64,000 nucleotides of DNA, taken from contig OZ025732.1 in assembly GCA_964019335.1 (NCBI GenBank), forward strand, positions 310,001 through 374,000, given 5' to 3'. A program made the position numbers and the translations under genes. Each line of letters starts with the position of its first letter. The first letter of the stretch is position 1. The stretch is from Diplonema japonicum. Taxonomy: Eukaryota; Protista; Euglenozoa: Diplonemea. This document shows, piece by piece, positions 1 through 64,000 of the stretch. The notes beneath the pieces were generated by a model. It was given only the letters and a program-made list of their open reading frames with translations, did no database searches and was not told the origin of the DNA.

Positions 1-966
1 TGCCAGTTTAGGAGAAGCTGTTTTGTTTTTGCTTTGTGTTCAGGGTTCCGCTTTTTTTTCTCTTTTTTTTTTATTCGTCCTGTTTGAGAAAGAGAATAAA
101 GAACGGGAATGAAGAAGTAAAGAAGTGTTCTTTTTTTAGATTCAGGCAGTTTACGTTCGGCAGCTAACCGCCGATTTTCTTTGCTTGAGCAGGAAGAACA
201 ATATATTGATAATGAATTGTTATTGCTAAAAAGAGTAGTGGTAGCATTGTTGGGGCTTATCCTTCTACAGGTTAACCCCCCGGCTGTGCACACAACTGAC
301 TCTTTTTTTTTTCATTTCCCTCTTCTCGTTTTTTTTTTTATACGTTTTGTGATGCAGCGTTTTGGTTACTTTGAGATGGTCTCCTGACACTTGTGCTTTT
401 TTTGGAATACCTTGGTTTAAAGTTCTGAGTTTATTTTTTTCAAGGTGGTGGGGATAACATGAAAGTATCAGAAAAACATCAGATGTGTTGTTCGCTGTTG
501 ACCTCCTCGTCGGTCATCACCGGTAGCACCCGAGTGGAAGAACGTAACGCAGATGCTCAGGGTGGCGAACAGGCAGCAAACTGCACGAGGAGAAGGCTCC
601 AGCGTCAGACAGTTGCATATTCCTTGAATGTGAGAAAAACCACAGTTCAGGATACAACTGCTGTCGCTGCGGCAAGGTAGGAAGTCCTTCCTGTCTTAAG
701 TCTACGCTGAAGAAGGCGGGAAAGACTTTCACTGCCGACCTTGAACTAGGAAGCTGGGTGTGTCCACCCTGCCTGTGGGCAGTTCAGATCAACGGCGAAG
801 AGATGATCATTCCCACTCCCTCCCCGAAGGCCCCTGTGCCTCCGGAAGGATCAACTCCTTCCAAGAACTCCTTGACGGAAGCAGTTGAAGCTTTCCTGAG
901 CAGTCCTCAAGGTGTTGCCTACATACACACGAGACACGGAGAGCTTGTTGACCTCACTGAGGAAAC

Positions 967-1086
967 GGGCCGCGGAGGCCCCGCTGACCGCGGAGGTCAG
1001 CCCGAAGAGGTCCTAGGCCGTGGAGGCCTCGCTGACCGCGGAGGTCAGCCTGGACAAGAAATGGGCCGCGGAGGCCCCACTGACCG
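967..1086 (+). repeat. ~48-bp GC-rich tandem repeat, about 2.5 copies
   Basis: Unit GGGCCGCGGAGGCCCCGCTGACCGCGGAGGTCAGCC... repeated; translates as GRGGPADRGGQP in ORF 758-1390. Confidence 0.85.
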
Positions 1087-1133
1087 GCTGTGCACAAACA
1101 ACAATCAACCGACTCTTTTTTTTAATTCCCTAA

Positions 1134-2459
1134 CCCCTAAAGGCCCGGAGCCTATCTACGGTACCCCCCCCCATTTTCGTTGTTGCTTTAAATACTCAAA
1201 AAAAGGGCAGCATGCAACCATAGGAAGGTGCAAGGAAAGGGTAAACGGTACTAAGATTTTCAATTCCAGGTGCCAGATTCAGATGAGAACACTTAACTTT
1301 GTGTGTAAGAGGGGGGTTGAGGGGGTACTTTTTATGTCCGATTTTGGGGGGTCTTGTCGTGGGGGGTCCGTGGAGTTATGGCTGGGCTAAAAAGGGCAGC
1401 ATTCAGCCCTATTTGGTGCCCTGAACTCTAGGATTGAGGTCAGTCTGGAGACTTTTTGGGGCTGTGGGATGAAAAAAGCAACTTGTGAGTTTTTTTTCCA
1501 GCTGGGGTAGCATGCAAGGGTAAAAAACACGTTTTGCATAAGGGGGTTTTGCAACAGGGCACCACGTTTGCACCTTCTTCCCGCACCCAGGAACAACACA
1601 GGGCACCCTCCTCACCTTCGTTCCGTTCATCATGGTCTCGGAGGTGTGATTTAGGGTCAAATCGAGACGTTTTGGGTATTTCTGAGTGAGGGAATCCTCA
1701 TTGCTAGCGTGTTTGCGCTTGGGGGTCGGTGACGGTGTTGTCGGGGGGGGTGTGCTATCGGTTTTTGGGGCATGGGTGAGAAGCTTTCCAACAAGTTCTT
1801 CTTTGAAGCCCGGGAAGCCATAATTTTTGCCACATTCCCTGCTCTTCTTCCAGATTATGGAGGAGTTGGCAACACAGCTTTCCAGGACCCAATAAAAAAC
1901 GACCATGGTCCACTTCCGGGTTTTCATATGCCGAACTCCAGTCCCCTTTTGCGTTGTACTCTGGGATGGAAAGATTCAGATTCCGCTGTTTTTTTGAATC
2001 GAAACGACCGTTCGTGGAAGAAACTATGAGCTCAAGGACCGCGTGTGCAAAAAAAAAGATTAAAAACACCCTCCTCATTGGCCGCTTCACCTAGAGGTGT
2101 CCTAAGCCCACCTTTTCACGGAGATGATATGTTTTGGGCCTTTGGGAGTATTTCTCCCACCCAAGCATCGTTTCCGGCCCCTCTTTGACCGCCTCATCGT
2201 CTTTTTCTTCTTTATCTGACCAGTCGGGGGAGACTCACGTTTTCGCTGCTATTTTGACCATCTGATTTCATTTTAAGCCAACCCTGCCGGTTTCAATTAA
2301 AACAAAAGTTTTAACGCAAAATGTAGTTTCAAGACAAAAAATAAACCGCGCAACAATGCCATATTTTGAAGTCCAGGGGCCGTGTTCAAAAAAAAAAGTA
2401 CTTAGCGAAAAAGCAAATTTTGAAATAAGGACAAAAACGTCCGCGCGGGCCTTTAGGGG
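1134..2459 (-). mobile_element. Internally deleted piggyBac-like DNA transposon
   Basis: Perfect 14-bp TIRs CCCCTAAAGGCCCG (1134-1147, 2446-2459); CTAA on both flanks; minus-strand remnant KTRKWTMVVFYWVLESCVANSSIIW plus a Cys-rich C-terminus resembles the end of a piggyBac transposase. Confidence 0.85.
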
Positions 2460-3519
2460 CTAATGTTTTTTTTTTTTTTTTTTTTTTTTTAAGTGGGCCG
2501 TTTGCTTAAGCAATATTATTGTCGAGACTAAAGACTAGTTGATGGCAGCGTAATGAGCAATTTTATTAGGTAGGATTCCGCTCGTGCGCATAAACAAAGT
2601 ACTGTGGCACTACCCCCCCCCCCCCCCCCCCCCCCCCCCGGCTCTCAGAAGCAGGATCTGCAGATAGAGGAGTCGAGGGGGTTCTACCACTGCGCCTATG
2701 TGTTAGAAGAAAGCAAAAGAAAAGATGATATCTAAGCTGTGTAGAAAGGTAGGCAGAATAATTCCATCCCAAATCCATGTATTTTCTCCCCAAATCATTC
2801 TTTTTTTTTTTTCTTTTCCGGGGATTTTTCCGCTCAGTATTTCCCAAGTATCCTTACAACCCTTCTTTATATTATTCTCGTTTAGAGTAAGAAAGAAAGA
2901 AGGTTTTTTTTTTTTTTCCGGCACGTACAAACAACGGCCAGTTCCTCTTTTGATGTGTCCCAAATGGGCTGAAGTTTTTTTTTTTTTTTTTTTTTTCCTT
3001 TTTCTGCAGCACGACTTTCTTCTCTCTCAGTGATGTGCAGAAAAAGAAGGAATAAAAGAAGAAAACCCCCCCCCTTTTTTTTTGGTCCTTTTCCTGGCTC
3101 GCCACTCGACCGGGTGGGCACATAAGCGAAGTTCTTCGTCTGCCCGGGGAAAAGGGTGAATCGTTCTCCTCTGCCCGTTTTTTTTTTTTTTTTAGTGTTC
3201 TTCCCTTTTTTTACAGGGTGTTCTTCTTACATTCGTTTCTTTTTTTTTTTTTTTGTTGCAAGAAATAAGATAAACAAAGGTTTCGTAATCGTTTTTGATG
3301 TTTTTTCTTTTTTTTTTTTTACATTTTTTTTTTTCGAGCAAAAAGGAGCAAACAGAACAAGAGAAGGAAAGGAAGGGGTTTGTGTTTTATGTGTTTTTAT
3401 CTCCCATTTTAAAATCCTCTCAAGGTCATCTAGTGCGATTCATTTGGAATATCCTCTGAAAACGGCTTTCTTACCCCCCCCTTCAAAAAATAGGTTTCCA
3501 AGAGAAAGAAAAAGAAGAA

Positions 3520-4575
3520 ATGTTAAAGCTAATCCACGTCGTGTTGGCGCTGCTTGTCTGTGACTGGACGTTCCGCACGTACACCTCGTTGAGCAAGCCG
3601 AAGCCGGTTACCATTGTGGAGGAGAGCGCTGTTTCCCCGTGCAAAACGCCAGCACCGACTCCTTTGGTAGCGAACAAATCGCAAACATGGTGCAAGAACA
3701 TGCAGGACATATACCCGGGAAAGATGGTGGGTACAGGGAGGTGGGTCCCTGACAACTGCAGGCTCAGGGAACTGAGCTACAAGGAGCAGGCGCAGTGCCT
3801 GGGCAAAAACGGCTTTTACACCATTACAGATTCTCTGGGGAGGTTCATTTTTGAGAAGCTCACTGAACAGTACGAGGCAGCTTCCAAGAAGCACCCCTAC
3901 CTGAATGGCCCGGCAAAGGCAGTGGAGTACTGCTGGAACCCTTCATCATCCTCACCGTATGGATTCTTGGCAGCGGGGAGGAACACCAAGGAGTACATGA
4001 TGAACGCTTCTCTCGTGTTGCTGGTGAACGGGGTGTGGGATATCGGTGTGCATTCTTGCAGTCCGGAGCACTACTTTGAATTCTTGAGGCTCAAGGTGCT
4101 TAGGTACAGAAAAGAGATGTCCAGCACCGGCACCATGGTCCTTTACAACATCCCGTACATCCACCACAAGGTGACGAAGAACAACTGGGGTGTCCTGTGC
4201 AATGCGGCCAACCGCGTCGCTGTACACAGGGAGGTCTTGAAGCTGGTCTCCGCGTGCACTGGTGTGGGCATTCTTGACACGTACCAAATGCAGAAGCAGT
4301 ACCCCAACGAGACCCATGACGGCATCCACATGTCTGACAGAGGCAACAACGCCATTTCTGGAATTGTGTACAACATGATGTGCCCTTCGAAGGAGATGCG
4401 GTTGAAGCCGTACCACCCGGAGCTGTCTTGTACCGATAAGGCCATTGCGGAGGCGAAGGCACGATGGGCTACGGTGCCTGAGGCCAATGGACACCCTGAG
4501 GGCTGTCCTACCGCAAAGCACCACAAGTGTTTTGACAGCGAGAAGGAATTCCAAGAACGGGTGATCACTCTGTGA
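3520..4575 (+). CDS. Signal-anchored SGNH/PC-esterase-like protein (putative O-acetyltransferase or esterase)
   Basis: 351-aa ORF; N-terminal hydrophobic anchor; ITDSLGR (GDS-like), NGVWD and DGIH (DxxH) motifs; paralogue at 18923-19945. Confidence 0.75.
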   Translation: MLKLIHVVLALLVCDWTFRTYTSLSKPKPVTIVEESAVSPCKTPAPTPLVANKSQTWCKNMQDIYPGKMVGTGRWVPDNCRLRELSYKEQAQCLGKNGFYTITDSLGRFIFEKLTEQYEAASKKHPYLNGPAKAVEYCWNPSSSSPYGFLAAGRNTKEYMMNASLVLLVNGVWDIGVHSCSPEHYFEFLRLKVLRYRKEMSSTGTMVLYNIPYIHHKVTKNNWGVLCNAANRVAVHREVLKLVSACTGVGILDTYQMQKQYPNETHDGIHMSDRGNNAISGIVYNMMCPSKEMRLKPYHPELSCTDKAIAEAKARWATVPEANGHPEGCPTAKHHKCFDSEKEFQERVITL

Positions 4576-5056
4576 AACGGATACTCTTCTTTAAGAAGGA
4601 TGGTGGACAACTGCACAGGGCAACAGACGATCGTGTGCAGAAATCTTGGTTTTACCCGGGGCGCCCCGGCTAAGTAGCAACGGCACAGCCTGTGCAGGGT
4701 GCCCACCAACCCCTTTTTCTCTTAGGTATAAATTAACTATCATAGGCAATGTTGGGGGATAAGCACGCTTTTCTTTTGAGAATAGGGAAGCGGAGTGGAA
4801 ATGGAAGCGTTTCCTTGTCTTTTTATTCTTATTTTTAATAATAAAAAGGGAAACGTGTCTCCCTAAGGTATTCGAAGGAATAAAGAAAAGTACGAAGGCG
4901 TGCTTTCCTGTTTTCCTGCCAGCATAGCCAGTTTTCAATAGGGATTGGCTAAGGAGAAGATGATAGGTTTCCCCCCCCCCCCCCCCCTACCCCTCTTGTT
5001 TCAAATGTCTTTTGTTTTAATTATCCCCTGCGTTTTTTTTTCTAGACCGTAAAATC

Positions 5057-5533
5057 TAAAGACCCCCTTTAATATCCTCCCTCTTCGGAGCTCACATTCA
5101 TTTCTTTTTATTATTATTCTGGAATGATCATTAAAACCCTTTTTGTAAGGTCAACCCCGTGCCCCTGTGGCATCCTTGTCATATAGATAATCACTTTTTT
5201 TATTTTACTATATAACTATGTGGGCTTTGCTTCTAAGAACATAGAATAAAGAAGATAAGCTGAAGGGAAGGAAAGCCCCTTTTCGTCAAAGCCGTGTCTG
5301 TGCGATAGCCCTCATACTATCTTTCACACACGTGCTTTTAAGACAGAAGGGGGGTTATGCACAGCGCTACAAAAAAAAGAAGAGTACGAAAATTAAAGAA
5401 GAATTGAATTTTCTTTCAATGAAGATTGAAGGAAAACGAACTGTCCCCCCCCCTCCCCATTCCCTTCCCCCTCCCTACACACAAAGTACTCATTTCCTTT
5501 TTTTTTCTTTCAAGGGATGACATTTTTAATCTA
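5057..5533 (+). repeat. ~470-bp intergenic duplication (second copy 7215-7690)
   Basis: Colinear near-identical sequence from TAAAGACCCCCTTTAATATCC to ATGACATTTTTAATCTA; partial copies near 9585-9710 and 11660-11750. Confidence 0.85.
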
Positions 5534-5638
5534 TGCTAAGGGCGAAGAAACGATAGAAAAAAGAAGAAAAATGAAGAAAAAGCGCATCGGCATGATAATG
5601 TCATTAGATGTGAGATAAATAAAAAAAAGAAAAAAAAA

Positions 5639-5785
5639 GTGTAAAGTGCCAAACAACCAGCAAAGCTTGTGGAATGAGAACACCAGCACGGTCATGAGTA
5701 CTCGGGCAACCGGGTGAGCGTCTCGAGACACTTCCAACCCACCTAGTGGGTGCGACCTTAGCAAGTCGAAAAGGAAGTGGAATTT
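5639..5785 (+). mobile_element. Solo 3'-terminal module of LINE family C
   Basis: Near-identical to 52412-52558; ends GGAAGTGGAATTT followed by poly(A). Confidence 0.8.
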
Positions 5786-5877
5786 AAAAAAAAAAAAAAA
5801 ATAAGATGCCTGACTGATAGGCTATGTTTGGCCATGTTTTGGTAGTGCTTACTTTCTTTTTTTTTTTTTTTTTTTTT

Positions 5878-6015
5878 ACCGCATCACACGACTCCGCAAG
5901 ACGCTCACGGCCTCTATCGGAATGAAAGCAATGCTCCAGAAGGGGAGTATTAACAGATAGACCCCCCCCTCCCATAGGGCGGCCCTCTAGCGGGGGGCTT
6001 GTCCTGTACTTTGAG
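5878..6015 (+). mobile_element. 5'-truncated 3' end of a LINE B-family copy
   Basis: Matches about 49300-49441, including the terminal hairpin and CTTTGAG; flanked by T-runs. Confidence 0.85.
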
Positions 6016-7692
6016 TTTTTGTTCCTCATCTCATCTCTTTTTTTTTTTTAATAAATAGCCATTTTTTATTCCTCACCACTGTCATTTTCTTTTTTTTTTT
6101 CCCCTCCAACTCTCGCTGAGACGAAGGCGAGACTAAAGGTAAAAACGATTAATTTTCACCCCCTCTTCTAGGCCTTGCACTGAACAGTTTCATATCGCAG
6201 GCGTTAGAAAGAAAGATGGTGTAGCCGAAGCAGATGCGGGAGGAGCTACAGCTCGGCCCCCTGTAATCAATACAGGTAGAATCGCTTTTTTTTCTTTTTT
6301 TTTTCTTTCTTTTTTTTTTCTTTCGTGCAAACAAGTACAAAATGTCGTACCTGCTGGAGCAGTAGACAGACTTTGAGAAAGATAACCTTTTTTTTTTGTT
6401 TTTTTTTTTTTTTTCCCACGCGGTGTTGACGGTGCCTGCCTGTCTTGTAAGGGGCGGCCCTTACTTATTGTAATACCTTTTGGTTAAAAAGGAAGTCTGG
6501 TCTAGATGGTGGGTTTTTTTTTTTTTTAATTTTTTTAGTTCACTTTTTTCGTTTCTTTTTCGGCACGACCACCGAAGAAGGAGGAACGCGCAGCTGAGAA
6601 TCGGCGCAGGAGGTGGATGAGAAGGGCGGTCTCACAAAGACTTCCTTTAACTCATATTTTCTTTTTAATTTTTCCGAAAACCCAGAAGGGTATCAAAAGA
6701 AAAAAGAAAAAAAAAGAAGAGAAGAGTTTTCTTCACCCCTCCCCCCACCATTTTCAGTAAGCATTTCAACCACCCCCTTGGGCATACAGTGCACCGTTTC
6801 GGTAACGAGGGGAGTCAGATAGATTTCTTTGTTACAAATATTTATCTTTTCAAAAGATGATTTTATAACTATATGCAACTTGTGCCGAGCAAAGAACTTT
6901 CGCAGCTTTTTGGAAACCTTTTTTGCTCGTGCGAACAACAAAGACGTATAGTCATAAAGAATGATTTTTTTGATTAAATTCCTGCATTATACAGTCGCAC
7001 AAAACCGTCTTCGAAGGCAGGTGGATTGCAGGGTTTCGGGAGGGGTCGCGGAGAACAGCTTTTTCAGTCAGAAGAGAAAGGAAAGGAAGAAATAGCAAGG
7101 CCGGCCCACCTAGTGAAGAAGAAAAAAAAAAAAGAAATGCCCCAAGTGCCCTGGGCCCCACTGTTTTCGTGTGCAGTATTTATCCCTTTTCACCTGTTTA
7201 TCCCCACTATCATTTAAAGACCCCCTTTAATATCCTCCCTCTCCCTTCTCACATTCATTTCTTTTTTATTATTATTCTGGAATGATCATTAAAACCCTTG
7301 TTTTAACAATATATATCTATGTGGGCTTTGCTTCTAAGAACACAGAATAAAGAAGATAAGCTGAAGGGAAGGAAAGCCCCTTTTCGTCTACCCCTTTTTG
7401 TCTGTACGATAGGCCTCATACTATCTTTCACACACGTGCTTTTAAGACAGAAGGGGGGTTACGCACAGCGCTACAAAAAAGAAGAGTACGAAAGTTAAAG
7501 AAGAATTGAATTTTCTTTCAATGAAGATTGAAGGAAAACGAACTGTCCCCCCCTCCCCATTTCCCCCCTTCCCTTCATCCTACACACAAAGTACTCATTT
7601 CCTTTTTTTCTTTCCCCTCCCTGAACGGTGAGCACCCACCCGCACACCGAAATTTATCAAATTTTCTTTCAAGATGACATTTTTAATCTATA

Positions 7693-9110
7693 CTGTAAAA
7701 CAAAAAACTCCCGGATGGAAAAATGTCCGAGTTTTTTTAGCGTCCGGGAATTTTTCCGTCCGGGAATTTTTTTTAGGTAAGGCTGTCAGGGGGCCTGGTC
7801 CACTACCACCTACATACTGGCCTGGGCTGCAAACGGCAACCGCGCGAAGAAACCCCCAGGGTTCCCTTTCTGCATCTTTGTCTTCCCTTGCTGCCCCTGA
7901 GGCAATCAGCTTGTCGAGCCTTCGTGTGGCCTACTACCTTTCTTAATAGATGCTTTACAGCTGCGTTCAACCCAATATCCATCGGTTGAACCATGTAGGT
8001 GAGCCCAGGGGGACAAAAGCAGTGTGCACGTTTGCGCCTGCGAACATTTGCGTCTACGAACCCATAGGCATAGGTCGTATGAGAGTTGTGGTCGCCGACA
8101 AGCAGCAGAATTCGGCAAAACCATGGGAATCGATGATTTATAGCAAAAAGGAAGAAACAGCTCCGTAACCCAGATACCGAGTATCATAATTAGCCCAATG
8201 ATTGGGCGATGCCGTTAGGCTCCATTCGATGGGCGGGTGCTTGACCTGGGCACGGATAATCCCGGTTGCGTTTCCGCTTTGCCTTTGTATTTAAGTTGCG
8301 GTGCAACCCATCCAGCCAAGGAAACAGCCAGCTGTTCAGTTATAGCCCGTTTTGTCCCCCAAGCCACGGACTCTTACGACCTTAGCACCCCTTTTCGTTT
8401 TAGTTTTTAACCCCGTATTCCAGACCAATTCCGGCCTTACTTTATGGGTGTCGATTATGGACCTGAATTCCATGGAGAAACAGCATGCCCTCTCGTCCTT
8501 CTCGTTTCCGGGCTATGTCTTTCTTGCTGCAAAGTTTCGTCAGCCTAGCCAGTGGAAAAGGACAGTGCCCCACCAAAGTCTACCAGGTCAGTCTTTCGGG
8601 CTGGATTGGCGCACAGCAGCCCTTCTGCATAGGTGCATATTTGTTGTGCTGGGATAGGCTCGCCAAGCCCGTTTTACCTATCGACTCAAGCAAAAACCTT
8701 TCAGCCCCCGAAGGATGCTAAATCCCGTATTGGGCGATACGCTGCTATCACGGCGTCGCGGCGGCCAGGGTGTGGTAGGGTGGAATAGCAACGTCCAGTA
8801 TTTCCGTCTGGAAGAAGCTGGGGGCTCTGTTGAACCTGTTCCCGCCAAGCTGCTTTCGGGGGTTTGTACTGGCCTTCTCGGCCCCGTGTAAGGAGTTTAT
8901 CTCCTCCACCTCTCGGGGGTGAGCTGGCCGGGGGTGTCAGCACCAAAGTTGGGCCCCTCACAAGTCAGCTGCTCAACGTGCCTTGGGTAGTCGAACTGGT
9001 CAATTTGACGAAGTAGAAAAACTTCTTCCTAGAAAAACTCCCGGACGGAAAAATGTCCGGGTTTATTTGGTGTCCGGGAGTTTTTCTGTCCGACATTATT
9101 CGTTTTACAG
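7693..9110 (-). mobile_element. Degenerate pogo/Tigger-like (DDE_1) DNA transposon
   Basis: TA|CTGTAAAAC ... GTTTTACAG|TA ends; subterminal AAAAACTCCCGGA(C/T)GGAAAAATGTCCG blocks at both ends; minus-strand remnant QPMDIGLNAAVK resembles the DDE_1 QPLD motif. Confidence 0.75.
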
Positions 9111-9995
9111 TATTGATAAATAATAATGTATTGTTATTGCTAAAAAGAGCAGTGGTAGCATTGTTGGGGCTTATCCTTCTACAGGTTAACCCCCCGGCTG
9201 TGCACAAACAAATTTTTTTTGCATAATTATTCGCTCTCAATGGAGAGTCCCTTATCCCATTGCATCGAACAAGGAGGTGGTTTGAAGCAGGTTTTGAAAA
9301 GCAGGCCTCCCACAACTGGGAGGCTTACGAGAATCTTTTTCACGGCTCTTCTCCATCACTCGATGCTCTGGGGTACAGCTGCTTCTCACAATGGTTAAGG
9401 GGATGGGGCGTCTCACAAAGATTTCCTTTAACGAAAATACATTATTGTCGGTTCTCAGCACCCCCCTCCTACTTTTCTTTGGGTGGGGCCGTTGCTAACC
9501 ACTTTGTTCCCATCATAATGAATTTTTTTTTTTTATTCCTCACCACTGTCATTTTCTTTTTTTTTTTCCCCCCTCCAACTCAACTGAAGGGAAGGAAACC
9601 CCTTTTCGTCCAAGCTGTGTCTGCTGCACGATAGCCCTATACTATCTTTCACACACATGCTTTTAAGACAGAAGGGGGGTTACGCACAGCGAAAGGAACG
9701 AAAGTTGGAAGCAACTCACGCACTCGTTTCGAGGTGATGAATCATCGAGTTTTTTTTTTTTTTCGTCTTCATAATATTATTGTCGAGACTAAAGGCTAGT
9801 TGATGGGCAGCGTGGTGAACTATTTCATTTTTAAGGGTAGGATTCCGCTCGTGCGCTTTAGACTGATGTAGGCCTGCGAAATGCGAATGCGGTAGATGCG
9901 CCATTCATTTCCTTATTTCGGAGTGATCATAGGAACCCTCGCCATATCTTTTTAAGGCAACTCCCCCTCCCCCTCCTTCCCCCCCTTTTTTTATA

Positions 9996-11541
9996 GGGGG
10001 GGCCCGAATAATTCCCTCCCAAATAATGTGTTTTTTTTTCCCAAATAATTCTTTTTTTTTTCGGGGATTTTTCCGCTCCAAATTTCCCAAATAATTCCCG
10101 ACCCCTTTCTTTTTTTTTTGGGGGGGATCGGGGGGTGAGGGGGTCACATGGTAAGTCGTGCGACGGGCTTTTCTCAGTTACGCCTGTGCAGGGTACTAGC
10201 CGACCTAACCCATGTATACACCCCTTTTTTGACCAAAAACTCGATTTCCGCCTGGTTTTGGGCACTTTTTGGGCACTTACGAGCAATTCTTTTGCATTTT
10301 GAACAGGGACCACGGGGTTAGCACCTGGGTTATTGTGGGGACTATTTTTCTTAACGCAAGAAGCTAGATGGTTCGTGATGAATGGTTCAAAATTTCATGG
10401 AACTACTTAGTTCGAAGGCGCTTTGTGGGTGGCCCGGGTGCTTCTGCGTTGCCGGAAGGGCACGTGGATTCATGTGTTGACAACTATCCAGTATTTGCTT
10501 TCATGGCCCGCAATGTCAATATTCCATTCTTGAGCAAGATCCCAAAGCTGTGCCGTAGCCCACTGGCAGTATTGTGAGGCTGCTTACGCAAGTAAGAGTG
10601 CTGGCCCGGCGAGCTACGAGGGCAAAAACCCCATTTTCTTCTAGAAGATGAGAAATATATTATAGTGCGACATGATCAGACTGGAACGGCCGCCCCGTGG
10701 GATCCTCTGCTCAACCCGCGGACGTGGGAGGCCCTACTTCGGAAGGTGCCAGTCGCTTGATCAGTGTCGTCGAATGCGCGCTATATTTTATTAGTACAAA
10801 TATAACAATCGATTGAAAAGGAAAAGTATGTATTGTGAGGCTGCTTCTGTGTTGCACCGGCGATTCAGACCTCCCGCCATTTTGAGGGGTTAGGGGGCTG
10901 CGGCAAGCAGCCGAGGCGGGACGTTGGTGATGACTGCAGCAGAGCGCCGAATCAACGTGGAACTGTGGGTAGGGCGGCACATGAGAAAAGTCATGCAACT
11001 GCTCGACACCTTTAGCTGTATGCGGTCTCGCGGCTACCTTCCAGGTAGTTCCGAGGAGACCATACAGCTGGGGGCACTTAGGGGTCGGGCTTCAGACAGT
11101 GCAGCACAGAACGTAGTTGCGGGTGTTACAATAGACACTGCACCTGACGAGACTCCAGCAGCCTCCCAAGCCCTTGCAGCTTCTCAAGCCCCGACAGATT
11201 CTCAAGCCTCTCCCCCGCCAGACCCCTGCAACCTCCCAGCAACCACCTAACGCCAAAACCAGGCGGTCTGTCTGCAACGTTTGTGGGTTCTCCACAGCCT
11301 GGGGGAAAAACTGTTTTAAAATGTCCCTTGGAAAAAAAAAGGGCATGAAAAAAGATCTTGGCACGATTTGGCATGTTAAGATTTCCGAAGTGCTCTAAGC
11401 CCCGCTCCCTGCTTTCCATGTGGCAGGCGACCCAGCCCAAATAAGTACAACCCAAATAAGTGTATTCCAAATAATTCTTTTTTTTTGGAGCCCTAACACC
11501 CCCCCTCCACTGCCCAAATAAAGGGATTATTCGGGGGCCCC
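9996..11541. mobile_element. ~1.5-kb non-autonomous TIR element (possibly Kolobok- or Harbinger-like), copy 1
   Basis: Imperfect TIRs GGGGGCCCGAATAATTCCCT / AGGGATTATTCGGGGGCCCC; TATA and TTAA flanks; second full copy at 54865-56349; degenerate left end near 2757-2850. Confidence 0.8.
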
Positions 11542-11770
11542 TTAACATCAGGGGTTTTTTTTTTTCCCAAAAGCACAAAAGAGTGAGAATGAATAGAAAG
11601 GGAACTAAAGATCCCCCTTTTTTTTTGTCCTTAGACCGTGTCTGCTGCAAGGTAGCGTGTGCTATCTTTCACACACATATTTTAAGACAGAAGGGGGGGG
11701 GGGGGGGGGGGGGGGGGGGATTACGCACAACAACGCTACAACTCTACGAAAGGAAATAAATTGAGAAGCT

Positions 11771-11838
11771 CTCCCTCCCTCCCTCCCTCCCTCCCTCCCT
11801 CCCTCCCTCCCTCCCTCCCTCCCTCCCTCCCTCCCTCC
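11771..11838 (+). repeat. (CCCT)n microsatellite
   Basis: Read directly from the sequence. Confidence 0.95.
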
Positions 11839-12029
11839 GTTCCCCATTTTCCTCTCCCTCCCTTCACACTCACGCACTCATTTCTTTTTCGGGGTGATGG
11901 CTTTCTTTATCATTGCATGACCTTCTTATTTTTTTTTATAAGGGGTAGATATGTAGAGACAAGGGGGACGTTCCAAAACAGAAACCTCCTTCATCTCATC
12001 TCTCTTTTTTTTTTTTTTTTTCGTCTTCA

Positions 12030-12115
12030 TAATATTATTGTCGAGACTAAAGGCTAGTTGATGGGCAGCGTGGTGAGTTATTCTATTTTTAAGGGTAGGA
12101 TTCCGCTCGTGCGCT
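12030..12115 (+). repeat. Dispersed ~90-bp intergenic module
   Basis: AATATTATTGTCGAGACTAAAGGCTAGTTGATGG...GGTAGGATTCCGCTCGTGCGC; related copies near 2512, 9773, 15922, 18431, 27033 and 27482. Confidence 0.85.
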
Positions 12116-12499
12116 TCAAACAGATGCAAAGCCTAAAAAATGCGGTAGATGCGCCATTCTTACAGCTCTGGGAATGATCTGGCCACGAAAGATATAAGGC
12201 AGGTGTACATCTTGTGGCCGAGTTCAATTTCTGGTCTAAATCCTGTTTTTTTGGGGGGGGGTTCGGATTCCTGTCATAGGGGTAATCTTCCTTTTTTTTT
12301 CCTTTTTTTTCTTCTTCTTTTCTTCTTTCTCTTTTATTTTTATACATATTTTCGTCAAGCTACAAAACTAACACCAAAGGAGAAGGCAACATGCCCCCCA
12401 GCCTCAAGACGTCATCTCTACTCTTTTGCGCAATACACCTTGCTGGGCCTGTTGTTCCTCCAGACAGCAAGGGTGCGTACAGGATTCGCGCTGCTCAGG

Positions 12500-12745
12500 C
12501 AGCTGTTGTACCGCTCGTCTTGCCACCACCGGTCAGAGGTTGTCATATTGTATAAGTGCGTCCTCCCCAGCATGCGGCCCTTGGGGAAGCTCACGGACGA
12601 CGAGAAGTAAGATGCAAAGTTCTGCGCCTTTATCGGCGATATGTCGTCCCTCGCAACGTTCAAGGACTCTCCTTCAGACATCATCGAACGACAGCAACAT
12701 CCACGTGGAATATGCTGTTGGTGCAGAGGAGGACTCCGTTCCGTT
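12500..12745 (+). pseudogene. Internal fragment of the 13656-14768 membrane-protein gene
   Basis: Matches about 14074-14325, with a premature TAA and a deletion. Confidence 0.85.
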
Positions 12746-12918
12746 TATTTGCGCTTGTGGCATTCATTTGAGATATTAGTGATCCTCTTGTCTCGATGAT
12801 ATTAGGTCACGAAAGCTGTAGTTCTCGCGGAAGCAGCCCGAGAAAGAAGGAGCAGTAGGATAATCCCGGCTGTGGGCTAACACGGCAGTCCGAGCCGACT
12901 CTTTTTCTTCTTTCTTTT

Positions 12919-13250
12919 CAAGGTGGTGGGGATAACATGGAAATATAAGAAGTACATCAGATGTGTTGTTCGCTGTTGACCTCCTCGTCGGTCATCACCG
13001 GTAGCGCCCGAGTGGAAGAACGTATCGCAGATGCTCAGGGTGACGAACAGGCAGCAAACTGCACGAGCGCAGAATCTTGGTTACCCGGGACGCCCCGGCT
13101 AGGGTTGAGCACACCGCATGCATTAAGGACACGACGCGGAACGCAGAAGAAGCTACTGCTCGGCCGAGGAGCGCCCCCTGTAATCAAGTAGGTATTTCGT
13201 GCTTCGTTGCACGCTTAACGCCACCTAGTGTTGCAATCAAAGCCCCATTT
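12919..13250 (-). repeat. Dispersed SINE-like or retroelement 3'-end repeat
   Basis: Ends ...CCCCACCACCTTGA(A)n on the minus strand; overlapping pieces at about 440-590, 4630-4710, 21835-22020, 26270-26390, 38248-38360, and inverted at 34862-34935. Confidence 0.65.
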
Positions 13251-13655
13251 CTTTCTCTCTTTTTTCTAACATCGGCCTATCGGCAGATTATTTTTATTCA
13301 TCTTGCTTAGTGGCCGTCGCATCGAACTGCCGGAGGAAGGTGCGGGAGGTGCGGCCCCGCAACAGAGAGAACTCTCAGACACCTCCTCCTGAAGTGCCCA
13401 GCAGCCAAATCGGCCAGAGTGAACCGCTTACACCCTGACGCTGAGACACCCCGAAAGACAGTCTTATTTCTTGGATGGTTTTTATGAGACGGAAGACCTT
13501 GGTCGATTGTGTTTATTACGTTTCCTTCTTCTTCTTCTTTTTCTTTTCTTTTATAGTCTTTGTTTATTTTTATTTTCTTTTTTGATTCAGGGAGGAAGAA
13601 GAAGACGGGGAAATAAGATAACAGGGGGCATGTGCTTATAAAAGAGGCACACAAC

Positions 13656-14768
13656 ATGCACCCCGGCCTCTGGACCTCGTTTGTTCTGTTCTGCGCGGTA
13701 CTCCTTTCTGAGGCTGACGGTAAAGGCGCGTACAGGGTAAGGGCCCCAATGACTACTCCTGCGTCCTCAGGCCTTTGGCAGCATGGGGGCACCGGGTTGG
13801 TCGGAGGGGGGCCTCACAAGCGGGAGTACACGGTGGGGACCAAAACATATCACCACCACATCCACTACGAAGAGGAGTATTATGAGTATTACAAGGAGCA
13901 GCCTGCGGACTGGCGGGCGGAGAACCCTCTTAACATGAGCAAGAATTGCAGCAGGGTAGGGGCGTACCCTGACACCAGCAGCACCGACTCATGGCTTGTC
14001 GGGGAGGTTGTGATGCGTCCCAACGCCACCGTAACCGTCACCCCTGTTGAGCTGGAGGTAGATCTGTTCATGGAGCTGTTGTACCGCTCGTCTTGCCACC
14101 ACCCGTCAGAGGTTGTCATATTGTATAAGTGCGTCCTCCCCAGCACGCGGCCCTTGGGGAAGCTCACGGACGACGAGAAGTCAGATGCAAAGTTCTGCGC
14201 CTTTATCGGCGATGTGTCATCCCACGCAGCCTCGCGTTCAAGGACTCTCCTTCAGACATCATCGAACGACAGCAACATCCACGTGGAATATGCTGTTGGT
14301 GCAGAGGAGGACTCCGTTCCGTTCTTAACAGCAGCCATCAATGCTAGTCTGACAGATGAGTCAGGGTCGTTCTCCTTATACTACGGTGTGGTCAGGCATG
14401 AGGGTGTAGAGGTGAACAAGGCGGGTGTCGACCCCGACAGGAATGGGCTCGACATGTCACCTAGCGTAGAGAGCTTCATCTCCCTGTTTGTGATACTTGG
14501 CGTCTCGGTGGTCGGGAGCTTTGTACTTTATTTTAGGGGATCTCGCAGAAGTACAACAGAAGAAAGCGAGGAGATTTCATGGACTGATGAAGAAGATCTG
14601 GCACACATAGGAGCTAGGAAGGGCACTGAAGAAGGTGAAAGGAAAAAGCTTCCCAGCGAAACCGTGCACGAGGGTGCACACACTACGATCCATTGGGAGG
14701 ACAAAGGCGGTGATCGGATGGAACAGGAGGGCGATATTTGTATCACCCGAAGGCCAAGCATGACCTAG
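13656..14768 (+). CDS. Type-I membrane protein of unknown function (signal peptide, one TM helix, acidic cytoplasmic tail)
   Basis: ATG at 13656 (MHPGLWTSFVLFCAVLL); TM segment FISLFVILGVSVVGSFVLYF; near-identical paralogue at 16608. Confidence 0.75.
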   Translation: MHPGLWTSFVLFCAVLLSEADGKGAYRVRAPMTTPASSGLWQHGGTGLVGGGPHKREYTVGTKTYHHHIHYEEEYYEYYKEQPADWRAENPLNMSKNCSRVGAYPDTSSTDSWLVGEVVMRPNATVTVTPVELEVDLFMELLYRSSCHHPSEVVILYKCVLPSTRPLGKLTDDEKSDAKFCAFIGDVSSHAASRSRTLLQTSSNDSNIHVEYAVGAEEDSVPFLTAAINASLTDESGSFSLYYGVVRHEGVEVNKAGVDPDRNGLDMSPSVESFISLFVILGVSVVGSFVLYFRGSRRSTTEESEEISWTDEEDLAHIGARKGTEEGERKKLPSETVHEGAHTTIHWEDKGGDRMEQEGDICITRRPSMT

Positions 14769-15989
14769 AGGCGTTGAAAAGGACAAGAGGGGCAAGGGAA
14801 AGAAGGGAAGAAGCGGCCAGGCTGGGAAGAAGGCCAGCAAGACCACCAAAGGAGGAGAAACCGCTGCTGAAAGAAGTAAATAATAGGTGCAGGTAGAGGA
14901 TGAGAACAAAGTGGCTATATTTATTTCGTGTTGAAATAGGCTTAGAGAATTCTCTTTTTTTTTACTTCTTGTTTTTTCTTTCTTTTTTTTTGCATCACCG
15001 AAGACCAAGCATGACCTAGAGGCGTTGAAAGGACAATGGGCGAGAGAACGAAGAGAAAGAGCGGCCAGGCTGGGGAGAAGGCCGGCAAGACCACCAAAGG
15101 AGGAGAAACCGCTGCTGAAAGGGGATAGGTGCAGGTAGAAGATGAGAACAAGGGGGCGTCTCACAAAGACTTCCTTTAACTCATATATTTTTTTTTAAAA
15201 CAATGAATTGTTATTTACTAAAGAAAGAGTAGTTGTGGTAGCATTGTTGGGGCTTATCCTTCTACAGGTTAACCCCCCCGGCTGTGCACACAATAACTAT
15301 CACCCGACTCTTTTTTTAATCTTCCAGGTCATTTGAGGAATCACTCGTTTTTTTTTTTCATTCTTTGTGCGGTGCTACAATTATACGATGTTTCTTTTTC
15401 TTTTTTTTTTCTTTTGCGAGAACGTGTCTTTGACTTGTCCAAGCAGAACGGGAACGTTGGCAGGCGTATTTCGGGGTTTGCGTGAGTGAAGGAAGTGACT
15501 GGAAGAACGAAGAACGGAAAGACAGAGAACGCACAGTTTTTTTTTTTTTTGAAGTTTTTCTCCTCTTTAGTTAAGGTCTCTGGGAAAAGCAGAACCTAAA
15601 GGAAAAGGAACTCCACCCCCCCCCCCCCCCCGCCCCCCGGAGGCCTGATGTGATATCTTGTATTTTCTTTCTCTCTCTTTTCTTTCTTACAAATATTATA
15701 TCTTTTCAGAAGGTATGATTTTATAACTATGTGCGGCCTTTTGCAACTTTTTTAAAAGTCTTTTTTTTTTTTTTTTTTTTTGCAGGAACGAGTTTGTCTA
15801 GGCAGAAGAGGGGGGCAGCGTTATCATTGTTAGTGTGGGTCTTCCCACCCTCCCTCCTGGGCACGTGCAAACCTCCAGTACCGCTTTTCTTTTTTTTTTT
15901 CTTCTTTTTTTTTTTTGTTTTAACGATATTATTGTCGAGGCTAAAAAGCTAGTTGATGGCAACGTAATGAGCTATTTTATTTTTAGGTT

Positions 15990-16480
15990 TAAGAAGCGAA
16001 AGCCTGGACAGCCGCGTCTCATCCTCGCCTGCACAGGTCTGAACAAGAGTCTGAGCCACTTACCCTTGCCGCCTTGTAACCCCTTCCTGTCGCGAGATAG
16101 TCGAGACCATGTTCCGATAGCCTGCTGCATCGAGCACGATTTCAAATCATGGTTTTTCCAGTTTGAGCTGCACAGGGAATCGCGCAGGCTTGCATGGGGT
16201 ACCGAGCCGCGACCAGATGCGGTGGATGCTCTGTCCTGGCTGTCGTCTGGCTGGGCAACATCGTGCTTATTGACAAAGACCTGGATGTTGAAGGAGGCTT
16301 CGCTCAGGTTCGAGGCTCTGTGCAGGTGGTACCGCATAGTAATCGGCGAGACGTCGGCGTCCGTCACAGGGCTTCTTGACTACACTCGTAGTGGTACCAG
16401 GATGCAGGATGCGCTGCGGACTGCTTTCGTGGAGCTACGACAGAACGAGTGGAAGCGGTGGGCCGAGCGGGTACAGTCCT
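15990..16480 (+). mobile_element. Degenerate reverse-transcriptase fragment, possibly DIRS/TATE-like
   Basis: RLILACTGLNK, HDFKSWFFQFEL and RLAWG resemble the N-terminal RT motifs (RLIxDxxxLN, DxKxxFxQ, RLPxG) of tyrosine-recombinase retroelements. Confidence 0.45.
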
Positions 16481-16607
16481 TCTTCTTCTTCTTTTTTTTT
16501 TATAGTTTTTTATTTTGATTTTCTTTTTGATTCAAAGAAGAAGACGAAAATAATTAGGGGGCATGTGCTTGTAAAGGAAGACGGAAAGAATATCAGAAAT
16601 ACACAAC

Positions 16608-17495
16608 ATGCACCCCGGCCTCTGGACCTCGTCTGTTCTGTTCTGCGCGGTACTCCTTTCTGAGGCTGACGGTAAAGGCGCGTACAGGGTAAGGGCCCCA
16701 ATGACTACTCCTGCGTCCTCAGGCCTTTGGCAGCATGGGGGCACCGGGTTGGTCGGAGGGGGGCCTCACAAGCGGGAGTACACGGTGGGGACCAAAACAT
16801 ATCACCACCACATCCACTACGAAGAGGAGTATTATGAGTATTACAAGGAGCAGCCTGCGGACTGGCGGGCGGAGAACCCTCTTAACATGAGCAAGAATTG
16901 CAGCAGGGTAGGGGCGTACCCTGACACCAGCAGCACCGACTCATGGCTTGTCGGGGAGGTTGTGATGCGTCCCAACGCCACCGTAACCGTCACCCCTGTT
17001 GAGCTGGAGGTAGATCTGTTCATGGAGCTGTTGTACCGCTCGTCTTGCCACCACCCGTCAGAGGTTGTCATATTGTATAAGTGCGTCCTCCCCAGCACGC
17101 GGCCCTTGGGGAAGCTCACGGACGACGAGAAGTCAGATGCAAAGTTCTGCGCCTTTATCGGCGATGTGTCATCCCACGCAGCCTCGCGTTCAAGGACTCT
17201 CCTTCAGACATCATCGAACGACAGCAACATCCACGTGGAATATGCTGTTGGTGCAGAGGAGGACTCCGTTCCGTTCTTAACAGCAGCCATCAATGCTAGT
17301 CTGACAGATGAGTCAGGGTCGTTCTCCTTATACTACGGTGTGGTCAGGCACGAGGGTGTAGAGGTGAACAAGGCGGGTGTTGACGACTGGGGTGGGCTCG
17401 ACATGTCACCTAGCGTAGAGAGCTTCATCCCCCTGTTTGTGATACTTGGCGTCTCGGTGGTCGGGAGCTTTGTACTTTATTTCGCGTTGAGGTAG
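16608..17495 (+). CDS. Tandem copy of the membrane protein lacking the cytoplasmic tail
   Basis: Almost identical to 13656-14533; ends VLYFALR* just after the TM helix. Confidence 0.7.
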   Translation: MHPGLWTSSVLFCAVLLSEADGKGAYRVRAPMTTPASSGLWQHGGTGLVGGGPHKREYTVGTKTYHHHIHYEEEYYEYYKEQPADWRAENPLNMSKNCSRVGAYPDTSSTDSWLVGEVVMRPNATVTVTPVELEVDLFMELLYRSSCHHPSEVVILYKCVLPSTRPLGKLTDDEKSDAKFCAFIGDVSSHAASRSRTLLQTSSNDSNIHVEYAVGAEEDSVPFLTAAINASLTDESGSFSLYYGVVRHEGVEVNKAGVDDWGGLDMSPSVESFIPLFVILGVSVVGSFVLYFALR

Positions 17496-18922
17496 GCTTA
17501 GAGGATTCTTTTTTTTATTTCTTGTTTTTTTTTTCTTTTTGACAATGAGTTGTTATTTGCTAAAAGAAGAGTAGTTGTGGTAGCATTGTTGGGGCTTATC
17601 CTTCTACAGGTTAACCCCCCCGGCTGTGCACACAACAACTATCACCCGACTCTTTTTTTAATCTTCCAGGTCATTTGAGGAATCACTCATTTTTCTTTTC
17701 ATTCTTTTAGCGGTTCTACAATTACGATGTTTTTTTCTTTTTTTTTTTTTTTGCAGGAAACGAGTCTTTGACTTGTCCAAGCAGAACGGGAACGTTGGTT
17801 TTACCAGCTTCTCCGGGTTTTACCGCACGTTTTGGCAGAAACTTGTTTTGCTCTGTTTTCTTGAAGCTTTGGCAGAATGGACAGCGACAGGAGGTTTTTT
17901 TTTGGTTTTGGCCACCTGGGTCAGCTTTTGTTTTTTGCGAGGCATTTTTCTTTTGTTCCTTTTAATTTTAAATACCGTAATAGGCCACATAGGGTCGTGA
18001 GCTACAAGCTCATGGGCCCTGCGCGTCGTGAGTGAAGGAAGTGACTGGAAGAACGAAGAATGGAAAGGCAGAGAACGTACAGTTTTTCTTTTTTGGAGTA
18101 TTTCTCCTCTTTAGCTTAAGTTTTTGAGAAAAGCAGAACCTAAAGGGAGGAACTCCCCCCTGATGGTGATAGCTTGTGTTTTCTTTCCCTCTCTTTTCTT
18201 TCTTACATTATATCTTTCAGAAGATATGATTTTATAACTATGTTGCAGCTTGTGCCGCAGCAGGAAGGAGCTGTTTTGAAAGTCTTTTTTTTTTTTTTGG
18301 AGGAACGAGTTTGTCTAGGCAGAAGAGGGGGGCAGCGTTATCATTGTTAATGTGGGTCCCCCCACCCTCCCTCCTGGGCACGTGCAGACCTCCAGTACCG
18401 CGTTTCTTTTTCTTTTTCTTTTTTTGTTTTAACGATATTATTTTTGTCGAGACTAAAAACTAGTTGATGGCAACGTAATGAGCTATTTTATTAGGTAGGG
18501 ATTGCGCACAAACAAGGTACTGTGAAGCGCCAAACTAGTTTTTTTTTTCTTTCGCTCTTTCTCCTCGAGCCCCTTCCAGCATGTTTTCTCATGCAGGTGA
18601 ATATCCGTTTCGCGAAAAAGAAATAGTTTATGAGCTTATGTTCACTCTTTCCTTTTTCCTTTTTTTTCCCTTTCCTTTTAACCCTTTTTCGGAGCTTTTT
18701 AAGAAGGATAAGGTGACAAACTGTAGGGTGGCCTGGGAAAAGAAAAAGGAGAACATCAACTAGAAATCGAGACTATCTTTTTTTTTTTTCTTTTTTTTGT
18801 TCAACACCCCCCCGACATGGGGGGGCCCTTTTCTATTCACTATCTTTTTTTTTTTTTTTTGTGTTCTTTCCTTCCCCCCCCCCCACCACCACCACCACCC
18901 CCCCCAAACAAAGAATGCAAAA

Positions 18923-19945
18923 ATGCCGCAAGCCAGGCTGATGGTGTTAGTTCCCTTGATAGTGGGGTTCTGTGTGTTTAAGCAGCTGACCCAGAATCAT
19001 ATTTCCATGCGGCCGCCGCGGTCAGACCTTAATCACGTGTATTGCAAGACAATGAAGGACATATACCCGGGGAGGTTGATCAAGAGCAGATGGGTCCCTG
19101 ACAATTGTTATTTAAGAGCTCTCTCCTTGGCAGAGACGCAGAAGTGCTTGGCGCACCCGAAGTTTTATGCGATTACGGATTCTCTGGGGCGTGAGATCTA
19201 TTACCACTTGCGGCATTCTTACAGGCTGCTTCACAACAAAACGGAGAACAGCGAGCTGGCCGTTATGGATCACATCTGGACCCCGCAGACTTCGAGGCCT
19301 TTTGGGTACCTGACCCAGGGGAATTTACGAGACACAAGAAATTTTTTGAGAGAAAGTGCGGAGTTCATCTTGTTTTCAAACGGCCTGTGGGATGTCGGGT
19401 CGCATTTCTGCGGCCCTATTCACTATTTCGAATTCATGGTTTTGAAGGTGAAACGGTACTTGGCGGAGGCGAAAAGCGATGTAAGAGCTGTTCTGTACAA
19501 CATACCTTACATCCACCACGTAGAGCAAAGGGTATGGGGTACAAACTGTAACATCGGCGAGAAGCTTAAGGTGTACCGCGAGGCGCTTGAGCTTGTATCC
19601 GCTTGCACGGGTGTTCCAATATTTGACACGTATCAGATGCAGAAGCAATATCCGGACCTTGTGCCCGATGGTGTTCATGCAAAATTTGAGGTTCTTAATG
19701 CTATCGTGGGCCTTGTGCTTAACACAATGTGTCTTCCCCCTGAGCAGCGGGTGGAGGCGTACTATCCAAACGTTACGTGTTCTCTTGATGCGATCTCCGA
19801 GGCGAAGGAACGGTGGGCTGCCATACCCCTGGCCATGAACCACTCTCAGGGATGCCCGAAGGCGGATATTACATGTTTTACTACGCCGAGCGACTACCTC
19901 AGACAGGGGCCGTTGGAGGACAAGCCTACCCCTGCCCCTGAGTGA
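18923..19945 (+). CDS. SGNH/PC-esterase-like protein, paralogue of 3520-4575
   Basis: Likely ATG at 18923 (MPQARLMVLVPLIVG); ITDSLGR, NGLWD and DGVH motifs; colinear with 3520-4575. Confidence 0.75.
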   Translation: MPQARLMVLVPLIVGFCVFKQLTQNHISMRPPRSDLNHVYCKTMKDIYPGRLIKSRWVPDNCYLRALSLAETQKCLAHPKFYAITDSLGREIYYHLRHSYRLLHNKTENSELAVMDHIWTPQTSRPFGYLTQGNLRDTRNFLRESAEFILFSNGLWDVGSHFCGPIHYFEFMVLKVKRYLAEAKSDVRAVLYNIPYIHHVEQRVWGTNCNIGEKLKVYREALELVSACTGVPIFDTYQMQKQYPDLVPDGVHAKFEVLNAIVGLVLNTMCLPPEQRVEAYYPNVTCSLDAISEAKERWAAIPLAMNHSQGCPKADITCFTTPSDYLRQGPLEDKPTPAPE

Positions 19946-20364
19946 TTTGATCAAAGAGAAGAACGAAGAAAAGAAAAGAAAAAGAAAGAAAAAGAATGAA
20001 GCTTTTTTTTTTTTTGTCATTCTTTTTTTGTGCCCGAGCAAAAGGAAGATATTAATTCTCTGTTTTTTTTTTTTTTTCTCTGTTTCTTTTTTTTGGGGGG
20101 GGGACCATTGTTCTAACCTCCCTGGTTCCTGGTAATTGTGGTTTGGGGGGGAGACACAAACGAAAGGGATGCTCCCATTACATCGAACTAGAAGGTGGTT
20201 TTAGCTCACTGCGGCCTTGTGCCAGTGAAGCAAGCCTCCCACAGCACACTCTCCAGTTGGTGTTTAATTGCCTATTTCAAAGCTGGGTTTCTTTACCTCT
20301 CCACTTTTTACTGGGTGCATGGCAGCACTAGAAACGAGACAACCCCCTTTTCTTTTTTTTCTTT

Positions 20365-20893
20365 GGGCTCATGAAACAGTACGGACAGGAGATCGTCAAA
20401 TGGCTAGGGCAGCTCAAGTGGTACCGGGGCCCGAGGAGAACAACGGTCACGACAATAGAGCTTGCGCTGGACTTCGAGAACAGCACAATGAAGTCGCTGG
20501 TGGGTGAACGTGGAGACCTGACACTAATAGGTAAAAAGGCGAGACGGCTACATGGCCTGCTGGTGAGGCTGCAGGAAGGCTGGCAGGACGCGCGGATAAG
20601 GAGGAAGGTCAGGGGACACAGAGCCATACCGGCGGAGCAACGGCGGAACCACGGCCTGAGGACCATAGGGGGGAGAAAGGTCTTGGGCTGGGACAGAAGA
20701 CCGCTGCACGTCTCGGAACAGACGAAGAAGGACCTCCAGAAACTGAGACAGCAGTGGCAGAAGGAGCGGGTGAGCGCCATGAGGGAGCGGGCTCAGCCCA
20801 AAAAGGAAAGACCGAAGCCGCTGAAGGGAGATAGGGGCAGGAAGAAGAACAAGACAGGACGTCCCAGATCAGGGATTTCCTTTTACCTCTTTA
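20365..20893 (+). mobile_element. 5'-truncated 3' end of LINE A
   Basis: Near-identical to 34425-34827 plus the tail found inverted at 35478-35602; T-rich flanks. Confidence 0.9.
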
Positions 20894-21427
20894 CTTTTTT
20901 TTCTTTTTTTTCTTGCTTTTGGACAAGAAAGAAATACTAGTTATAAGACGAGGGAAGGAGGAGTCGAGAGGCAGGCTCTTGTATTCGGCTTCGTTAAGCA
21001 GAGGGATTAACGTTATTCCCCTGCGTAAGGGTTTAGGGCCGAACGGGTTTTGCCTCTCGAGACTCGTTTTTTTTTTTTAATCATCTACAGTTGTTTTCGT
21101 ATTCCTTTTTCGCTATTCACTTGAAAGACTCTCTGCAGTGAGTACGCCGACATCGGGGACAACACCCCCGTGTGAAAACAGGCTGGGTAGGTGCAATATC
21201 TTGTCGTTTTTTAATGCACCTGTTGTAACCGGTTTTTGGATTTTAATGTGTGATCCTATAAATTCCCAAGATTTTGTGGAAGAATGAGGGTACACAAAAA
21301 AAAAAATAATAAATGCCCATAACCGGTAGTAATAAATGTAGATTTTTCCTGTTTTCTTTTTTTTTTTTAGGTGGAGGGTGGTCCTCAAGTGGGATTTGCC
21401 CTTAAACATCGCCTTTTTTTTTTTTTT

Positions 21428-21824
21428 CGAATGGACGACCGGAAAGTCTTTGGGAGGCCTGCTGGAAGATAGGGCGCGCAGAATCAAAGCTCTCATCGTA
21501 AAGATAAACACAGCATGCAGGGCACGGAAGAAGCGACGCCCCTTCCCAGCGGACGAGAGAAAAAGAGTGAAGTCCCTCATCGCCATTGGAGGAAAGGCAG
21601 CTATTGGTTTCTCCAGGAGGCCAATTTTCGCCACCCGCTCCACGCACGACAAGCTAATGGAATTGAAAGCCGACTACAAGCGGGACTGCATCACACGACT
21701 CCGCAAGACGCTCACGGCCTCAATCGGAATGAAAGCAATGCTCCAGAAGGGGAGTATTAACAGATAGACCCCCCCCCCTCCCATAGGGCGGCCCTCTAGC
21801 GGGGGGTTTGTCCTGTACTTTGAG
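21428..21824 (+). mobile_element. 5'-truncated 3' end of a LINE B-family copy
   Basis: Encodes the ORF2 C-terminus (FEWTTGK...AMLQKGSINR) and ends hairpin-CTTTGAG between T-runs; another decayed copy at about 22050-22225. Confidence 0.9.
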
Positions 21825-23479
21825 TTTTTTTTTAAACTGCACGAACGCAGAATCTTGGTTACCCGGGGACGCCCCGGCTGGGGTTGAGCTGTTCACCGCA
21901 CGCATTAAGGACACGACGCGGAACGCAGAAGAAGCTACAACTCAGCCGCGGTGCACCCTGTAATCAAGTAGACAGTTCTTGTGCAGGGCGCCGCCAACAC
22001 CGGCCTCTTTTAACTCATATTTTTTTTTTTGAGAGGCATGCGCGTCCAGGAGGCCCATTTTCGCCACCCACTACATGTATGACAAGCTGATGGAACTGAA
22101 GGCCGCCTACAAGCGACACCGCACACGACGCAATACGCTCACGGCCTCGATCGGGATGAAAGCAATGCTCCAGAAGGGGTGTATTAAGGGCGGCCCTCTA
22201 GCGGGGGGCTTTCCTGTACCTTGATACCTTGTTTTTTTTTTTTTTTTTTTTTCTTTTTTTTTTTTGCAAGAACGAGTCTTTGACCTTGTCTAAACAAAGG
22301 GGGAACAAGAGCGTTGGCAACGTGTTTCTGATTGACAGGCCTTCTCTATGTTTTACCCGGCACGTACAAACAAAAGAAGAAGGTGGGAAGCAAAAAAGAA
22401 GGTTTTTTTTTCCCCCCGGGGCAGCGTGGGTGATATATGGCTCCGGTAGCCCCCCCCCCCCCCCCCCTCCCCAAGAAGGATACTGAGGTCGGGCACCCCA
22501 GTAGCCATAAAACGAAAAGAAAAAGAAAAGAAGTCCCACTACCCACTACTACCTGCGGCCAAGCGTAATAGGGAGTGTTTCTAACGGGTGAAATATATAG
22601 GTTTCTACAGGTTTCTGCTCCCCCCCCCCCCCCCCCCCCGCGTTTTCTTTTTGCATTTTCTTTCTTCTTCTTCTTCCACCGGGAGAGAAAGAACAGCATT
22701 TTATGAAGAGTTCAAAAGAAGGAAGAAAAAGGTTTTATATTTCCATACGCCCAGCTACCTTCCTATATCTGGCAATGACTTGTTATGCAAAGAGAGCCAC
22801 ATGCTAACGGGGAGTGATTGTCACAATTATTATCGCACTACTGGAGCTATAGTTCAGAAACAAGACAGAAAACAGGTTTTTTTTTTTTTACTCTCCCCCC
22901 TCCCCTACTCTTCCTTCTCATTGCCTTATATGACCCTCCCTCCTGACCTGCGATATGCAGGTTAATCCTCATGAATCTTACTCACGCGCACAAAGCAACG
23001 GTCGGTCCTCGTGGCCTTCCGACGGTTTCATTCGTTTAATTCTTTTTTTCCCCCTCGAGGGGGTGGGGGGGGATGGAAATAATTAAAAGAGAAAGAAGAT
23101 CTGATTTCGGTGCACGGGTTTGTTAAAGAAAAAGGAAGAAAGAAAAAAGAGAAACGAGTTTTTCAAGAGATTTCGACAGTTTTCTTTTTTTTTTTTTCTT
23201 CTCTTTTCTACAAAAGCTTGGTTGTTTGTGATCTTTTTCGTTTTTGTTTTGGTTTTCTTTTTTTTTTTTTTAGAGAAAAGAAGAGAGGGAGGAGAAATAA
23301 GAAAAGGGTCTTAGCGCGTGTTTGGACTGAGTTTCTTTTTTTTTTTTTTTTTTATATTATTATTTTCCGTTTTCTTTTCTTTAGAATAACGAAAGAACAA
23401 ATTAGAAAGAAAAAAAAAAGGGGGGGGGGGGGGGGGGGCAACATTCGACAAAAGAAGAGAAAGAGACAAACAAGTCAAC

Positions 23480-25948
23480 ATGAGCATCATCACCCCGGAC
23501 ATGTCAGATGGCGTGGCACTGTCTGTGATCAGTGATAGGCTTTCCAAGGTGAACACAGAGCTTGACAATATATGGATTTTGTTCTGTTCAGTTATTGTAT
23601 TCACGATGCAGCTGGGCTTTTGCTTCCTGGAGGCAGGCGGGGTGCGGTCTACCAACGTGATCAACATATTGTTCAAAAACCTGGGCGATTGTGCCATTGG
23701 AGGGCTCTGCTGGTGGCTTGTTGGCTACTCCGTTGCCGTGAGCAAGGGCAGCTTCGTGGGTATCGACAGCGAGATCATCGGTTTCGCGCCAAAAGGGGAC
23801 AGCTCCCTTCTCACTACTACAGGCCCGTTTTTACTGTCTTACGTGTACATGACAACTGCAGTGACAATCGTCAGCGGCGCCGTGGCAGAGAGGATCAGCC
23901 TAGTAGCATACTACATTTTGGTGGTGGTCATGACAGCATTCGCGTACCCCGTGGTTGTCCACTGGGTGTGGAACGGAAGCGGGTGGCTTTCAGCAGGGAA
24001 CCCCGACCGTGTAGGGGGCTACGGTGTGATAGACTTCGCGGGGTCTGCGGTGATCCACCTCTTCGGAGGCACATGCGCCTTCGTTTTCTCGTACCTTATC
24101 GGGCCAAGGTCGCTTATCTACCAGATTGACGTGTTCTCCAAGGAGGGGATAGACATCATCGAACCGCATAATAAATTCCAGCAGGCGACTGGTACACTGA
24201 TGCTGTGGTTTGGTTGGTATGCGTTTAACATGGGGTCTGTTCCGGCGTTCTCTGGAGGCGGGTCGAACATTGCAGCGGCAGCGGCTGTTGCGACATGTGT
24301 GGCGTCGGGCTCAGCGACTGTCTTTGGAATCCTCATCTCCCGTGTTTTCTTCGGGTACTACAACATATGCCATGCTTGCAATTGTGCTCTGGTAGGACTT
24401 GTGTCAATCACCGCTGGTTGCGGGACGATTGCACCCGCTTACGCTCCCGTGGTTGGGATAATCGGGGTGTGCGCGTACTTTGCAGTCGTAGATATCCGTT
24501 CCCGTCTTAAAATCGACGATGTGGTCGATGCCTCAGCCGTACACATGGGAGGAGGGATATGGGGCACCTTGTGCGTTGCCTTCTTCGCCGACTCTGATCG
24601 TATTCAGCACGTCGTCGGCCCTGACACTACTGGCGTATCTGTAATGGAACAGTTCGGTGTTCAGCTGCTAGGGACTATTGCCATCATGTCGTGGGCTGGT
24701 TTTGTATCTGCCGCGACATTCTACATTTTGAAGTATACAGTGGGCGTCAGGGTTACCTCTGCCGAAGAACTCCGCGGGCTTGACTTTTCAGAGCACAGAA
24801 CCAACGCATATGATTACATCGAGTCTCTTGAGATCGACAGGAGGATCGCTATTGAAGCGGTTGACGTCGCGCAGCGTGTTGCGGAGGCGATGATCAGCTT
24901 TGACCTGCAGCTTGCCACGCGGGTGTTGGGGTACCGCAATACAAGTATAGCGAGTAATGACAAGCTGGAGGAAGACGCAGATCAGATGTCGCTTCTTAAG
25001 ATCGCGATGAGGAATCTGATCCGGAACCTGACTGCATATAAGCCGTACCTGCCGGCTCATCTTTTCAGCAGTATACAGGAGCAGGAAGAAGAAACGTCGG
25101 ATGTGTCGTCGGAGACAGATTGCCGCACGATGTCCGCCATGAGCAGCGAATCGGTCCTCTTCTCGCACGAGGGTGCGAAGGTGAGCAACGTGGTGGTCCT
25201 GACGGTCCAGTACCGCTTCGGGAGCCACAGTATGTCTTCATCGGCGATTGAGAACTCCACGCTGTCCCTTGTGTCCGGGCTTGAGGCCATTATCGCTGAG
25301 GGGAAGGGCTGCATCCACAAGATTGAAGGAGGTCGCCTTATCGCAACGTGGAGTGGCTACGCCAACAACCCCATCCACGCTGCAAAGACAGCCCTTCACG
25401 CACGCGACCACTTCCGCGTCGGCGTGCAGGCCAGCATCGTCATGGGCAGCACTATGTACGGCAACATGGGCACTGTTGATAACAAGTTCGTCCTACTCTA
25501 CGGCGACCTTGGGTACAAATGCGATTTGCTCCTCGCTGTTGCCGAATCCCTGTCAAACCCCAACCCTATCACGCATGCTGAGGTTGCCACGAAGCTCGGA
25601 TACACTGTCTTGTTGAAGCCGATAGATAAATTAATTGGTGGATCGCTGACTAGGACCTTTGAAGCTCATGCGGTTGAGGGGCTAATACAGACGGAGGACA
25701 CCAACGAGGAGTGGATGTACGAGTTGGAGGAGAAGGGTGCGCAGGACCCTTACTCGAACTACAGGCTGGCATGGGCAGCCTTCAAGGGGAAGTCCTTCGC
25801 TGAAGCAACTGAACATTTGACAATGCACCTTGCACAGCACCCTTCCGACACGCACGCCAGGCACTTGCTCACACTGGCGGAGGACAAGGTTTCTCCCGAG
25901 ACGGTGCTTCGCAGTCACATTTTCGAGACGTACCCTTCTGATCAGTGA
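23480..25948 (+). CDS. amt: Ammonium transporter (Amt/Mep/Rh family) fused to a degenerate class III nucleotide-cyclase-like domain
   Basis: MQLGFCFLEAG, IVSGAVAER, HWVW, DFAGSAVIH, WFGWYAFNMGS and DDVVDASAVH Amt motifs; C-terminal YKPYLP helix, GCIHKIEGG and YGNMG...YGD cyclase-like segments, EEWMYEL. Confidence 0.9.
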   Translation: MSIITPDMSDGVALSVISDRLSKVNTELDNIWILFCSVIVFTMQLGFCFLEAGGVRSTNVINILFKNLGDCAIGGLCWWLVGYSVAVSKGSFVGIDSEIIGFAPKGDSSLLTTTGPFLLSYVYMTTAVTIVSGAVAERISLVAYYILVVVMTAFAYPVVVHWVWNGSGWLSAGNPDRVGGYGVIDFAGSAVIHLFGGTCAFVFSYLIGPRSLIYQIDVFSKEGIDIIEPHNKFQQATGTLMLWFGWYAFNMGSVPAFSGGGSNIAAAAAVATCVASGSATVFGILISRVFFGYYNICHACNCALVGLVSITAGCGTIAPAYAPVVGIIGVCAYFAVVDIRSRLKIDDVVDASAVHMGGGIWGTLCVAFFADSDRIQHVVGPDTTGVSVMEQFGVQLLGTIAIMSWAGFVSAATFYILKYTVGVRVTSAEELRGLDFSEHRTNAYDYIESLEIDRRIAIEAVDVAQRVAEAMISFDLQLATRVLGYRNTSIASNDKLEEDADQMSLLKIAMRNLIRNLTAYKPYLPAHLFSSIQEQEEETSDVSSETDCRTMSAMSSESVLFSHEGAKVSNVVVLTVQYRFGSHSMSSSAIENSTLSLVSGLEAIIAEGKGCIHKIEGGRLIATWSGYANNPIHAAKTALHARDHFRVGVQASIVMGSTMYGNMGTVDNKFVLLYGDLGYKCDLLLAVAESLSNPNPITHAEVATKLGYTVLLKPIDKLIGGSLTRTFEAHAVEGLIQTEDTNEEWMYELEEKGAQDPYSNYRLAWAAFKGKSFAEATEHLTMHLAQHPSDTHARHLLTLAEDKVSPETVLRSHIFETYPSDQ

Positions 25949-26400
25949 TAATTTTTTTTTGGGGGGGGGGAATGTGCTTTTTTTGCTGGTAGCAAGTAAG
26001 AACGAAAGATTGATAAAAGAATAGAAGAAGAAGAAAGGAAAAAGAGGCAGCTTTTTTTTTGTCCGTTTTTTTTTTTTTATATCCTCCCCCTTAGTAGGTG
26101 AAGAAGCGGGCTTTTTCACATTCACGGAAGAACATGGCTTTGTATTGGGTTCTTCAGAATTTAAAGATATAGGGAACATAAGAAATTAACGAATATTGAT
26201 TGGGCCCCTCTGCAGCACCAGATTGCACAAGACAATTAGTCGCTACCCCTTTTTATTGTTATTTGTTTTTGGTGGTGGGGATAACATGGAAATATAAAGA
26301 AGTACATCAGATATGTTGTTCGCTGTTGACCTCCCCTGTAATCAAGTAAATGGTGCTTGTGCAGGGTGCCCCCACCGGCTTCCTTTAAATCGAGTTTATT

Positions 26401-26447
<47 letters not shown>

Positions 26448-27924
26448 GTTCTTCTTGTCATAAGCTTGTATACCCTTTTTTTTCTTTTTCTTCTCGTGAA
26501 GATGGTTTTCTTTGCTGTCTTTTATATCTCTTTATATCTTACGTTTCGCTCTGTCCATCTCTGGCGCAGTGTCTACCAGCTCACCGATGCATCCACTACG
26601 GGCCATGAGGCCCCACCGAGGATACGCCAGTTCCACCACCATCAGCGAAGTACGACCTTAAGCCCAGTTATATCTGAGTTGTTACGTCTCTATAAAACGA
26701 TTTATTTTGTTTCCCCACGCACCGAGGAATTCGGCTTAACTGTATTACTTGCACCACTCCTCCTCAAGACCCCGGGCTCTGGGCTCATTTCCTGAGCTGA
26801 ACCACTCTCCCCCTTGAAGGCAGCGCTCTGATATTTTCGCGCAGATTATTTTTTTTATGTCTATACGAAAGAAAGAAAAAAAAGAGGGGGGGGAGTTCCC
26901 TTTTTCTTTTTAACCACTAAACCCACGTGTCGTATAGATATGACATTAAATATGAAAGATTCAGGATTTAAGAAGAGATCCATAGACTCTTTGGTCAAGG
27001 TATGGCTTGCTATTCTCTTTTTCTTGTTTTAACAATATTATTGTCGACTAAAAACAAGTTGATGGCAGCGTAATGAGCTATTTTATTAGGTAAGATTCCG
27101 CTCGTGCGCACAAACAAATGGAGCGCCAAACTAGTTTTTGGCGCCATTGCGCGATTTCTCTTTTCGGCATCCCTTACCAAACAGGGTGTGTTTTCTTTTT
27201 AGAATTTTGTGGGCTTAGTGGCTAAGGAAAGAAAAGGTCCTGGCACCAGAGAGGTACCGCTTAACGGAGTCGGAGGGCAGACATTACGTGGGGGGTGTTC
27301 GTTTTTTTCCAAGGAATCTTCTCTCGGTGCCCTTTGAAGGGTAGAGGAAACAGTAAGGAAAGAGCCGGACATTCCCTTCCGAGGTTCTTTTAACGGTACT
27401 TTAAGGAGGGTAGCAATATTAGAGTTATCATTACATTATTTCTTTTTTTTTCTTTTTTTTTCTTTTTGCAGTAAGCTAGCTTTGTCGTAGCGTAATGAGC
27501 TATTTATTAGGTAGAATCCCGCTTCGTGCGCGCAAACAAGTGAAGCGCCAAACTAGTCTTTTCTTCACTGGGTTGGACATTTGACATTTTGAAAAGGGCA
27601 GCACGACAGGCCGGACCAGAAGAGAATATCGAGATGAATGCGTTTCCACGTTATTCTCCTTATTCTTTTCTTTTTTTTTTTTTTTCGTGTGTGAACTTTT
27701 TCGAAGGTGAGTGAGCCCCCCCCCCCCCCCCCCCCTCGCTGCACAAAAGGATTTTATATTGTTCTTCCCCACTTTCCTTCTTTTTTTTTTTTTTTTTCCT
27801 CTCCTTTTTTTCATATATTCTCTCCTTCTTCATTTCTTTTTGAGAAGGTAACAACTAGTACAATCAAATACCAAAGGAAAAAGAGAAAGATGCAAAGAAG
27901 GTGTTAGGGCAAGTGTTTCTTTCA

Positions 27925-28250
27925 GGTACCTCAGTGGCACACAGAGAGGATGTTGTGGAATTCCTCAGACCACGGGCACCTCAGCAGCAGGAGCGACCGA
28001 CAAGACAAACAGGGTCCCCTGTTAGGCAAGCAACCTATAAAAGGAAAGAGTGTTGCATCGTTTCCTGATGACTTCACGTGGCATGGAGGATGAGCTCCCC
28101 CTTCCTTTTGTTTGGAAGGAGGAGCTGCACACGTTTTCGCCTTTGGGTGCTTTTGCCTCTTGATGATGATAGGGAACACCTGTTGGAGGACCCGAGTCTC
28201 GCTCATGATCTGGAGCTGTTTGAAAGTAGGGGGGAGCTGAGCAGTGACGC
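27925..28250 (+). pseudogene. Fused 3' fragments of an LRR gene and an ankyrin gene
   Basis: 27925-28075 matches 60750-60920 (ends ...ECCIVS*); 28175-28250 matches the DPSLAHDLELFE ankyrin tail. Confidence 0.75.
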
Positions 28251-28329
28251 CTCGTGAGGTCATCAGGAAACATATGTTCTCCCCTCTATCAGTTTAGTAC
28301 TCGTATTTATTTCTATTATTTGTATTATC

Positions 28330-29995
28330 ATGTCGAACGATCAGCAGGGGGACAGTAAAGAACCCGGCCCACCTCCAAGTGGTGCCTCTGGGGCCGAGAA
28401 GGATTCGGTGCAGACGGGCCGGGACGGGGCAAAACAGCAAACGTGGGCTGAGCAAGCACGAAAAGCGGTAGGAAAGGTGGTGAAGGTGGACCACACTTTG
28501 TTACCAACGATAGCAAAGGAGCAGAGGACGAACAAGAAGACGCCACAGCAGCAGCAGGGACAAAGGAAGGGGCAGAAGGACTCATTCAGAGCCATCCTGG
28601 GAGCATGGGCGGCACCGAAAGAATGGGAGATGGCGAAGGGAGACCCGAAAGCATCTCTCAAAGCTTTCATGGGGGACGTAGCAGCGGTGATGGGGGAACC
28701 GCTAAAAAGAGAGGGGAGGAAGCCAGGGGAGGAGTGTGTAGACATCCTCATCTGGGTCAACAGGAAGGAAGCAGAAGCCAAGGCAGCCGAGATGAGAGGG
28801 ACTTGGGTGCTAGAGAGAAGGCGGCGAGGAGTGGTCTGGCTGGCCACCAGAGAACTGGGGCGCGCTGTGGAGGTGATGGACAGCGTGAGGAAGGTCAGCA
28901 AGGACGCCTTGCTGACGATGAACGGGAAGGGCTTCGGCGTCCAAGTACAGGACGACGTCGAAGCGGTGAGGAAGCTGGTGGAGCAGGCCAACCTCGGGGT
29001 GACAAAGAAGATCTCATACGATCTTAGAGGTCTCCCCCAGGGAACAACACGAGAGGCCGCGCAGCAGACGGTGGCGGCAACTGGAAGGGGCAGGTGGTGA
29101 GGGTGCTCCCAAAGGAAGGGAAGGTGCTGGCGGTAGTGCAGGCGCAGGAGCCACCAGAATTCGGCGAGATCGACTGGGGGGAGGGACGGGCAGAGCTGTG
29201 GGAGTCCCGCAAACCGCCGGCGAGAGACCGGGAGAGAAGGACGGACCGGAACGACACCGGGCAGTGCAGGGCCAACGATACACACAGAAGCAATTCTGGC
29301 GCCACTACGGCAAAGCAAGGAGCGAGGAGGAGTGGAAGAGTAACGACCCCGTGGTCGGGGCTCAGCCACAACAAGAACAACAACAACAACAAGGGCAACA
29401 ACAAACTCCAACGCAGAGGGAGAGGCAGCTCGAGGAGCAGGTGAGGGAGCTGAAGGAAGAGGTGAAGAAGCTGAGAGCAGCGGTAGCGGCAGCCACGAAC
29501 AAGAGGGCCGAGCCGGGGAAGAAAAGGAAGGTGAGGGAGGATAAAACCCCCTCGATGACGCGGATGCCAGCACCATCACCATCGCCAGTGAAGCAGCAGA
29601 GGGGTGACGCAGCAGAGGTGGTGCCAGGATATGCGGCAGGAACGGCCAACTCCAAGGCCAAGTCCCAGTCCAGGTCAGGGTTAGGGACAGGGCGCAACGG
29701 GAAGGACAGACGCGTAATCAAGCAGGCCGAGCGCGACGAAGGAAGACAGAGGGACTACGACGGGATGGGCAGGAAAGCGCCGAAGCACACCCACCACTGG
29801 GAGGAGCACAAGAGCAGAACCAGGTGGGTGTGCACCAAGTGCGAGCGCAACATGCCGAAGGGTACGTACGCGACCACCTGCAGGCATGGGGAGTGCAAGC
29901 TGCAGAAGTGCAGACGCTGCGTGGAGGGACGGAGGCAGCAGCTGTACTACAGCTCGACAGACGAATCCTCGAGCCTGTCCTCGGGGGAATGGTGA
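28330..29995 (+). pseudogene. LINE A ORF1 (frameshifted): coiled coil and C-terminal Cys/His finger
   Basis: ORF pieces 28330-29100, 29094 onward and 29198-29995; H...CTKC...C...C...CRRC finger parallels the end of LINE B ORF1. Confidence 0.7.
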
Positions 29996-30055
29996 ACGGC
30001 AGGACGCGGTGGAGCGCAGGGGACGGGGACGGACCTGCAAGAGGTAGCGAAGAGG

Positions 30056-33000
30056 ATGCAGTTAGAGTATGAGGAAGTCCCGGGAGACGGGAACTGCCAA
30101 TACTCGGCAATCTCCACCGCACTGAAAAGGGGGAACGCGGCACAACTACGTCAGCTGACCGCCAAGCACATCGCGAAAAACCCCCAAAGATACGGAGGAC
30201 TACTGCAAGCAGAGGATGAGACCGTGGAAGCATACGCGGAGAAAACAGCAAAAGACCGCACGTGGGGGGACCATATCACACTAGAGGCGGCGGCACAGGT
30301 GATGAAGACCAACATCTGGGTCCTGAGGGAGGAAGGAATACAGCGGGCGGCGAGGCCAGAGGACGCAGTGAGCACGATCATCATTGCGTACGAGCCCTAT
30401 CACTACGATGCGATCCACGCACCACGATGTGTCACACGCTGGTTGGAGGGGACGGCGGAGACGCGGGTAGGGATAGAAGAACTGAGAGTGGTAGCGAAGC
30501 GAGGTGCTAAGAAGGAATCGACTGGCCAGACTTCGGATCAACACCAACGGGGGAACTCCCCCGGCCCTGAACGCTGGGGTGTCCTGGATACGAGGACGGG
30601 CGCGAGTCGGAGGCGCGATATCCTCCATGAGAAGTCTGGTAACCCTACAGCCAAAGTCCTAGACTGTAGGGGTGAACGTATAGGCAGCACCAAGCGGAGC
30701 GAACACGAACAGGAACAAAGGACACTGCACCTGACGAGCGTGAACGTGGCGTCGCTGCGCAACAGGCTGGACGACGTAATGAAGCTGGACACCGACGTCA
30801 TCTGCCTACAGGAGACTGCGCTCACTGCAGCAGGACAAGGAGAGACGGCCCACGCTATGAAGGGGATGTGTGGCAAGAATAGGTACAGACCCATGTGGGG
30901 GGACCCACAACCGGGGAGGAAAAAAGAAGGACTGACCTCTATTGACATAGCACAGCGAGGGGGACTCGCGACTTTTGTGAGGGAACCGCGCACGGTGCTT
31001 GGATCATCCTTGGACAGGGACGATGCGACGCCGGAAATGAACCGAAGATGGCAGCACACAAGAGTGAGCGTTGACGGGAAGAACCTCTGGCTACACATCA
31101 TCACAGTGTACTGTCCAGCAGGCGAAGCGGAGGAAAAGAGGAGGCAAAGGGAACAGCTGCTACACCACATCCTGCAGAAGAAGGTGAGAGAGCTGGGGAA
31201 CGTGCCCATAGTGGTAGCCGGAGACCTGAACACAGACGAAGGGAGGTCTCAGGAACTGCGGTACGCGCTACACACGGGGTGGACAGACGCAGCAGCAGCA
31301 TGTGCCATGCAACGAGGAGAGGAGCCCGGACCCACATTCGTAAGAGACAACTGTGCGTCGAGGATAGACTACATACTCCTGAACCCAATTGCGGCGCAGG
31401 CGCTCAAGGGGTGCGAGACGCGGAAGGACGTCAAAGGAGCGGACCACATGACGCTTACCGTGGAGATGGACCTAGGACGGTTCAGGCAGAATATCCAAAG
31501 ATACATGATACCGAAGGAAATCCCGGAACAGCAGCGGAAGCCGACGGAAGAGGAAGGCGAACGGGCGCTTGACGGAAGCGAGTTCCGGAGGCATATGCTG
31601 AGGGACGGAAGGGGTGACATCAACGCGGCGTGGAGGGAGCTGGCCATGGTCAGTGAGAACATGCTGCTGGGAGAGGGACCATCCGACAAGGCGCCGTACC
31701 AGGGCAGGGGGAAGACCCGAAGGCCACAACAAAAAAGACTTTGCGCGCCAACAACCAGAGGAGCGGCAGGAGCGGCATCGACGAAGCAAGTGAAACTCGA
31801 GAGGATGGAAGGAAGACTCCAGGCCGTCAAGATCCAATTGCTAAAGCTTCTACAGCAAGGCGGGGGACAGATGAGCAGGATAACGACGAGAACCATCCAA
31901 AACCTCAACGAGGACCTCCAGAACACGGGTGTCAAGAGCCGGCCCTTATCAGCAGAGGAGACATTGAGGACATCATCGCAGACGCGGAGCTAATGGGGGA
32001 AGCTGTGAAAAGGCGAGAACGGGAACTGGAGAAGGAGCAGAGGGTGGCGAGGAAAAGGAACTACCTCGATTCGGTGGAGAGAGGGGCTGAGACGAGGGAC
32101 TTAGTGGCAGGGATGAAGGGAACGCAAGTGGGACGGGGCACAGCGAGCGTGGAGCTTCAGGGCGCCACGATCGCGAATCCAGAGCAGCTAGACAGGACGA
32201 TGAGAGAACACTGGGAGACGGTATTCGCGAAGTACAAGAACAGACCACAGCCCGGGTACGAGACCTTTAAGAAGGAGTACGGGTCACACATCGTCAGACA
32301 GGAGATGGGAGGAGGCCCAATCACAGGGGAAAGCCTACGGCAAGTGCTGGTGAAGAAAACGGCCAGAAGTGCAGCAGGTATAGACGGCTGGCGGATGGCA
32401 GAGCTGCGTAGGCTCCCAGTGGTGGTGCTAGAGGCATGGGCAGACCTGTTCAACTTCATCGAAGAGACAGGGGAATGGCCGGAGGCGCTGTGTACGGCGC
32501 TGGTGACCTTGGTGCCGAAGTGTAAGAACGCAGGACCACTAGAACACCGACCCATCACGGTCACGTCGGCTGTGTACAGGCTGTGGGCGAGCGCCAGGCT
32601 GCAGGACATCTTGCCGTGGCAGGAGAGGTGGATACACAACACGCAGCATGGGTTCAGAACAAAGCACGGGACGGAGGATGTCCTCATGGAAATAAGCACG
32701 AGGATCGAAGCAGCGGTGATGGACGGAGAGCCACTTGTAGGAGTGGCCCTAGACTTTGCCAAATGTTTCGACACAGTACCGCAGGGGCTGGTGCTGGAGC
32801 TGATGAAGGACATGGGCATGGACGCTGGCATCCTGAGAGCACTCAAGGGCATGTACGACAGCCTCAGGAGAAGGTTCAGGTACGCGACAGGAGTTGGTGA
32901 GGAGTTCGAGACCACCAACGGGATCCTGCAAGGCTGCCCCATCTCGATCATCATGATCAACGCGCTGTTGGCGGTCATGATGAAGAGCGTGGAGCAGAGG

Positions 33001-34803
33001 ACGGGTGTCGAGACCTTGTCGTACGCCGATGACGCATACCTGTTGGCGGCACTCGCAGAAGTACTACGAGAAGCCACAGACACGGTAGGTGCCTTTTGCG
33101 ACATTGTCGGCATGAAGCTGAACAACAAGAAGTGCGAGGTGTTCGCGGCCGGCGGCAAGGCACCAAGGATAAAGGTGGACGGGCGGGAGCTGGGTACTGC
33201 CAACAAGGTGAAGGTACTAGGGGCGAGGTTACGGACGGACGGCAAAGCGCAGAAGGACAACGAGAGGGTCAGGACAGCTATAAACAGGCTGGAGAGACTC
33301 GCGATCACGCCGCTAAGCTATGAGCAGAGGGGGGAGGTACTGCAGACCACTGTAATACCGAGCTGCCTGTACGACGTAGCCTTCTCCCCACCATCGGATG
33401 GATATCTCACAAAACTGACGAAGGTGGCGTCGCGTGCCTTGTGGGGACCGAGGTACAGGACACGAAACCCGGCGGCAGTGCTATCAATCCTCCATAAAGG
33501 ACACACATACGACCCGGAGGTGGCCTCGCCATACCGCGCAATGGCTCTATTCCACAGGGTGCACCAGAAGAAGGGGACAGTGTGGGAGAGATGTGAAAGG
33601 CTGGCAGTAGCATACCGCGAGGAAGGAAGAACAACACCGCTAGGTCCGGTAGGCAATATGCTGCGAAGGTGGCTTCCGAAAGTGGGTCTCGGCTGGACGG
33701 GGTTCACACAGAAGCTGAAGGAAGGGAAGGAACGTTTCGCGCACGAAATGCGGGAGAGGCTGAGGGTGGGACGCTCAAAAAGCATCGAACAGGTAAGGAG
33801 GTCGATGCGAGACCTGGGGGAAGGAGCGGACCCGAGTACGAACGAGCTCTGGCAGCGGCTGAGGAAGAGCAACGATCCGATAGCAGCCAGGGCCTTACAG
33901 CGGGTGATAACCGGGGGAGTTTTCTACATCAACCCCAGGGGGTGGCACACGGACGCCAAGAAGAACATCGAACCGCCGAAGGAGGGAGAGGACACCACCT
34001 CAGAAGAGGAAGAAGAGGAAGAAGAAGAGGAAATGACGCGACCCACGAGGCGGCATCCAGCACAGTACGTCAACTGTGACATATGTGAACACGAGGTGCA
34101 TGAGCACGACATGCTCAAGCACGCGCTGTGGGACTGCGAGTTGGCAAGGGAAATACAAAACAAGGAAGCTAACAGAGCAGTGGTGGAGGAACGGACGGCC
34201 ATGCCGAGGTGCATGCAGCTGCACGGAGTGCTGCCGCGAGGACACGACAAAGAGCATCTCAAGAGCCTGCAGCTCTACCTCCTGGAGGTGGTAACAGAAC
34301 GAGACCGCCGCCTGCAAGAAAAGAGGGCACTGGAGAGGTACACGACTCACCCGTGGGAAGTGATCACAGAAGGAAAAAGACACCCGACACCGACATGGAG
34401 AGAACTACGACAACATGTAGGGGGGGGGCTCATGAAACAGTACGGACAGGAGATCGTCAAATGGCTAGGGCAGCTCAAGTGGTACCGGGGCCCGAGGAGA
34501 ACAACGGTCACGACAATAGAGCTTGCGCTGGACTTCGAGAACAGCACAATGAAGTCGCTGGTGGGTGAACGTGGAGACCTGACACTAATAGGTAAAAAGG
34601 CGAGACGGCTACATGGCCTGCTGGTGAGGCTGCAGGAAGGCTGGCAGGACGCGCGGATAAGGAGGAAGGTCAGGGGACACAGAGCCATACCGGCGGAGCA
34701 ACGGCGGACACGGCCTGAGGACCATAGGGGGGAGAAAGGTCTTGCTGGGACAGAAGACCGCTGCACGTCTCGGAACAGACGAAGAAGGACCTCCAGAAAC
34801 TGA
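30056..34803 (+). pseudogene. LINE A ORF2: OTU + APE endonuclease + RT + CCHC knuckle (frameshift near 31960)
   Basis: VPGDGNC/WG/HYD (OTU); SVNVASL, CLQET, GDLN, SRIDY, ADH (APE); DFAKCFD, QGCPIS, YADD (RT); CDIC...H...C. Confidence 0.9.
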
Positions 34804-35009
34804 GACAGCAGTGGCAGAAGGAGCGGGGCCCTGACTTATACCTGAAAAAATAAAAATAAAATGGGGCCTTGATTGCAACACAAAGTGGCGTTAAGCGTGC
34901 TACAAAGCACGAACTAACTACCTGATGACAGAGGGCCTGAAGTGTTATTGCAAGTGGGAATAAAAAAGCGAAAAAGTAAAATAGTAATTGCATTACGGGG
35001 TGCGTGCCT

Positions 35010-35270
35010 CGGCCTTAGAAGTACAGAAAGCTTGCTCCCAGGATGCTCCTCACGTGCTGCATGGTGAATGATTGGAATGGTCCCTTGCGTTAACATCTGC
35101 GTTGTGCCTCAGGAGAATAGCCGCTACCTCCTCCGAAGTGGCCCGGAGAAGTGCTGTACACGGATCACACCACTTGCCAGGAAGAGAAACCTCTGAATTC
35201 ACGTCCACAGAAGTGCGAATCAAGAGGACCTCCACACAAGAAGGAAGACGTGGTGGGCCGCCATGTTAAG
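35010..35270 (-). pseudogene. Ankyrin-gene fragment inside the inverted segment
   Basis: EVLLIRTSVDVNSEVSLP...ILLRHNADVNARD on the minus strand. Confidence 0.8.
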
Positions 35271-35602
35271 GGAGTCGGTAGGGGTGCTGGATGTGGTCAG
35301 GGCTGAACCTGTGCCTTGGGTAGACCTGCTAGGTACGCCGAGGGCATCTCTGTCTTCTGCAATCAAGTCATGTATGACCCTTCCCTCACGGAGAAGTCTG
35401 CTAGGTAGAGAGGGCGTGCTCCAATGGACTGAACATTAGTTAAACTAACCTATAGGTTACGCAAAAATAAAATAAATTAAAGAGGTAAAAGGAAATCCCT
35501 GATCTGGGACGTCCTGTCTTGTTCTTCTTCCTGCCCCTATCTCCCTTCAGCGGCTTCGGTCTTTCCTTTTTGGGCTGACCGCTCCCTCATGGCGCTCACC
35601 CG

Positions 35603-36483
35603 GTATCGAGGTGAAAGGAAGGGACTTGTTCGAGGTAGTTGATGAAAGGCAAGGTTGGTACAACGAGGGGGTCTGTGAGGTTGTGAACCTTCTCCTGGAT
35701 GCTGGGGTGGGTGGCAGGAGGAGGAGTCCCTTCACATGGCGGCCAAGCACAATCTTCCTTCTTGTGTGGACGTCCTCTTGACTCGCACTTCTGTGGACGT
35801 GAATTCAGCAGTGTCTTTTCCTGGCGATTGGAGAAGTACGTGCACAGCACTTCATCGAGCCACTTCTGGGGAGGTGGCGGCTGTTCTCTTGAGACACAAT
35901 GCAGATGTCAATGCAAGAGACGGTAGCGGTGTTCCTGTCATTCACGAAGCAGCATGTGGGAAGCAACCTGGGGGCAGGCTTTCTGTACTTCTGAGGTACA
36001 ATGCAGATGTGAATGCAAGAGACAGGGAAGGAAAGACTGCTCTTCATGGCGGCCGGTTCAGTCCTCACCCCTCTGCGACTGCTTCTTGAGCACGGGGCAG
36101 ACGCTGAGGCAGGAGACAACGAGGGAAGAACACCACTTTTCTTGGCTGGTTTAGAGGTGGCTGAAGTACTTCTTGAGCACAATGCTGATGTGAAGGCGAG
36201 GGACAATGTAGGGAACACGTGTCTGCACCACGCTGTGTCACACACTCGGTTTTATGTGTCACCAGTTCTGCTGAGACACAATGCAGATGTGACGGCAAGG
36301 AACGATGGAGGGGAAACGGCTCTCGATCTTCTTCTCTCTGATTTTAGGGACTTTGGGGCCATGCGATACCTGTTGCGGGACCCGAGTCTCGCTCATGATC
36401 TGGAGCTGTTCGAAAGTGGGAGGGAGCTGAGCGACGTCAGCAGGCTTCCTGTTGTTCAACGGATTTCAAGCTTTTTAAGTTGA
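35603..36483 (+). pseudogene. 5'-truncated, frameshifted Ubl-ankyrin family copy
   Basis: Colinear with 41530-42430; split into ORFs 35736-36089 and 36013-36483. Confidence 0.85.
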
Positions 36484-37221
36484 GATAGTAGCGTCCCCGA
36501 GCAGCACTTCACCGGGCCACTTCGGTTAGCGACCCCGCTCGCCCACCAGCTCAGTTTCCACACCTCCCAGACAAAGGCACACCCAGGAGCCCAGCGCCTT
36601 GCTCATTATGGATGAGCAACATGTTGAGGCGAAGCACCAGCTTCAACAGAGATTCAAACAAGAGTCCACCACGCTTAGCAGGAAAATGATCAGCTGTGCT
36701 GAAGCTGCACCACGAGAAGCTAGTCCTCAAGCGGCTACAGGTACGCCACCAACACAGCACAACACATATACAGGCGGAGCTCGACAAGGGCGCAAAAGAG
36801 ATGGATGCTGGGGAAGCCTCTTTCGAGGTAGAAAGCCAGGCAGCAGCACTAAAAACACAGAGGGGATAGTCTAAGCGACAGTATGTGCTATTTAATGGCG
36901 TGCAACTAACACAGATATAAACAAAGCCTGGTTATCGCGGCAAAGAAACGACAGGCCGGGAAGATGCGACAGCTGCAGGGGAGAACAAAAAAGAAGGAGG
37001 ATCTTGACAGGGAGCTGGCACACGCGAAGACCAATCTGAAAAAGATAGAAAGGCTAGTGCAGTCGCTGAGAGCACGGAAAGATGAGCTGTCTGCACAGAT
37101 CGAGGAGTGTGGGCTTTTGCTTTTCCCCCCTTCCTTTCCAGATAGTCGGAAGAGGCAATGCAATTATTTTTTTAACCATTCAATATTGATTGTTGAAAAG
37201 ACAAAACAGGAAATACAGAAG

Positions 37222-38058
37222 ATGAGCGACATGCTACTGTACGCCGCAACAGCAAGGGAGACCTACAGTGTGGAGGTGTCGGGGGTGGACACAATGGAGA
37301 CTCTGTACCATGAGACGGCTTCTAGGACGGGCTTGAAGGAAGGCAGGTTCAAACTGGTTTGGGAGGGGGATGTCCTGGGCAAGAGCAAGTATGAAGAGGT
37401 ACAGGAGACTGGGCTCGTTCATGGCAGTGTGGTCCAGGTGGAGCTGGTGGTGAGAACCTATCAGCAGAAGGAGCTAGCTTCAGAGAGGGAAGAACTGAAA
37501 AGGCTCCTAATTGAAGACCCTGGGATGGTTCTGCAGGTGGAGGTGGACCCTGCTACCGAAGTGCTGTCCATGAGGAGTAGGTGCCTTCCTTCGGGACTTC
37601 GGGGCCTCATAGTCAGCGACCCTACAGGATGTGTTACAGGTGTGGGCAGCCGTTTTCTTGAAGGCTGTGCCCTTGAGTACGTCAGGCTCGTCTTACCCAA
37701 GGCTCACTCTATTAGTTTTAATTTCTTATATGGGTGCGAGGGCCTTCAAACCATCGACATGAGGGAAATGACCAATGTTGCTTCTATTGGTGATTTCTTC
37801 TTATCAGGTTGCAAGAATGTGTCGACTATCGATTTTTGCGAGACGGCACAGGTGGCTACCACGGGTAGCTTCTTCCTGCTAGGGTGTAGAAGCCTGAGGG
37901 ACATTGACTTGAGTGCGATGGCCAATATTGCTTATATCGGTTATTCATTCTTGTTGAGGTGCGAAGCACTTGAAACCATCGTTTTTAGCGGGGGTGCTGA
38001 CAGTTCTGACAAGCTTTTGAGGACTAAGGTACCTGAGGGGGTTAGCATAAGCAGGTAG
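37222..38058 (+). CDS. Ubiquitin-like domain + leucine-rich repeat protein
   Basis: Likely ATG 37222; Ubl-like N-terminus (YSVEVSG...FKLVWEG...GLVHGSVVQV); repeats LxxIDxxxMxNVxxIGxxFLxGC. Confidence 0.8.
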   Translation: MSDMLLYAATARETYSVEVSGVDTMETLYHETASRTGLKEGRFKLVWEGDVLGKSKYEEVQETGLVHGSVVQVELVVRTYQQKELASEREELKRLLIEDPGMVLQVEVDPATEVLSMRSRCLPSGLRGLIVSDPTGCVTGVGSRFLEGCALEYVRLVLPKAHSISFNFLYGCEGLQTIDMREMTNVASIGDFFLSGCKNVSTIDFCETAQVATTGSFFLLGCRSLRDIDLSAMANIAYIGYSFLLRCEALETIVFSGGADSSDKLLRTKVPEGVSISR

Positions 38059-38369
38059 GGATTTGAAAGAGAACAAAGAGAGACAGAAAGGGAGGTGGTT
38101 AGCACTGCGGTACTTATCCAAGTGTTTATATGATGTTGTGTGCGCAAGCAAATGTTGAACGGCCGCATCTTTCATTCTCTTTTATTTTCAGTCGTTCAAA
38201 TGGTATAACATATATAACAAGCCTGTCCGAACAGATTTCTTTTCTTTAAAGGACACGACGCGGAACGCAGAAGAAGCTACAACTCGGCCGCGGCGCGCCC
38301 CCTGTAATCAAGTAGACAGTTCTTGTGCAGGGCGCCGCCAACGGCCTCCTTTAACTCATATATATATAT

Positions 38370-40724
38370 GGGTCGATTTCAAACCCCCCCCCCCCAAAAA
38401 TGAGGCCAATTGACACTTTCGTTGCATCTTTGGGCATGCCACCCCCTTTAAAAAGGATTCTCCATATTTCCCGGCCCATATTAGGTTCGTCGCTCAAGGG
38501 TGCTATTTTGACCAATGAAAAATTCAGTCTTAGGGTAAAAATCGTGTTTTAGCGGTTTTGGTAAAGTCAGAGATTATGCTTTCAATAGCAAGAAATAGCG
38601 GAACGCACTGCTAGAAGGTGGCTGAAATGATGTTGAAGGTGGAAACCTTCATTTCTTAGTCTTCTGCAGTTTAGATGTGCTGCTGCTGCTGGGTGGGCGA
38701 CCTCGTTTCTGTTTCATATTAGGCCTTCTACCGCGTTTTGGGGGGGTTTTAAGAGGCTCATTCGCAGGTGTGCTTGGTGCTTCGGGCTTGTCATGCTCTT
38801 CTACGGGGGAAGTGTCGAGTTTCTTTTGTAACTTGAAAACAATTCTTTCCCGTTTTTCAAGTCCGGGAAGGCTATCGGAACGTCTTCATCCTCATCACAA
38901 GATTCATAGACTGGGGGCCTTTTCTCTGCCCTGTCTGCATCAAGTTCTTTGATGACGTACTTTAGTTCCTTCCAGCTCGTGGATGCACTTGTTGTAGCAA
39001 ATACACCCCGGAGTACTCTTGAACCCATATGCGCCTGTAAAGTCCGGGAACTCAAGAATCTTCTTTTTGTACGGGCCAAAGACATCAGTAACTACAAATG
39101 CAGAGGTGTACCGTATCGTATTGGTGATGTTCGCTATTTGTTCGACAGTTTTAATTGTTGTGGAACGAGACACCCGAAGCCAAACACGAGAAAGCACTCC
39201 GAAGTGGCTGTCCCTGCCGTTTTTGCCGTGTTTCTCCCCCAGAAACCACAGGGAAAACGTCTTATCAGCATAGACGTCACGAAGACCAAAAAGAACAAAA
39301 TAGCAGAATTCCTTAGCACGAAAGTGACGCCCACTGTCAGTCCAGAGAATCCACTCCATTTTTTCGGGGATCGCAAACCCACTAGCCAGGACAGTTTTCA
39401 GGCACTCGATAACGCATTTCACGTCAGTATTCAGACTTGAAAGCACACAATCAACATGCAGCGCCCACGAGCACCATGCCCGTCAATCCAGTACACCCCG
39501 ATTCCCAAAACACTAAACGATTGCGAATGGTAAAAATCGTAGCTTGTTGATACAGGGCCCATTGGTAGGGACCCCTTGGACTTGAAGTCGATGTCAAGAA
39601 CTAATGCATCCGGTGGGGGAGAAGTCCTGTGCTCATTGTACAACCTTCTTTGGGCCATACACCTTTCAACATGTTGCTCCCAAGGCTTCAAGTTTGCAAC
39701 AAGTTCACGTACCTTTTTCTTTGGGTACTTCCATCGAATCGCATCAATGCAATTTAGGGTCTCTTGCATGTCCGAAACACTGAACTGCAGGTCCCATTTG
39801 ACCCCACGTGATGTCATCGTTTGCAATAGCGAAAGACGCATCCGTTGTGCTTTTGTACAGTACTCGCACATATCCGTGGGTTTGGCACAGTGCATAAATT
39901 CCTTCCCTCTCCTCCTTCGGAATGTTGAATAGGAAATCTTATTCATAAGGGCGGATGACCGGAAAACATCTTGATATGACACCTCGAGTGACCTTACGGT
40001 AGTCATCCTGTGGCGTTTGCGTGTGAGACGCCGGAGGACCCGCTGTTGGCTGGCTGACTGCTAGATGATCAGAATTGATCTCTGTGTCATCCTCCAAGGA
40101 CGTCGCACTGGGCCGGCCTGGCTTGCACACTGTACCCATGCTACTGTAGAACAAGTCTTTTCCAACAGTAAGGCCAGCTGCCCTTATTTCGTCGTGTGTG
40201 ATGTGGTCAAGCCACATGCCTCTGACCAATTGGCGCCGTGTGGCGTCTTGTTGTCTATTAAACCAACCAGAAAATGATGGCAGAAGTGCCGCTAAAAGTT
40301 CCCCCTTACGCACTACGTCACAAACTAGTGCAGCACAGTCGTTGCCACTGAGCTTCTCAAGAACCTCTTTGGCGAGTGTCCTGATCGCCGATGTGTTCCC
40401 ATTTACCCTTTCTCGGTCCGAATACCTTTTTTTTACCCCTAGTTTCTCAACTGCAAGTTTAAAAGCGTCCATTTTTGGAACCCCCCCCTCTTTTTCTGAA
40501 GTTGTTTAAAGTGGGAAAACCTTTTTTTGGAACCCCCCTCTTTTCCTAGGACTGAATTTTTTGGCTACTAGTAACACTCACTTTCCAATTTATGGGGTGT
40601 TTTTTTTCCTAACCTGGGCCGGGAAAGTTGTAGCAGTTTTTTTCTTTGGGAAAAAGTACTTAGAGAAATATTGAAAGTGTCAATTGGCCTCATTTTTTGG
40701 GGGGGGGGTTTTTGAAACGATGCC
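38370..40724 (-). mobile_element. DNA transposon with ~50-bp TIRs and a frameshifted DDD-type transposase (Sola-like)
   Basis: TIR core AAAAATGAGGCCAATTGACACTTTC (38396-38420, inverted 40673-40697); ATAT flanks; minus-strand ORF pieces with DMCEYC, DIDFK, WTDSGRHF and HGKNGRDSHFG. Confidence 0.75.
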
Positions 40725-41230
40725 ATATATATATTCTTTTTTCCTTCTTTGTTATTTTTAGTGGGACGATGACAAGAGTGGAATGAGCGACGTCAGCAGG
40801 CTGTTGGGCTGATTTCAAAGAGTATGTTTAGTCGTCACCCCCATTTCGGTTGTGCTTCCCGCATTTTTCTTCTTTGGTCATTGCCAAGTTCTAAGATCCC
40901 TTGAAGGCCAATTTGACGGAGAGGATCCAAGAAGGGTGGGGCACAGCACGGAAGACCAAGGTTTGTACCTCCTTTTGAACGCGGCTCTTAGGACGTCGCT
41001 ACCGTTTGAACGGCAGAGTACAGTCTTCGTCACGAGCAAGCGATGCATGTACCTTCCTTATTTTTTGGGGCCTTCTTCCAGCATAGCCGGCCCCAAAAGT
41101 TCTTTTTTTGGAGATTCGTTCCAGTGTTTTGTTAGTTTCATTAGCTCTTTTGCTTTTGTATTTTCATTTTTATTTTTTTACTTCTTCTCAATTATTAACT
41201 TTGCACAAATAAAAGGGATACCACATAACC

Positions 41231-42463
41231 ATGAGCGGGAACGAAAGACCACCGACAGTAGCGCTGCAGGCGAGGCTCCCCACCTCTGAGACCATCAGCA
41301 TTGAGGCAGTGGCTTCGGAGGAGATGAAGAAGGTGAAGGAGAGGATCGCATCGATGGGAGGGTTGGATGTGGACATCTTCACCCTCACCTTCGATGGGGA
41401 GGTGGTGGCGGCGGCTTCTGATGACGGCGGTGGACAGCTCGTCGGAGATCTTCCTTTTGAGGATGGAAGCATGCTTGAAGTGGTGGTGTGCAAGAGGCAG
41501 GCGGCTCTGTTGAAGCTTTCTGAGATGGGGATCGAAGTGAAAGGAAGGGACTTGTTCGAGGTAATTGATGAAAGGCAAGGGCGCAACAGAGAGGGGGTCT
41601 GTGAGGTTGTGAACCTTCTCCTGGATGCTGGGGTGAGTGGCAGGGAGGAGGAGTCCCTTCACAGGGCGGCCAGGTGCAATCTTCCTTCTTGTGTGGAGGT
41701 CCTCTTGACTCGCACTTCTGTGGACGTGAATTCAAAAGTGTCTTTACCTGACGATTGGAGGAGTACGTGCACAGCACTTCACCGGGCCACTTCGGAGGAG
41801 GTGGCGGCTGTTCTCTTGAGACACAATGCAGATGTCAACGCAAGAGACAGTGACGGTGTTCCTGTCATTCACGAAGCAGCATGTGGGAAGCAGCCTGGGG
41901 GCAAGCTATCTGTACTTCTGAGGTACAATGCAGATGTGAATGCAAGAGACAGGGAAGGAAAGACTGCTCTTCATGGCCGGTTCGGTCCTCACCCCTCTGC
42001 TGTACGACTGCTTCTTGAGCACGGGACAGACATCGAGACAAGAGACGACCGGGGAAGAACACCTCTTTTCTTGGCTGGTTTAGAGGTGGCTGAGGCACTT
42101 CTTGATCACGGTGCTGATGTGAAGGCGAGAGACAATAGAGGGAACACGTGTCTGCACCACCCTGTTGAAAGAGGCTTGTTCGAGGTGTTACCTGTTCTTC
42201 TGAGGCACAATGCAGATGTGACGGCAAGGAACGATGAAGGAGAAACGGCTCTCGATCGTGTCTACTCTGACAACAGGGACAGGTTGAGGGCGACAGTGCT
42301 CTACGGGGGGGACGTGTTCAAGGCGGTGCGACACCTGTTGGAGGACCCGAGTCTCGCTCATGATCTGGAGCTATTCGAAAATGGGAGGGAGCTGAGCGAC
42401 GTCAACAGGCTTCCTGTTGTTCAACTGATATCTAGAGAGATTGGTAAGAGAAGGAGCCGCTGA
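41231..42463 (+). CDS. Ubiquitin-like domain + ankyrin-repeat protein
   Basis: N-terminal Ubl pattern (LQARLPTSETISIE...VKERI...FTLTFDG...FEDGSMLEVV); several (G)xTxLH...LLxHxADVNARD ankyrin repeats. Confidence 0.9.
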   Translation: MSGNERPPTVALQARLPTSETISIEAVASEEMKKVKERIASMGGLDVDIFTLTFDGEVVAAASDDGGGQLVGDLPFEDGSMLEVVVCKRQAALLKLSEMGIEVKGRDLFEVIDERQGRNREGVCEVVNLLLDAGVSGREEESLHRAARCNLPSCVEVLLTRTSVDVNSKVSLPDDWRSTCTALHRATSEEVAAVLLRHNADVNARDSDGVPVIHEAACGKQPGGKLSVLLRYNADVNARDREGKTALHGRFGPHPSAVRLLLEHGTDIETRDDRGRTPLFLAGLEVAEALLDHGADVKARDNRGNTCLHHPVERGLFEVLPVLLRHNADVTARNDEGETALDRVYSDNRDRLRATVLYGGDVFKAVRHLLEDPSLAHDLELFENGRELSDVNRLPVVQLISREIGKRRSR

Positions 42464-42602
42464 ATGGTACAGGTAGTGGATGAGAACAAGGGTGATTTCA
42501 AAGAGGTTTGCCGGTTTTAGTATTTCGAGGTATGATCACTCCACACGTGCCTCTCGTCACTCCCGGCAGCCTCTGGTCTCTGGCGCTGTTTCTTCATTTG
42601 TT

Positions 42603-42640
42603 ACCAACGATTCTAAAGCTACAGTTTCTGTACTTTATTG
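42603..42640 (+). other. Genomic copy of the spliced-leader exon (38 nt), forming the 5' terminus of LINE B
   Basis: ACCAACGATTCTAAAGCTACAGTTTCTGTACTTTATTG; 3' part CAGTTTCTGTACTTTATTG is the conserved kinetoplastid/diplonemid SL end; 5' part resembles the diplonemid SL (AACCAACGAT...) minus the first A. Confidence 0.9.
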
Positions 42641-42737
42641 GTGTCCGACCGTGCCAATAAAGTTCACACAGCAACGGTTTGAAAAGAAAATACAAATATT
42701 GGAAGTTGAAGCGCGACACAGATCAGCAACGTAAAGG

Positions 42738-42810
42738 AGAAGAGAAGAGAAGAGAAGAGAAGAGAAGAAAAATCGAGTCATATCAGATCATATCAGATCA
42801 TATCAGATCA
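42738..42810 (+). repeat. (AGAGA)n and (CATATCAGAT)n short tandem repeats in the LINE B 5' UTR
   Basis: Read directly from the sequence. Confidence 0.85.
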
Positions 42811-42852
42811 CAGCAAACACATTGACAATCTAAGCAACCGCGTCAGTCTAAG

Positions 42853-45096
42853 ATGGACGTTCACAAAGCTTTGAAGGGGTACGGGATGACAGCCCGCGGG
42901 AAGGGGTACGGGATTGGAAACGGAAACTCCTTCTACGGAGTGGTCGGAGAGAAGACGGGAAAGAAGGGGAGCGACGTTAGGCGCCGCATGATACAAGAGC
43001 TGCGAGGAAGCGAGGAGTACCGGGCGAGTGTCATCGGAGACTACGACCTGTACTGCTCCCAGCACGCCAGGGAGGGGACCGCCGCGGACCCGGTTACTAT
43101 CCAAGCCACCGCCCGCGCACTGAAGACCGACATCCACCTGATTACGGCCGACGACGGCGCCCTCATCGTCTCCCCTATCGTGGGAGAGTCCAAGTCCAAG
43201 AAGCAGCCCATCCACGTCGCCTTCGACGGCCGGGCATACCTCAACGCCACGGAGCCGTTCAACGTGAACGTGCTGAAGAAAGCTATGCAGCAGTTCAAGC
43301 TGCCACGGGTCGGGATTCCAACCTCAGACGGAGAGGCGAAGGCATGGAGGGGACCGAACAGCAAGCCACCACGGAAGGAACCGCAGGCAAAGAAATGCTG
43401 GCTCCTCGAGCAGGGACAGTTCGACCTACCCTTCATAGAGTGGGAAGAGCTGGTGGCAGGGAAAGATGGCATAGCCATCGCGACCGAGGTCAACGTGGAG
43501 GAGGCAGAAAAGATGCCCTGGGACGGGAACAAGGCAGTCCTCCTCAAACGCAACGGCAAGGGTCGATACGAACACGACGTCGTGCTCAAGGCGGCTGGAG
43601 AGTACTCGAACAGGACAATGTTCTTGCACGTACTGAGCGGAAAGATCTCGCGCTCTCAAAAAAACAAAAACACGGTGGGTATTGACCTGGCCGCGATGTA
43701 CACGCGGGTAGCTTTCGTCGTCTCGAAGACGCACACCCCAGCCCAGACTTGGGAGAGGGTGACCTCCGAACCCCGCAAGCTGGTCCAGGAGATGCTGGGC
43801 TGTAAGACGATCCACAGGATCGACAAGTACGTGGATGGACCGGCCCCAAGGGTTGACGTGCTCGTCACGATCGCAACCGAGAACCGCCGCCGCCTCGTAA
43901 GTGCATCCGGGAAGATGGGGATCTTCGTCAAGCCGAAGGACGTGGAGAAGTCCCCTGTCGCCTGGCTCCCGAAGGAGATCACTCTGGAAGAGGCACTCGA
44001 GCTGGCGGAGACTGAGAAGCAGGGGTTAGCGCTGCGCGAATCCGACGGCCGTCTCGGGGTGAGGACATCGGAGGAGAGGAAAACCACGCTCCTCGACAAG
44101 GTATTAGGCGAGGAGGAGCGACAACGCGGGCAGCATGGGGAGCCCAGGTGGCGTTTGTCGGGACTGTACGGGCAGTGCGGAGCCGAACACGTTGAGGCGA
44201 TACTCGAGGCGATTAAGTGGGAGGCCGTCCCACTACACGGCGGATGGTGCAACAGCATGAGGTGCTGGTACATCCGAGGGGGCGAACCCCCAACCACGTC
44301 ACTGAAGATCACGTCCCCAACTGGGCGGGTCCTCAACTGCAGGATAGCTCCCGACGTTAGAAACCCACCCACCAAAAAGACACCGCCAGCTCAGTCCTGG
44401 GGAAGGCCGAAAACGGGGACCACAAACAACGCGGGCAAGTCGTACCTCGGAGCAGTGACGGGGTCCTCTCAACCAGACCACAAACCACCAGCTGCAGGAA
44501 AGAAGGTTGCCCCTACGGGTAAAGCCGCCCCACCGAAGTCCGGTAAGTCGCCCACAACATCGAAGAAAGCCGATCCCCCGGCCTTTGAGGACCGCCTCAC
44601 AGCAATCGAAAACGCACTTCGTAAACTTGCAGGGGAACCGGTCAGCGACGTCAAGCCGCCGGCTGAGGTGGTCAGTCTACGGAGGGAGAACGCGGAGCTA
44701 CGGGAGGAGGTCCGGCAGATGCACATCCAGATGGCCGCGCTCACCGAGCAAATTAAGAGACTCACGGAAGCGACGCTCTCGAAGCCCGTCCCCGGGAACC
44801 GGGCCCCGATGATGCGCCCTGCTGCCGGGGAGGAGATGATGGACGACTCCGAAGATGACTTGGGTCCCCCCCCAACTGACGATGACACCGACATCGACCT
44901 GGACGAGGGCCCCGCCGACATTGACGACTGCCTGGGCAAGGGCATCTGCCACGTCTACAACGGGACATATCAATGCTGGAAGGGTGTATGCCACTACTGC
45001 GGCGGGAACATCACAAAGAACAACCCAGCACAGACCTGCATATTACCAGACTGCAAAAGGGTAAAATGCCGCGGGTGCGAACAATGCGAACAATGA
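42853..45096 (+). CDS. LINE B ORF1: pseudo-OTU N-terminus, coiled coil, C-terminal Cys-rich finger
   Basis: 747-aa intact ORF; GNGNSFY...VRRRMIQEL...TIQATARALKTDIHLI...IHVAFDGRAY; LRRENAELREEV coiled coil; CHYC...C...C...CRGC. Confidence 0.8.
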   Translation: MDVHKALKGYGMTARGKGYGIGNGNSFYGVVGEKTGKKGSDVRRRMIQELRGSEEYRASVIGDYDLYCSQHAREGTAADPVTIQATARALKTDIHLITADDGALIVSPIVGESKSKKQPIHVAFDGRAYLNATEPFNVNVLKKAMQQFKLPRVGIPTSDGEAKAWRGPNSKPPRKEPQAKKCWLLEQGQFDLPFIEWEELVAGKDGIAIATEVNVEEAEKMPWDGNKAVLLKRNGKGRYEHDVVLKAAGEYSNRTMFLHVLSGKISRSQKNKNTVGIDLAAMYTRVAFVVSKTHTPAQTWERVTSEPRKLVQEMLGCKTIHRIDKYVDGPAPRVDVLVTIATENRRRLVSASGKMGIFVKPKDVEKSPVAWLPKEITLEEALELAETEKQGLALRESDGRLGVRTSEERKTTLLDKVLGEEERQRGQHGEPRWRLSGLYGQCGAEHVEAILEAIKWEAVPLHGGWCNSMRCWYIRGGEPPTTSLKITSPTGRVLNCRIAPDVRNPPTKKTPPAQSWGRPKTGTTNNAGKSYLGAVTGSSQPDHKPPAAGKKVAPTGKAAPPKSGKSPTTSKKADPPAFEDRLTAIENALRKLAGEPVSDVKPPAEVVSLRRENAELREEVRQMHIQMAALTEQIKRLTEATLSKPVPGNRAPMMRPAAGEEMMDDSEDDLGPPPTDDDTDIDLDEGPADIDDCLGKGICHVYNGTYQCWKGVCHYCGGNITKNNPAQTCILPDCKRVKCRGCEQCEQ

Positions 45097-45189
45097 CTCC
45101 ATGAGGGCTCCCCCCAAACCCACCCCCCAAACCCATTCCCTCCGCCCCGTTCCCATCCTTCCAAATACAATCCGATACGCTTATCTGAC

Positions 45190-48100
45190 ATGAAATTTGA
45201 ACGTCTCACCGAACAGGGTATCGAACCCCACCCCGGACCAGAGCCAGAACACGAGAAATTCACCATTTTCACACACAACGGCTCATCACTTAACAACAGG
45301 CTGAGCGAGTACTCCACCGTCCTCCCGGACGCATTCTGCATCCAGGAGACAGCCCTCACGGCTCAGACGCAGCTGGAAATCGAACACGTGCTGAGAGACG
45401 ATGACTGGGGCAAACGATACGCCAGATTCTGGAGCAAGCCACAGCCAGGCAGGGAGTCCAGTGGTGTCACATCTCTGACGATAGCGAAACGGGGTGGTCT
45501 AGGAACCCTGGTGAAAAAACCACGTACGGCGGTGCGCTGTGAAACGAATGGGCCGCACAGGGACAGGTGGTCACACGTGAAGATCTCACTCGATGGAAGC
45601 AAACGGTGGCTTCACCTGATCAACGTCTACTGCCACTCGGGTCAGGACCAAGCCAAGACGAAATACCGTGAAGAGCTTCTCCACTACATCCTTTGCCGTC
45701 TTAAGTTCGAACTGGGAGACGTGCCTGTGGCCGTGGTGGGCGATTTCAACACGGACGAAGTACGATCCCCCACGTTAAGGAAAGCTATACAGACAGACTG
45801 GGTAGACGCCGCTGCGTTCTGTGCAAGAAGGGATGGTGTACAGGCGGAGGACACGTTCGTTAGGACCAACTGCAGCACGAGGATTGACAGGGTCCTGCTG
45901 AATAACATCGCGGCCCAAGGTCTCGAACATTGCGGAGTAAGCGATATGATCACCGGGTCGGACCACCGATGCTTGTCGGTGACACTCAACATCCCAGCTT
46001 TTCGTCAAGAAGTCCTGAGGTACACCATCCCACAGGAGATACCGAAGACCAAGAAGGCGCCTGGCGAGGTGGCGAAGGCACTGATGCAGAAGTCGAGGTA
46101 CCGGGAGTTCATAGCAGCACAGGAGCCCACCGAAGCTTTCTCGGAGATATCAGACCTCGCAGAGGAGTACCTATTACATGGGTACAAGGGGCCGACGCGC
46201 AGCGTGTACACCGGGAGAGGCAAAGTACGGGAACCTACGAAATCGGAGCTAAGTGCGAGGTCGGCGGAGTCGGCGGTCGGAGCGGCATCGAACAGACAAC
46301 AAAGACTGGAAAAGCTGAAGCACAAGATCCGCAGTGCGCAACAGCAAATGCTAAGGCTTTATGAAAACGGACACTGCGGTCCGCTGCCGGTAGAGTTACG
46401 GAACGTCCTCAGAAATATTGCGACACTAGGAGAAGAACTGAAGGTTGACAACTGCCAGGTGGACGCGACAGGGGGTATCGACGGCATCAGGGAGGAGCTG
46501 GACATAGCAGAGGACTTCGCTCAGGGAATGCTATCAGAGCTACTCCAATACCGCAAGAGAATGCAGACGAAGGCCTACGAACGCTCAGTCCGTGCTGACT
46601 TTGGGAAAGAACGCAAGCATATCACAGCCTGGGTCAGAGACCGCCCAAACCAGAGAACGGACGTGGTTGAGGTAGCAGACGGGGGGGTGACGGCGAACCT
46701 ACAGGAAATGGACAAGGTGATGCGGAACGCGTGGTCGGGCGTCTTCTGTGCGCGAACACTCGAGGAAGAGCCACAGTATGAGCGGTTTGCACAACGTTAC
46801 GGGGACCTGATCAAGAAAGCCCCAATGGCACGGACTCCCATCACAGCAGAACAGCTGAGGGAAGTGATCAGGAAGAAGCCGGAGAAAGGAGCATGTGGCG
46901 TGGACGGTTGGCGGATGAGTGAACTGAAGCGTCTCCCAACGAGCATCCTGAAGGCTTTCGCAGACCTCTTCAACCTGATCGAGGAAACAGGCCAGTGGCC
47001 GAGACAGATCACGACAGCACTGGTGTCCCTGATTCCGAAGGGTGAGGGGTCAGCACCACTGAATCATCGTCCCATCACAGTGACCAGCACCATCTACCGC
47101 TTGTGGGCGTGTACGAGGCTGAAGGGTGTCCTTGACTGGCAAGAACGCTGGATCACGCCGAGACAGCACGGGTTTCGACCCAAACACAGTACGACAACTG
47201 CCCTCATGGAGTTATGTACCAAGCTGGAACTAGCTCTGGTGGAAGGAGAACCGCTGGAAGGACTAGCCCTAGACTTTCGAAAATGCTTCGATCTAGTGCC
47301 ACAACGGCTGTCTCTCGACCTCATGGACGCCCTGGGGATGGACCAATCCATAGGGAGAGCACTCCAAGGGATGTACACCCAAATCACAAGGAGGTTCAAG
47401 TACCCCATAGGAGTGGGAGAAACATTTGAGACAACGAACGGCATTCTCCAAGGATGCCCCCTGTCAGTCATCGTCGTCAACGCCCTGTTGTCCATCATGG
47501 TGCGGGCAGTCGAGCAAGTCGCGCCAGACGCCGAAGTGCTAGCCTACGCTGACGACGCATACCTGCTGGCAAAGCTGCGTGGCTCACTACAAGCTGCGGT
47601 CAATGGGACATTGGAGTTCTGCGACCTGACGGGGATGGAAATCAACAAGGAGAAGACTGTTGGTTTCGGCACTGCTGAAGATTTCAAGTCGAAAGTCATA
47701 GGAAACCGAACGGAGATGAGGAAAGGCTTGGAGGTCGCGGTACCCTACAAGACGGTGACAGACCTCTGCGGACTGGGGGTGAAGATCAACACACGCAGGA
47801 CAGGAACGACGTGGAACAAACCGACCACGGGGGCGCTTGGCTCGCTGGACCGACTGGGGGGCACAAGGATTGCTTTCGAAACCAAAGCACACTTGGTCAG
47901 CACGACGGTCCTGCCATCTTGCCTATACAGTGGGCCGTTCTCCCCTCCATGTGATGAGGCACTCAAGAAGCTAACGACGAAGATCACTTGTAACCTGTGG
48001 GGCCCTCATCACCGTGGACGGTCGCCCACCGCGGTAAACACAGTCCTGCTGAAGGGGCACACCAATGACCCCCTTTCCTACGTAATGTACCACTCCCTGA

Positions 48101-49383
48101 AGGTAGTATCCGGAGCACTCGATGACAGTCGGCTACGGCAGAGATGCATGCAGATCGCTGCGGGGTATGACGCGGGTTCCATCCCGATGGGGCCGGTTGG
48201 CAACCTGGTCTGCCGGTGGCTTCCCCGAATAGGATGGAGTTGGGCGCAGCTACTAGGTTGCAACACATCTTGGGCCGAACGCGGACACATCTTTAGAGAG
48301 GTGGTGAGGAAGGCCCGAAGTAGGACGCTGGCGGTCGAGAGGAGCACGATAAGCGGGATAGAGCCGGGGGCGGACCCCAAGACGAACCGATTATGGAGGA
48401 CGGCCAAGGACCCGCTCATGTCCTACAGCCTGAGACGAGTGATCGCAGGAGGGGTTCCCTACCTAAACCCGCACGCAAATGCGAAGCGAAAGAGCGTCCC
48501 ACTGGCGCCTGAAGGTGACGACAACGGTGACGACGAGGAGAACATGGGCCAGGCACCAACGACGGAGGTATCGCACACGCAAGGATTCAGATGCGACCTG
48601 TGCAAGTCTCCACACCCGGACACGGTGACCTTACTCCGCCATCAGCTGTATGAGTGCGCCTGTGCACAAGAGGAACTGGCACTAGACGGAATGGAGCCGT
48701 TGCGCAACAGATCAGGATGGCCCCTATGTCTGGAGCTGCACGCGATACTGCCGAGGGGGCATGTCTTCGCACACCTGGAGAAGCTGCAGCGATACATGGC
48801 TGTGGTGGTCGGGAAACGGGATGTGGAGCTCATGCAAATAGACAACGCCAGCACACAGCCGCTGCCGTGGGTACGCAATGTGGAGGGAAGGAGATGCCTC
48901 GTGCCAACGGCGGGGGAGCTCGAAGGAGTGGGAGGAATCGTCGCAGAATTCCTGAACCCGCTGCTGCAGTGGTTGTCACAGCTACGATGGGTGAAGGAGG
49001 ACACCAGCTCTGAAGTGTCAGCGGTGGAATTGGCCATCGACTTCGAATGGACGACAGGCAAGTTACTGGGGGGTCTGCTGGAAGATAGGGCTCGCAAGAT
49101 CAAAGCACTGATAAGAAAGCTGAACGCGGCATGCAGGGCACGGAAGAAGCCACGCCCCTTCCCAGCAGATGAACAGAAGAGAGTGAAGTCCCTCATCGCA
49201 ATAGGTGGGAAGACGGCTATGGGTTTCGCCAGGAGGCCCATCTTCGCCACCCACACCACTCACGACAAGCTGATGGAACTGAAAGCCGCTTACAAGCGAG
49301 ACCGCATCACACGACTCCGCAAGACGCTCAAGGCCTCGATTGGAACGAAAGCAATGCTCCAGAAGGGGAGTATAAAAAGATAA
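45190..49383 (+). CDS. LINE B ORF2: 2A-like peptide + APE endonuclease + RT + CCHC knuckle
   Basis: 1397-aa intact ORF; GIEPHPGP; CIQET, GDFN, TRIDR, SDH; DFRKCFD, QGCPLS, YADD; CDLC...H...C; no RNase H seen. Confidence 0.92.
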   Translation: MKFERLTEQGIEPHPGPEPEHEKFTIFTHNGSSLNNRLSEYSTVLPDAFCIQETALTAQTQLEIEHVLRDDDWGKRYARFWSKPQPGRESSGVTSLTIAKRGGLGTLVKKPRTAVRCETNGPHRDRWSHVKISLDGSKRWLHLINVYCHSGQDQAKTKYREELLHYILCRLKFELGDVPVAVVGDFNTDEVRSPTLRKAIQTDWVDAAAFCARRDGVQAEDTFVRTNCSTRIDRVLLNNIAAQGLEHCGVSDMITGSDHRCLSVTLNIPAFRQEVLRYTIPQEIPKTKKAPGEVAKALMQKSRYREFIAAQEPTEAFSEISDLAEEYLLHGYKGPTRSVYTGRGKVREPTKSELSARSAESAVGAASNRQQRLEKLKHKIRSAQQQMLRLYENGHCGPLPVELRNVLRNIATLGEELKVDNCQVDATGGIDGIREELDIAEDFAQGMLSELLQYRKRMQTKAYERSVRADFGKERKHITAWVRDRPNQRTDVVEVADGGVTANLQEMDKVMRNAWSGVFCARTLEEEPQYERFAQRYGDLIKKAPMARTPITAEQLREVIRKKPEKGACGVDGWRMSELKRLPTSILKAFADLFNLIEETGQWPRQITTALVSLIPKGEGSAPLNHRPITVTSTIYRLWACTRLKGVLDWQERWITPRQHGFRPKHSTTTALMELCTKLELALVEGEPLEGLALDFRKCFDLVPQRLSLDLMDALGMDQSIGRALQGMYTQITRRFKYPIGVGETFETTNGILQGCPLSVIVVNALLSIMVRAVEQVAPDAEVLAYADDAYLLAKLRGSLQAAVNGTLEFCDLTGMEINKEKTVGFGTAEDFKSKVIGNRTEMRKGLEVAVPYKTVTDLCGLGVKINTRRTGTTWNKPTTGALGSLDRLGGTRIAFETKAHLVSTTVLPSCLYSGPFSPPCDEALKKLTTKITCNLWGPHHRGRSPTAVNTVLLKGHTNDPLSYVMYHSLKVVSGALDDSRLRQRCMQIAAGYDAGSIPMGPVGNLVCRWLPRIGWSWAQLLGCNTSWAERGHIFREVVRKARSRTLAVERSTISGIEPGADPKTNRLWRTAKDPLMSYSLRRVIAGGVPYLNPHANAKRKSVPLAPEGDDNGDDEENMGQAPTTEVSHTQGFRCDLCKSPHPDTVTLLRHQLYECACAQEELALDGMEPLRNRSGWPLCLELHAILPRGHVFAHLEKLQRYMAVVVGKRDVELMQIDNASTQPLPWVRNVEGRRCLVPTAGELEGVGGIVAEFLNPLLQWLSQLRWVKEDTSSEVSAVELAIDFEWTTGKLLGGLLEDRARKIKALIRKLNAACRARKKPRPFPADEQKRVKSLIAIGGKTAMGFARRPIFATHTTHDKLMELKAAYKRDRITRLRKTLKASIGTKAMLQKGSIKR

Positions 49384-49611
49384 CCCCCCCTAACCCACCC
49401 AAGGGCGGCCCTCCATGAGGGGGTTTGTCCTGCACTTTGAGTTTGTTTCGTCATCAGCGGCCATCTATCAGTTCCTCCTAGTGTAGACAAGCACTACGAC
49501 ATCCACACGCTGGAGCACATCCTCATCAAAGACCCGAAGAGGGCAATCAGGTACCTTCCTTATTTTTTGGGGCCTTCTTCCAGCATAGCCGGTTCCAGAA
49601 GTTCTTTTTTT

Positions 49612-52318
49612 AGCAGACCACCCGCCGATCACTCATAGGCCCGCTTGACGACCAGGACTTCCTCACGGAGAAAGCAAGCCAATAGAATGCGATATCTCTT
49701 GGGTCGCATCCAGAAGCCAGAAGAGTGCAGAGAAAGGGGGACGCACTGCTTTCCCTGCCAAAGCTAAGTCGAGGGTGCATACCTTGCGACATATGGGGGG
49801 CCCGACGGCACACGGCTACGACAGGAGACCACTCTTCTCCTCGAGCCAAACAGCCCCTTACCTTCGCGACTCCATGTAATGTTCCTCGCCCAGATGCCGT
49901 CCATCTCATCGCGACAAACAGCCACCGCAGGCACCAGACAGCAACCGCAGAACGGTGACCGATTAGTGTGAAAGGATGATAAAAACAAGACTCAGCTATA
50001 TGCTGGAAGACCCCACATCGAACCTGCACAAACTCTGTCACACACAAGCCGGATTTCAAGCAGGCCGAACAACAATAGAACAGATTGCAGCCCTCACACA
50101 GAGGCTAAAGGACGGCCAGAAAAAGAAGAAGATCACCTACTCTATATTCCTTGACTTCGAAAAAGCCTTCGACACGGTCCAGAAAACAAAGCTAATGGAG
50201 AAGCTGACAACCATGAAACTCCCACCGCTATACTTGAACTGGATCGGCGCCTTTTTACAAAACAGACAAGCAGCTGTGAGCTTAGAAGGGGTGACAAGTG
50301 ACAGCCGCGAAAAAGAAGAAGGCGTACCGCAGGGAACGGTGCTCTCACCGCTGCTGTTCCTGTTCTACGTGGACAACATAGCGAAAGCCCTTGAGGAGGA
50401 AGGACAAGGGGTCTTTGCATCGCTGTACGCGGACGACATGGCAGCAGTGATCATCGCTGATAACCACGCTGAGGCACAAGAGAAGGCGCAAAAGGTACTA
50501 GACAAAATAGACACATGGGCCAAGGAGTGGGGCCTGAAGCTGTCCCGCAAAAAGACTTGCTACATGAGGACGGGCGGTAAGGCGAAAGGCGCACTGTACT
50601 TCACAGACGGCACGCAAAAGACGGAGGTGCAGTACGAGAAAAACCCCATGTTCCTGGGAGTGAGGTTCGACGAAGAAGTGAACTTTAAGGCACACGTGGA
50701 ACACGTCATCATCCGACTTGATGAGAGAATCAGGGTGATGCGAGCGCTGGCAGGCACGGAGTGGGGGAGTATGGCGTCCACCCTCAGGGCGCTGTATCTG
50801 ACGTACGCACTGCCAGTAGTGACATATGCGCTCGGGGTGTACGGACCTACACTAGGAAAGGAAGAAATCAAGGACCTGCAAGTGATGCACAACATAGCGG
50901 CCAGATGCATCACCGGATGCAAGCGAACGACCCCTGTCGAATCCCTATTAAGGGTAGCCCGGCTCTGGCCAATCGAAGACATGATAGGATATGAGACATC
51001 CACATGGTACGAACGGTTCCGGAGAATGGAAGGCACCAGCGGACAACTGGCGACGCAAGGTGAAGGAAAGGAAGAGCGGTCGTGGCTCCACAAGGCCCGA
51101 AAACGAGAATGCCCACGAGCTCCACTGCACAGGAAGGCAGCCATCCCACCGTGGGAGTGGAACACGCTGGAAAATTTGTGCATTAGGACAGAAGGCGAGG
51201 GGACAAAGAAGCTGGAAGTGACGAAACAGAGAACGGCTGCCCTCGAGATGATCGCCAAGCTCCCAAAAGCCGACATCACCGTCTACACCGATGGGTCAGT
51301 CGAAGAGGGCAAGGGCGGCGCAGGAATCGTGATTGAAAGGGCCGAGGGGACGGCGACAGAGATAAGCGTAGGCGTCTGCAACCTGTGTGACAGTTTTCAA
51401 GCAGAGATGAACGCCATCAACACGGCGCTAGCGAGGCTCGTGAAGGAGGACACGCAAGGGGCGCAGATCAACCTGCTGACAGACTCTATGGCGTGCCTGC
51501 AAAAGCTTAAGCAAGGTCCCGCAAAGCAACAAGAAGACATGGTGGTCGAGGCATGGCACAACATACACGCACTGACAACGAGAGGAAACCACCTCACATG
51601 CTGCTTTATCCCAGGCCACTGCGGAATAGAAGGAAACGAGAAGGCAGACCAACTCGCCAGCAACGGCAGAGACAAGGAAGCAACACAGAAGATCAGCATG
51701 GGTGCAGCGAAGAACTACATGAGAAAAACCGGAAAGCAGGAAATATTAGCAAGGCTAAATAAGGAAAAGACATACAATAAGTGGGCAGGTAGAACGGAAG
51801 CACCCAAAAGGATGGAAGGGCTGAACAGGAAGGAAGAGGTGCTGATCAACCAGCTGAAGACTGGGCACCATGACCTGCTGAAGGTAGGATACGCCGAGCA
51901 GCGAATTTGCGTAAAGTGTGGCCCCAACACGAAGCGAACCCTCCAACATCTCTTCCTAGACTGTCCGTCATCCAAAGCAAGCAGGGACAAACACTTCGAC
52001 ACCCTGACGCTGAGACACATCCTTGCGGAGAACCCACGAAAAGCAATCCAATATCTCGAAGATACCGGGGACCTGCCCCCCTCCGCAACAACTCCACAAC
52101 AACCAACTAACCTGCCGAAGTAGCATGCCAATCAGAAGGCGGCTGAGGCACTTCTGATTCATTCAGAATCCCGAGATCCCATCCCAGATCCCCAATCCTG
52201 TTTCTCGCAGAAACAGAGAACACCACCAACCCCCCCACTACAGCAGCCGACGAGACAGACGTAGCAGTGAAAATAAAAAAGCCCCCCTGAACAAGTTTTC
52301 CCCCACCCCTATAACGTG

Positions 52319-52361
<43 letters not shown>

Positions 52362-52570
52362 ACTGAGGTCCGGCACCCGCAGTAGCCAAAAAAAAAAAAA
52401 AAAAAAAAAAAGTGTAAAGTGCCAAACAGCCAGCAAAGCTTGTGGAATGAGAACACCAGTACGGTCATGAGTACCCGGGCAACCGGGTGAGCGTCTCGTG
52501 ACACTTCCAACCCACTTAGTGGGTGCGGCCTTAGCAAGTCGAAGAGGAAGTGGAATTTAAAAAATAAAAA
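49612..52570 (+). mobile_element. LINE C: 5'-truncated Ingi/I-like non-LTR retrotransposon with poly(A)
   Basis: RT-RNase H ORF; 3' UTR with internal A-tracts; terminal module ending GTGGAATTT(A)n; 5' boundary approximate. Confidence 0.85.
49976..52123 (+). CDS. LINE C ORF2 remnant: RT + RNase H + CCHC finger
   Basis: QAGFQ, DFEKAFD, GVPQGTVLSP, YADD; YTDGS, AEMNAI, TDS, PGHCGIEGNEKAD; CVKC...HLFLDC. Confidence 0.9.
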   Translation: MIKTRLSYMLEDPTSNLHKLCHTQAGFQAGRTTIEQIAALTQRLKDGQKKKKITYSIFLDFEKAFDTVQKTKLMEKLTTMKLPPLYLNWIGAFLQNRQAAVSLEGVTSDSREKEEGVPQGTVLSPLLFLFYVDNIAKALEEEGQGVFASLYADDMAAVIIADNHAEAQEKAQKVLDKIDTWAKEWGLKLSRKKTCYMRTGGKAKGALYFTDGTQKTEVQYEKNPMFLGVRFDEEVNFKAHVEHVIIRLDERIRVMRALAGTEWGSMASTLRALYLTYALPVVTYALGVYGPTLGKEEIKDLQVMHNIAARCITGCKRTTPVESLLRVARLWPIEDMIGYETSTWYERFRRMEGTSGQLATQGEGKEERSWLHKARKRECPRAPLHRKAAIPPWEWNTLENLCIRTEGEGTKKLEVTKQRTAALEMIAKLPKADITVYTDGSVEEGKGGAGIVIERAEGTATEISVGVCNLCDSFQAEMNAINTALARLVKEDTQGAQINLLTDSMACLQKLKQGPAKQQEDMVVEAWHNIHALTTRGNHLTCCFIPGHCGIEGNEKADQLASNGRDKEATQKISMGAAKNYMRKTGKQEILARLNKEKTYNKWAGRTEAPKRMEGLNRKEEVLINQLKTGHHDLLKVGYAEQRICVKCGPNTKRTLQHLFLDCPSSKASRDKHFDTLTLRHILAENPRKAIQYLEDTGDLPPSATTPQQPTNLPK

Positions 52571-52757
52571 AAAAGTGTGAATTTCTTCTTGAACAGTGAG
52601 CACCCCCATGCACACTGAAACTTTATCGAATTTTTTGGAGATTCGTTCCAGTGTTTTGTTAGTTTCATTAGCTCTTTTGCTTTTGTATTTTCATTTTTAT
52701 TTTTTTACTTATTCTCAATTATTAACTTTGCACAAATAAAAGGGATACCACATACCC

Positions 52758-53035
52758 ATGAGCGGGAACGAAGGACCACCGACAGTAACGCTGCAGGCGA
52801 GGCATTGAGGCAGTGGCTTCGGAGGAGATGATGAAGGTGAAGGAGGGGATCGCGTCGATGGGATGGTTGGATGTGGACATCCTCACCCTCACCTTCGATG
52901 GGGTGGTGGTGGTGGCTGCTGGAGACGGCAGTAGGGACAGCTCGTCGGAGATCTTCCTTTTGAGGTAGAAGTATGCTTGAAGTGGTGTGCAAGAGGCAGG
53001 CGGCTCTGTTGAAGCTTTCTGAGATGGGGATCAAG
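52758..53035 (+). pseudogene. Decayed 5' (Ubl) part of a Ubl-ankyrin gene
   Basis: With its upstream region 52632-52757, matches 41105-41535 with indels. Confidence 0.85.
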
Positions 53036-53923
53036 GTGACTGAAATGGTTTTAAGTTAGGAAATAGATAAAAAGGGGTGGGAAAGAATAAATACTGCATA
53101 CGAAAACAGAGAGTCGAGTAAAAAAGGGAAAAGGTGACTGACATCCTCAAGAGGAGCCTCCCACGTACCAGGAATTAAGCAGAGGTTGCTTCCATGGCCC
53201 GTATCAGTCTATCGCCAGAAGAAATAATGAAAATAACATAACAAAGAGAAGGGGAGAAGAAACGGAAAAAGACGGCTTGGTCATCAGAGAGTGTTGACCC
53301 AAATGCGTCGGCGGACGCAGTTTAACGTCATACCCGGGACGGAAACCATGTTGGGAAAGCAGAAGGGAAGTTAAAAGTCAAGAAGTGGAAAAGGAAAAGG
53401 TGGAAACTAAAATCATAGGGTGCGAGGTCTGTGAAGGTGAGAGGAAGGGATTTTGTTTAGTTTTGTTTTTGAAAGAGAAGAACAAGAGATAAACGTGGGC
53501 ATCATTCATTCTATTATTCGTTGATCCTACTGTAGGTGGGGACGGCTTGCAATCCATTGAAAGAAGAAGAACGCTTACCAGCTTGCACAAGCAATCAGCC
53601 GACTTTTTTAGCAAGCAGGATGTCTGATTTAAAGGAGGGGAAAGAATATATTAATGGGAATCGTGGCTACCGCACGGAAGATCTTCACTTGTTTCGTCAT
53701 CAGTGGTCATCCATCATCGAACACTTCCTTCTGTATAGTGTCCAGCAGCCAAGGCTGCCAGCACATCCTTAAACACCGAAGGGCGATTCTGTTTCTTTCA
53801 GAGACAGAAGACCTACCCACCACAGCAGCAGCCGGCCGGTTCTTGATTATCTCTTTTGCTTTTTTATTTTCACCTTTTGCTTCTTCTCCATAATTAACTT
53901 TGCACAAATATAAAGGATACCAC

Positions 53924-54619
53924 ATGAACGATATGACGGTGTTCGTGAAGACGGGAGGCGGGGTTCACGATGTGGAAGTGTCGGGGAAGGAGACGGTGGG
54001 GGGCCTGTACAAGAAGGCGGGGTGTGCTGCTGGTTTACTCGAAGGCAGGTTCAGACTGGTTTGGGAGGGAGAGGCCCTGAGCAGGAGCAGGGGCGATGAG
54101 CTTCAGGAGGTTGGGCTCGTGGAGGGCTCCGTGGTCCATGCGGAGGAGAATACAAGAACCGTTCGTCTGGAGGAGCTGAAGGACAGGAGCTCAGGAGTTG
54201 TTTCTGAGCTTGAAGGGCTGGTGACAGCTGACCCGGAGCTAGTTCTGGTGGTGGAGGTGGGGGACTCTGTCGATGTATTGTCCATGAAGAAGGAGGACCT
54301 TCCTTCTGGACTTCGGTTCCTCGTTGTCACCGACTCCGCAGGCTGTGTTACACAAATAGGCAGTGGATTTCTTTATAAGTGCGACCTGACGTCTGTCGTT
54401 CTCATCCTCCCCAATGTAACTTGCATTCAGAGTACCTTCTTGTCAGGTTGCAAGGAGCTAGAAATCGTCGACTTGGGTCCGATGACCCATGTTGATTTCA
54501 TTGGTCCTGCATTTCTGCAGATATGCGCAAGGCTGAAGACCATCAACCACAGGTTATTGATTGAGGTACCGCTACTACGGCGGTACGCCTCACCCACCAC
54601 CGAGTCCACACTGTCCTGA
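53924..54619 (+). CDS. Ubl + LRR protein, probably 3'-truncated
   Basis: MNDMTVFVKTGGGVHDVEVSGKETV...FRLVWEG Ubl; LRRs as in 37222-38058. Confidence 0.7.
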   Translation: MNDMTVFVKTGGGVHDVEVSGKETVGGLYKKAGCAAGLLEGRFRLVWEGEALSRSRGDELQEVGLVEGSVVHAEENTRTVRLEELKDRSSGVVSELEGLVTADPELVLVVEVGDSVDVLSMKKEDLPSGLRFLVVTDSAGCVTQIGSGFLYKCDLTSVVLILPNVTCIQSTFLSGCKELEIVDLGPMTHVDFIGPAFLQICARLKTINHRLLIEVPLLRRYASPTTESTLS

Positions 54620-54639
54620 GTAAAGAAGATTGAGATGAT

Positions 54640-56530
54640 ACCCCGCGTACAGCACTTCACCGGGCCACTTCTGGGGAGGTGGCGGCTGTTCTCTTGAGAC
54701 ACAAGGCAGACATCGAGGCAAAAGACGGAAGGGGAAGAACACCCCTTTTCTTGGCTGGTTTAGAGGTGGCTGAAGTACTTCTTGAGCACAATGCTGATGT
54801 GAAGGCAAGGGACAAGAGAGGGAACACGTGTCTGCACCACGCTGTTGAAAAGTTAGGATATAAAGGGGGGGCCCGAATAATTCCCTCCCAAATAATGTGT
54901 TTTTTCCCAAATAATTCTTTTTTTTTCGGGGATTTTTCCGCTCCAAATTTCCCAAATAATTCCCAACCCCCTTTCTTTTTTTTTTGGGGGACCGGGGTGG
55001 GGGGGTCACATGGTAGTCGTGCGACGGGCTTTTCTCAGTTACGCCTGTGCAGGGTACTAGCCGACCTAACCCATTATGACACCCCTTTTTTGACCAAAAA
55101 GTCGATTTTCGCCTGGTTTTTGGGCACTTACGAGCAATTCCTTTGCATTTTGAACAGGGACCACGGGGTTTGGCACCTGGGGGTTATTGTGGGGAACTAT
55201 TTTTCTTAACGCAAGAAGCTAGCTGGTTCGTGATGAACGTTCAAAATTTCACGGAACCACTTAGTTCGAAGGCGCTTGTGGGTGGCCCGGGTGCTTCTGC
55301 GTTGCCGGAAGGGCACGTGGATTCATGTGTTGACAACTTATCTAGTATTTGCTTTGTTTCATGGCCCGCAATGTCAATATTCCATTCCTGAGCAAGATCC
55401 CAAAGTTGTGTCGTAGCCCACTGGCGGTATTGTGAGGCTGCTTACACAAGTAAGAGTGCTGGCCCAGCGAGCTATGAGGGCAAAAACCCCATTTTCTTCT
55501 AGAAGATGAGAAATATATTATAGTGCGACATGATCAGACTGGAACGGCCGCCCCGGGGCATCCTCTGCTCAACCCGGCGGACGTGGGAGGCCCTTCTTCG
55601 GAAGGTGCCAGTCGCTTGATCAGTGTCGTCGTGCGCGCTATATTTTATTAGTACAAATATAACAATCGATTGAAAAGGAAAAGTATGTATTGTGAGGCTG
55701 CTTCTCGCCATTTTGAGGGGTTAAGGGGGGCTGTGGCATGCCCCAAGCAGCCGAGGCGGGACGTTGATGACTGCAGCAGAGTGCCGAGTCAACGTGGCAC
55801 TGTGGGTAGGGCAAGCACGTGAGAAAGGTCATGCAACTGCTCGACACCTTTAGCTATATGCGATCTCGCGGCTTCCAGGTAGTTCCGAGGAGACCATACA
55901 GCTAAGGGCACTTAGCGAAGTTTAGACAGTGCAGCACAGAACGTTGTCGCGGGTGTTACAATGGACACTGCACCTGATGAGACTCCAGCAGCCTCCCAAG
56001 CCCTTGCAGCTTCTCAAGCCCTGACAGTTTCTCAAGCCTCTTTCTCAGACCCCCACAACCTCCCAGCAACCACCTAACGCCAAAACCAGGCGGTTTGTCT
56101 GCAACGTTTGTGGGTTCTCCACAGTCTGGGAGAAAAACTGCTAAAGTTTCCCTTGGAAAAAAAAAGCATGAAAAAAGTCTTGGCACGATTTGGCATGTTA
56201 AGATTTCCGAAGTGCTCTAAGCCCCGCTCCCTGCTTTCCATGTGGCAGGCTCCCCAGCCCAAATAAGTGTATTCCAAATAATTCTTTTTTTTTGGAGCCC
56301 AAACACCCCCCCTCCACTGCCCAAATAAAGGGATTATTCGGGGGGCCCCTTTAAATGGCTACTTATTTTTCTGAGACACAATGCAGATGTGATGGCAACG
56401 AACGATGAAGGAAAGACGGCTCTCGATTGTCCCCTCTGTTGGTGATGACGATGATGACGATGGTTACAGAGGCATGGTCAAGGCGATACGACACCTGTTG
56501 CGGGAACATCAGTCTCGCTCATGATCTGGT
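54640..56530 (+). pseudogene. Ankyrin pseudogene split by the GGGG-TIR element
   Basis: HHAVEKLGY before the insertion and KWLLIFLRHNADV after it. Confidence 0.8.
54865..56349. mobile_element. ~1.5-kb non-autonomous TIR element, copy 2
   Basis: Colinear with 9996-11541 and has the same TIRs. Confidence 0.85.
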
Positions 56531-56875
56531 TCAGACTGGTTTGGAAGGGAGAGGCCCCCTCCCGTGCGGCACGTGTCTGAAGTCCCTTGAAAGCCAGTGT
56601 GCGAGTTTAGCCCATTATATTTTGGCACTCGGTAGTCGTTGCAAGAGCGCCTGTAGGAGGTATTGGGCGATACAGCTAACGTAAGTATTGCCTGTCGGGA
56701 TGAGGATTGGTGTCGTTGAACTGGTGATGGGACTAAGAATCTCTTTTTACTTCAGTCTTGTTTCTCAAGAGTTTTCTGCCCCCCTCAACCTTCTTTTATT
56801 CATTGTCCTCTTTACGCACAACCTTATATCAGCAAACAACAGGATATTGAAGAAGAACAAGAAAAAGACAAGACC

Positions 56876-58090
56876 ATGAAAGGAAGCGAAGGACCACCGA
56901 CAGTGACGCTGCAGGCGAGGCTCCCCACCTCTGAGACAATCAGCATTGAGGCAGTGGCTTCGGAGGAGATGATGAAGGTGAAGGAGAGGATCGCATCGAT
57001 GGGAGGGTTGGATGTGGACATCTTCACCCTCACCTTCGATGGGGTGGTGGTGGCGGCGGCTGCTGACGACGGCGGTGGACAGCTTGTCGGAGATCTTCCT
57101 TTTGAGGATGGAAGCATTCTTGAAGTGGTGGTGTGCAAGAGGCAGGCGGCTCTGTTGAAGCTTTCTGGGATGGGGATCGAAGTGGAAGGAAGGGATTTTT
57201 GCGGGGTACTTGGTGATGACTGTTTGGGTTGGGACGAGAAGGACGAGAAGACGTGCGAGGTTATGAACCTTCTCCTGGATGCTGGGGTGAGTGGTGGGGA
57301 GGAGGAGGCATTTCACTTTGTGATCGAGCACGATCTTCCTTCTTGTGTGGAGGTCCTCTTGACTCGCACTTCTGTGGACGTGGATTCAGAAGTAGCTCTC
57401 CCTTTCGATTGGGTTCCGCGTACAGCACTTCACCGGGCCACTTCGGAGGAGGTGGTGGCTGTTCTCTTGAGACACAATGCAGATGTCAATGCAAGAGACT
57501 GTAGCGGTGTTCCTGTCATTCACGAAGCAGCATGTGATAAGAATTCTAGGGGCAAGCTTTCTCTACTTCTGAAACACAATGCAGATGTGAATGCAACGGA
57601 CGGCGAAGGAAGGACGGCTCTTCATGGCTATGCTCACCCCTCTGCAGTTCACTTTCTTCTTGAACACAAGGCAGACATCGAGGCAAGGGACAATAAGGGA
57701 AGAACACCCCTTTTCTTCGCTAGTTTATGGATGGCTGAAGCGCTTCTTGAGCACAATGCTGACGTGATGGCGAAGGACAATAGAGGGAACACGTGTCTGC
57801 ACACCGCTGTTGAAAGAGGTGATTTTATCGAAGTGTTGTTTGTTCTGCTGAGACACAATGCAGATGTGACGGCAGAGAACGATGAAGGGAAGACGGCTCT
57901 CGATCTTGTTCCCTCTGATGATGATGATGATGATATTCAGGTTTTGAGTGCGATGCGATACCTGTTGCAGGACCCGAGTCTCGCTCAGGATGTGGAGCTG
58001 TTCGAAAGTATGAGAGAGCTGAGTGACGTCAGCAGGCTTCCTGTTGTTCATTTGCTTTCAGGGTATATTTGTGACAAAGTCGAGAGGTGA
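56876..58090 (+). CDS. Ubiquitin-like domain + ankyrin-repeat protein
   Basis: 404-aa intact paralogue of 41231-42463. Confidence 0.9.
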   Translation: MKGSEGPPTVTLQARLPTSETISIEAVASEEMMKVKERIASMGGLDVDIFTLTFDGVVVAAAADDGGGQLVGDLPFEDGSILEVVVCKRQAALLKLSGMGIEVEGRDFCGVLGDDCLGWDEKDEKTCEVMNLLLDAGVSGGEEEAFHFVIEHDLPSCVEVLLTRTSVDVDSEVALPFDWVPRTALHRATSEEVVAVLLRHNADVNARDCSGVPVIHEAACDKNSRGKLSLLLKHNADVNATDGEGRTALHGYAHPSAVHFLLEHKADIEARDNKGRTPLFFASLWMAEALLEHNADVMAKDNRGNTCLHTAVERGDFIEVLFVLLRHNADVTAENDEGKTALDLVPSDDDDDDIQVLSAMRYLLQDPSLAQDVELFESMRELSDVSRLPVVHLLSGYICDKVER

Positions 58091-58227
58091 CCATTCCACA
58101 ATTCCTGGGGTATGGTTGTGGCATTGGCTTCGATTTCTTCTTTCGACCGATTCTTACCGACCGACATCGTTTGTTTGTAGAATGCCAGTATCCCCCCCCC
58201 CCCCCCCCCCCCCCTCATATATTCTAC

Positions 58228-58603
58228 CTAGACGCGAAGAAGTGCTAGTAAACCAGCTAAAGACTGGTCATCACCACCTGCTCAAAGAGGAGTACGCAAC
58301 CCAACGCACCTGCGAAAAATGTGACGGCACAACACAGAGAACACTACAACACCTCCTCCTAGAGTGCCCAGCGACCAAAGCGGCCAGAGACAAGCACTAC
58401 GACATCCACACGCTGGAGCACATCCTCATAGACCCGAAGAGGGCAATCAAGTTCCTCGAGGACACAGAAGAGACTACCTACAAGCCCACCGGCAAGCCCC
58501 CCGACGAGCCCACCGACTAACCCCCACCGACTAGCCGTCTACCTAGCAAGCTAGTCAAAAGGCAGCAGGAAGAAAACAAATCAAGTGTAAACAAATAGAA
58601 AAG

Positions 58604-58635
<32 letters not shown>

Positions 58636-58930
58636 AAGAAAGAAAAAATAACAAAAACCCCAACAACCCTCTTCCCCCATGTGCATCAACAAAAAAAAAA
58701 AAAAAAAAAAAAAGAAAAGAATCCCGAGGACTGGCAACCAAAGGAGAAAAAAAAAAAAAAAAAAAAAAAAAGCCATTAGCCAACTGTGGAAAGAGAATAC
58801 CCATGTCACAAAGGTGCTAGAACAATAACACAGGCCGACACGAAAGCACGAACGTCTCAACACACTTCCGTTGGCTCCACACAGCCCAGTCGGTCTGGCT
58901 AGACCAAGAGGAGGTGGAATTTAAAAAAAA
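58228..58930 (+). mobile_element. 3' fragment of a LINE C-related subfamily
   Basis: REEVLVNQLKTGHH...CEKC...HLLLEC; A-tract-punctuated UTR ending GTGGAATTT(A)n; other fragments near 13305-13490, 49485-49550 and 60940-61135. Confidence 0.85.
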
Positions 58931-58945
58931 AAATAAAATAACAAT

Positions 58946-59601
58946 CCCTGGGGCTTACGGTATGCACCCAGTCCGCCCATCAGGACATCGGGCTCGGGAT
59001 TGACACGCCGATGCCTCCCGGCATGGGACACGCGACACTCCAACCGGCGGTCAGCGTCCAAACACTGACCCTGGAGGCGCCCGTTGCCCGAACCGAGGGA
59101 TTTGCCCCCCCTTGACCCTCCTCAAACAAGCGGCGCCCAAGAGGTGATCGATCTCACGCAGGACTCCCCGGACAAACCCTCGCGTAAGAAGAAGCACGAC
59201 GGCACTGCATACGAGCACGAAAGCCGTCGTGGTAAGAGTTCTACATCCACCGACGACGAAGGGCTTCTCATCCTCCGGCCGGAAGAACCCGGGACCTCAC
59301 TTAGAACCAGACACTTCGCTTTGCGCCTCCTGCGCGATCTCTCGGCCCCGGCACAGCATCTCGAGCATGACCTCGTCACCGGAGTAGGCCTTCCGCCAAG
59401 CACCAAGGACGACAGTGCTGTCGATACCCACGCGAAGCACCACGTTCGGGGACCCGACACCCGAAAGGCAAATTCCAACAGTTCCAGCAGGGCATACATC
59501 TCCAGTCGAGACGGCTCTCTACCACCCTAGTGACATATATGAGGACTTGCATCTGATGCGATAGGGTGGCTCTCTAGCGGGGGCTTGCCCTGTACTTTGA
59601 G
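58946..59601 (+). mobile_element. GC-rich segment ending in the LINE B-type 3' hairpin
   Basis: Ends AGGGTGGCTCTCTAGCGGGGGCTTGCCCTGTACTTTGAG; body shows no match to LINE B ORF2. Confidence 0.55.
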
Positions 59602-59753
59602 TTTCTTCTTAAAAGCCCACTTTCCCACCCCCGGTAACGCAATTAAAGAATGAAATATTTTCGAGTCTTTTTCTCCTTCTTCTTAATAGAATACTCTTCC
59701 CTTTTAAGGCCGTGCATACATTCAAAAGTAAATAAGGGATAGAAAACACAAAC

Positions 59754-60911
59754 ATGAGCCTCGCAGTGTTGATCAGGACTGTCGACGAGGATGTGGTGCA
59801 CGAGGTGGAGCTGTCTGGGTTTGACAGGGTGAAGGACCTGTACAGGAAGGCGGCAGAGGCTTCTGCGGTGGAGGAGGGGATGTTCCTCTTGCACTTCGAA
59901 GGTGTTGTCTTGGATAATGATGGGACATCTGGCGGTGGTGGGGAGGAGCAGGAGATACAGCAGCTTGGGATGGGGCAGGGGAGCGAGCTTCTCTTGTGCG
60001 GTATTCATAAAACACTTGATGTCAGTCATGTGGAACTCTCGAGTCGAAAAGAGGAGATTGCAAGGTGTCTTGAGGAGAATCCTGAGCTTCTTCTTTCGGT
60101 GGATGTCACTGGTCTGGACTGTCTTGATGGAAGGCTCACAAGCAAGCTTCCCTCAGAGCTTCGGCACCTCAAGGTGTGGACCCTGGGCGACGGTGCGACC
60201 TCTATTGGGGACTCCTTTTTGTCTGGCTCCTTACTCGTCACCTTGGACCTGACGGCCTTGCAGGGTCTTCAGTCCGTTGGGCACTATTTTCTCCGCGAGT
60301 GCAGCTCCCTAGCTACTGTTGATCTGAGTCCTTTGCAGAATGTTCAGTCCATTGGGAACTATTTTCTCTTTTTTTGCAGCTCTCTGAAGACTGTTGATCT
60401 GAGCCCCCTTCGCAATGTCACCACCGTCGGCACCTGTTTTCTCGCTGGCCTCAAGTCGTTGGCTTCTGTTGACCTGAGCCCCTTGCAGAATGTGACCAGC
60501 ATGAACCACTGTTGTTTCATGACTTTTTGTTCTTCTTTAAGATCTATCGATCTGAGCCCCCTGCACAACACCTTTACCCATACATCCAGTGTGGCCTATA
60601 TTCTCAAGGAATGCAAAGCTCTAACGACTGTGGATCTGGGTCCTTTGTGGAACGTTCAGTCAGTTGGCGATGGTTTTCTCCTCAACTGCGAGTCTTTGGA
60701 AACAATTGATCTGAGCCCCCTTCGCAATGTCACCACCGTCGGCAGCTGTTTTCTTTCAGGGACCCCAGTGGAACACAGAGAGGATGTTGTGGAATTCCTC
60801 AGACCACGGGTACAGAAGCGCCCCGAGCAACCAGCAAGGCCAATAAGGTTCCGGGGCCCTCCTGTGAGGCAAGCAACCTGTAAAAGTAAAGAGTGTTGCA
60901 TCGTTTCCTGA
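59754..60911 (+). CDS. Ubl + LRR protein with a C-terminal CaaX box
   Basis: Ubl N-terminus; about 7 repeats of LxTVDLSPLxNVxxxGxxFLxxC; ends ECCIVS. Confidence 0.88.
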   Translation: MSLAVLIRTVDEDVVHEVELSGFDRVKDLYRKAAEASAVEEGMFLLHFEGVVLDNDGTSGGGGEEQEIQQLGMGQGSELLLCGIHKTLDVSHVELSSRKEEIARCLEENPELLLSVDVTGLDCLDGRLTSKLPSELRHLKVWTLGDGATSIGDSFLSGSLLVTLDLTALQGLQSVGHYFLRECSSLATVDLSPLQNVQSIGNYFLFFCSSLKTVDLSPLRNVTTVGTCFLAGLKSLASVDLSPLQNVTSMNHCCFMTFCSSLRSIDLSPLHNTFTHTSSVAYILKECKALTTVDLGPLWNVQSVGDGFLLNCESLETIDLSPLRNVTTVGSCFLSGTPVEHREDVVEFLRPRVQKRPEQPARPIRFRGPPVRQATCKSKECCIVS

Positions 60912-61424
60912 TGACTTCACGGGGCAGGAAGAGGGAACCATCTCACGTGCTGCTACGTCCCGGGCCACTGCGGACTGGAATGGAATGAGAAATCAGACGA
61001 CCTAGCCGGTCGAGGCAGGGACGAAGAGGACAACCTCGAAGAATCAGCATGAGCGCAGCGAAGAACTACCTATTACAATCTGAGAAACGAGAGCTTCTAG
61101 CAGGCTTGGACAAAAGGAAGTGGAATTTATAAAAAGAAAAAGAATTAGCAAATTAGCAACGTTGTTTGTTGCCCTCCCCCACCCCCTTTTTATCTTCTTC
61201 ACTTTCTCATATCCTTTTCCCCTTTTTCCCATTCGCCCCCTCCCCCACCCCCTTCACCTACCACCCACCAGGGAAGAAAGAAAGTAGTATTTCTCGAACA
61301 AGAAGTCATCGGAATTTAGAAAAAAGAAGAGTTGCGTCTCGTATTCACACCTTTTATATTTCCTCCTTTGCAAGGTCACGTTCAAGCAGACAGAACACAA
61401 CAACAAAACAAGAAAAAGGAGAAG

Positions 61425-61632
61425 ATGAACGACATGACGGTGTTCGTGAAGACGGGAGGCGGGGTTCACGATGTGGAAGTGTCGGGGAAGGAGACGGTGG
61501 GGATCCTACAAGAAGGCGGGGTGTGCTGCTGGTTTACTCGAAGGCAGGTTCAAACTGGTTTGGGAGGGTGAGGTCCTTGACAGGAACGGCTGTGAAGAGC
61601 TTCAGCAACTTGGGCTTGTGGAGGGCTTCCAT
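61425..61632 (+). pseudogene. Ubl part of a Ubl-LRR gene truncated by the Penelope-like element
   Basis: Matches 53924-54130 with a frameshift; similarity stops at about 61632. Confidence 0.8.
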
Positions 61633-64000
61633 GGCACAAGATCTTCGGCGACCCAGCAGTCCGCACGGCATGCCCAAACCCGAAGATCTTGGACAGAGTT
61701 AGGGTTTGCAATCGACTTGGGAAGACTGTACGCTCCGCGGTGTGCAATGTCAGCCAGGTCAGCCTCGCTGGCGTAAGACCGAAAACGAGCGATGTTGACC
61801 CATGCCCTTGCGCCAAGTGGAACTCCTCGCACCAGCACGAAGGACACACATGCGGTATCGCCTCGGAGCTGACAGACGACGAGCAACTGCTGAAGATCCT
61901 AAGCATGGGTATGAAGTTCCGCCTGTCAGTCGACGCGCTCACGAGCTCCGAAAACCTGGAACAAGACTTGGTCGGCTTCGTAAACCTTCACCCTCGCGTC
62001 TGAAAGATTGACGTTCCTACGGGCTCTACACACCAAAGCAGAGGCTACTCTGAACAAAGAGCTCCAGCAGCCCGTCTTTGATCCTAAGGTCCCCGAGCAG
62101 CTTAAATCAAAGCTAAAAGAGTTGCAGAAGGCTTTCGTGTTCTTGCCAGTCGACAAAAGCGTCCACGACATCGGCATGGTCTGCAAGGCACACTACCTAC
62201 AACTGCTCCACGCCCAGCTCGACGGCGAGTGTTTTGCAGAGGTACAAGACATGGAGAGCACAAGGCATAGCATCACAGAAGAGACTGAATCGTTCGGTAT
62301 CAAGATCAAGTCGACAAAGATGCCATACCTTTACGGGGCCATCAAGTTACACAAAGAACAAGTAGGCTTCCGGTGGATTTCTGGCGTGTCGTCCCGAGAC
62401 CCCCCTGCGACGGAGGAAGGCACCAACCCACAAGCACAATCAACGCAGTCCATAATGGAACGACTGCTAGCTGCAGGTTCCAACGGTGAGCGCGACGACG
62501 CCTTCAAGGCCGCCGCCCCAACGAACGCAGCAAGACCGGTTGCAGCGATGACAGGAGCGCACAAAGAGCTCTCGAGCCTCCTAAAAGCTGTACAACGCAC
62601 CCTGCACGAGAAGGACCTGGAGTTCCGAAGCAAGGAGGTGAATCCGGGCCTCAGCGGAGTACGCCGCTTCTGGATCGTGGAATCAGCTGAGCAGGTCGCG
62701 GCTGAGATCAAGCAGCGGTACACGTTTTTCAAGTCGAAGGTCCCTGCCACCTACGACTTTAAAACGATGTACTCCAACCTGGACCAGGGACTCCTTCGAA
62801 AGGGCCTGGGCAGAGCAATCCGCGAAGCCTTCGAGCACGCCGGGAAGGAGCTGGTGATAAACAAGAGCGGAAGTAGCTTCGCGGATGCAGAAGACGACGA
62901 CAAAGTGTACTCCCTCTCGATGGTGGAGGAACTAGTCGAATTCGTCGTTGACAACGCGTACGTCGAGCAAGGCGGCCGTGCTCTGCGCCAGGTGCGGGGC
63001 ATACCGATGGGCGGCAACGCGTCTCCGGATATAGCGAACCTATACTGCTATTCCGTCGAAGCCGACTACATCGACGGCTTGATCGAGAACAAGGACTGGG
63101 GCCGTCTCAAGGAGTTATGCTCAGCCGCCCGCTACATCGACGACTTTTTGGTTTGGGACACGACCCCCCCACCCGAAGAGCTGTACGGGATGTCCTACGC
63201 CAAGACGTCGGACAACGACGACGACGTTCCGTTCATCGGCATGCGGATCAGGACCGAACGGCACGAAACGCCGAAAAACAACTGGGTACGCTTGTCAGTC
63301 TATGACAAGGCTGCGAACTGGAAGTTCAAGCCCACGCGTTTCACACACGGGCACACAGCAGCTCCCTCAACACAGGGCCCAGGTATCCTGAAGGGCATGA
63401 TGCAGCAAGCGCTTTGCCTCACCAACAGCTCACCGGACTTCAAGAGGCAAATTGCAAAGACATACTTCAGTTTGCGCGATCGAGGGCACGAGCACAAACT
63501 CCTGAACCGAGCATTCCACGAGTTCCTTTGTGAGCGCGTCAACAAGAACTACGGCTGGGAGAAAGGGGAGCTCCAAAGTTTCTTTACCGAAGCAGGGAAG
63601 AACTACAGAGCAGGGCGCGAACTTAACGAATGCTACCCGGATCTCGCGTATGTGGGACGTAAGGACCCCCGAAAGAGCACAGCCCTCCCCTCCGAACCGA
63701 CGCAGACAACACAAGAGTCCACCTCCACCGCTGACACGAGCTCGCAAAAGGAACCACCTCCACAACAGCCGTTCTTAACGGAAACGACACCAATGGAGAC
63801 ACCTACATCGGAATACCCCACGTCGCTACACCAGGAAAGTGGCGAAGGACGCGTAGGCCTCGAGTGTGGTTGGGCCGTGGTGAACTGGATCGCAGACTAC
63901 GCAGAGCTGGCACGCATGCCGTTCGCAGAGATGCAGACAATCCAACACCACCTCTGTACCTCGGAGCTCGCCCTGCACACCGAGGGGCATGCGAAGGAGT
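61633..64000 (+). mobile_element. Penelope-like retroelement (Naiad/Chlamys-like), 5'-truncated, running off the window
   Basis: Frame +1 is open from 61984 to the window end (not in the ORF track): FVFLPVDKS, PYLYGAIKLHK, FRWIS, TYDFKTMY, GIPMGGNASPDIANLY, RYIDD (YIDD 63133-63144), VPFIGM, SVYDK; upstream CPC...H...GH finger in ORF 61689-62003. Confidence 0.88.

Follow-up and report, generated by a model that had tools for sequence, protein, structure and literature searches.

A group of diplonemid LINE families that carry the host spliced leader as their inherited first nucleotides

In euglenozoans the spliced leader (SL) supplies both the cap and the 5' end of nearly every mRNA, and to our knowledge very few RNA polymerase II start sites have been defined in these organisms. 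A retrotransposon loses everything upstream of its own RNA each time it moves, so that it must solve the problem of its 5' end alone. The chimeric snRNA/LINE retrocopies that arise by template switching (the U6-L1 type) carry small nuclear RNA sequence at their 5' ends, the small RNA being joined to variably truncated copies. Retrotransposons tied to the SL itself are represented in trypanosomatids by SLACS, CZAR and CRE, which use a restriction-like endonuclease and insert at a single position within SL genes, with promoter and SL letters alike supplied by the target gene; SLACS is transcribed from +1 of the SL gene that it interrupts, and its RNA accordingly opens with SL letters (PMC3447711). 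Divergent euglenozoan LINE families and their derivatives (L1Tc/ingi/SIDER/DIRE; PMC8190864, PMC1874656) have a short conserved 5' head in common, namely Pr77, the conserved 77-nt 5' hallmark of trypanosomatid LINEs, which as an internal Pol II promoter determines where the RNA starts and binds the SL-gene factors TBP and SNAP50 (PMC8190864); Pr77 is not an SL, and the transcripts concerned have been described as unspliced and SL-less. Finally, in dinoflagellate retrogenes the old SL itself offers an AG to which a new SL is spliced, so that a full SL comes to precede the truncated remains, or relic, of the former one (PMC12014239, PMC7245778); these are retrocopies of host genes made with a foreign reverse transcriptase, in which relics pile up with each round.

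The element described here lies within a window of 64,000 nt (the whole stretch of DNA that was analysed), and its features are as follows.

42603–49441, + strand: intact APE+RT LINE, 6,839 bp, with a TTTGTT target duplication on both sides
42597–42602, + strand: left target-site duplication TTTGTT, the same hexamer as follows the 3' end of the element
49442–49447, + strand: right target-site duplication TTTGTT, repeating the left hexamer
42603–42640, + strand: DNA-encoded SL, corresponding to nucleotides 2–39 of the host SL and equal to the exon of promoter-bearing SL RNA genes
42617–42618 and 42623–42624, + strand: internal AGs within the encoded SL
42641–42671, + strand: GT...AG segment directly 3' of the SL, 31 nt (32 nt in one subfamily)
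42632–42663, + strand: anti-SL hairpin (5' arm 42632–42643, loop 42644–42651, 3' arm 42652–42663)
42672–42692, + strand: conserved motif (CAACGGTTTGAAAAGAAA...) closing the head of about 90 nt, from alignment between subfamilies
42693–42852, + strand: variable 5' UTR with short tandem repeats, (GAGAA)n and a 10-nt unit present three times at 42778–42815
42853–45096, + strand: ORF1, 747 aa, with its TGA stop at 45094–45096 and a Cys-rich C-terminus
45190–49383, + strand: ORF2, 1,397 aa, in the frame of ORF1 and with no further stop between the two
45220–45240, + strand: 2A-like IEPHPGP, ORF2 aa 11–17, with H at the N position of D-x-E-x-N-P-G-P
45322–45966, + strand: APE endonuclease in ORF2, aa 45–259 (Exo_endo_phos, E 3.8e-9)
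47032–47667, + strand: reverse transcriptase in ORF2, aa 615–826 (RVT_1, E 6.1e-21)
49384–49441, + strand: 3' UTR ending ...CACTTTGAG, without poly(A) or any other tail

The element is an intact APE+RT LINE of young age and without a tail; its host is a diplonemid, a marine protist that is very probably Diplonema japonicum. The limits of the element are those given in the original prediction, with the SL 38-mer at 42603–42640 and TTTGTT on both sides of the element, and the empty site proposed there is also found, in that removal of 42603–49447 leaves a sequence matching positions 53682–53716 at 31/35 positions (88.6%), the match being a short one. Stronger proof of the boundaries than this empty site is provided by 22 independently flanked copies with the same ends. 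The claim that the SL arrived with the insertion is borne out. The assignment as an APE-type LINE outside any SL array was likewise correct: in Pfam, ORF2 contains only an APE domain, N-terminal to the RT as in other LINEs, and the RT itself, with no restriction-like endonuclease and no RNase H, while the target duplications of other copies are T-runs and the loci are dispersed. This distinguishes the element from SLACS, CZAR and CRE, since it is of APE type, lies in dispersed T-runs, and has a whole SL exon that travels inside it; the L1Tc/ingi group has the same APE+RT combination, and a 2A sequence is present in L1Tc. The element has no long terminal repeats, either direct or inverted, and at least 40 scored element 3' ends, drawn from 460 first-look candidates, are at least 96% identical. 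Insertion takes place by target-primed reverse transcription into T-runs and leaves no tail. A possible avoidance of T-runs within the element itself, suggested by the longest run being only T4 in 6.8 kb, was rejected because a T content of 15.8% accounts for it. As regards the coding regions, ORF1 shows a weak, sub-threshold OTU-like match at aa 36–128, and no homologues of 0.55–1.75 times its length were found; for the RT region of ORF2, proteins from the D. japonicum transcriptome are 90% and 74% identical and those of D. papillatum 44–47%, APE+RT elements being present in Rhynchopus euleeides as well, and close relatives of ORF2 are encoded by D. japonicum Trinity transcripts.

That the 38-mer is the genuine SL of the organism is clear from six genomic copies of real SL RNA genes, in each of which an upstream block (...GGTTA) is followed by A plus the 38-mer and then by an intron of about 95 nt, which has a U-rich Sm-like site, a stem-loop, a T-run and a CAATAAA that pairs with the 3' end of the SL. 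Rfam gave no match for the SL RNA gene, and thus no known SL family model for it. The exon of these promoter-bearing genes is identical to the 38-mer of the element, as the original prediction requires, and environmental metatranscriptome contigs start with the identical SL; the published Diplonema SL differs from that of element and gene here at 2 positions (PMC3795323). The statement that the first A has been lost is also correct, because the gene reads AACCAACG and the element ACCAACG. In DNA unitigs (4 runs) the graph branches from the SL into the flanks of the SL genes, and there is a depth spike over the SL. At the element itself the hallmarks of an SL gene are absent: upstream lies the target T-run or TTTGTT and downstream the 6.8-kb element. 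Likewise, when checked against the six promoter-bearing SL genes, no SL-RNA gene promoter was found ahead of element copies, and since the conserved upstream block of the SL genes is absent there, any promoter would have to be internal. Only the general caution that applies to repeats favours an assembly artefact or a chance match to the 38-mer, and this explanation has a negligible probability. The 38-mer pattern has 218 genomic matches, as against none for the reversed pattern, and in the window the 3' half of the SL occurs once, as against none expected in shuffles; the 22 differently flanked copies have target duplications, which many copies share and which exclude a chimeric assembly; and contigs of six runs from two studies contain 66–80% of the words of the window.

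Of the 218 genomic SL copies, about 210 head retroelements or retrocopies. The 15 nt that follow the SL in this element have 40 genomic matches, and all 40 are preceded by SL sequence, which in 26 cases is a complete single SL. The junction is TG|GT, and the sole departure from TG before the post-SL start is a point mutant of the SL; the absence of an AG acceptor at this junction, which had been noted for the single copy, extends to every one of the 40 copies searched. Nor does any copy in the assembly have a polypyrimidine-AG in place of the SL, so that the locus is not a one-off. Among the 22 heads that were read, 15 start at SL nt 2, 2 at nt 1 and 4 at nt 3, and 11 bear an extra CC; these start states vary among copies that are identical over 1.4 kb, and one single-headed copy (L037) carries the first A that most copies lack. 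All 18 internally truncated copies are without the SL and adjoin a T-run, which shows that the SL belongs to the 5' end of the RNA template, whereas in the U6-L1 type of chimera it is variably truncated copies that are joined to the small RNA. Full-length copies starting at nt 1, 2 or 3, and truncated ones free of SL, uphold the proposal that the template began with the SL. The SL is an inherited part of the element that is passed on to new copies, and the RNA that is reverse transcribed begins at the SL's own 5' end. As for how that RNA comes to have its SL, transcription of the DNA-encoded SL fits the genomic data about as well as a fresh, cap-bearing SL acquired by trans-splicing in each cycle, and in its interpretation the original prediction is thus partly supported.

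These counts also bear on whether the SL-headed copies are simply dead-end retrocopies of a few sources that have a normal polypyrimidine-AG acceptor. This would be the default expectation from the dinoflagellate SL-relic retrogenes (PMC12014239), and ordinary trans-spliced mRNAs often have GT next to the SL (about half of those that start with G). It is nevertheless very improbable: a genome search for any non-T base before G+GTGTCCGAYCGTGCC found only a mutated SL, a hidden source would be needed for each subfamily (80–100% identity) and again for each sister family, and young, near-identical copies mix single and relic-bearing heads. The last observation implies that SL-headed copies are themselves transcribed and copied. 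Moreover, the ORFs are intact, there is no tail, and there are dozens of near-identical copies, which is not the state of passive retrocopies.

Relic-bearing heads amount to about 4% of genomic SL copies. In two of them a full SL is followed by the last 16 nt (C102) or 22 nt (C60) of an older one, and these relics start exactly after the two internal AGs; heads of the SL+16 type number seven genome-wide. Since such copies exist, the two SL-internal AGs do act as acceptors. In a further case (L046) the SL is joined to the base after an AG of the 42671 type, so that the GT...AG segment is precisely missing, while the sibling L045 keeps it. Re-spliced forms account for 3 of the roughly 27 heads in this family. 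Read-in transcripts are thus sometimes trans-spliced at the SL-internal AGs, or at the AG about 32 nt downstream, and are then copied back; the SL-internal AGs cannot, however, regenerate a single SL. A DNA-encoded SL at a retroposed 5' end, with relics such as those of C102 and C60, is what the present elements have in common with the dinoflagellate retrogenes. Where they differ is that they are autonomous LINEs in which one complete SL is the regular, conserved 5' end, with the addition of an anti-SL hairpin.

The head has a constant layout, consisting of the SL, then GT, then an element-encoded arm that pairs with the last 9 nt of the SL, then a short motif. The 5' arm of the hairpin is made up of those 9 nt plus GTG, and its 12 bp (10 Watson–Crick and 2 G–U) enclose the SL|GT junction; the z score for folding of the hairpin alone is -2.0. 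It is kept in families L028, L021 and L012, of which L012 has a different 3' arm that still pairs by means of wobbles. The hairpin, the GT...AG segment, the T-run target, the SL-internal AGs and the multi-family scale of the phenomenon formed no part of the original prediction. The SL and the following 52 nt or so are conserved across families whose ORF1 is 46% identical, and the 5' UTR beyond the head cannot be aligned between subfamilies; judged by this conservation, the head is very likely functional. The SL part is identical at 38/38 positions in all families, which calls either for strong selection or for repeated renewal from the genuine SL. Rfam found no ribozyme and no known RNA in the head. 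As in Pr77, there is a short conserved head across divergent families, the difference being that here it consists of SL plus hairpin and any promoter role is putative.

It might be asked whether the head was taken from an SL RNA gene, as exon plus the start of the intron, either when an element inserted into an SL gene or through a template switch to unspliced SL RNA. The GT directly after the SL would fit, as would an arm that pairs with the 3' end of the SL in the manner of the CAATAAA in the genuine intron, and there are indeed copies of unspliced SL RNA that lack a promoter and are fused to other sequence (L003; C30, C107). Set against this, the 60 nt after the SL resemble the SL RNA intron no better than chance (p 0.64–0.82 from alignment scores with 2,000 shuffles), leaving descent from that intron unsupported, and many ordinary mRNAs likewise show GT next to the SL, so that on the whole such an origin is improbable. 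The frequency with which ordinary SL-bearing transcripts begin with GT also weakens the case that the GT is a retained donor.

On balance the data probably reflect a group of LINE families with an inherited SL head, which goes back to ancestral trans-splicing and which may itself direct the upkeep of a single SL. In origin, an ancestral element mRNA would have been trans-spliced at an AG|GT acceptor and then retrotransposed, fixing the SL in DNA. One form of upkeep, which taken by itself we would rate at somewhat below an even chance, is that the head is a putative internal promoter or 5'-end-defining module. The RNA would then start at the first nucleotides of the element, as in other LINEs and with Pr77, the transcript would carry the SL without trans-splicing, and the hairpin would keep the SL|GT donor unused. 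More tentatively, the head of about 90 nt may be either an SL mimic, giving an SL-bearing mRNA without trans-splicing, or a capture device, in which the anti-SL arm guides a fresh SL to a non-AG junction.

Another, rather unlikely explanation is that each cycle takes a new SL from genuine SL RNA and places it exactly at the SL|GT boundary, and this can be framed in two versions. In the first, trans-splicing would take place to a non-AG junction, with the anti-SL arm positioning the incoming SL by pairing with its last 9 nt and bringing its 3' end to stack against the element's first G; in the second, homology would allow the reverse transcriptase to switch from what remains of the encoded SL to an RNA that bears an SL. 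The perfect SL in families so far diverged in ORF1, and a conserved anti-SL arm that ends exactly at the junction, would both be accommodated in this way. The same CC extras are found on outer SLs that are certainly real (L032, L030) and on single heads, and in another family, with gtcgtt/gtcgtc heads, the SL has been attached to one and the same UTR at several different non-AG positions. The first A of L037 is also more readily understood if SL RNA itself was the source, provided that the extra letters of that copy are not CCA. However, the junction is TG|GT, whereas 98.3% of D. japonicum introns are GT-AG (PMC12621601), and ORF2 lacks an RNase H domain, so that switching off a copied template would not be favoured. 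Template switching as a general source of the SL was rejected for this family, because the 18 inner-truncated copies argue against any general switching onto SL RNAs.

A sister family, which mostly retains only the last 13–16 nt of the SL, unrestored, also speaks against re-acquisition. Twelve of its heads start at SL nt 23–27 and have no CC extras, and 2 complete heads occur alongside them. That the short heads are an inherited state (Fisher test) was considered and dropped, as they lack CC extras and are not confined to any one level of identity, being seen in copies from 100% to 92% identical as well as in a more distant subgroup; a family-specific truncation hot spot in the SL's own hairpin loop, beside a T-run, fits as well.

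No publication on SL-headed LINE elements of this kind was found, and the families appear to be undescribed. A metagenome scan for SL+GT+anti-SL found nothing, and 120 environmental SL loci yielded no relative of ORF1 or ORF2. What the present families offer is several autonomous LINEs in which the SL forms the inherited first 38 nt, together with a conserved pairing arm, and hence a natural system for the role of the SL sequence on an mRNA apart from trans-splicing, as well as a way to learn how diplonemid start sites are set. The SL head also serves to mark retroposition, for which no marker was known in this group, and, as regards annotation, most SL matches in diplonemid DNA do not represent SL genes. 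If the mimic or capture reading is true, a mobile element would here be exploiting SL-dependent gene expression in a new way; in the mimic form, the mRNA would already bear the SL and hence the signals for cap modification and translation, and in either form the device may be common to several diplonemid LINE families.

The element at window 42603-49441, an intact LINE encoding an APE-type endonuclease and a reverse transcriptase, starts with 38 nt of the host spliced leader (SL), and its boundaries and reading frames are as follows.

Immediately 5' of 42603, + strand: left TTTGTT hexamer, adjoining the 38-mer
42603-42640, + strand: 38-mer (SL nt 2-39), sequence read directly
42853-45096, + strand: ORF1, 747 aa
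45190-49383, + strand: ORF2, 1,397 aa, with an N-terminal Exo_endo_phos domain plus RVT_1 (Pfam)
Immediately 3' of the last repeat base, 49441, + strand: right TTTGTT hexamer, sequence read directly

The position of the 38-mer, the flanking pair of hexamers, and the match at 31/35 positions between 53682-53716 and the junction left by deleting the element with one hexamer were all correct in the original prediction. Terminal repeats of the element were looked for and none was found, and its 3' end has no tail. The two ORFs share one frame and are separated by a single TGA (45094-45096 region); the 11-mer CTCCATGAGGG follows this TGA and is repeated in the 3' UTR (window 45094-45240 and 49411-49421), while a 2A-like motif, IEPHPGP, lies 11 residues into ORF2. 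A Pfam search with ORF1 gave no domain above threshold; there is a weak OTU-like match (E 0.01, below the cut-off), and some relatives have annotated OTU domains. The host DNA around the insertion is a repeated family (41228-42423 versus 35602-36470 and 56873-58050, 82-85% identical). One 153-nt DNA contig fits 42474-42602, that is, up to the last base before the element, and its remaining 24 letters disagree with the SL; one explanation would be an empty site (insertion polymorphism), another a paralogue.

That the 38-mer belongs to the organism's real SL can be judged from the genome assembly (G000; 62.5 Mb, 132 contigs, designated C plus number), for which genome-wide pattern counts are lower bounds. 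The 38-mer is matched at least 218 times, a reversed control not once. Six matches share a conserved upstream block ending in GGTTA, then A plus the 38-mer, followed downstream by an intron of ~95 nt that starts with GT. Within this intron there is a CAATAAA with the potential to base-pair to the 3' end of the SL, as well as a U-rich Sm-like site, a stem-loop and a T-run. The six include two tandem pairs, at ~350 bp. On these sequence features the six promoter-bearing loci are taken to be SL RNA genes, so that the SL comprises 39 nt and the element, beginning at nt 2, has lost the first A, as had been proposed. Many environmental transcript contigs have this very SL at their start and then a short UTR and ATG, and these together with the six genes identify the 38-mer as part of the true leader; the Diplonema SL in PMC3795323 differs from it at two positions. 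Only six promoter-bearing SL RNA genes are present in the assembly, as against ~210 SL copies on retroelements. Since four DNA runs give the SL a summed k-mer depth more than 20-fold that of the element body, the SL gene arrays have probably been collapsed in assembly. Three further loci (L003 at G000:C2:150557, G000:C30:484551 and C107:8896) have the SL exon and the start of the genuine SL RNA intron without the SL-gene promoter, and resemble unspliced SL RNA in retrocopied or chimeric form; L003, which lies behind a flanking A-run, joins ~85 nt of this intron to unrelated sequence containing an ATG. Metatranscriptome contigs with the same SL (L102, L117, L131, L143 and others) often start with partial SL copies in tandem, the SL 3' end being followed by SL from nt 6, a pattern that could reflect template switching during library preparation or genuine relics.

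If the window copy were a one-off retrocopy, other full-length copies should have an AG acceptor in place of the SL. The 15 nt that follow the SL occur at least 40 times in G000, and a pattern search of these matches found no copy with such an acceptor, because the sole case with a non-T base before the preceding G is a point-mutated SL. It is very improbable that the single SL is kept through hidden source copies with AG acceptors. A complete single SL is present in 26 copies (24 of the window's family in the broad sense, two of a sister family), none coinciding with the six promoter-bearing SL genes. The head, by which is meant the ~90 nt at the element 5' end, was read in 22 differently flanked cases, the remaining 18 of 40 being known only as 35-nt pattern matches; it starts at SL nt 2 in 15, at nt 1 in two and at nt 3 in four, with an extra CC between target and SL in 11/22. 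Since a tree of the first 1.4 kb shows starting nucleotide and CC state to vary among identical or nearly identical copies, these states arise at each insertion. All 18 copies truncated within the last 1.9 kb adjoin the target T-run and have no SL, so the SL is the 5' end of the RNA template and not an addition to any cDNA end; this, with full copies starting at SL nt 1-3, agrees with the earlier suggestion of a transposition RNA beginning with the SL. Among heads of the sister family, two are complete and 12 begin at SL nt 23-27, positions that lie within the loop of the SL's own stem and beside the T-run. This start is strongly family-specific; as copies of every age show it and these heads lack the CC extras, it can be explained equally well by inheritance or by a truncation hot spot.

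At the other end, 3' ends are far commoner than 5' ends (460 first-look candidates in the genome), and the 40 that were scored are each 96-100% identical to that of the window copy. Several full-length copies are 99.7-100% identical over the compared stretches, so the family moved recently; elements of this kind are also transcribed, as EukProt has D. japonicum transcripts whose protein products share 90% and 74% identity with the RT part of ORF2. The duplicated target in eight full-length copies is a sense-strand T-run of 6 to >30 nt, the element terminus ...CTTTGAG lies directly before it, and all 3' junctions have at least three T downstream. Priming by an A-rich nicked strand on U-ending RNA is possible; the window copy shows no sign of an extra T. 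The sense strand of the element has 15.8% T and a longest T-run of T4, which is what base composition predicts, and avoidance of T-runs was rejected on that ground.

SL-headed sequences extend well beyond this family, as a sample of 30 SL sites in the genome illustrates.

Types of SL site among the 30 sampled
SL genes: 3
Promoter-less unspliced SL RNA fused to other sequence: 1
Hairpin-type heads: 5
GC-rich heads of two types (starting gtcgtt or gtcgtc), not at T-runs, frequent near contig ends: 14
Heads of one further type: 2
Short SL-plus-poly(A) retrocopies: several

At many contig ends (e.g. L011, G000:C5:1-2052, and L004, G000:C2:998946-1000809) there is an outward-pointing SL-headed unit of ~200 nt, with a gtcgtt or gtcgtc head, a short UTR and ATG, which runs directly into long arrays of the 8-mer CCCGCAAA. 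Units and arrays alternate in these regions, and the C-rich strand of the arrays runs 5'-3' toward the contig end, opposite to the arrangement at ordinary telomeres; a chromosome end built by retroelements is one possibility. Short dispersed retrocopies consisting of SL, 17 nt and poly(A) occur at seven or more loci, and in a second type, which shares the poly(A)-proximal 9-19 nt, the junction with the SL falls at three different positions, all non-AG (examples of both types: G000:C1:657536, C8:835104, C9:67942, C16:62030; C17:633381, C44:64533, C20:670784). On G000:C24 the regular spacing, ~10.66 kb, of SL copies at 7178, 17837, 28496 and 39079 suggests a tandem array of long units, each with an SL head, while at G000:C101:338798 a complete SL 3' end, CCCTA and a second SL from its second base form two full leaders with a 5-nt linker.

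Some copies of the element bear traces of splicing. In C102, which is nearly identical to the window copy, a full SL and then a repeat of its last 16 nt precede the element, and in C60 the repeated part is the last 22 nt, these relics starting exactly after the two AGs inside the SL; across the genome there are at least seven heads of the first form and at least one of the second. In L046 the SL is joined to the base after the AG closing a 32-nt GT...AG segment that its sibling L045 retains. Since all three junctions follow AGs, SL-headed copies are sometimes transcribed from upstream through the T-run (a polypyrimidine tract), trans-spliced at the next AGs and copied back, with cis-splicing of the small segment an equal alternative in the case of L046. 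Spliced forms make up only 3 of ~27 heads in the window's family, and relics do not pile up as they would were re-splicing the main route, so that a route yielding exactly one SL must exist; the need for some means of regenerating the same 5' end had been anticipated correctly.

What such a route might involve is suggested by the head itself. GT directly follows the SL, and an anti-SL hairpin of 12 pairs with an 8-nt loop is formed between 42652-42663 and 42632-42643, the latter made up of the final 9 nt of the SL and GTG. The hairpin recurs in the families of L028 (ORF1 46% identical to the window's) and L021 (ORF2 fragment 54-59% identical), and in that of L012, where the 3' arm differs and pairing is kept via G-U. 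Because the SL and the next ~52 nt can be aligned between families and the other 160 nt of the 5' UTR cannot, even between subfamilies, the head is, on this comparison, a conserved module. In the reading ranked first, though held tentatively, the head would, as in most LINEs, fix the RNA start at the first nucleotides of the element by means of a 5'-end-defining signal or internal promoter; transcription would then include the encoded SL, and the hairpin would mask the SL|GT donor. The LINE precedent, the conservation of the head and the parallels with SLACS and Pr77 all favour this, the Pr77 hallmark of trypanosomatid LINEs (PMC8190864) being similar to the head in size and position. It is rather unlikely, if well worth considering, that a fresh SL instead replaces the encoded one, either because the anti-SL arm guides it to the non-AG junction or because the RT switches on the basis of homology; in favour of this, the SL is perfectly identical even between old families, the same CC extras occur where the outer SL of a head is certainly real, and one single head carries the first A.

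In the full-text literature on diplonemid SL and retrotransposons, relics, diplonemid genomes and SLACS, no report was found of LINEs with an SL as regular 5' end; the nearest published systems found were dinoflagellate relic retrogenes, SLACS/CZAR/CRE and Pr77, and in the genome paper on D. papillatum LINE and SLACS-like genes are listed, again without the SL-head feature. As to how such a head came about, descent from the SL RNA intron is not detectable on sequence comparison. Ordinary SL-bearing transcripts commonly have GT after the SL, and the simplest reading is that the head goes back to an element mRNA trans-spliced at an AG|GT acceptor.

Follow-up and report, generated by a model that had tools for sequence, protein, structure and literature searches.

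LINE B, a retrotransposon in DNA of Diplonema japonicum, carries its two open reading frames in a single frame across one UGA stop codon. The UGA-CU at this junction and the open linker behind it are conserved in two sister subfamilies that have lost the AUG of ORF2, and a like junction is found in several related families. Readthrough of the UGA is the best reading of the route to ORF2, and one that, judging from the sequences compared, we hold at about an even chance. A small share of ribosomes would pass the conserved UGA-CU and make ORF2 as an extension of ORF1, resulting in much ORF1 protein and little ORF2 protein, like gag-pol. An xPGP motif just upstream of the endonuclease may then free the APE-RT protein, perhaps through 2A-type skipping of low efficiency. 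If little or no skipping takes place, the ORF1–ORF2 fusion itself would be the active enzyme.

Coordinates refer to the window, the 64,000-nt stretch of D. japonicum DNA that was analysed, and the features are collected in Table 1. The order of domains in ORF2, APE and then reverse transcriptase, identifies LINE B as an APE-type non-LTR retrotransposon, and its closest PDB matches are L1 ORF2p and R2 reverse transcriptases. The traits of the Ingi/L1Tc clade, a single ORF with reverse transcriptase followed by RNase H, are not seen: LINE B has two ORFs and no RNase H match. The element is multi-copy: 5′-truncated copies with a common 3′ end lie at 5878, 21426, and 22046, and several subfamilies are present in sequencing runs. 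The candidate target-site duplication is an 8-nt match only (42540 / 49502), probably due to chance, and the loop of the 3′-UTR hairpin differs in all three of the other aligned 3′ fragments. No tRNA genes were found in the window.

Table 1. Features of LINE B and of the related LINE A junction (window positions).
Feature	Position	Strand	Remarks
ORF1	42853..45096	+	747 aa; no Pfam match
Cys-rich ORF1 end, putative zinc-binding	44947..45087	+	resembles ORF1 ends of LINE A (E 5e-05) and P0109
UGA stop + CU, inferred readthrough site	45094..45098	+	unchanged in B1, B2
Open linker, 31 codons	45097..45189	+	48% C, Pro-rich; stop-free in B1, B2; sole indel +6 nt
In-frame near-cognate AUA	45175..45177	+	same in B1, B2; candidate start under reinitiation
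First ORF2 AUG of window subfamily	45190..45192	+	AAG in B1, B2
ORF2	45190..49383	+	1397 aa; APE endonuclease PF03372 residues 45-259, reverse transcriptase PF00078 residues 615-826
2A-like peptide KFERLTEQGIEPHPGP	45193..45240	+	class-B-like core, Trp16 missing, Gln for Glu9; putative skip Gly (45235-37) / Pro (45238-40)
13-nt complement	47200..47212	+	perfect vs 45096-45108; longest perfect inverted repeat in element; also complementary to 3′ 11-mer
Short 3′ UTR + small hairpin	49384..49455	+	element end ~49448-49455
LINE A junction	29993..30058	+	related family, decayed copy; ORF1 UGA in frame with OTU-APE ORF, first AUG 20 codons on

ORF1 has a coiled coil predicted at about residues 604–643 and a Cys-rich C-terminus. 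It is 46% identical to a D. japonicum transcript protein (P0207/P0109), and its predicted fold is of low confidence (mean pLDDT 36). Comparison of ORF1 with the Atlas gave nothing at 0.9 or above, the leads below 0.9 being RRM_1 and DUF4780. Relatives sought among proteins of near length were not found, and the homologs came via a representative search. An OTU-like start of ORF1 was a by-eye impression alone, unsupported by Pfam or pairwise BLAST, and was dropped.

An earlier note, made from the letters of the window, had described the ORF1 TGA (45094–45096), 31 stop-free codons, and an ATG in the same frame, and this holds in every detail. ORF2 starts with MKFERLTEQGIEPHPGP, and its next in-frame AUG lies at 45946 (residue 253), at the end of the endonuclease and past the conserved APE residues N30 and E53. 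The linker, with 48% C and 10% G, is unlike either ORF in base composition. The stop reads UGA-CUC in the window subfamily (A) and in B2 and UGA-CUA in B1; the same note had called UGA-C leaky, and UGA-CU(A) has been demonstrated to be leaky in fungi and human cells (PMC4207609). UGA is the stop of 8 among 13 long ORFs examined across the window, ORF1 being one of them. Among 20,000 shuffles of the linker, 55% were open in a given frame; together with the 1-in-3 chance of the frame, a single copy would show the arrangement by chance about 18% of the time. After 12 random substitutions, 79% stay open. An in-frame open linker in one copy is thus within chance and becomes meaningful only via conservation. 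An AUGA stop-start overlap was rejected as a candidate: the AUG at 45093 opens an off-frame ORF of 3 codons, which is gone in B1 and B2.

Copies were compared as differences in contigs of five sequencing runs (X1, X3, X5, X8, and X13), where the table of differences is complete over the zone 45081–45209 and the X13 contigs span only 45192–45245, so without the stop. Subfamily B1 (X1 record 1, X3 record 7) shows 24 differences in 196 nt, and B2 (X1 record 2, X8 record 16) shows 25 differences plus a 6-nt insertion, a divergence of 12–13% from the window copy. Positions 45094–45098 are invariant in both, whereas 9 of the 27 positions in 45081–45107 vary. AAG replaces the ORF2 AUG in both, and none of the listed linker changes makes an in-frame AUG. 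The check on other copies that the earlier note had proposed thus does not refute readthrough, as B1 and B2 retain the UGA and the open linker in frame, with no stop or frame-shifting indel in the linker and no sense codon in place of the UGA. Readthrough is favored because both are kept even though the ORF2 AUG is lost. Changes in B1 and B2 are synonymous in five out of six cases at the ORF1 end (P=0.003) and in four out of seven in the 2A codons, which suggests that both ORFs are under selection; linker changes among the LINE B subfamilies are synonymous in 9/20 (P=0.08). Two short, low-depth contigs across the stop (X3 records 11–12) have unlisted differences.

Several related families show the same junction. 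Twelve loci were found, and those without an APE N-terminus (L004, L005, L007, L008, L010, and L012) were left out of the junction count. The junction can be read in seven families, and in five of them (LINE B, LINE A, L003, L006, and L011/L001) a single UGA separates two ORFs of the same frame. The binomial test against 1/3 gives P=0.045, a test that overstates the case because the families are kin. The ORF1 stop of the remaining two is UAG. ORF2 of L002 and L009 is out of frame and has its own Met, and P0044 is apparently out of frame as well, bringing the count to 5/8 (P=0.09, computed by hand). The five UGAs out of five are weak evidence, because UGA already accounts for 63% of the off-frame stops of the elements, and the +4 base differs among the in-frame families (C, C, C, A, and U).

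L011 and L001 have the UGA and a canonical GDVEQNPGP in common. Their first Met lies inside the APE, at residues 104 and 124 (QET at 71), and GUGs are conserved in both; codon changes in their linkers are 4 synonymous vs 5 non-synonymous, compared with 17 vs 4 in the APE. L003 and L006 have a Met at or before the APE start. The first Met of LINE A lies downstream of the predicted first helix of its OTU domain (residues 14–20; block pLDDT 83). Among D. japonicum transcripts, Trinity gene DN1058 yields an ORF1 that terminates in the same register as that of LINE B and an ORF2 protein with its called start inside the APE. None of the 150 matches listed in the representative search spans the stop, and a metagenome scan with a single protein gave no relative. 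In a quick tree, from which LINE C was excluded for want of a BLAST match, the order of the families is largely unsettled.

The peptide ahead of the endonuclease had been likened to D(V/I)ExNPGP-type 2A sequences in the earlier note; it is not of that type and comes nearer to class B, without the Trp. The class A pattern (G/H)D(V/I)ExNPGP is absent from LINE B and present in its relatives L011 and L001, and the class B pattern WxxxL/VxxEG(I/V)Ex(N/H)PGP fits the LINE B core only if the Trp is disregarded and either E or Q is accepted. Searched for in all six frames of the window, a relaxed core, G[IV]Ex[NH]PGP, gives a single match, against none in 30 shuffles. Among 53 homologs that retain the start of the APE together with 22 or more residues ahead of it, 25 carry xPGP at the matching position. 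In class B, Trp identity and register are critical and His is a weaker variant (PMC12338488), and none of the retroelement class B peptides in a screen proved highly active (10.64898/2026.09.24.754024). As the motif is class-B-like without the essential Trp, skipping is uncertain: cleavage at PG/P possibly occurs, a weaker suggestion than readthrough, and readthrough combined with genuine skipping is a tentative proposal that we rate well short of probable.

The 11-mer that the earlier note saw after the stop (45097–45107) does recur at 49411–49421, and a further copy lies on the minus strand (47201–47211). It was rejected as a conserved element: it is not conserved across copies, and 16 distinct 11-mers recur within 42853–49460. 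A long-range helix between the stop and the 13-nt complement would have a 5′ arm, at the stop, that is not conserved in B1 and B2. A stimulatory stem-loop after the stop was not found, local structure there being no stronger than in shuffles (z +0.68, −0.41); among six linkers, LINE A alone has a low z (−2.6). The C-rich tract after the stop contains 5 CCNNNN units, which 2% of shuffles reach.

Other routes to ORF2 have to be weighed against readthrough. Ribosomes may terminate at the UGA and reinitiate within the linker independently of AUG, for example at the AUA (45175) or at the AUG/AAG (45190), with xPGP trimming or tolerating a variable N-terminus, a possibility to which we give a real though minority chance. 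Human L1 ORF2 translation has been described in just these terms (PMC11485995, PMC5972666), the in-frame AUA is the same in all three subfamilies, and the linker is C-rich, unstructured, and weakly constrained as protein; the out-of-frame ORF2s of L002 and L009, with their own Met, fit as well. Reinitiation does not, however, predict the kept frame and stop identity (five of seven families in frame across UGA, the sole linker indel being 6 nt), nor the UGA-CU/UGA-CUA context. Frame and stop could also be an inherited accident, with subfamily A reinitiating at its AUG in the ordinary way and B1 and B2 being non-autonomous and moved in trans. The window copy does have an AUG 14 codons upstream of PGP, and the single-copy chance of the arrangement is about 18%, but B1 and B2 share the AAG despite about 13 mutual differences in the stretch, and the synonymous bias at the ORF1 end and in the 2A codons speaks for selection on both ORFs, making this explanation improbable.

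The euglenozoan host raises the question of whether ORF2 has an mRNA of its own, with the spliced leader trans-spliced to an AG within or close to the pyrimidine-rich linker. The stretch between 45105 and 45215 is free of AG, and a few X3 contigs continue from 45128 into C/A-rich loose ends. The AGs are, however, unconserved (45104 and 45216 are altered in B1, and new AGs appear), B1 and B2 would still be without an AUG ahead of the APE, and no SL-joined contig is present among the listed joints or loose ends; we consider trans-splicing quite improbable. Least probable is that selenocysteine or cysteine is inserted at the UGA, extending the C-x-x motif, or that the UGA is a TGC>TGA mutation in the window copy of a fused ORF. 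Both ideas, raised by the earlier note, arise from the C-E-Q-C-E-Q-stop of the window copy. Mutation in this copy alone is refuted by the stop shared with B1 and B2, and the 46%-identical ORF1 ends in the same register. Cys/Sec decoding is unsupported, as the Cys before the stop is replaced by Ser in B1 and missing in the homolog, no Rfam match was obtained in 42500–50000 at E≤1, and no crude SECIS pattern, which the note had suggested looking for, is present in the 3′ UTR or linker.

A wider reading, which we think rather unlikely, would see here a widespread protist LINE clade with double recoding: UGA readthrough would fix the proportion of ORF1 to ORF2 product, and APE-RT would be freed by a class-B-like 2A that has no Trp. 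In the window subfamily, a long-range helix between the RT gene and the stop, competed by the 3′ end, would shut readthrough off at the onset of reverse transcription.

In-frame-stop LINEs have already been proposed in Paramecium, and 2A peptides in LINEs are known. A literature search on non-LTR readthrough, alone or with 2A, which was not exhaustive, found no description of both combined, and the consulted parts of PMC10161547 and PMC12278014 do not describe the junction of this diplonemid family. How ORF2 is translated in LINEs is an open question (PMC3894237). Several natural controls are present in the LINE B family, whose protist host genus can be cultured: sisters that have or lack the AUG, relatives whose ORFs share a frame or do not, and relatives with canonical or degenerate 2A. 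A few reporter constructs could therefore tell readthrough and reinitiation apart. Were skipping real, a class B 2A would be able to function without Trp in its native host.

Paramecium is a ciliate with a different genetic code. The Group 3 non-LTR retrotransposons of P. tetraurelia, with 12 consensus elements annotated 'in-frame stop', share with LINE B the APE-RT type and a lone stop codon between an ORF1 and an ORF2 of the same frame, for which readthrough was proposed on sequence only; their ORF1 often has a terminal zinc finger, the distance from the stop to the APE is about 35–45 codons, the junction is of other kinds in sister groups, and, unlike LINE B, no 2A-like motif is mentioned in the consulted part of that report (PMC5405496). 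A 2A-like peptide directly 5′ of the APE, as in LINE B, is known from L1Tc/Ingi and Rex1/L2/CR1/Crack elements, including the L1Tc N>H variant DIEQHPGP, found in 20% of copies and of lower activity (PMC3708506, PMC3894237). These LINEs are mostly single-ORF with GD(V/I)ExNPGP, whereas LINE B has a complete ORF1 closed by an in-frame stop, and its peptide is without the Asp; for the handful of elements known to combine ORF1 with 2A (CR1-26_BF and others), the same sources, as consulted, describe no readthrough. With class B 2A, LINE B has in common the core L-T-x-x-G-I-E-P-H-P-G-P, with Leu12, Thr11, Pro5, and His4 (PMC12338488; 10.64898/2026.09.24.754024), but Lys takes the place of the invariant Trp16, with a Phe one position away, at 15, and Gln that of Glu9; in B1/B2, Thr11 is changed to Ile.

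Type II (UGA-CUA) viral readthrough and the long-range or C-rich readthrough signals of tombusviruses and luteoviruses are similar in the UGA-CU(A), the C-rich tract, and the possible long-range helix, but LINE B is without a stem-loop about 8 nt downstream and has 5 CCNNNN units vs 8–16 in luteoviruses (PMC5382211, PMC4207609). Human L1 and SART1 (UAAUG coupling) resemble LINE B in their bicistronic mRNA, the short spacer between the ORFs, and the low yield of ORF2; they use termination-reinitiation, whereas the stop-overlapping AUG of LINE B is off-frame (PMC5972666, PMC11485995).

In LINE B, the APE-RT LINE studied here, a single UGA separates ORF1 from an open linker that continues in frame into ORF2, and every coordinate of this junction in the earlier note proved correct on re-reading. 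Shuffled linkers stay open in the given frame in 55% of cases, which with a 1-in-3 chance of the frame itself gives ~18% for a single copy; seen in one copy alone, the arrangement carries little weight. UGA serves as an ordinary stop in the window, terminating 8 of the 13 long ORFs checked.

Positions of LINE B junction features and of other elements in the window
Feature	Position	Description	Domains or matches
LINE B ORF1	42853-45096	747 aa, ends in TGA	no Pfam match
LINE B linker	45097-45189	31 codons without stop, after TGA, in frame with ORF2	
LINE B ORF2	ATG at 45190	1397 aa, same frame as ORF1	APE and RT domains
Perfect helix	45096-45108 : 47200-47212	13 bp, stop region to RT gene; longest perfect inverted repeat in LINE B	
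LINE A	28258-34803	UGA in frame at 29993; reading frame broken near 29050 and 31990	OTU deubiquitinase domain (GDGNC), seemingly intact, ahead of APE
LINE C	49976-52123	5′-truncated, adjoins LINE B downstream; end near poly(A) run at ~52320	RT-RNase H
Tail-like stretch	49640-49970	by eye like a C-terminal tail	another family (homologous protein P0204)
Ankyrin-repeat and BspA-type LRR genes	35602-36470, 41231-42463, 56876-58090, 36964-38058, 59754-60911	dispersed among the LINEs	in some, weak ubiquitin-like match at N-terminus

The junction recurs in other copies. Contigs of subfamily A, that of the window copy, are identical or almost so in sequencing runs X1, X5 and X8, and contigs of X1, X3 and X8 carry two sister subfamilies, B1 and B2, for which the difference table over the junction is complete, with changes listed within 45081-45209. 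B1 has 24 differences over 196 nt, and B2 has 25 and one 6-nt insertion; both leave TGA-CT at 45094-45098 unaltered (TGA-CTA in B1) and keep the linker stop-free and in frame. Two X3 contigs covering the stop, both short and of low depth, carry differences outside this listing. The more distant family of Trinity gene DN1058 has an ORF1 46% identical that ends at the same register (CRSCMEGGW versus CRGCEQCEQ), and its called ORF2 begins within APE. Because B1 and B2 keep the stop and the DN1058 ORF1 ends where it does, a TGC>TGA mutation private to the window copy, one alternative in the earlier note, is refuted. Another, decoding of the UGA as Cys or Sec, loses its basis since the last Cys is Ser in B1, the homolog lacks the C-x-x periodicity, and neither Rfam nor a crude pattern found a SECIS. 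The UGA with its in-frame linker is a real, conserved feature, from which we infer the mechanism. The linker also shows loose ends in X1 and X3 (a poly(T) stretch attached ahead of 45142, C/A-rich tails after 45128), possibly from polyadenylation, shortened insertions or assembly noise.

Readthrough of the conserved UGA would deliver ribosomes from ORF1 into ORF2, and we give this route slightly better than an even chance. The ORF2 ATG of the window is AAG in both B1 and B2, where no new AUG appears before PGP (changes past 45245 being seen in part, a new AUG farther downstream is possible), and the next in-frame ATG of the window copy is residue 253, past the conserved APE residues. AUG-independent reinitiation, described for human L1 ORF2 in the available parts of PMC5972666 and PMC11485995, would account for the lost AUG as well as readthrough does, and a near-cognate AUA in the linker is conserved; but it leaves the kept frame and stop context unexplained, and we consider it rather unlikely. 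Among linker changes 9/20 are synonymous (P=0.08), better than in the other two frames, and the linkers of metagenome loci L011 and L001 differ by 4 synonymous versus 5 non-synonymous changes; coding constraint is weak. Linker composition is unlike that of both ORFs, and no stem-loop was found 3′ of the UGA.

The clade of APE-RT LINEs that includes LINE B is represented in D. japonicum, D. ambulator, Sulcionema and metagenomes, and the best ORF2 homologs of LINE B are D. japonicum transcript proteins (67% identity). An Ingi-like identity was ruled out because LINE B has a second ORF and lacks RNase H. DNA upstream of APE is visible in 6 of 12 metagenome loci. In L003, L006 and L011 a long ORF, apparently coiled-coil-like or Cys-rich on our own reading, lies upstream and in frame across one TGA, which L001, a relative of L011, shares; in L002 and L009 the upstream ORF ends in TAG and ORF2 lies in a different frame. 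LINE A, a decayed copy of a related family, likewise carries a single TGA in frame. An in-frame junction across one UGA thus occurs in 5/7 families (P=0.045 against 1/3), a count that is no more than suggestive, because these are related families that intermix on a quick tree; including the homologous protein P0044, whose upstream frame resembles an off-frame of ORF1, it becomes 5/8 (P=0.09, hand-computed). All five stops are UGA, yet UGA makes up 63% of off-frame stops. The clearest parallel is L011/L001, with UGA, 31 codons, a canonical GDVEQNPGP and the first Met within APE; in L003 and L006, a Met is present ahead of the APE start or right at it. In L009 (2340-2480) and P0044, ORF2 is in the -1 frame and overlaps ORF1.

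An xPGP motif precedes APE in 25/53 homologs, ranging from canonical GDVExNPGP to GEASNPGP, making its position a clade feature. The LINE B motif matches class B 2A peptides in its core, but Lys replaces the invariant Trp16, Gln replaces Glu9, and position 4 is His. Class B activity requires Trp identity and register, and His is weaker than Asn (Rao et al., PMC12338488); in the accessible part of one screen, no class B peptide was highly active among retroelements (10.64898/2026.09.24.754024). Four of the seven B1/B2 changes in the motif are synonymous, G-x-E-P-H-P-G-P is intact, and the variant F-x-R-L-T-x-Q-G-I is evidently maintained, since P0044 has it too. Skipping at PG|P is plausible, perhaps weak. 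Separately, X5 record 18 matches window 45204-45239 in the 2A-like core alone (6 differences in 36 nt), and hand translation of the flank upstream gives W-I-R-D in frame; this would make a Trp-bearing class B 2A. A hydrophobic, signal-peptide-like stretch lies ahead of xPGP in L002, L003, L009 and the homologous proteins P0049 and P0050.

The 11-mer after the stop does recur at 49411-49421, as the earlier note reported, with a third, antisense copy at 47201-47211, where the match lengthens into the 13-bp helix. The 11-mer is disrupted after the stop by three changes in B2 and five in B1, and by a differing loop in 3/3 other 3′ ends. An arm of the 13-bp helix within 30 nt of the stop arose in 1/300 synonymous shuffles, a post hoc test; an equally stable duplex occurs in 10/60 random windows, and the 5′ arm is not kept in B1/B2. 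The RT site is also complementary to the 11-mer of the 3′ hairpin, and the two pairings could form a mutually exclusive long-range switch, a possible lead only.

Elsewhere in the window, LINE A is 99.8% identical across 475 aa to P0046, a D. japonicum protein, which identifies the host as D. japonicum or a very near relative. A six-frame scan found no 2A-like motif in LINE A. The first helix of the LINE A OTU domain is predicted upstream of the first Met; phmmer by itself gave no upstream extension. By eye, the N-terminus of LINE B ORF1 (42853-43250) resembles a degenerate OTU domain (GNGNS for GDGNC), which neither Pfam, BLAST nor fold confirmed.

Our literature search returned no account of a LINE in which a 2A follows a leaky stop. 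Two ORF1-2A-ORF2 cases exist in a species that we take to be a pseudoscorpion. These are noted in the available text of PMC13405545, and 2A ahead of APE is already known, mainly from single-ORF elements in the accessible portions of PMC3708506 and PMC3894237. The 13-bp helix is similar to the long-range switches that act on readthrough in tombusviruses, as far as the available part of PMC5382211 describes them. Paramecium Group 3 LINEs have, like LINE B, an in-frame stop, present in 12 consensus elements, for which readthrough is proposed in the consulted part of PMC5405496.
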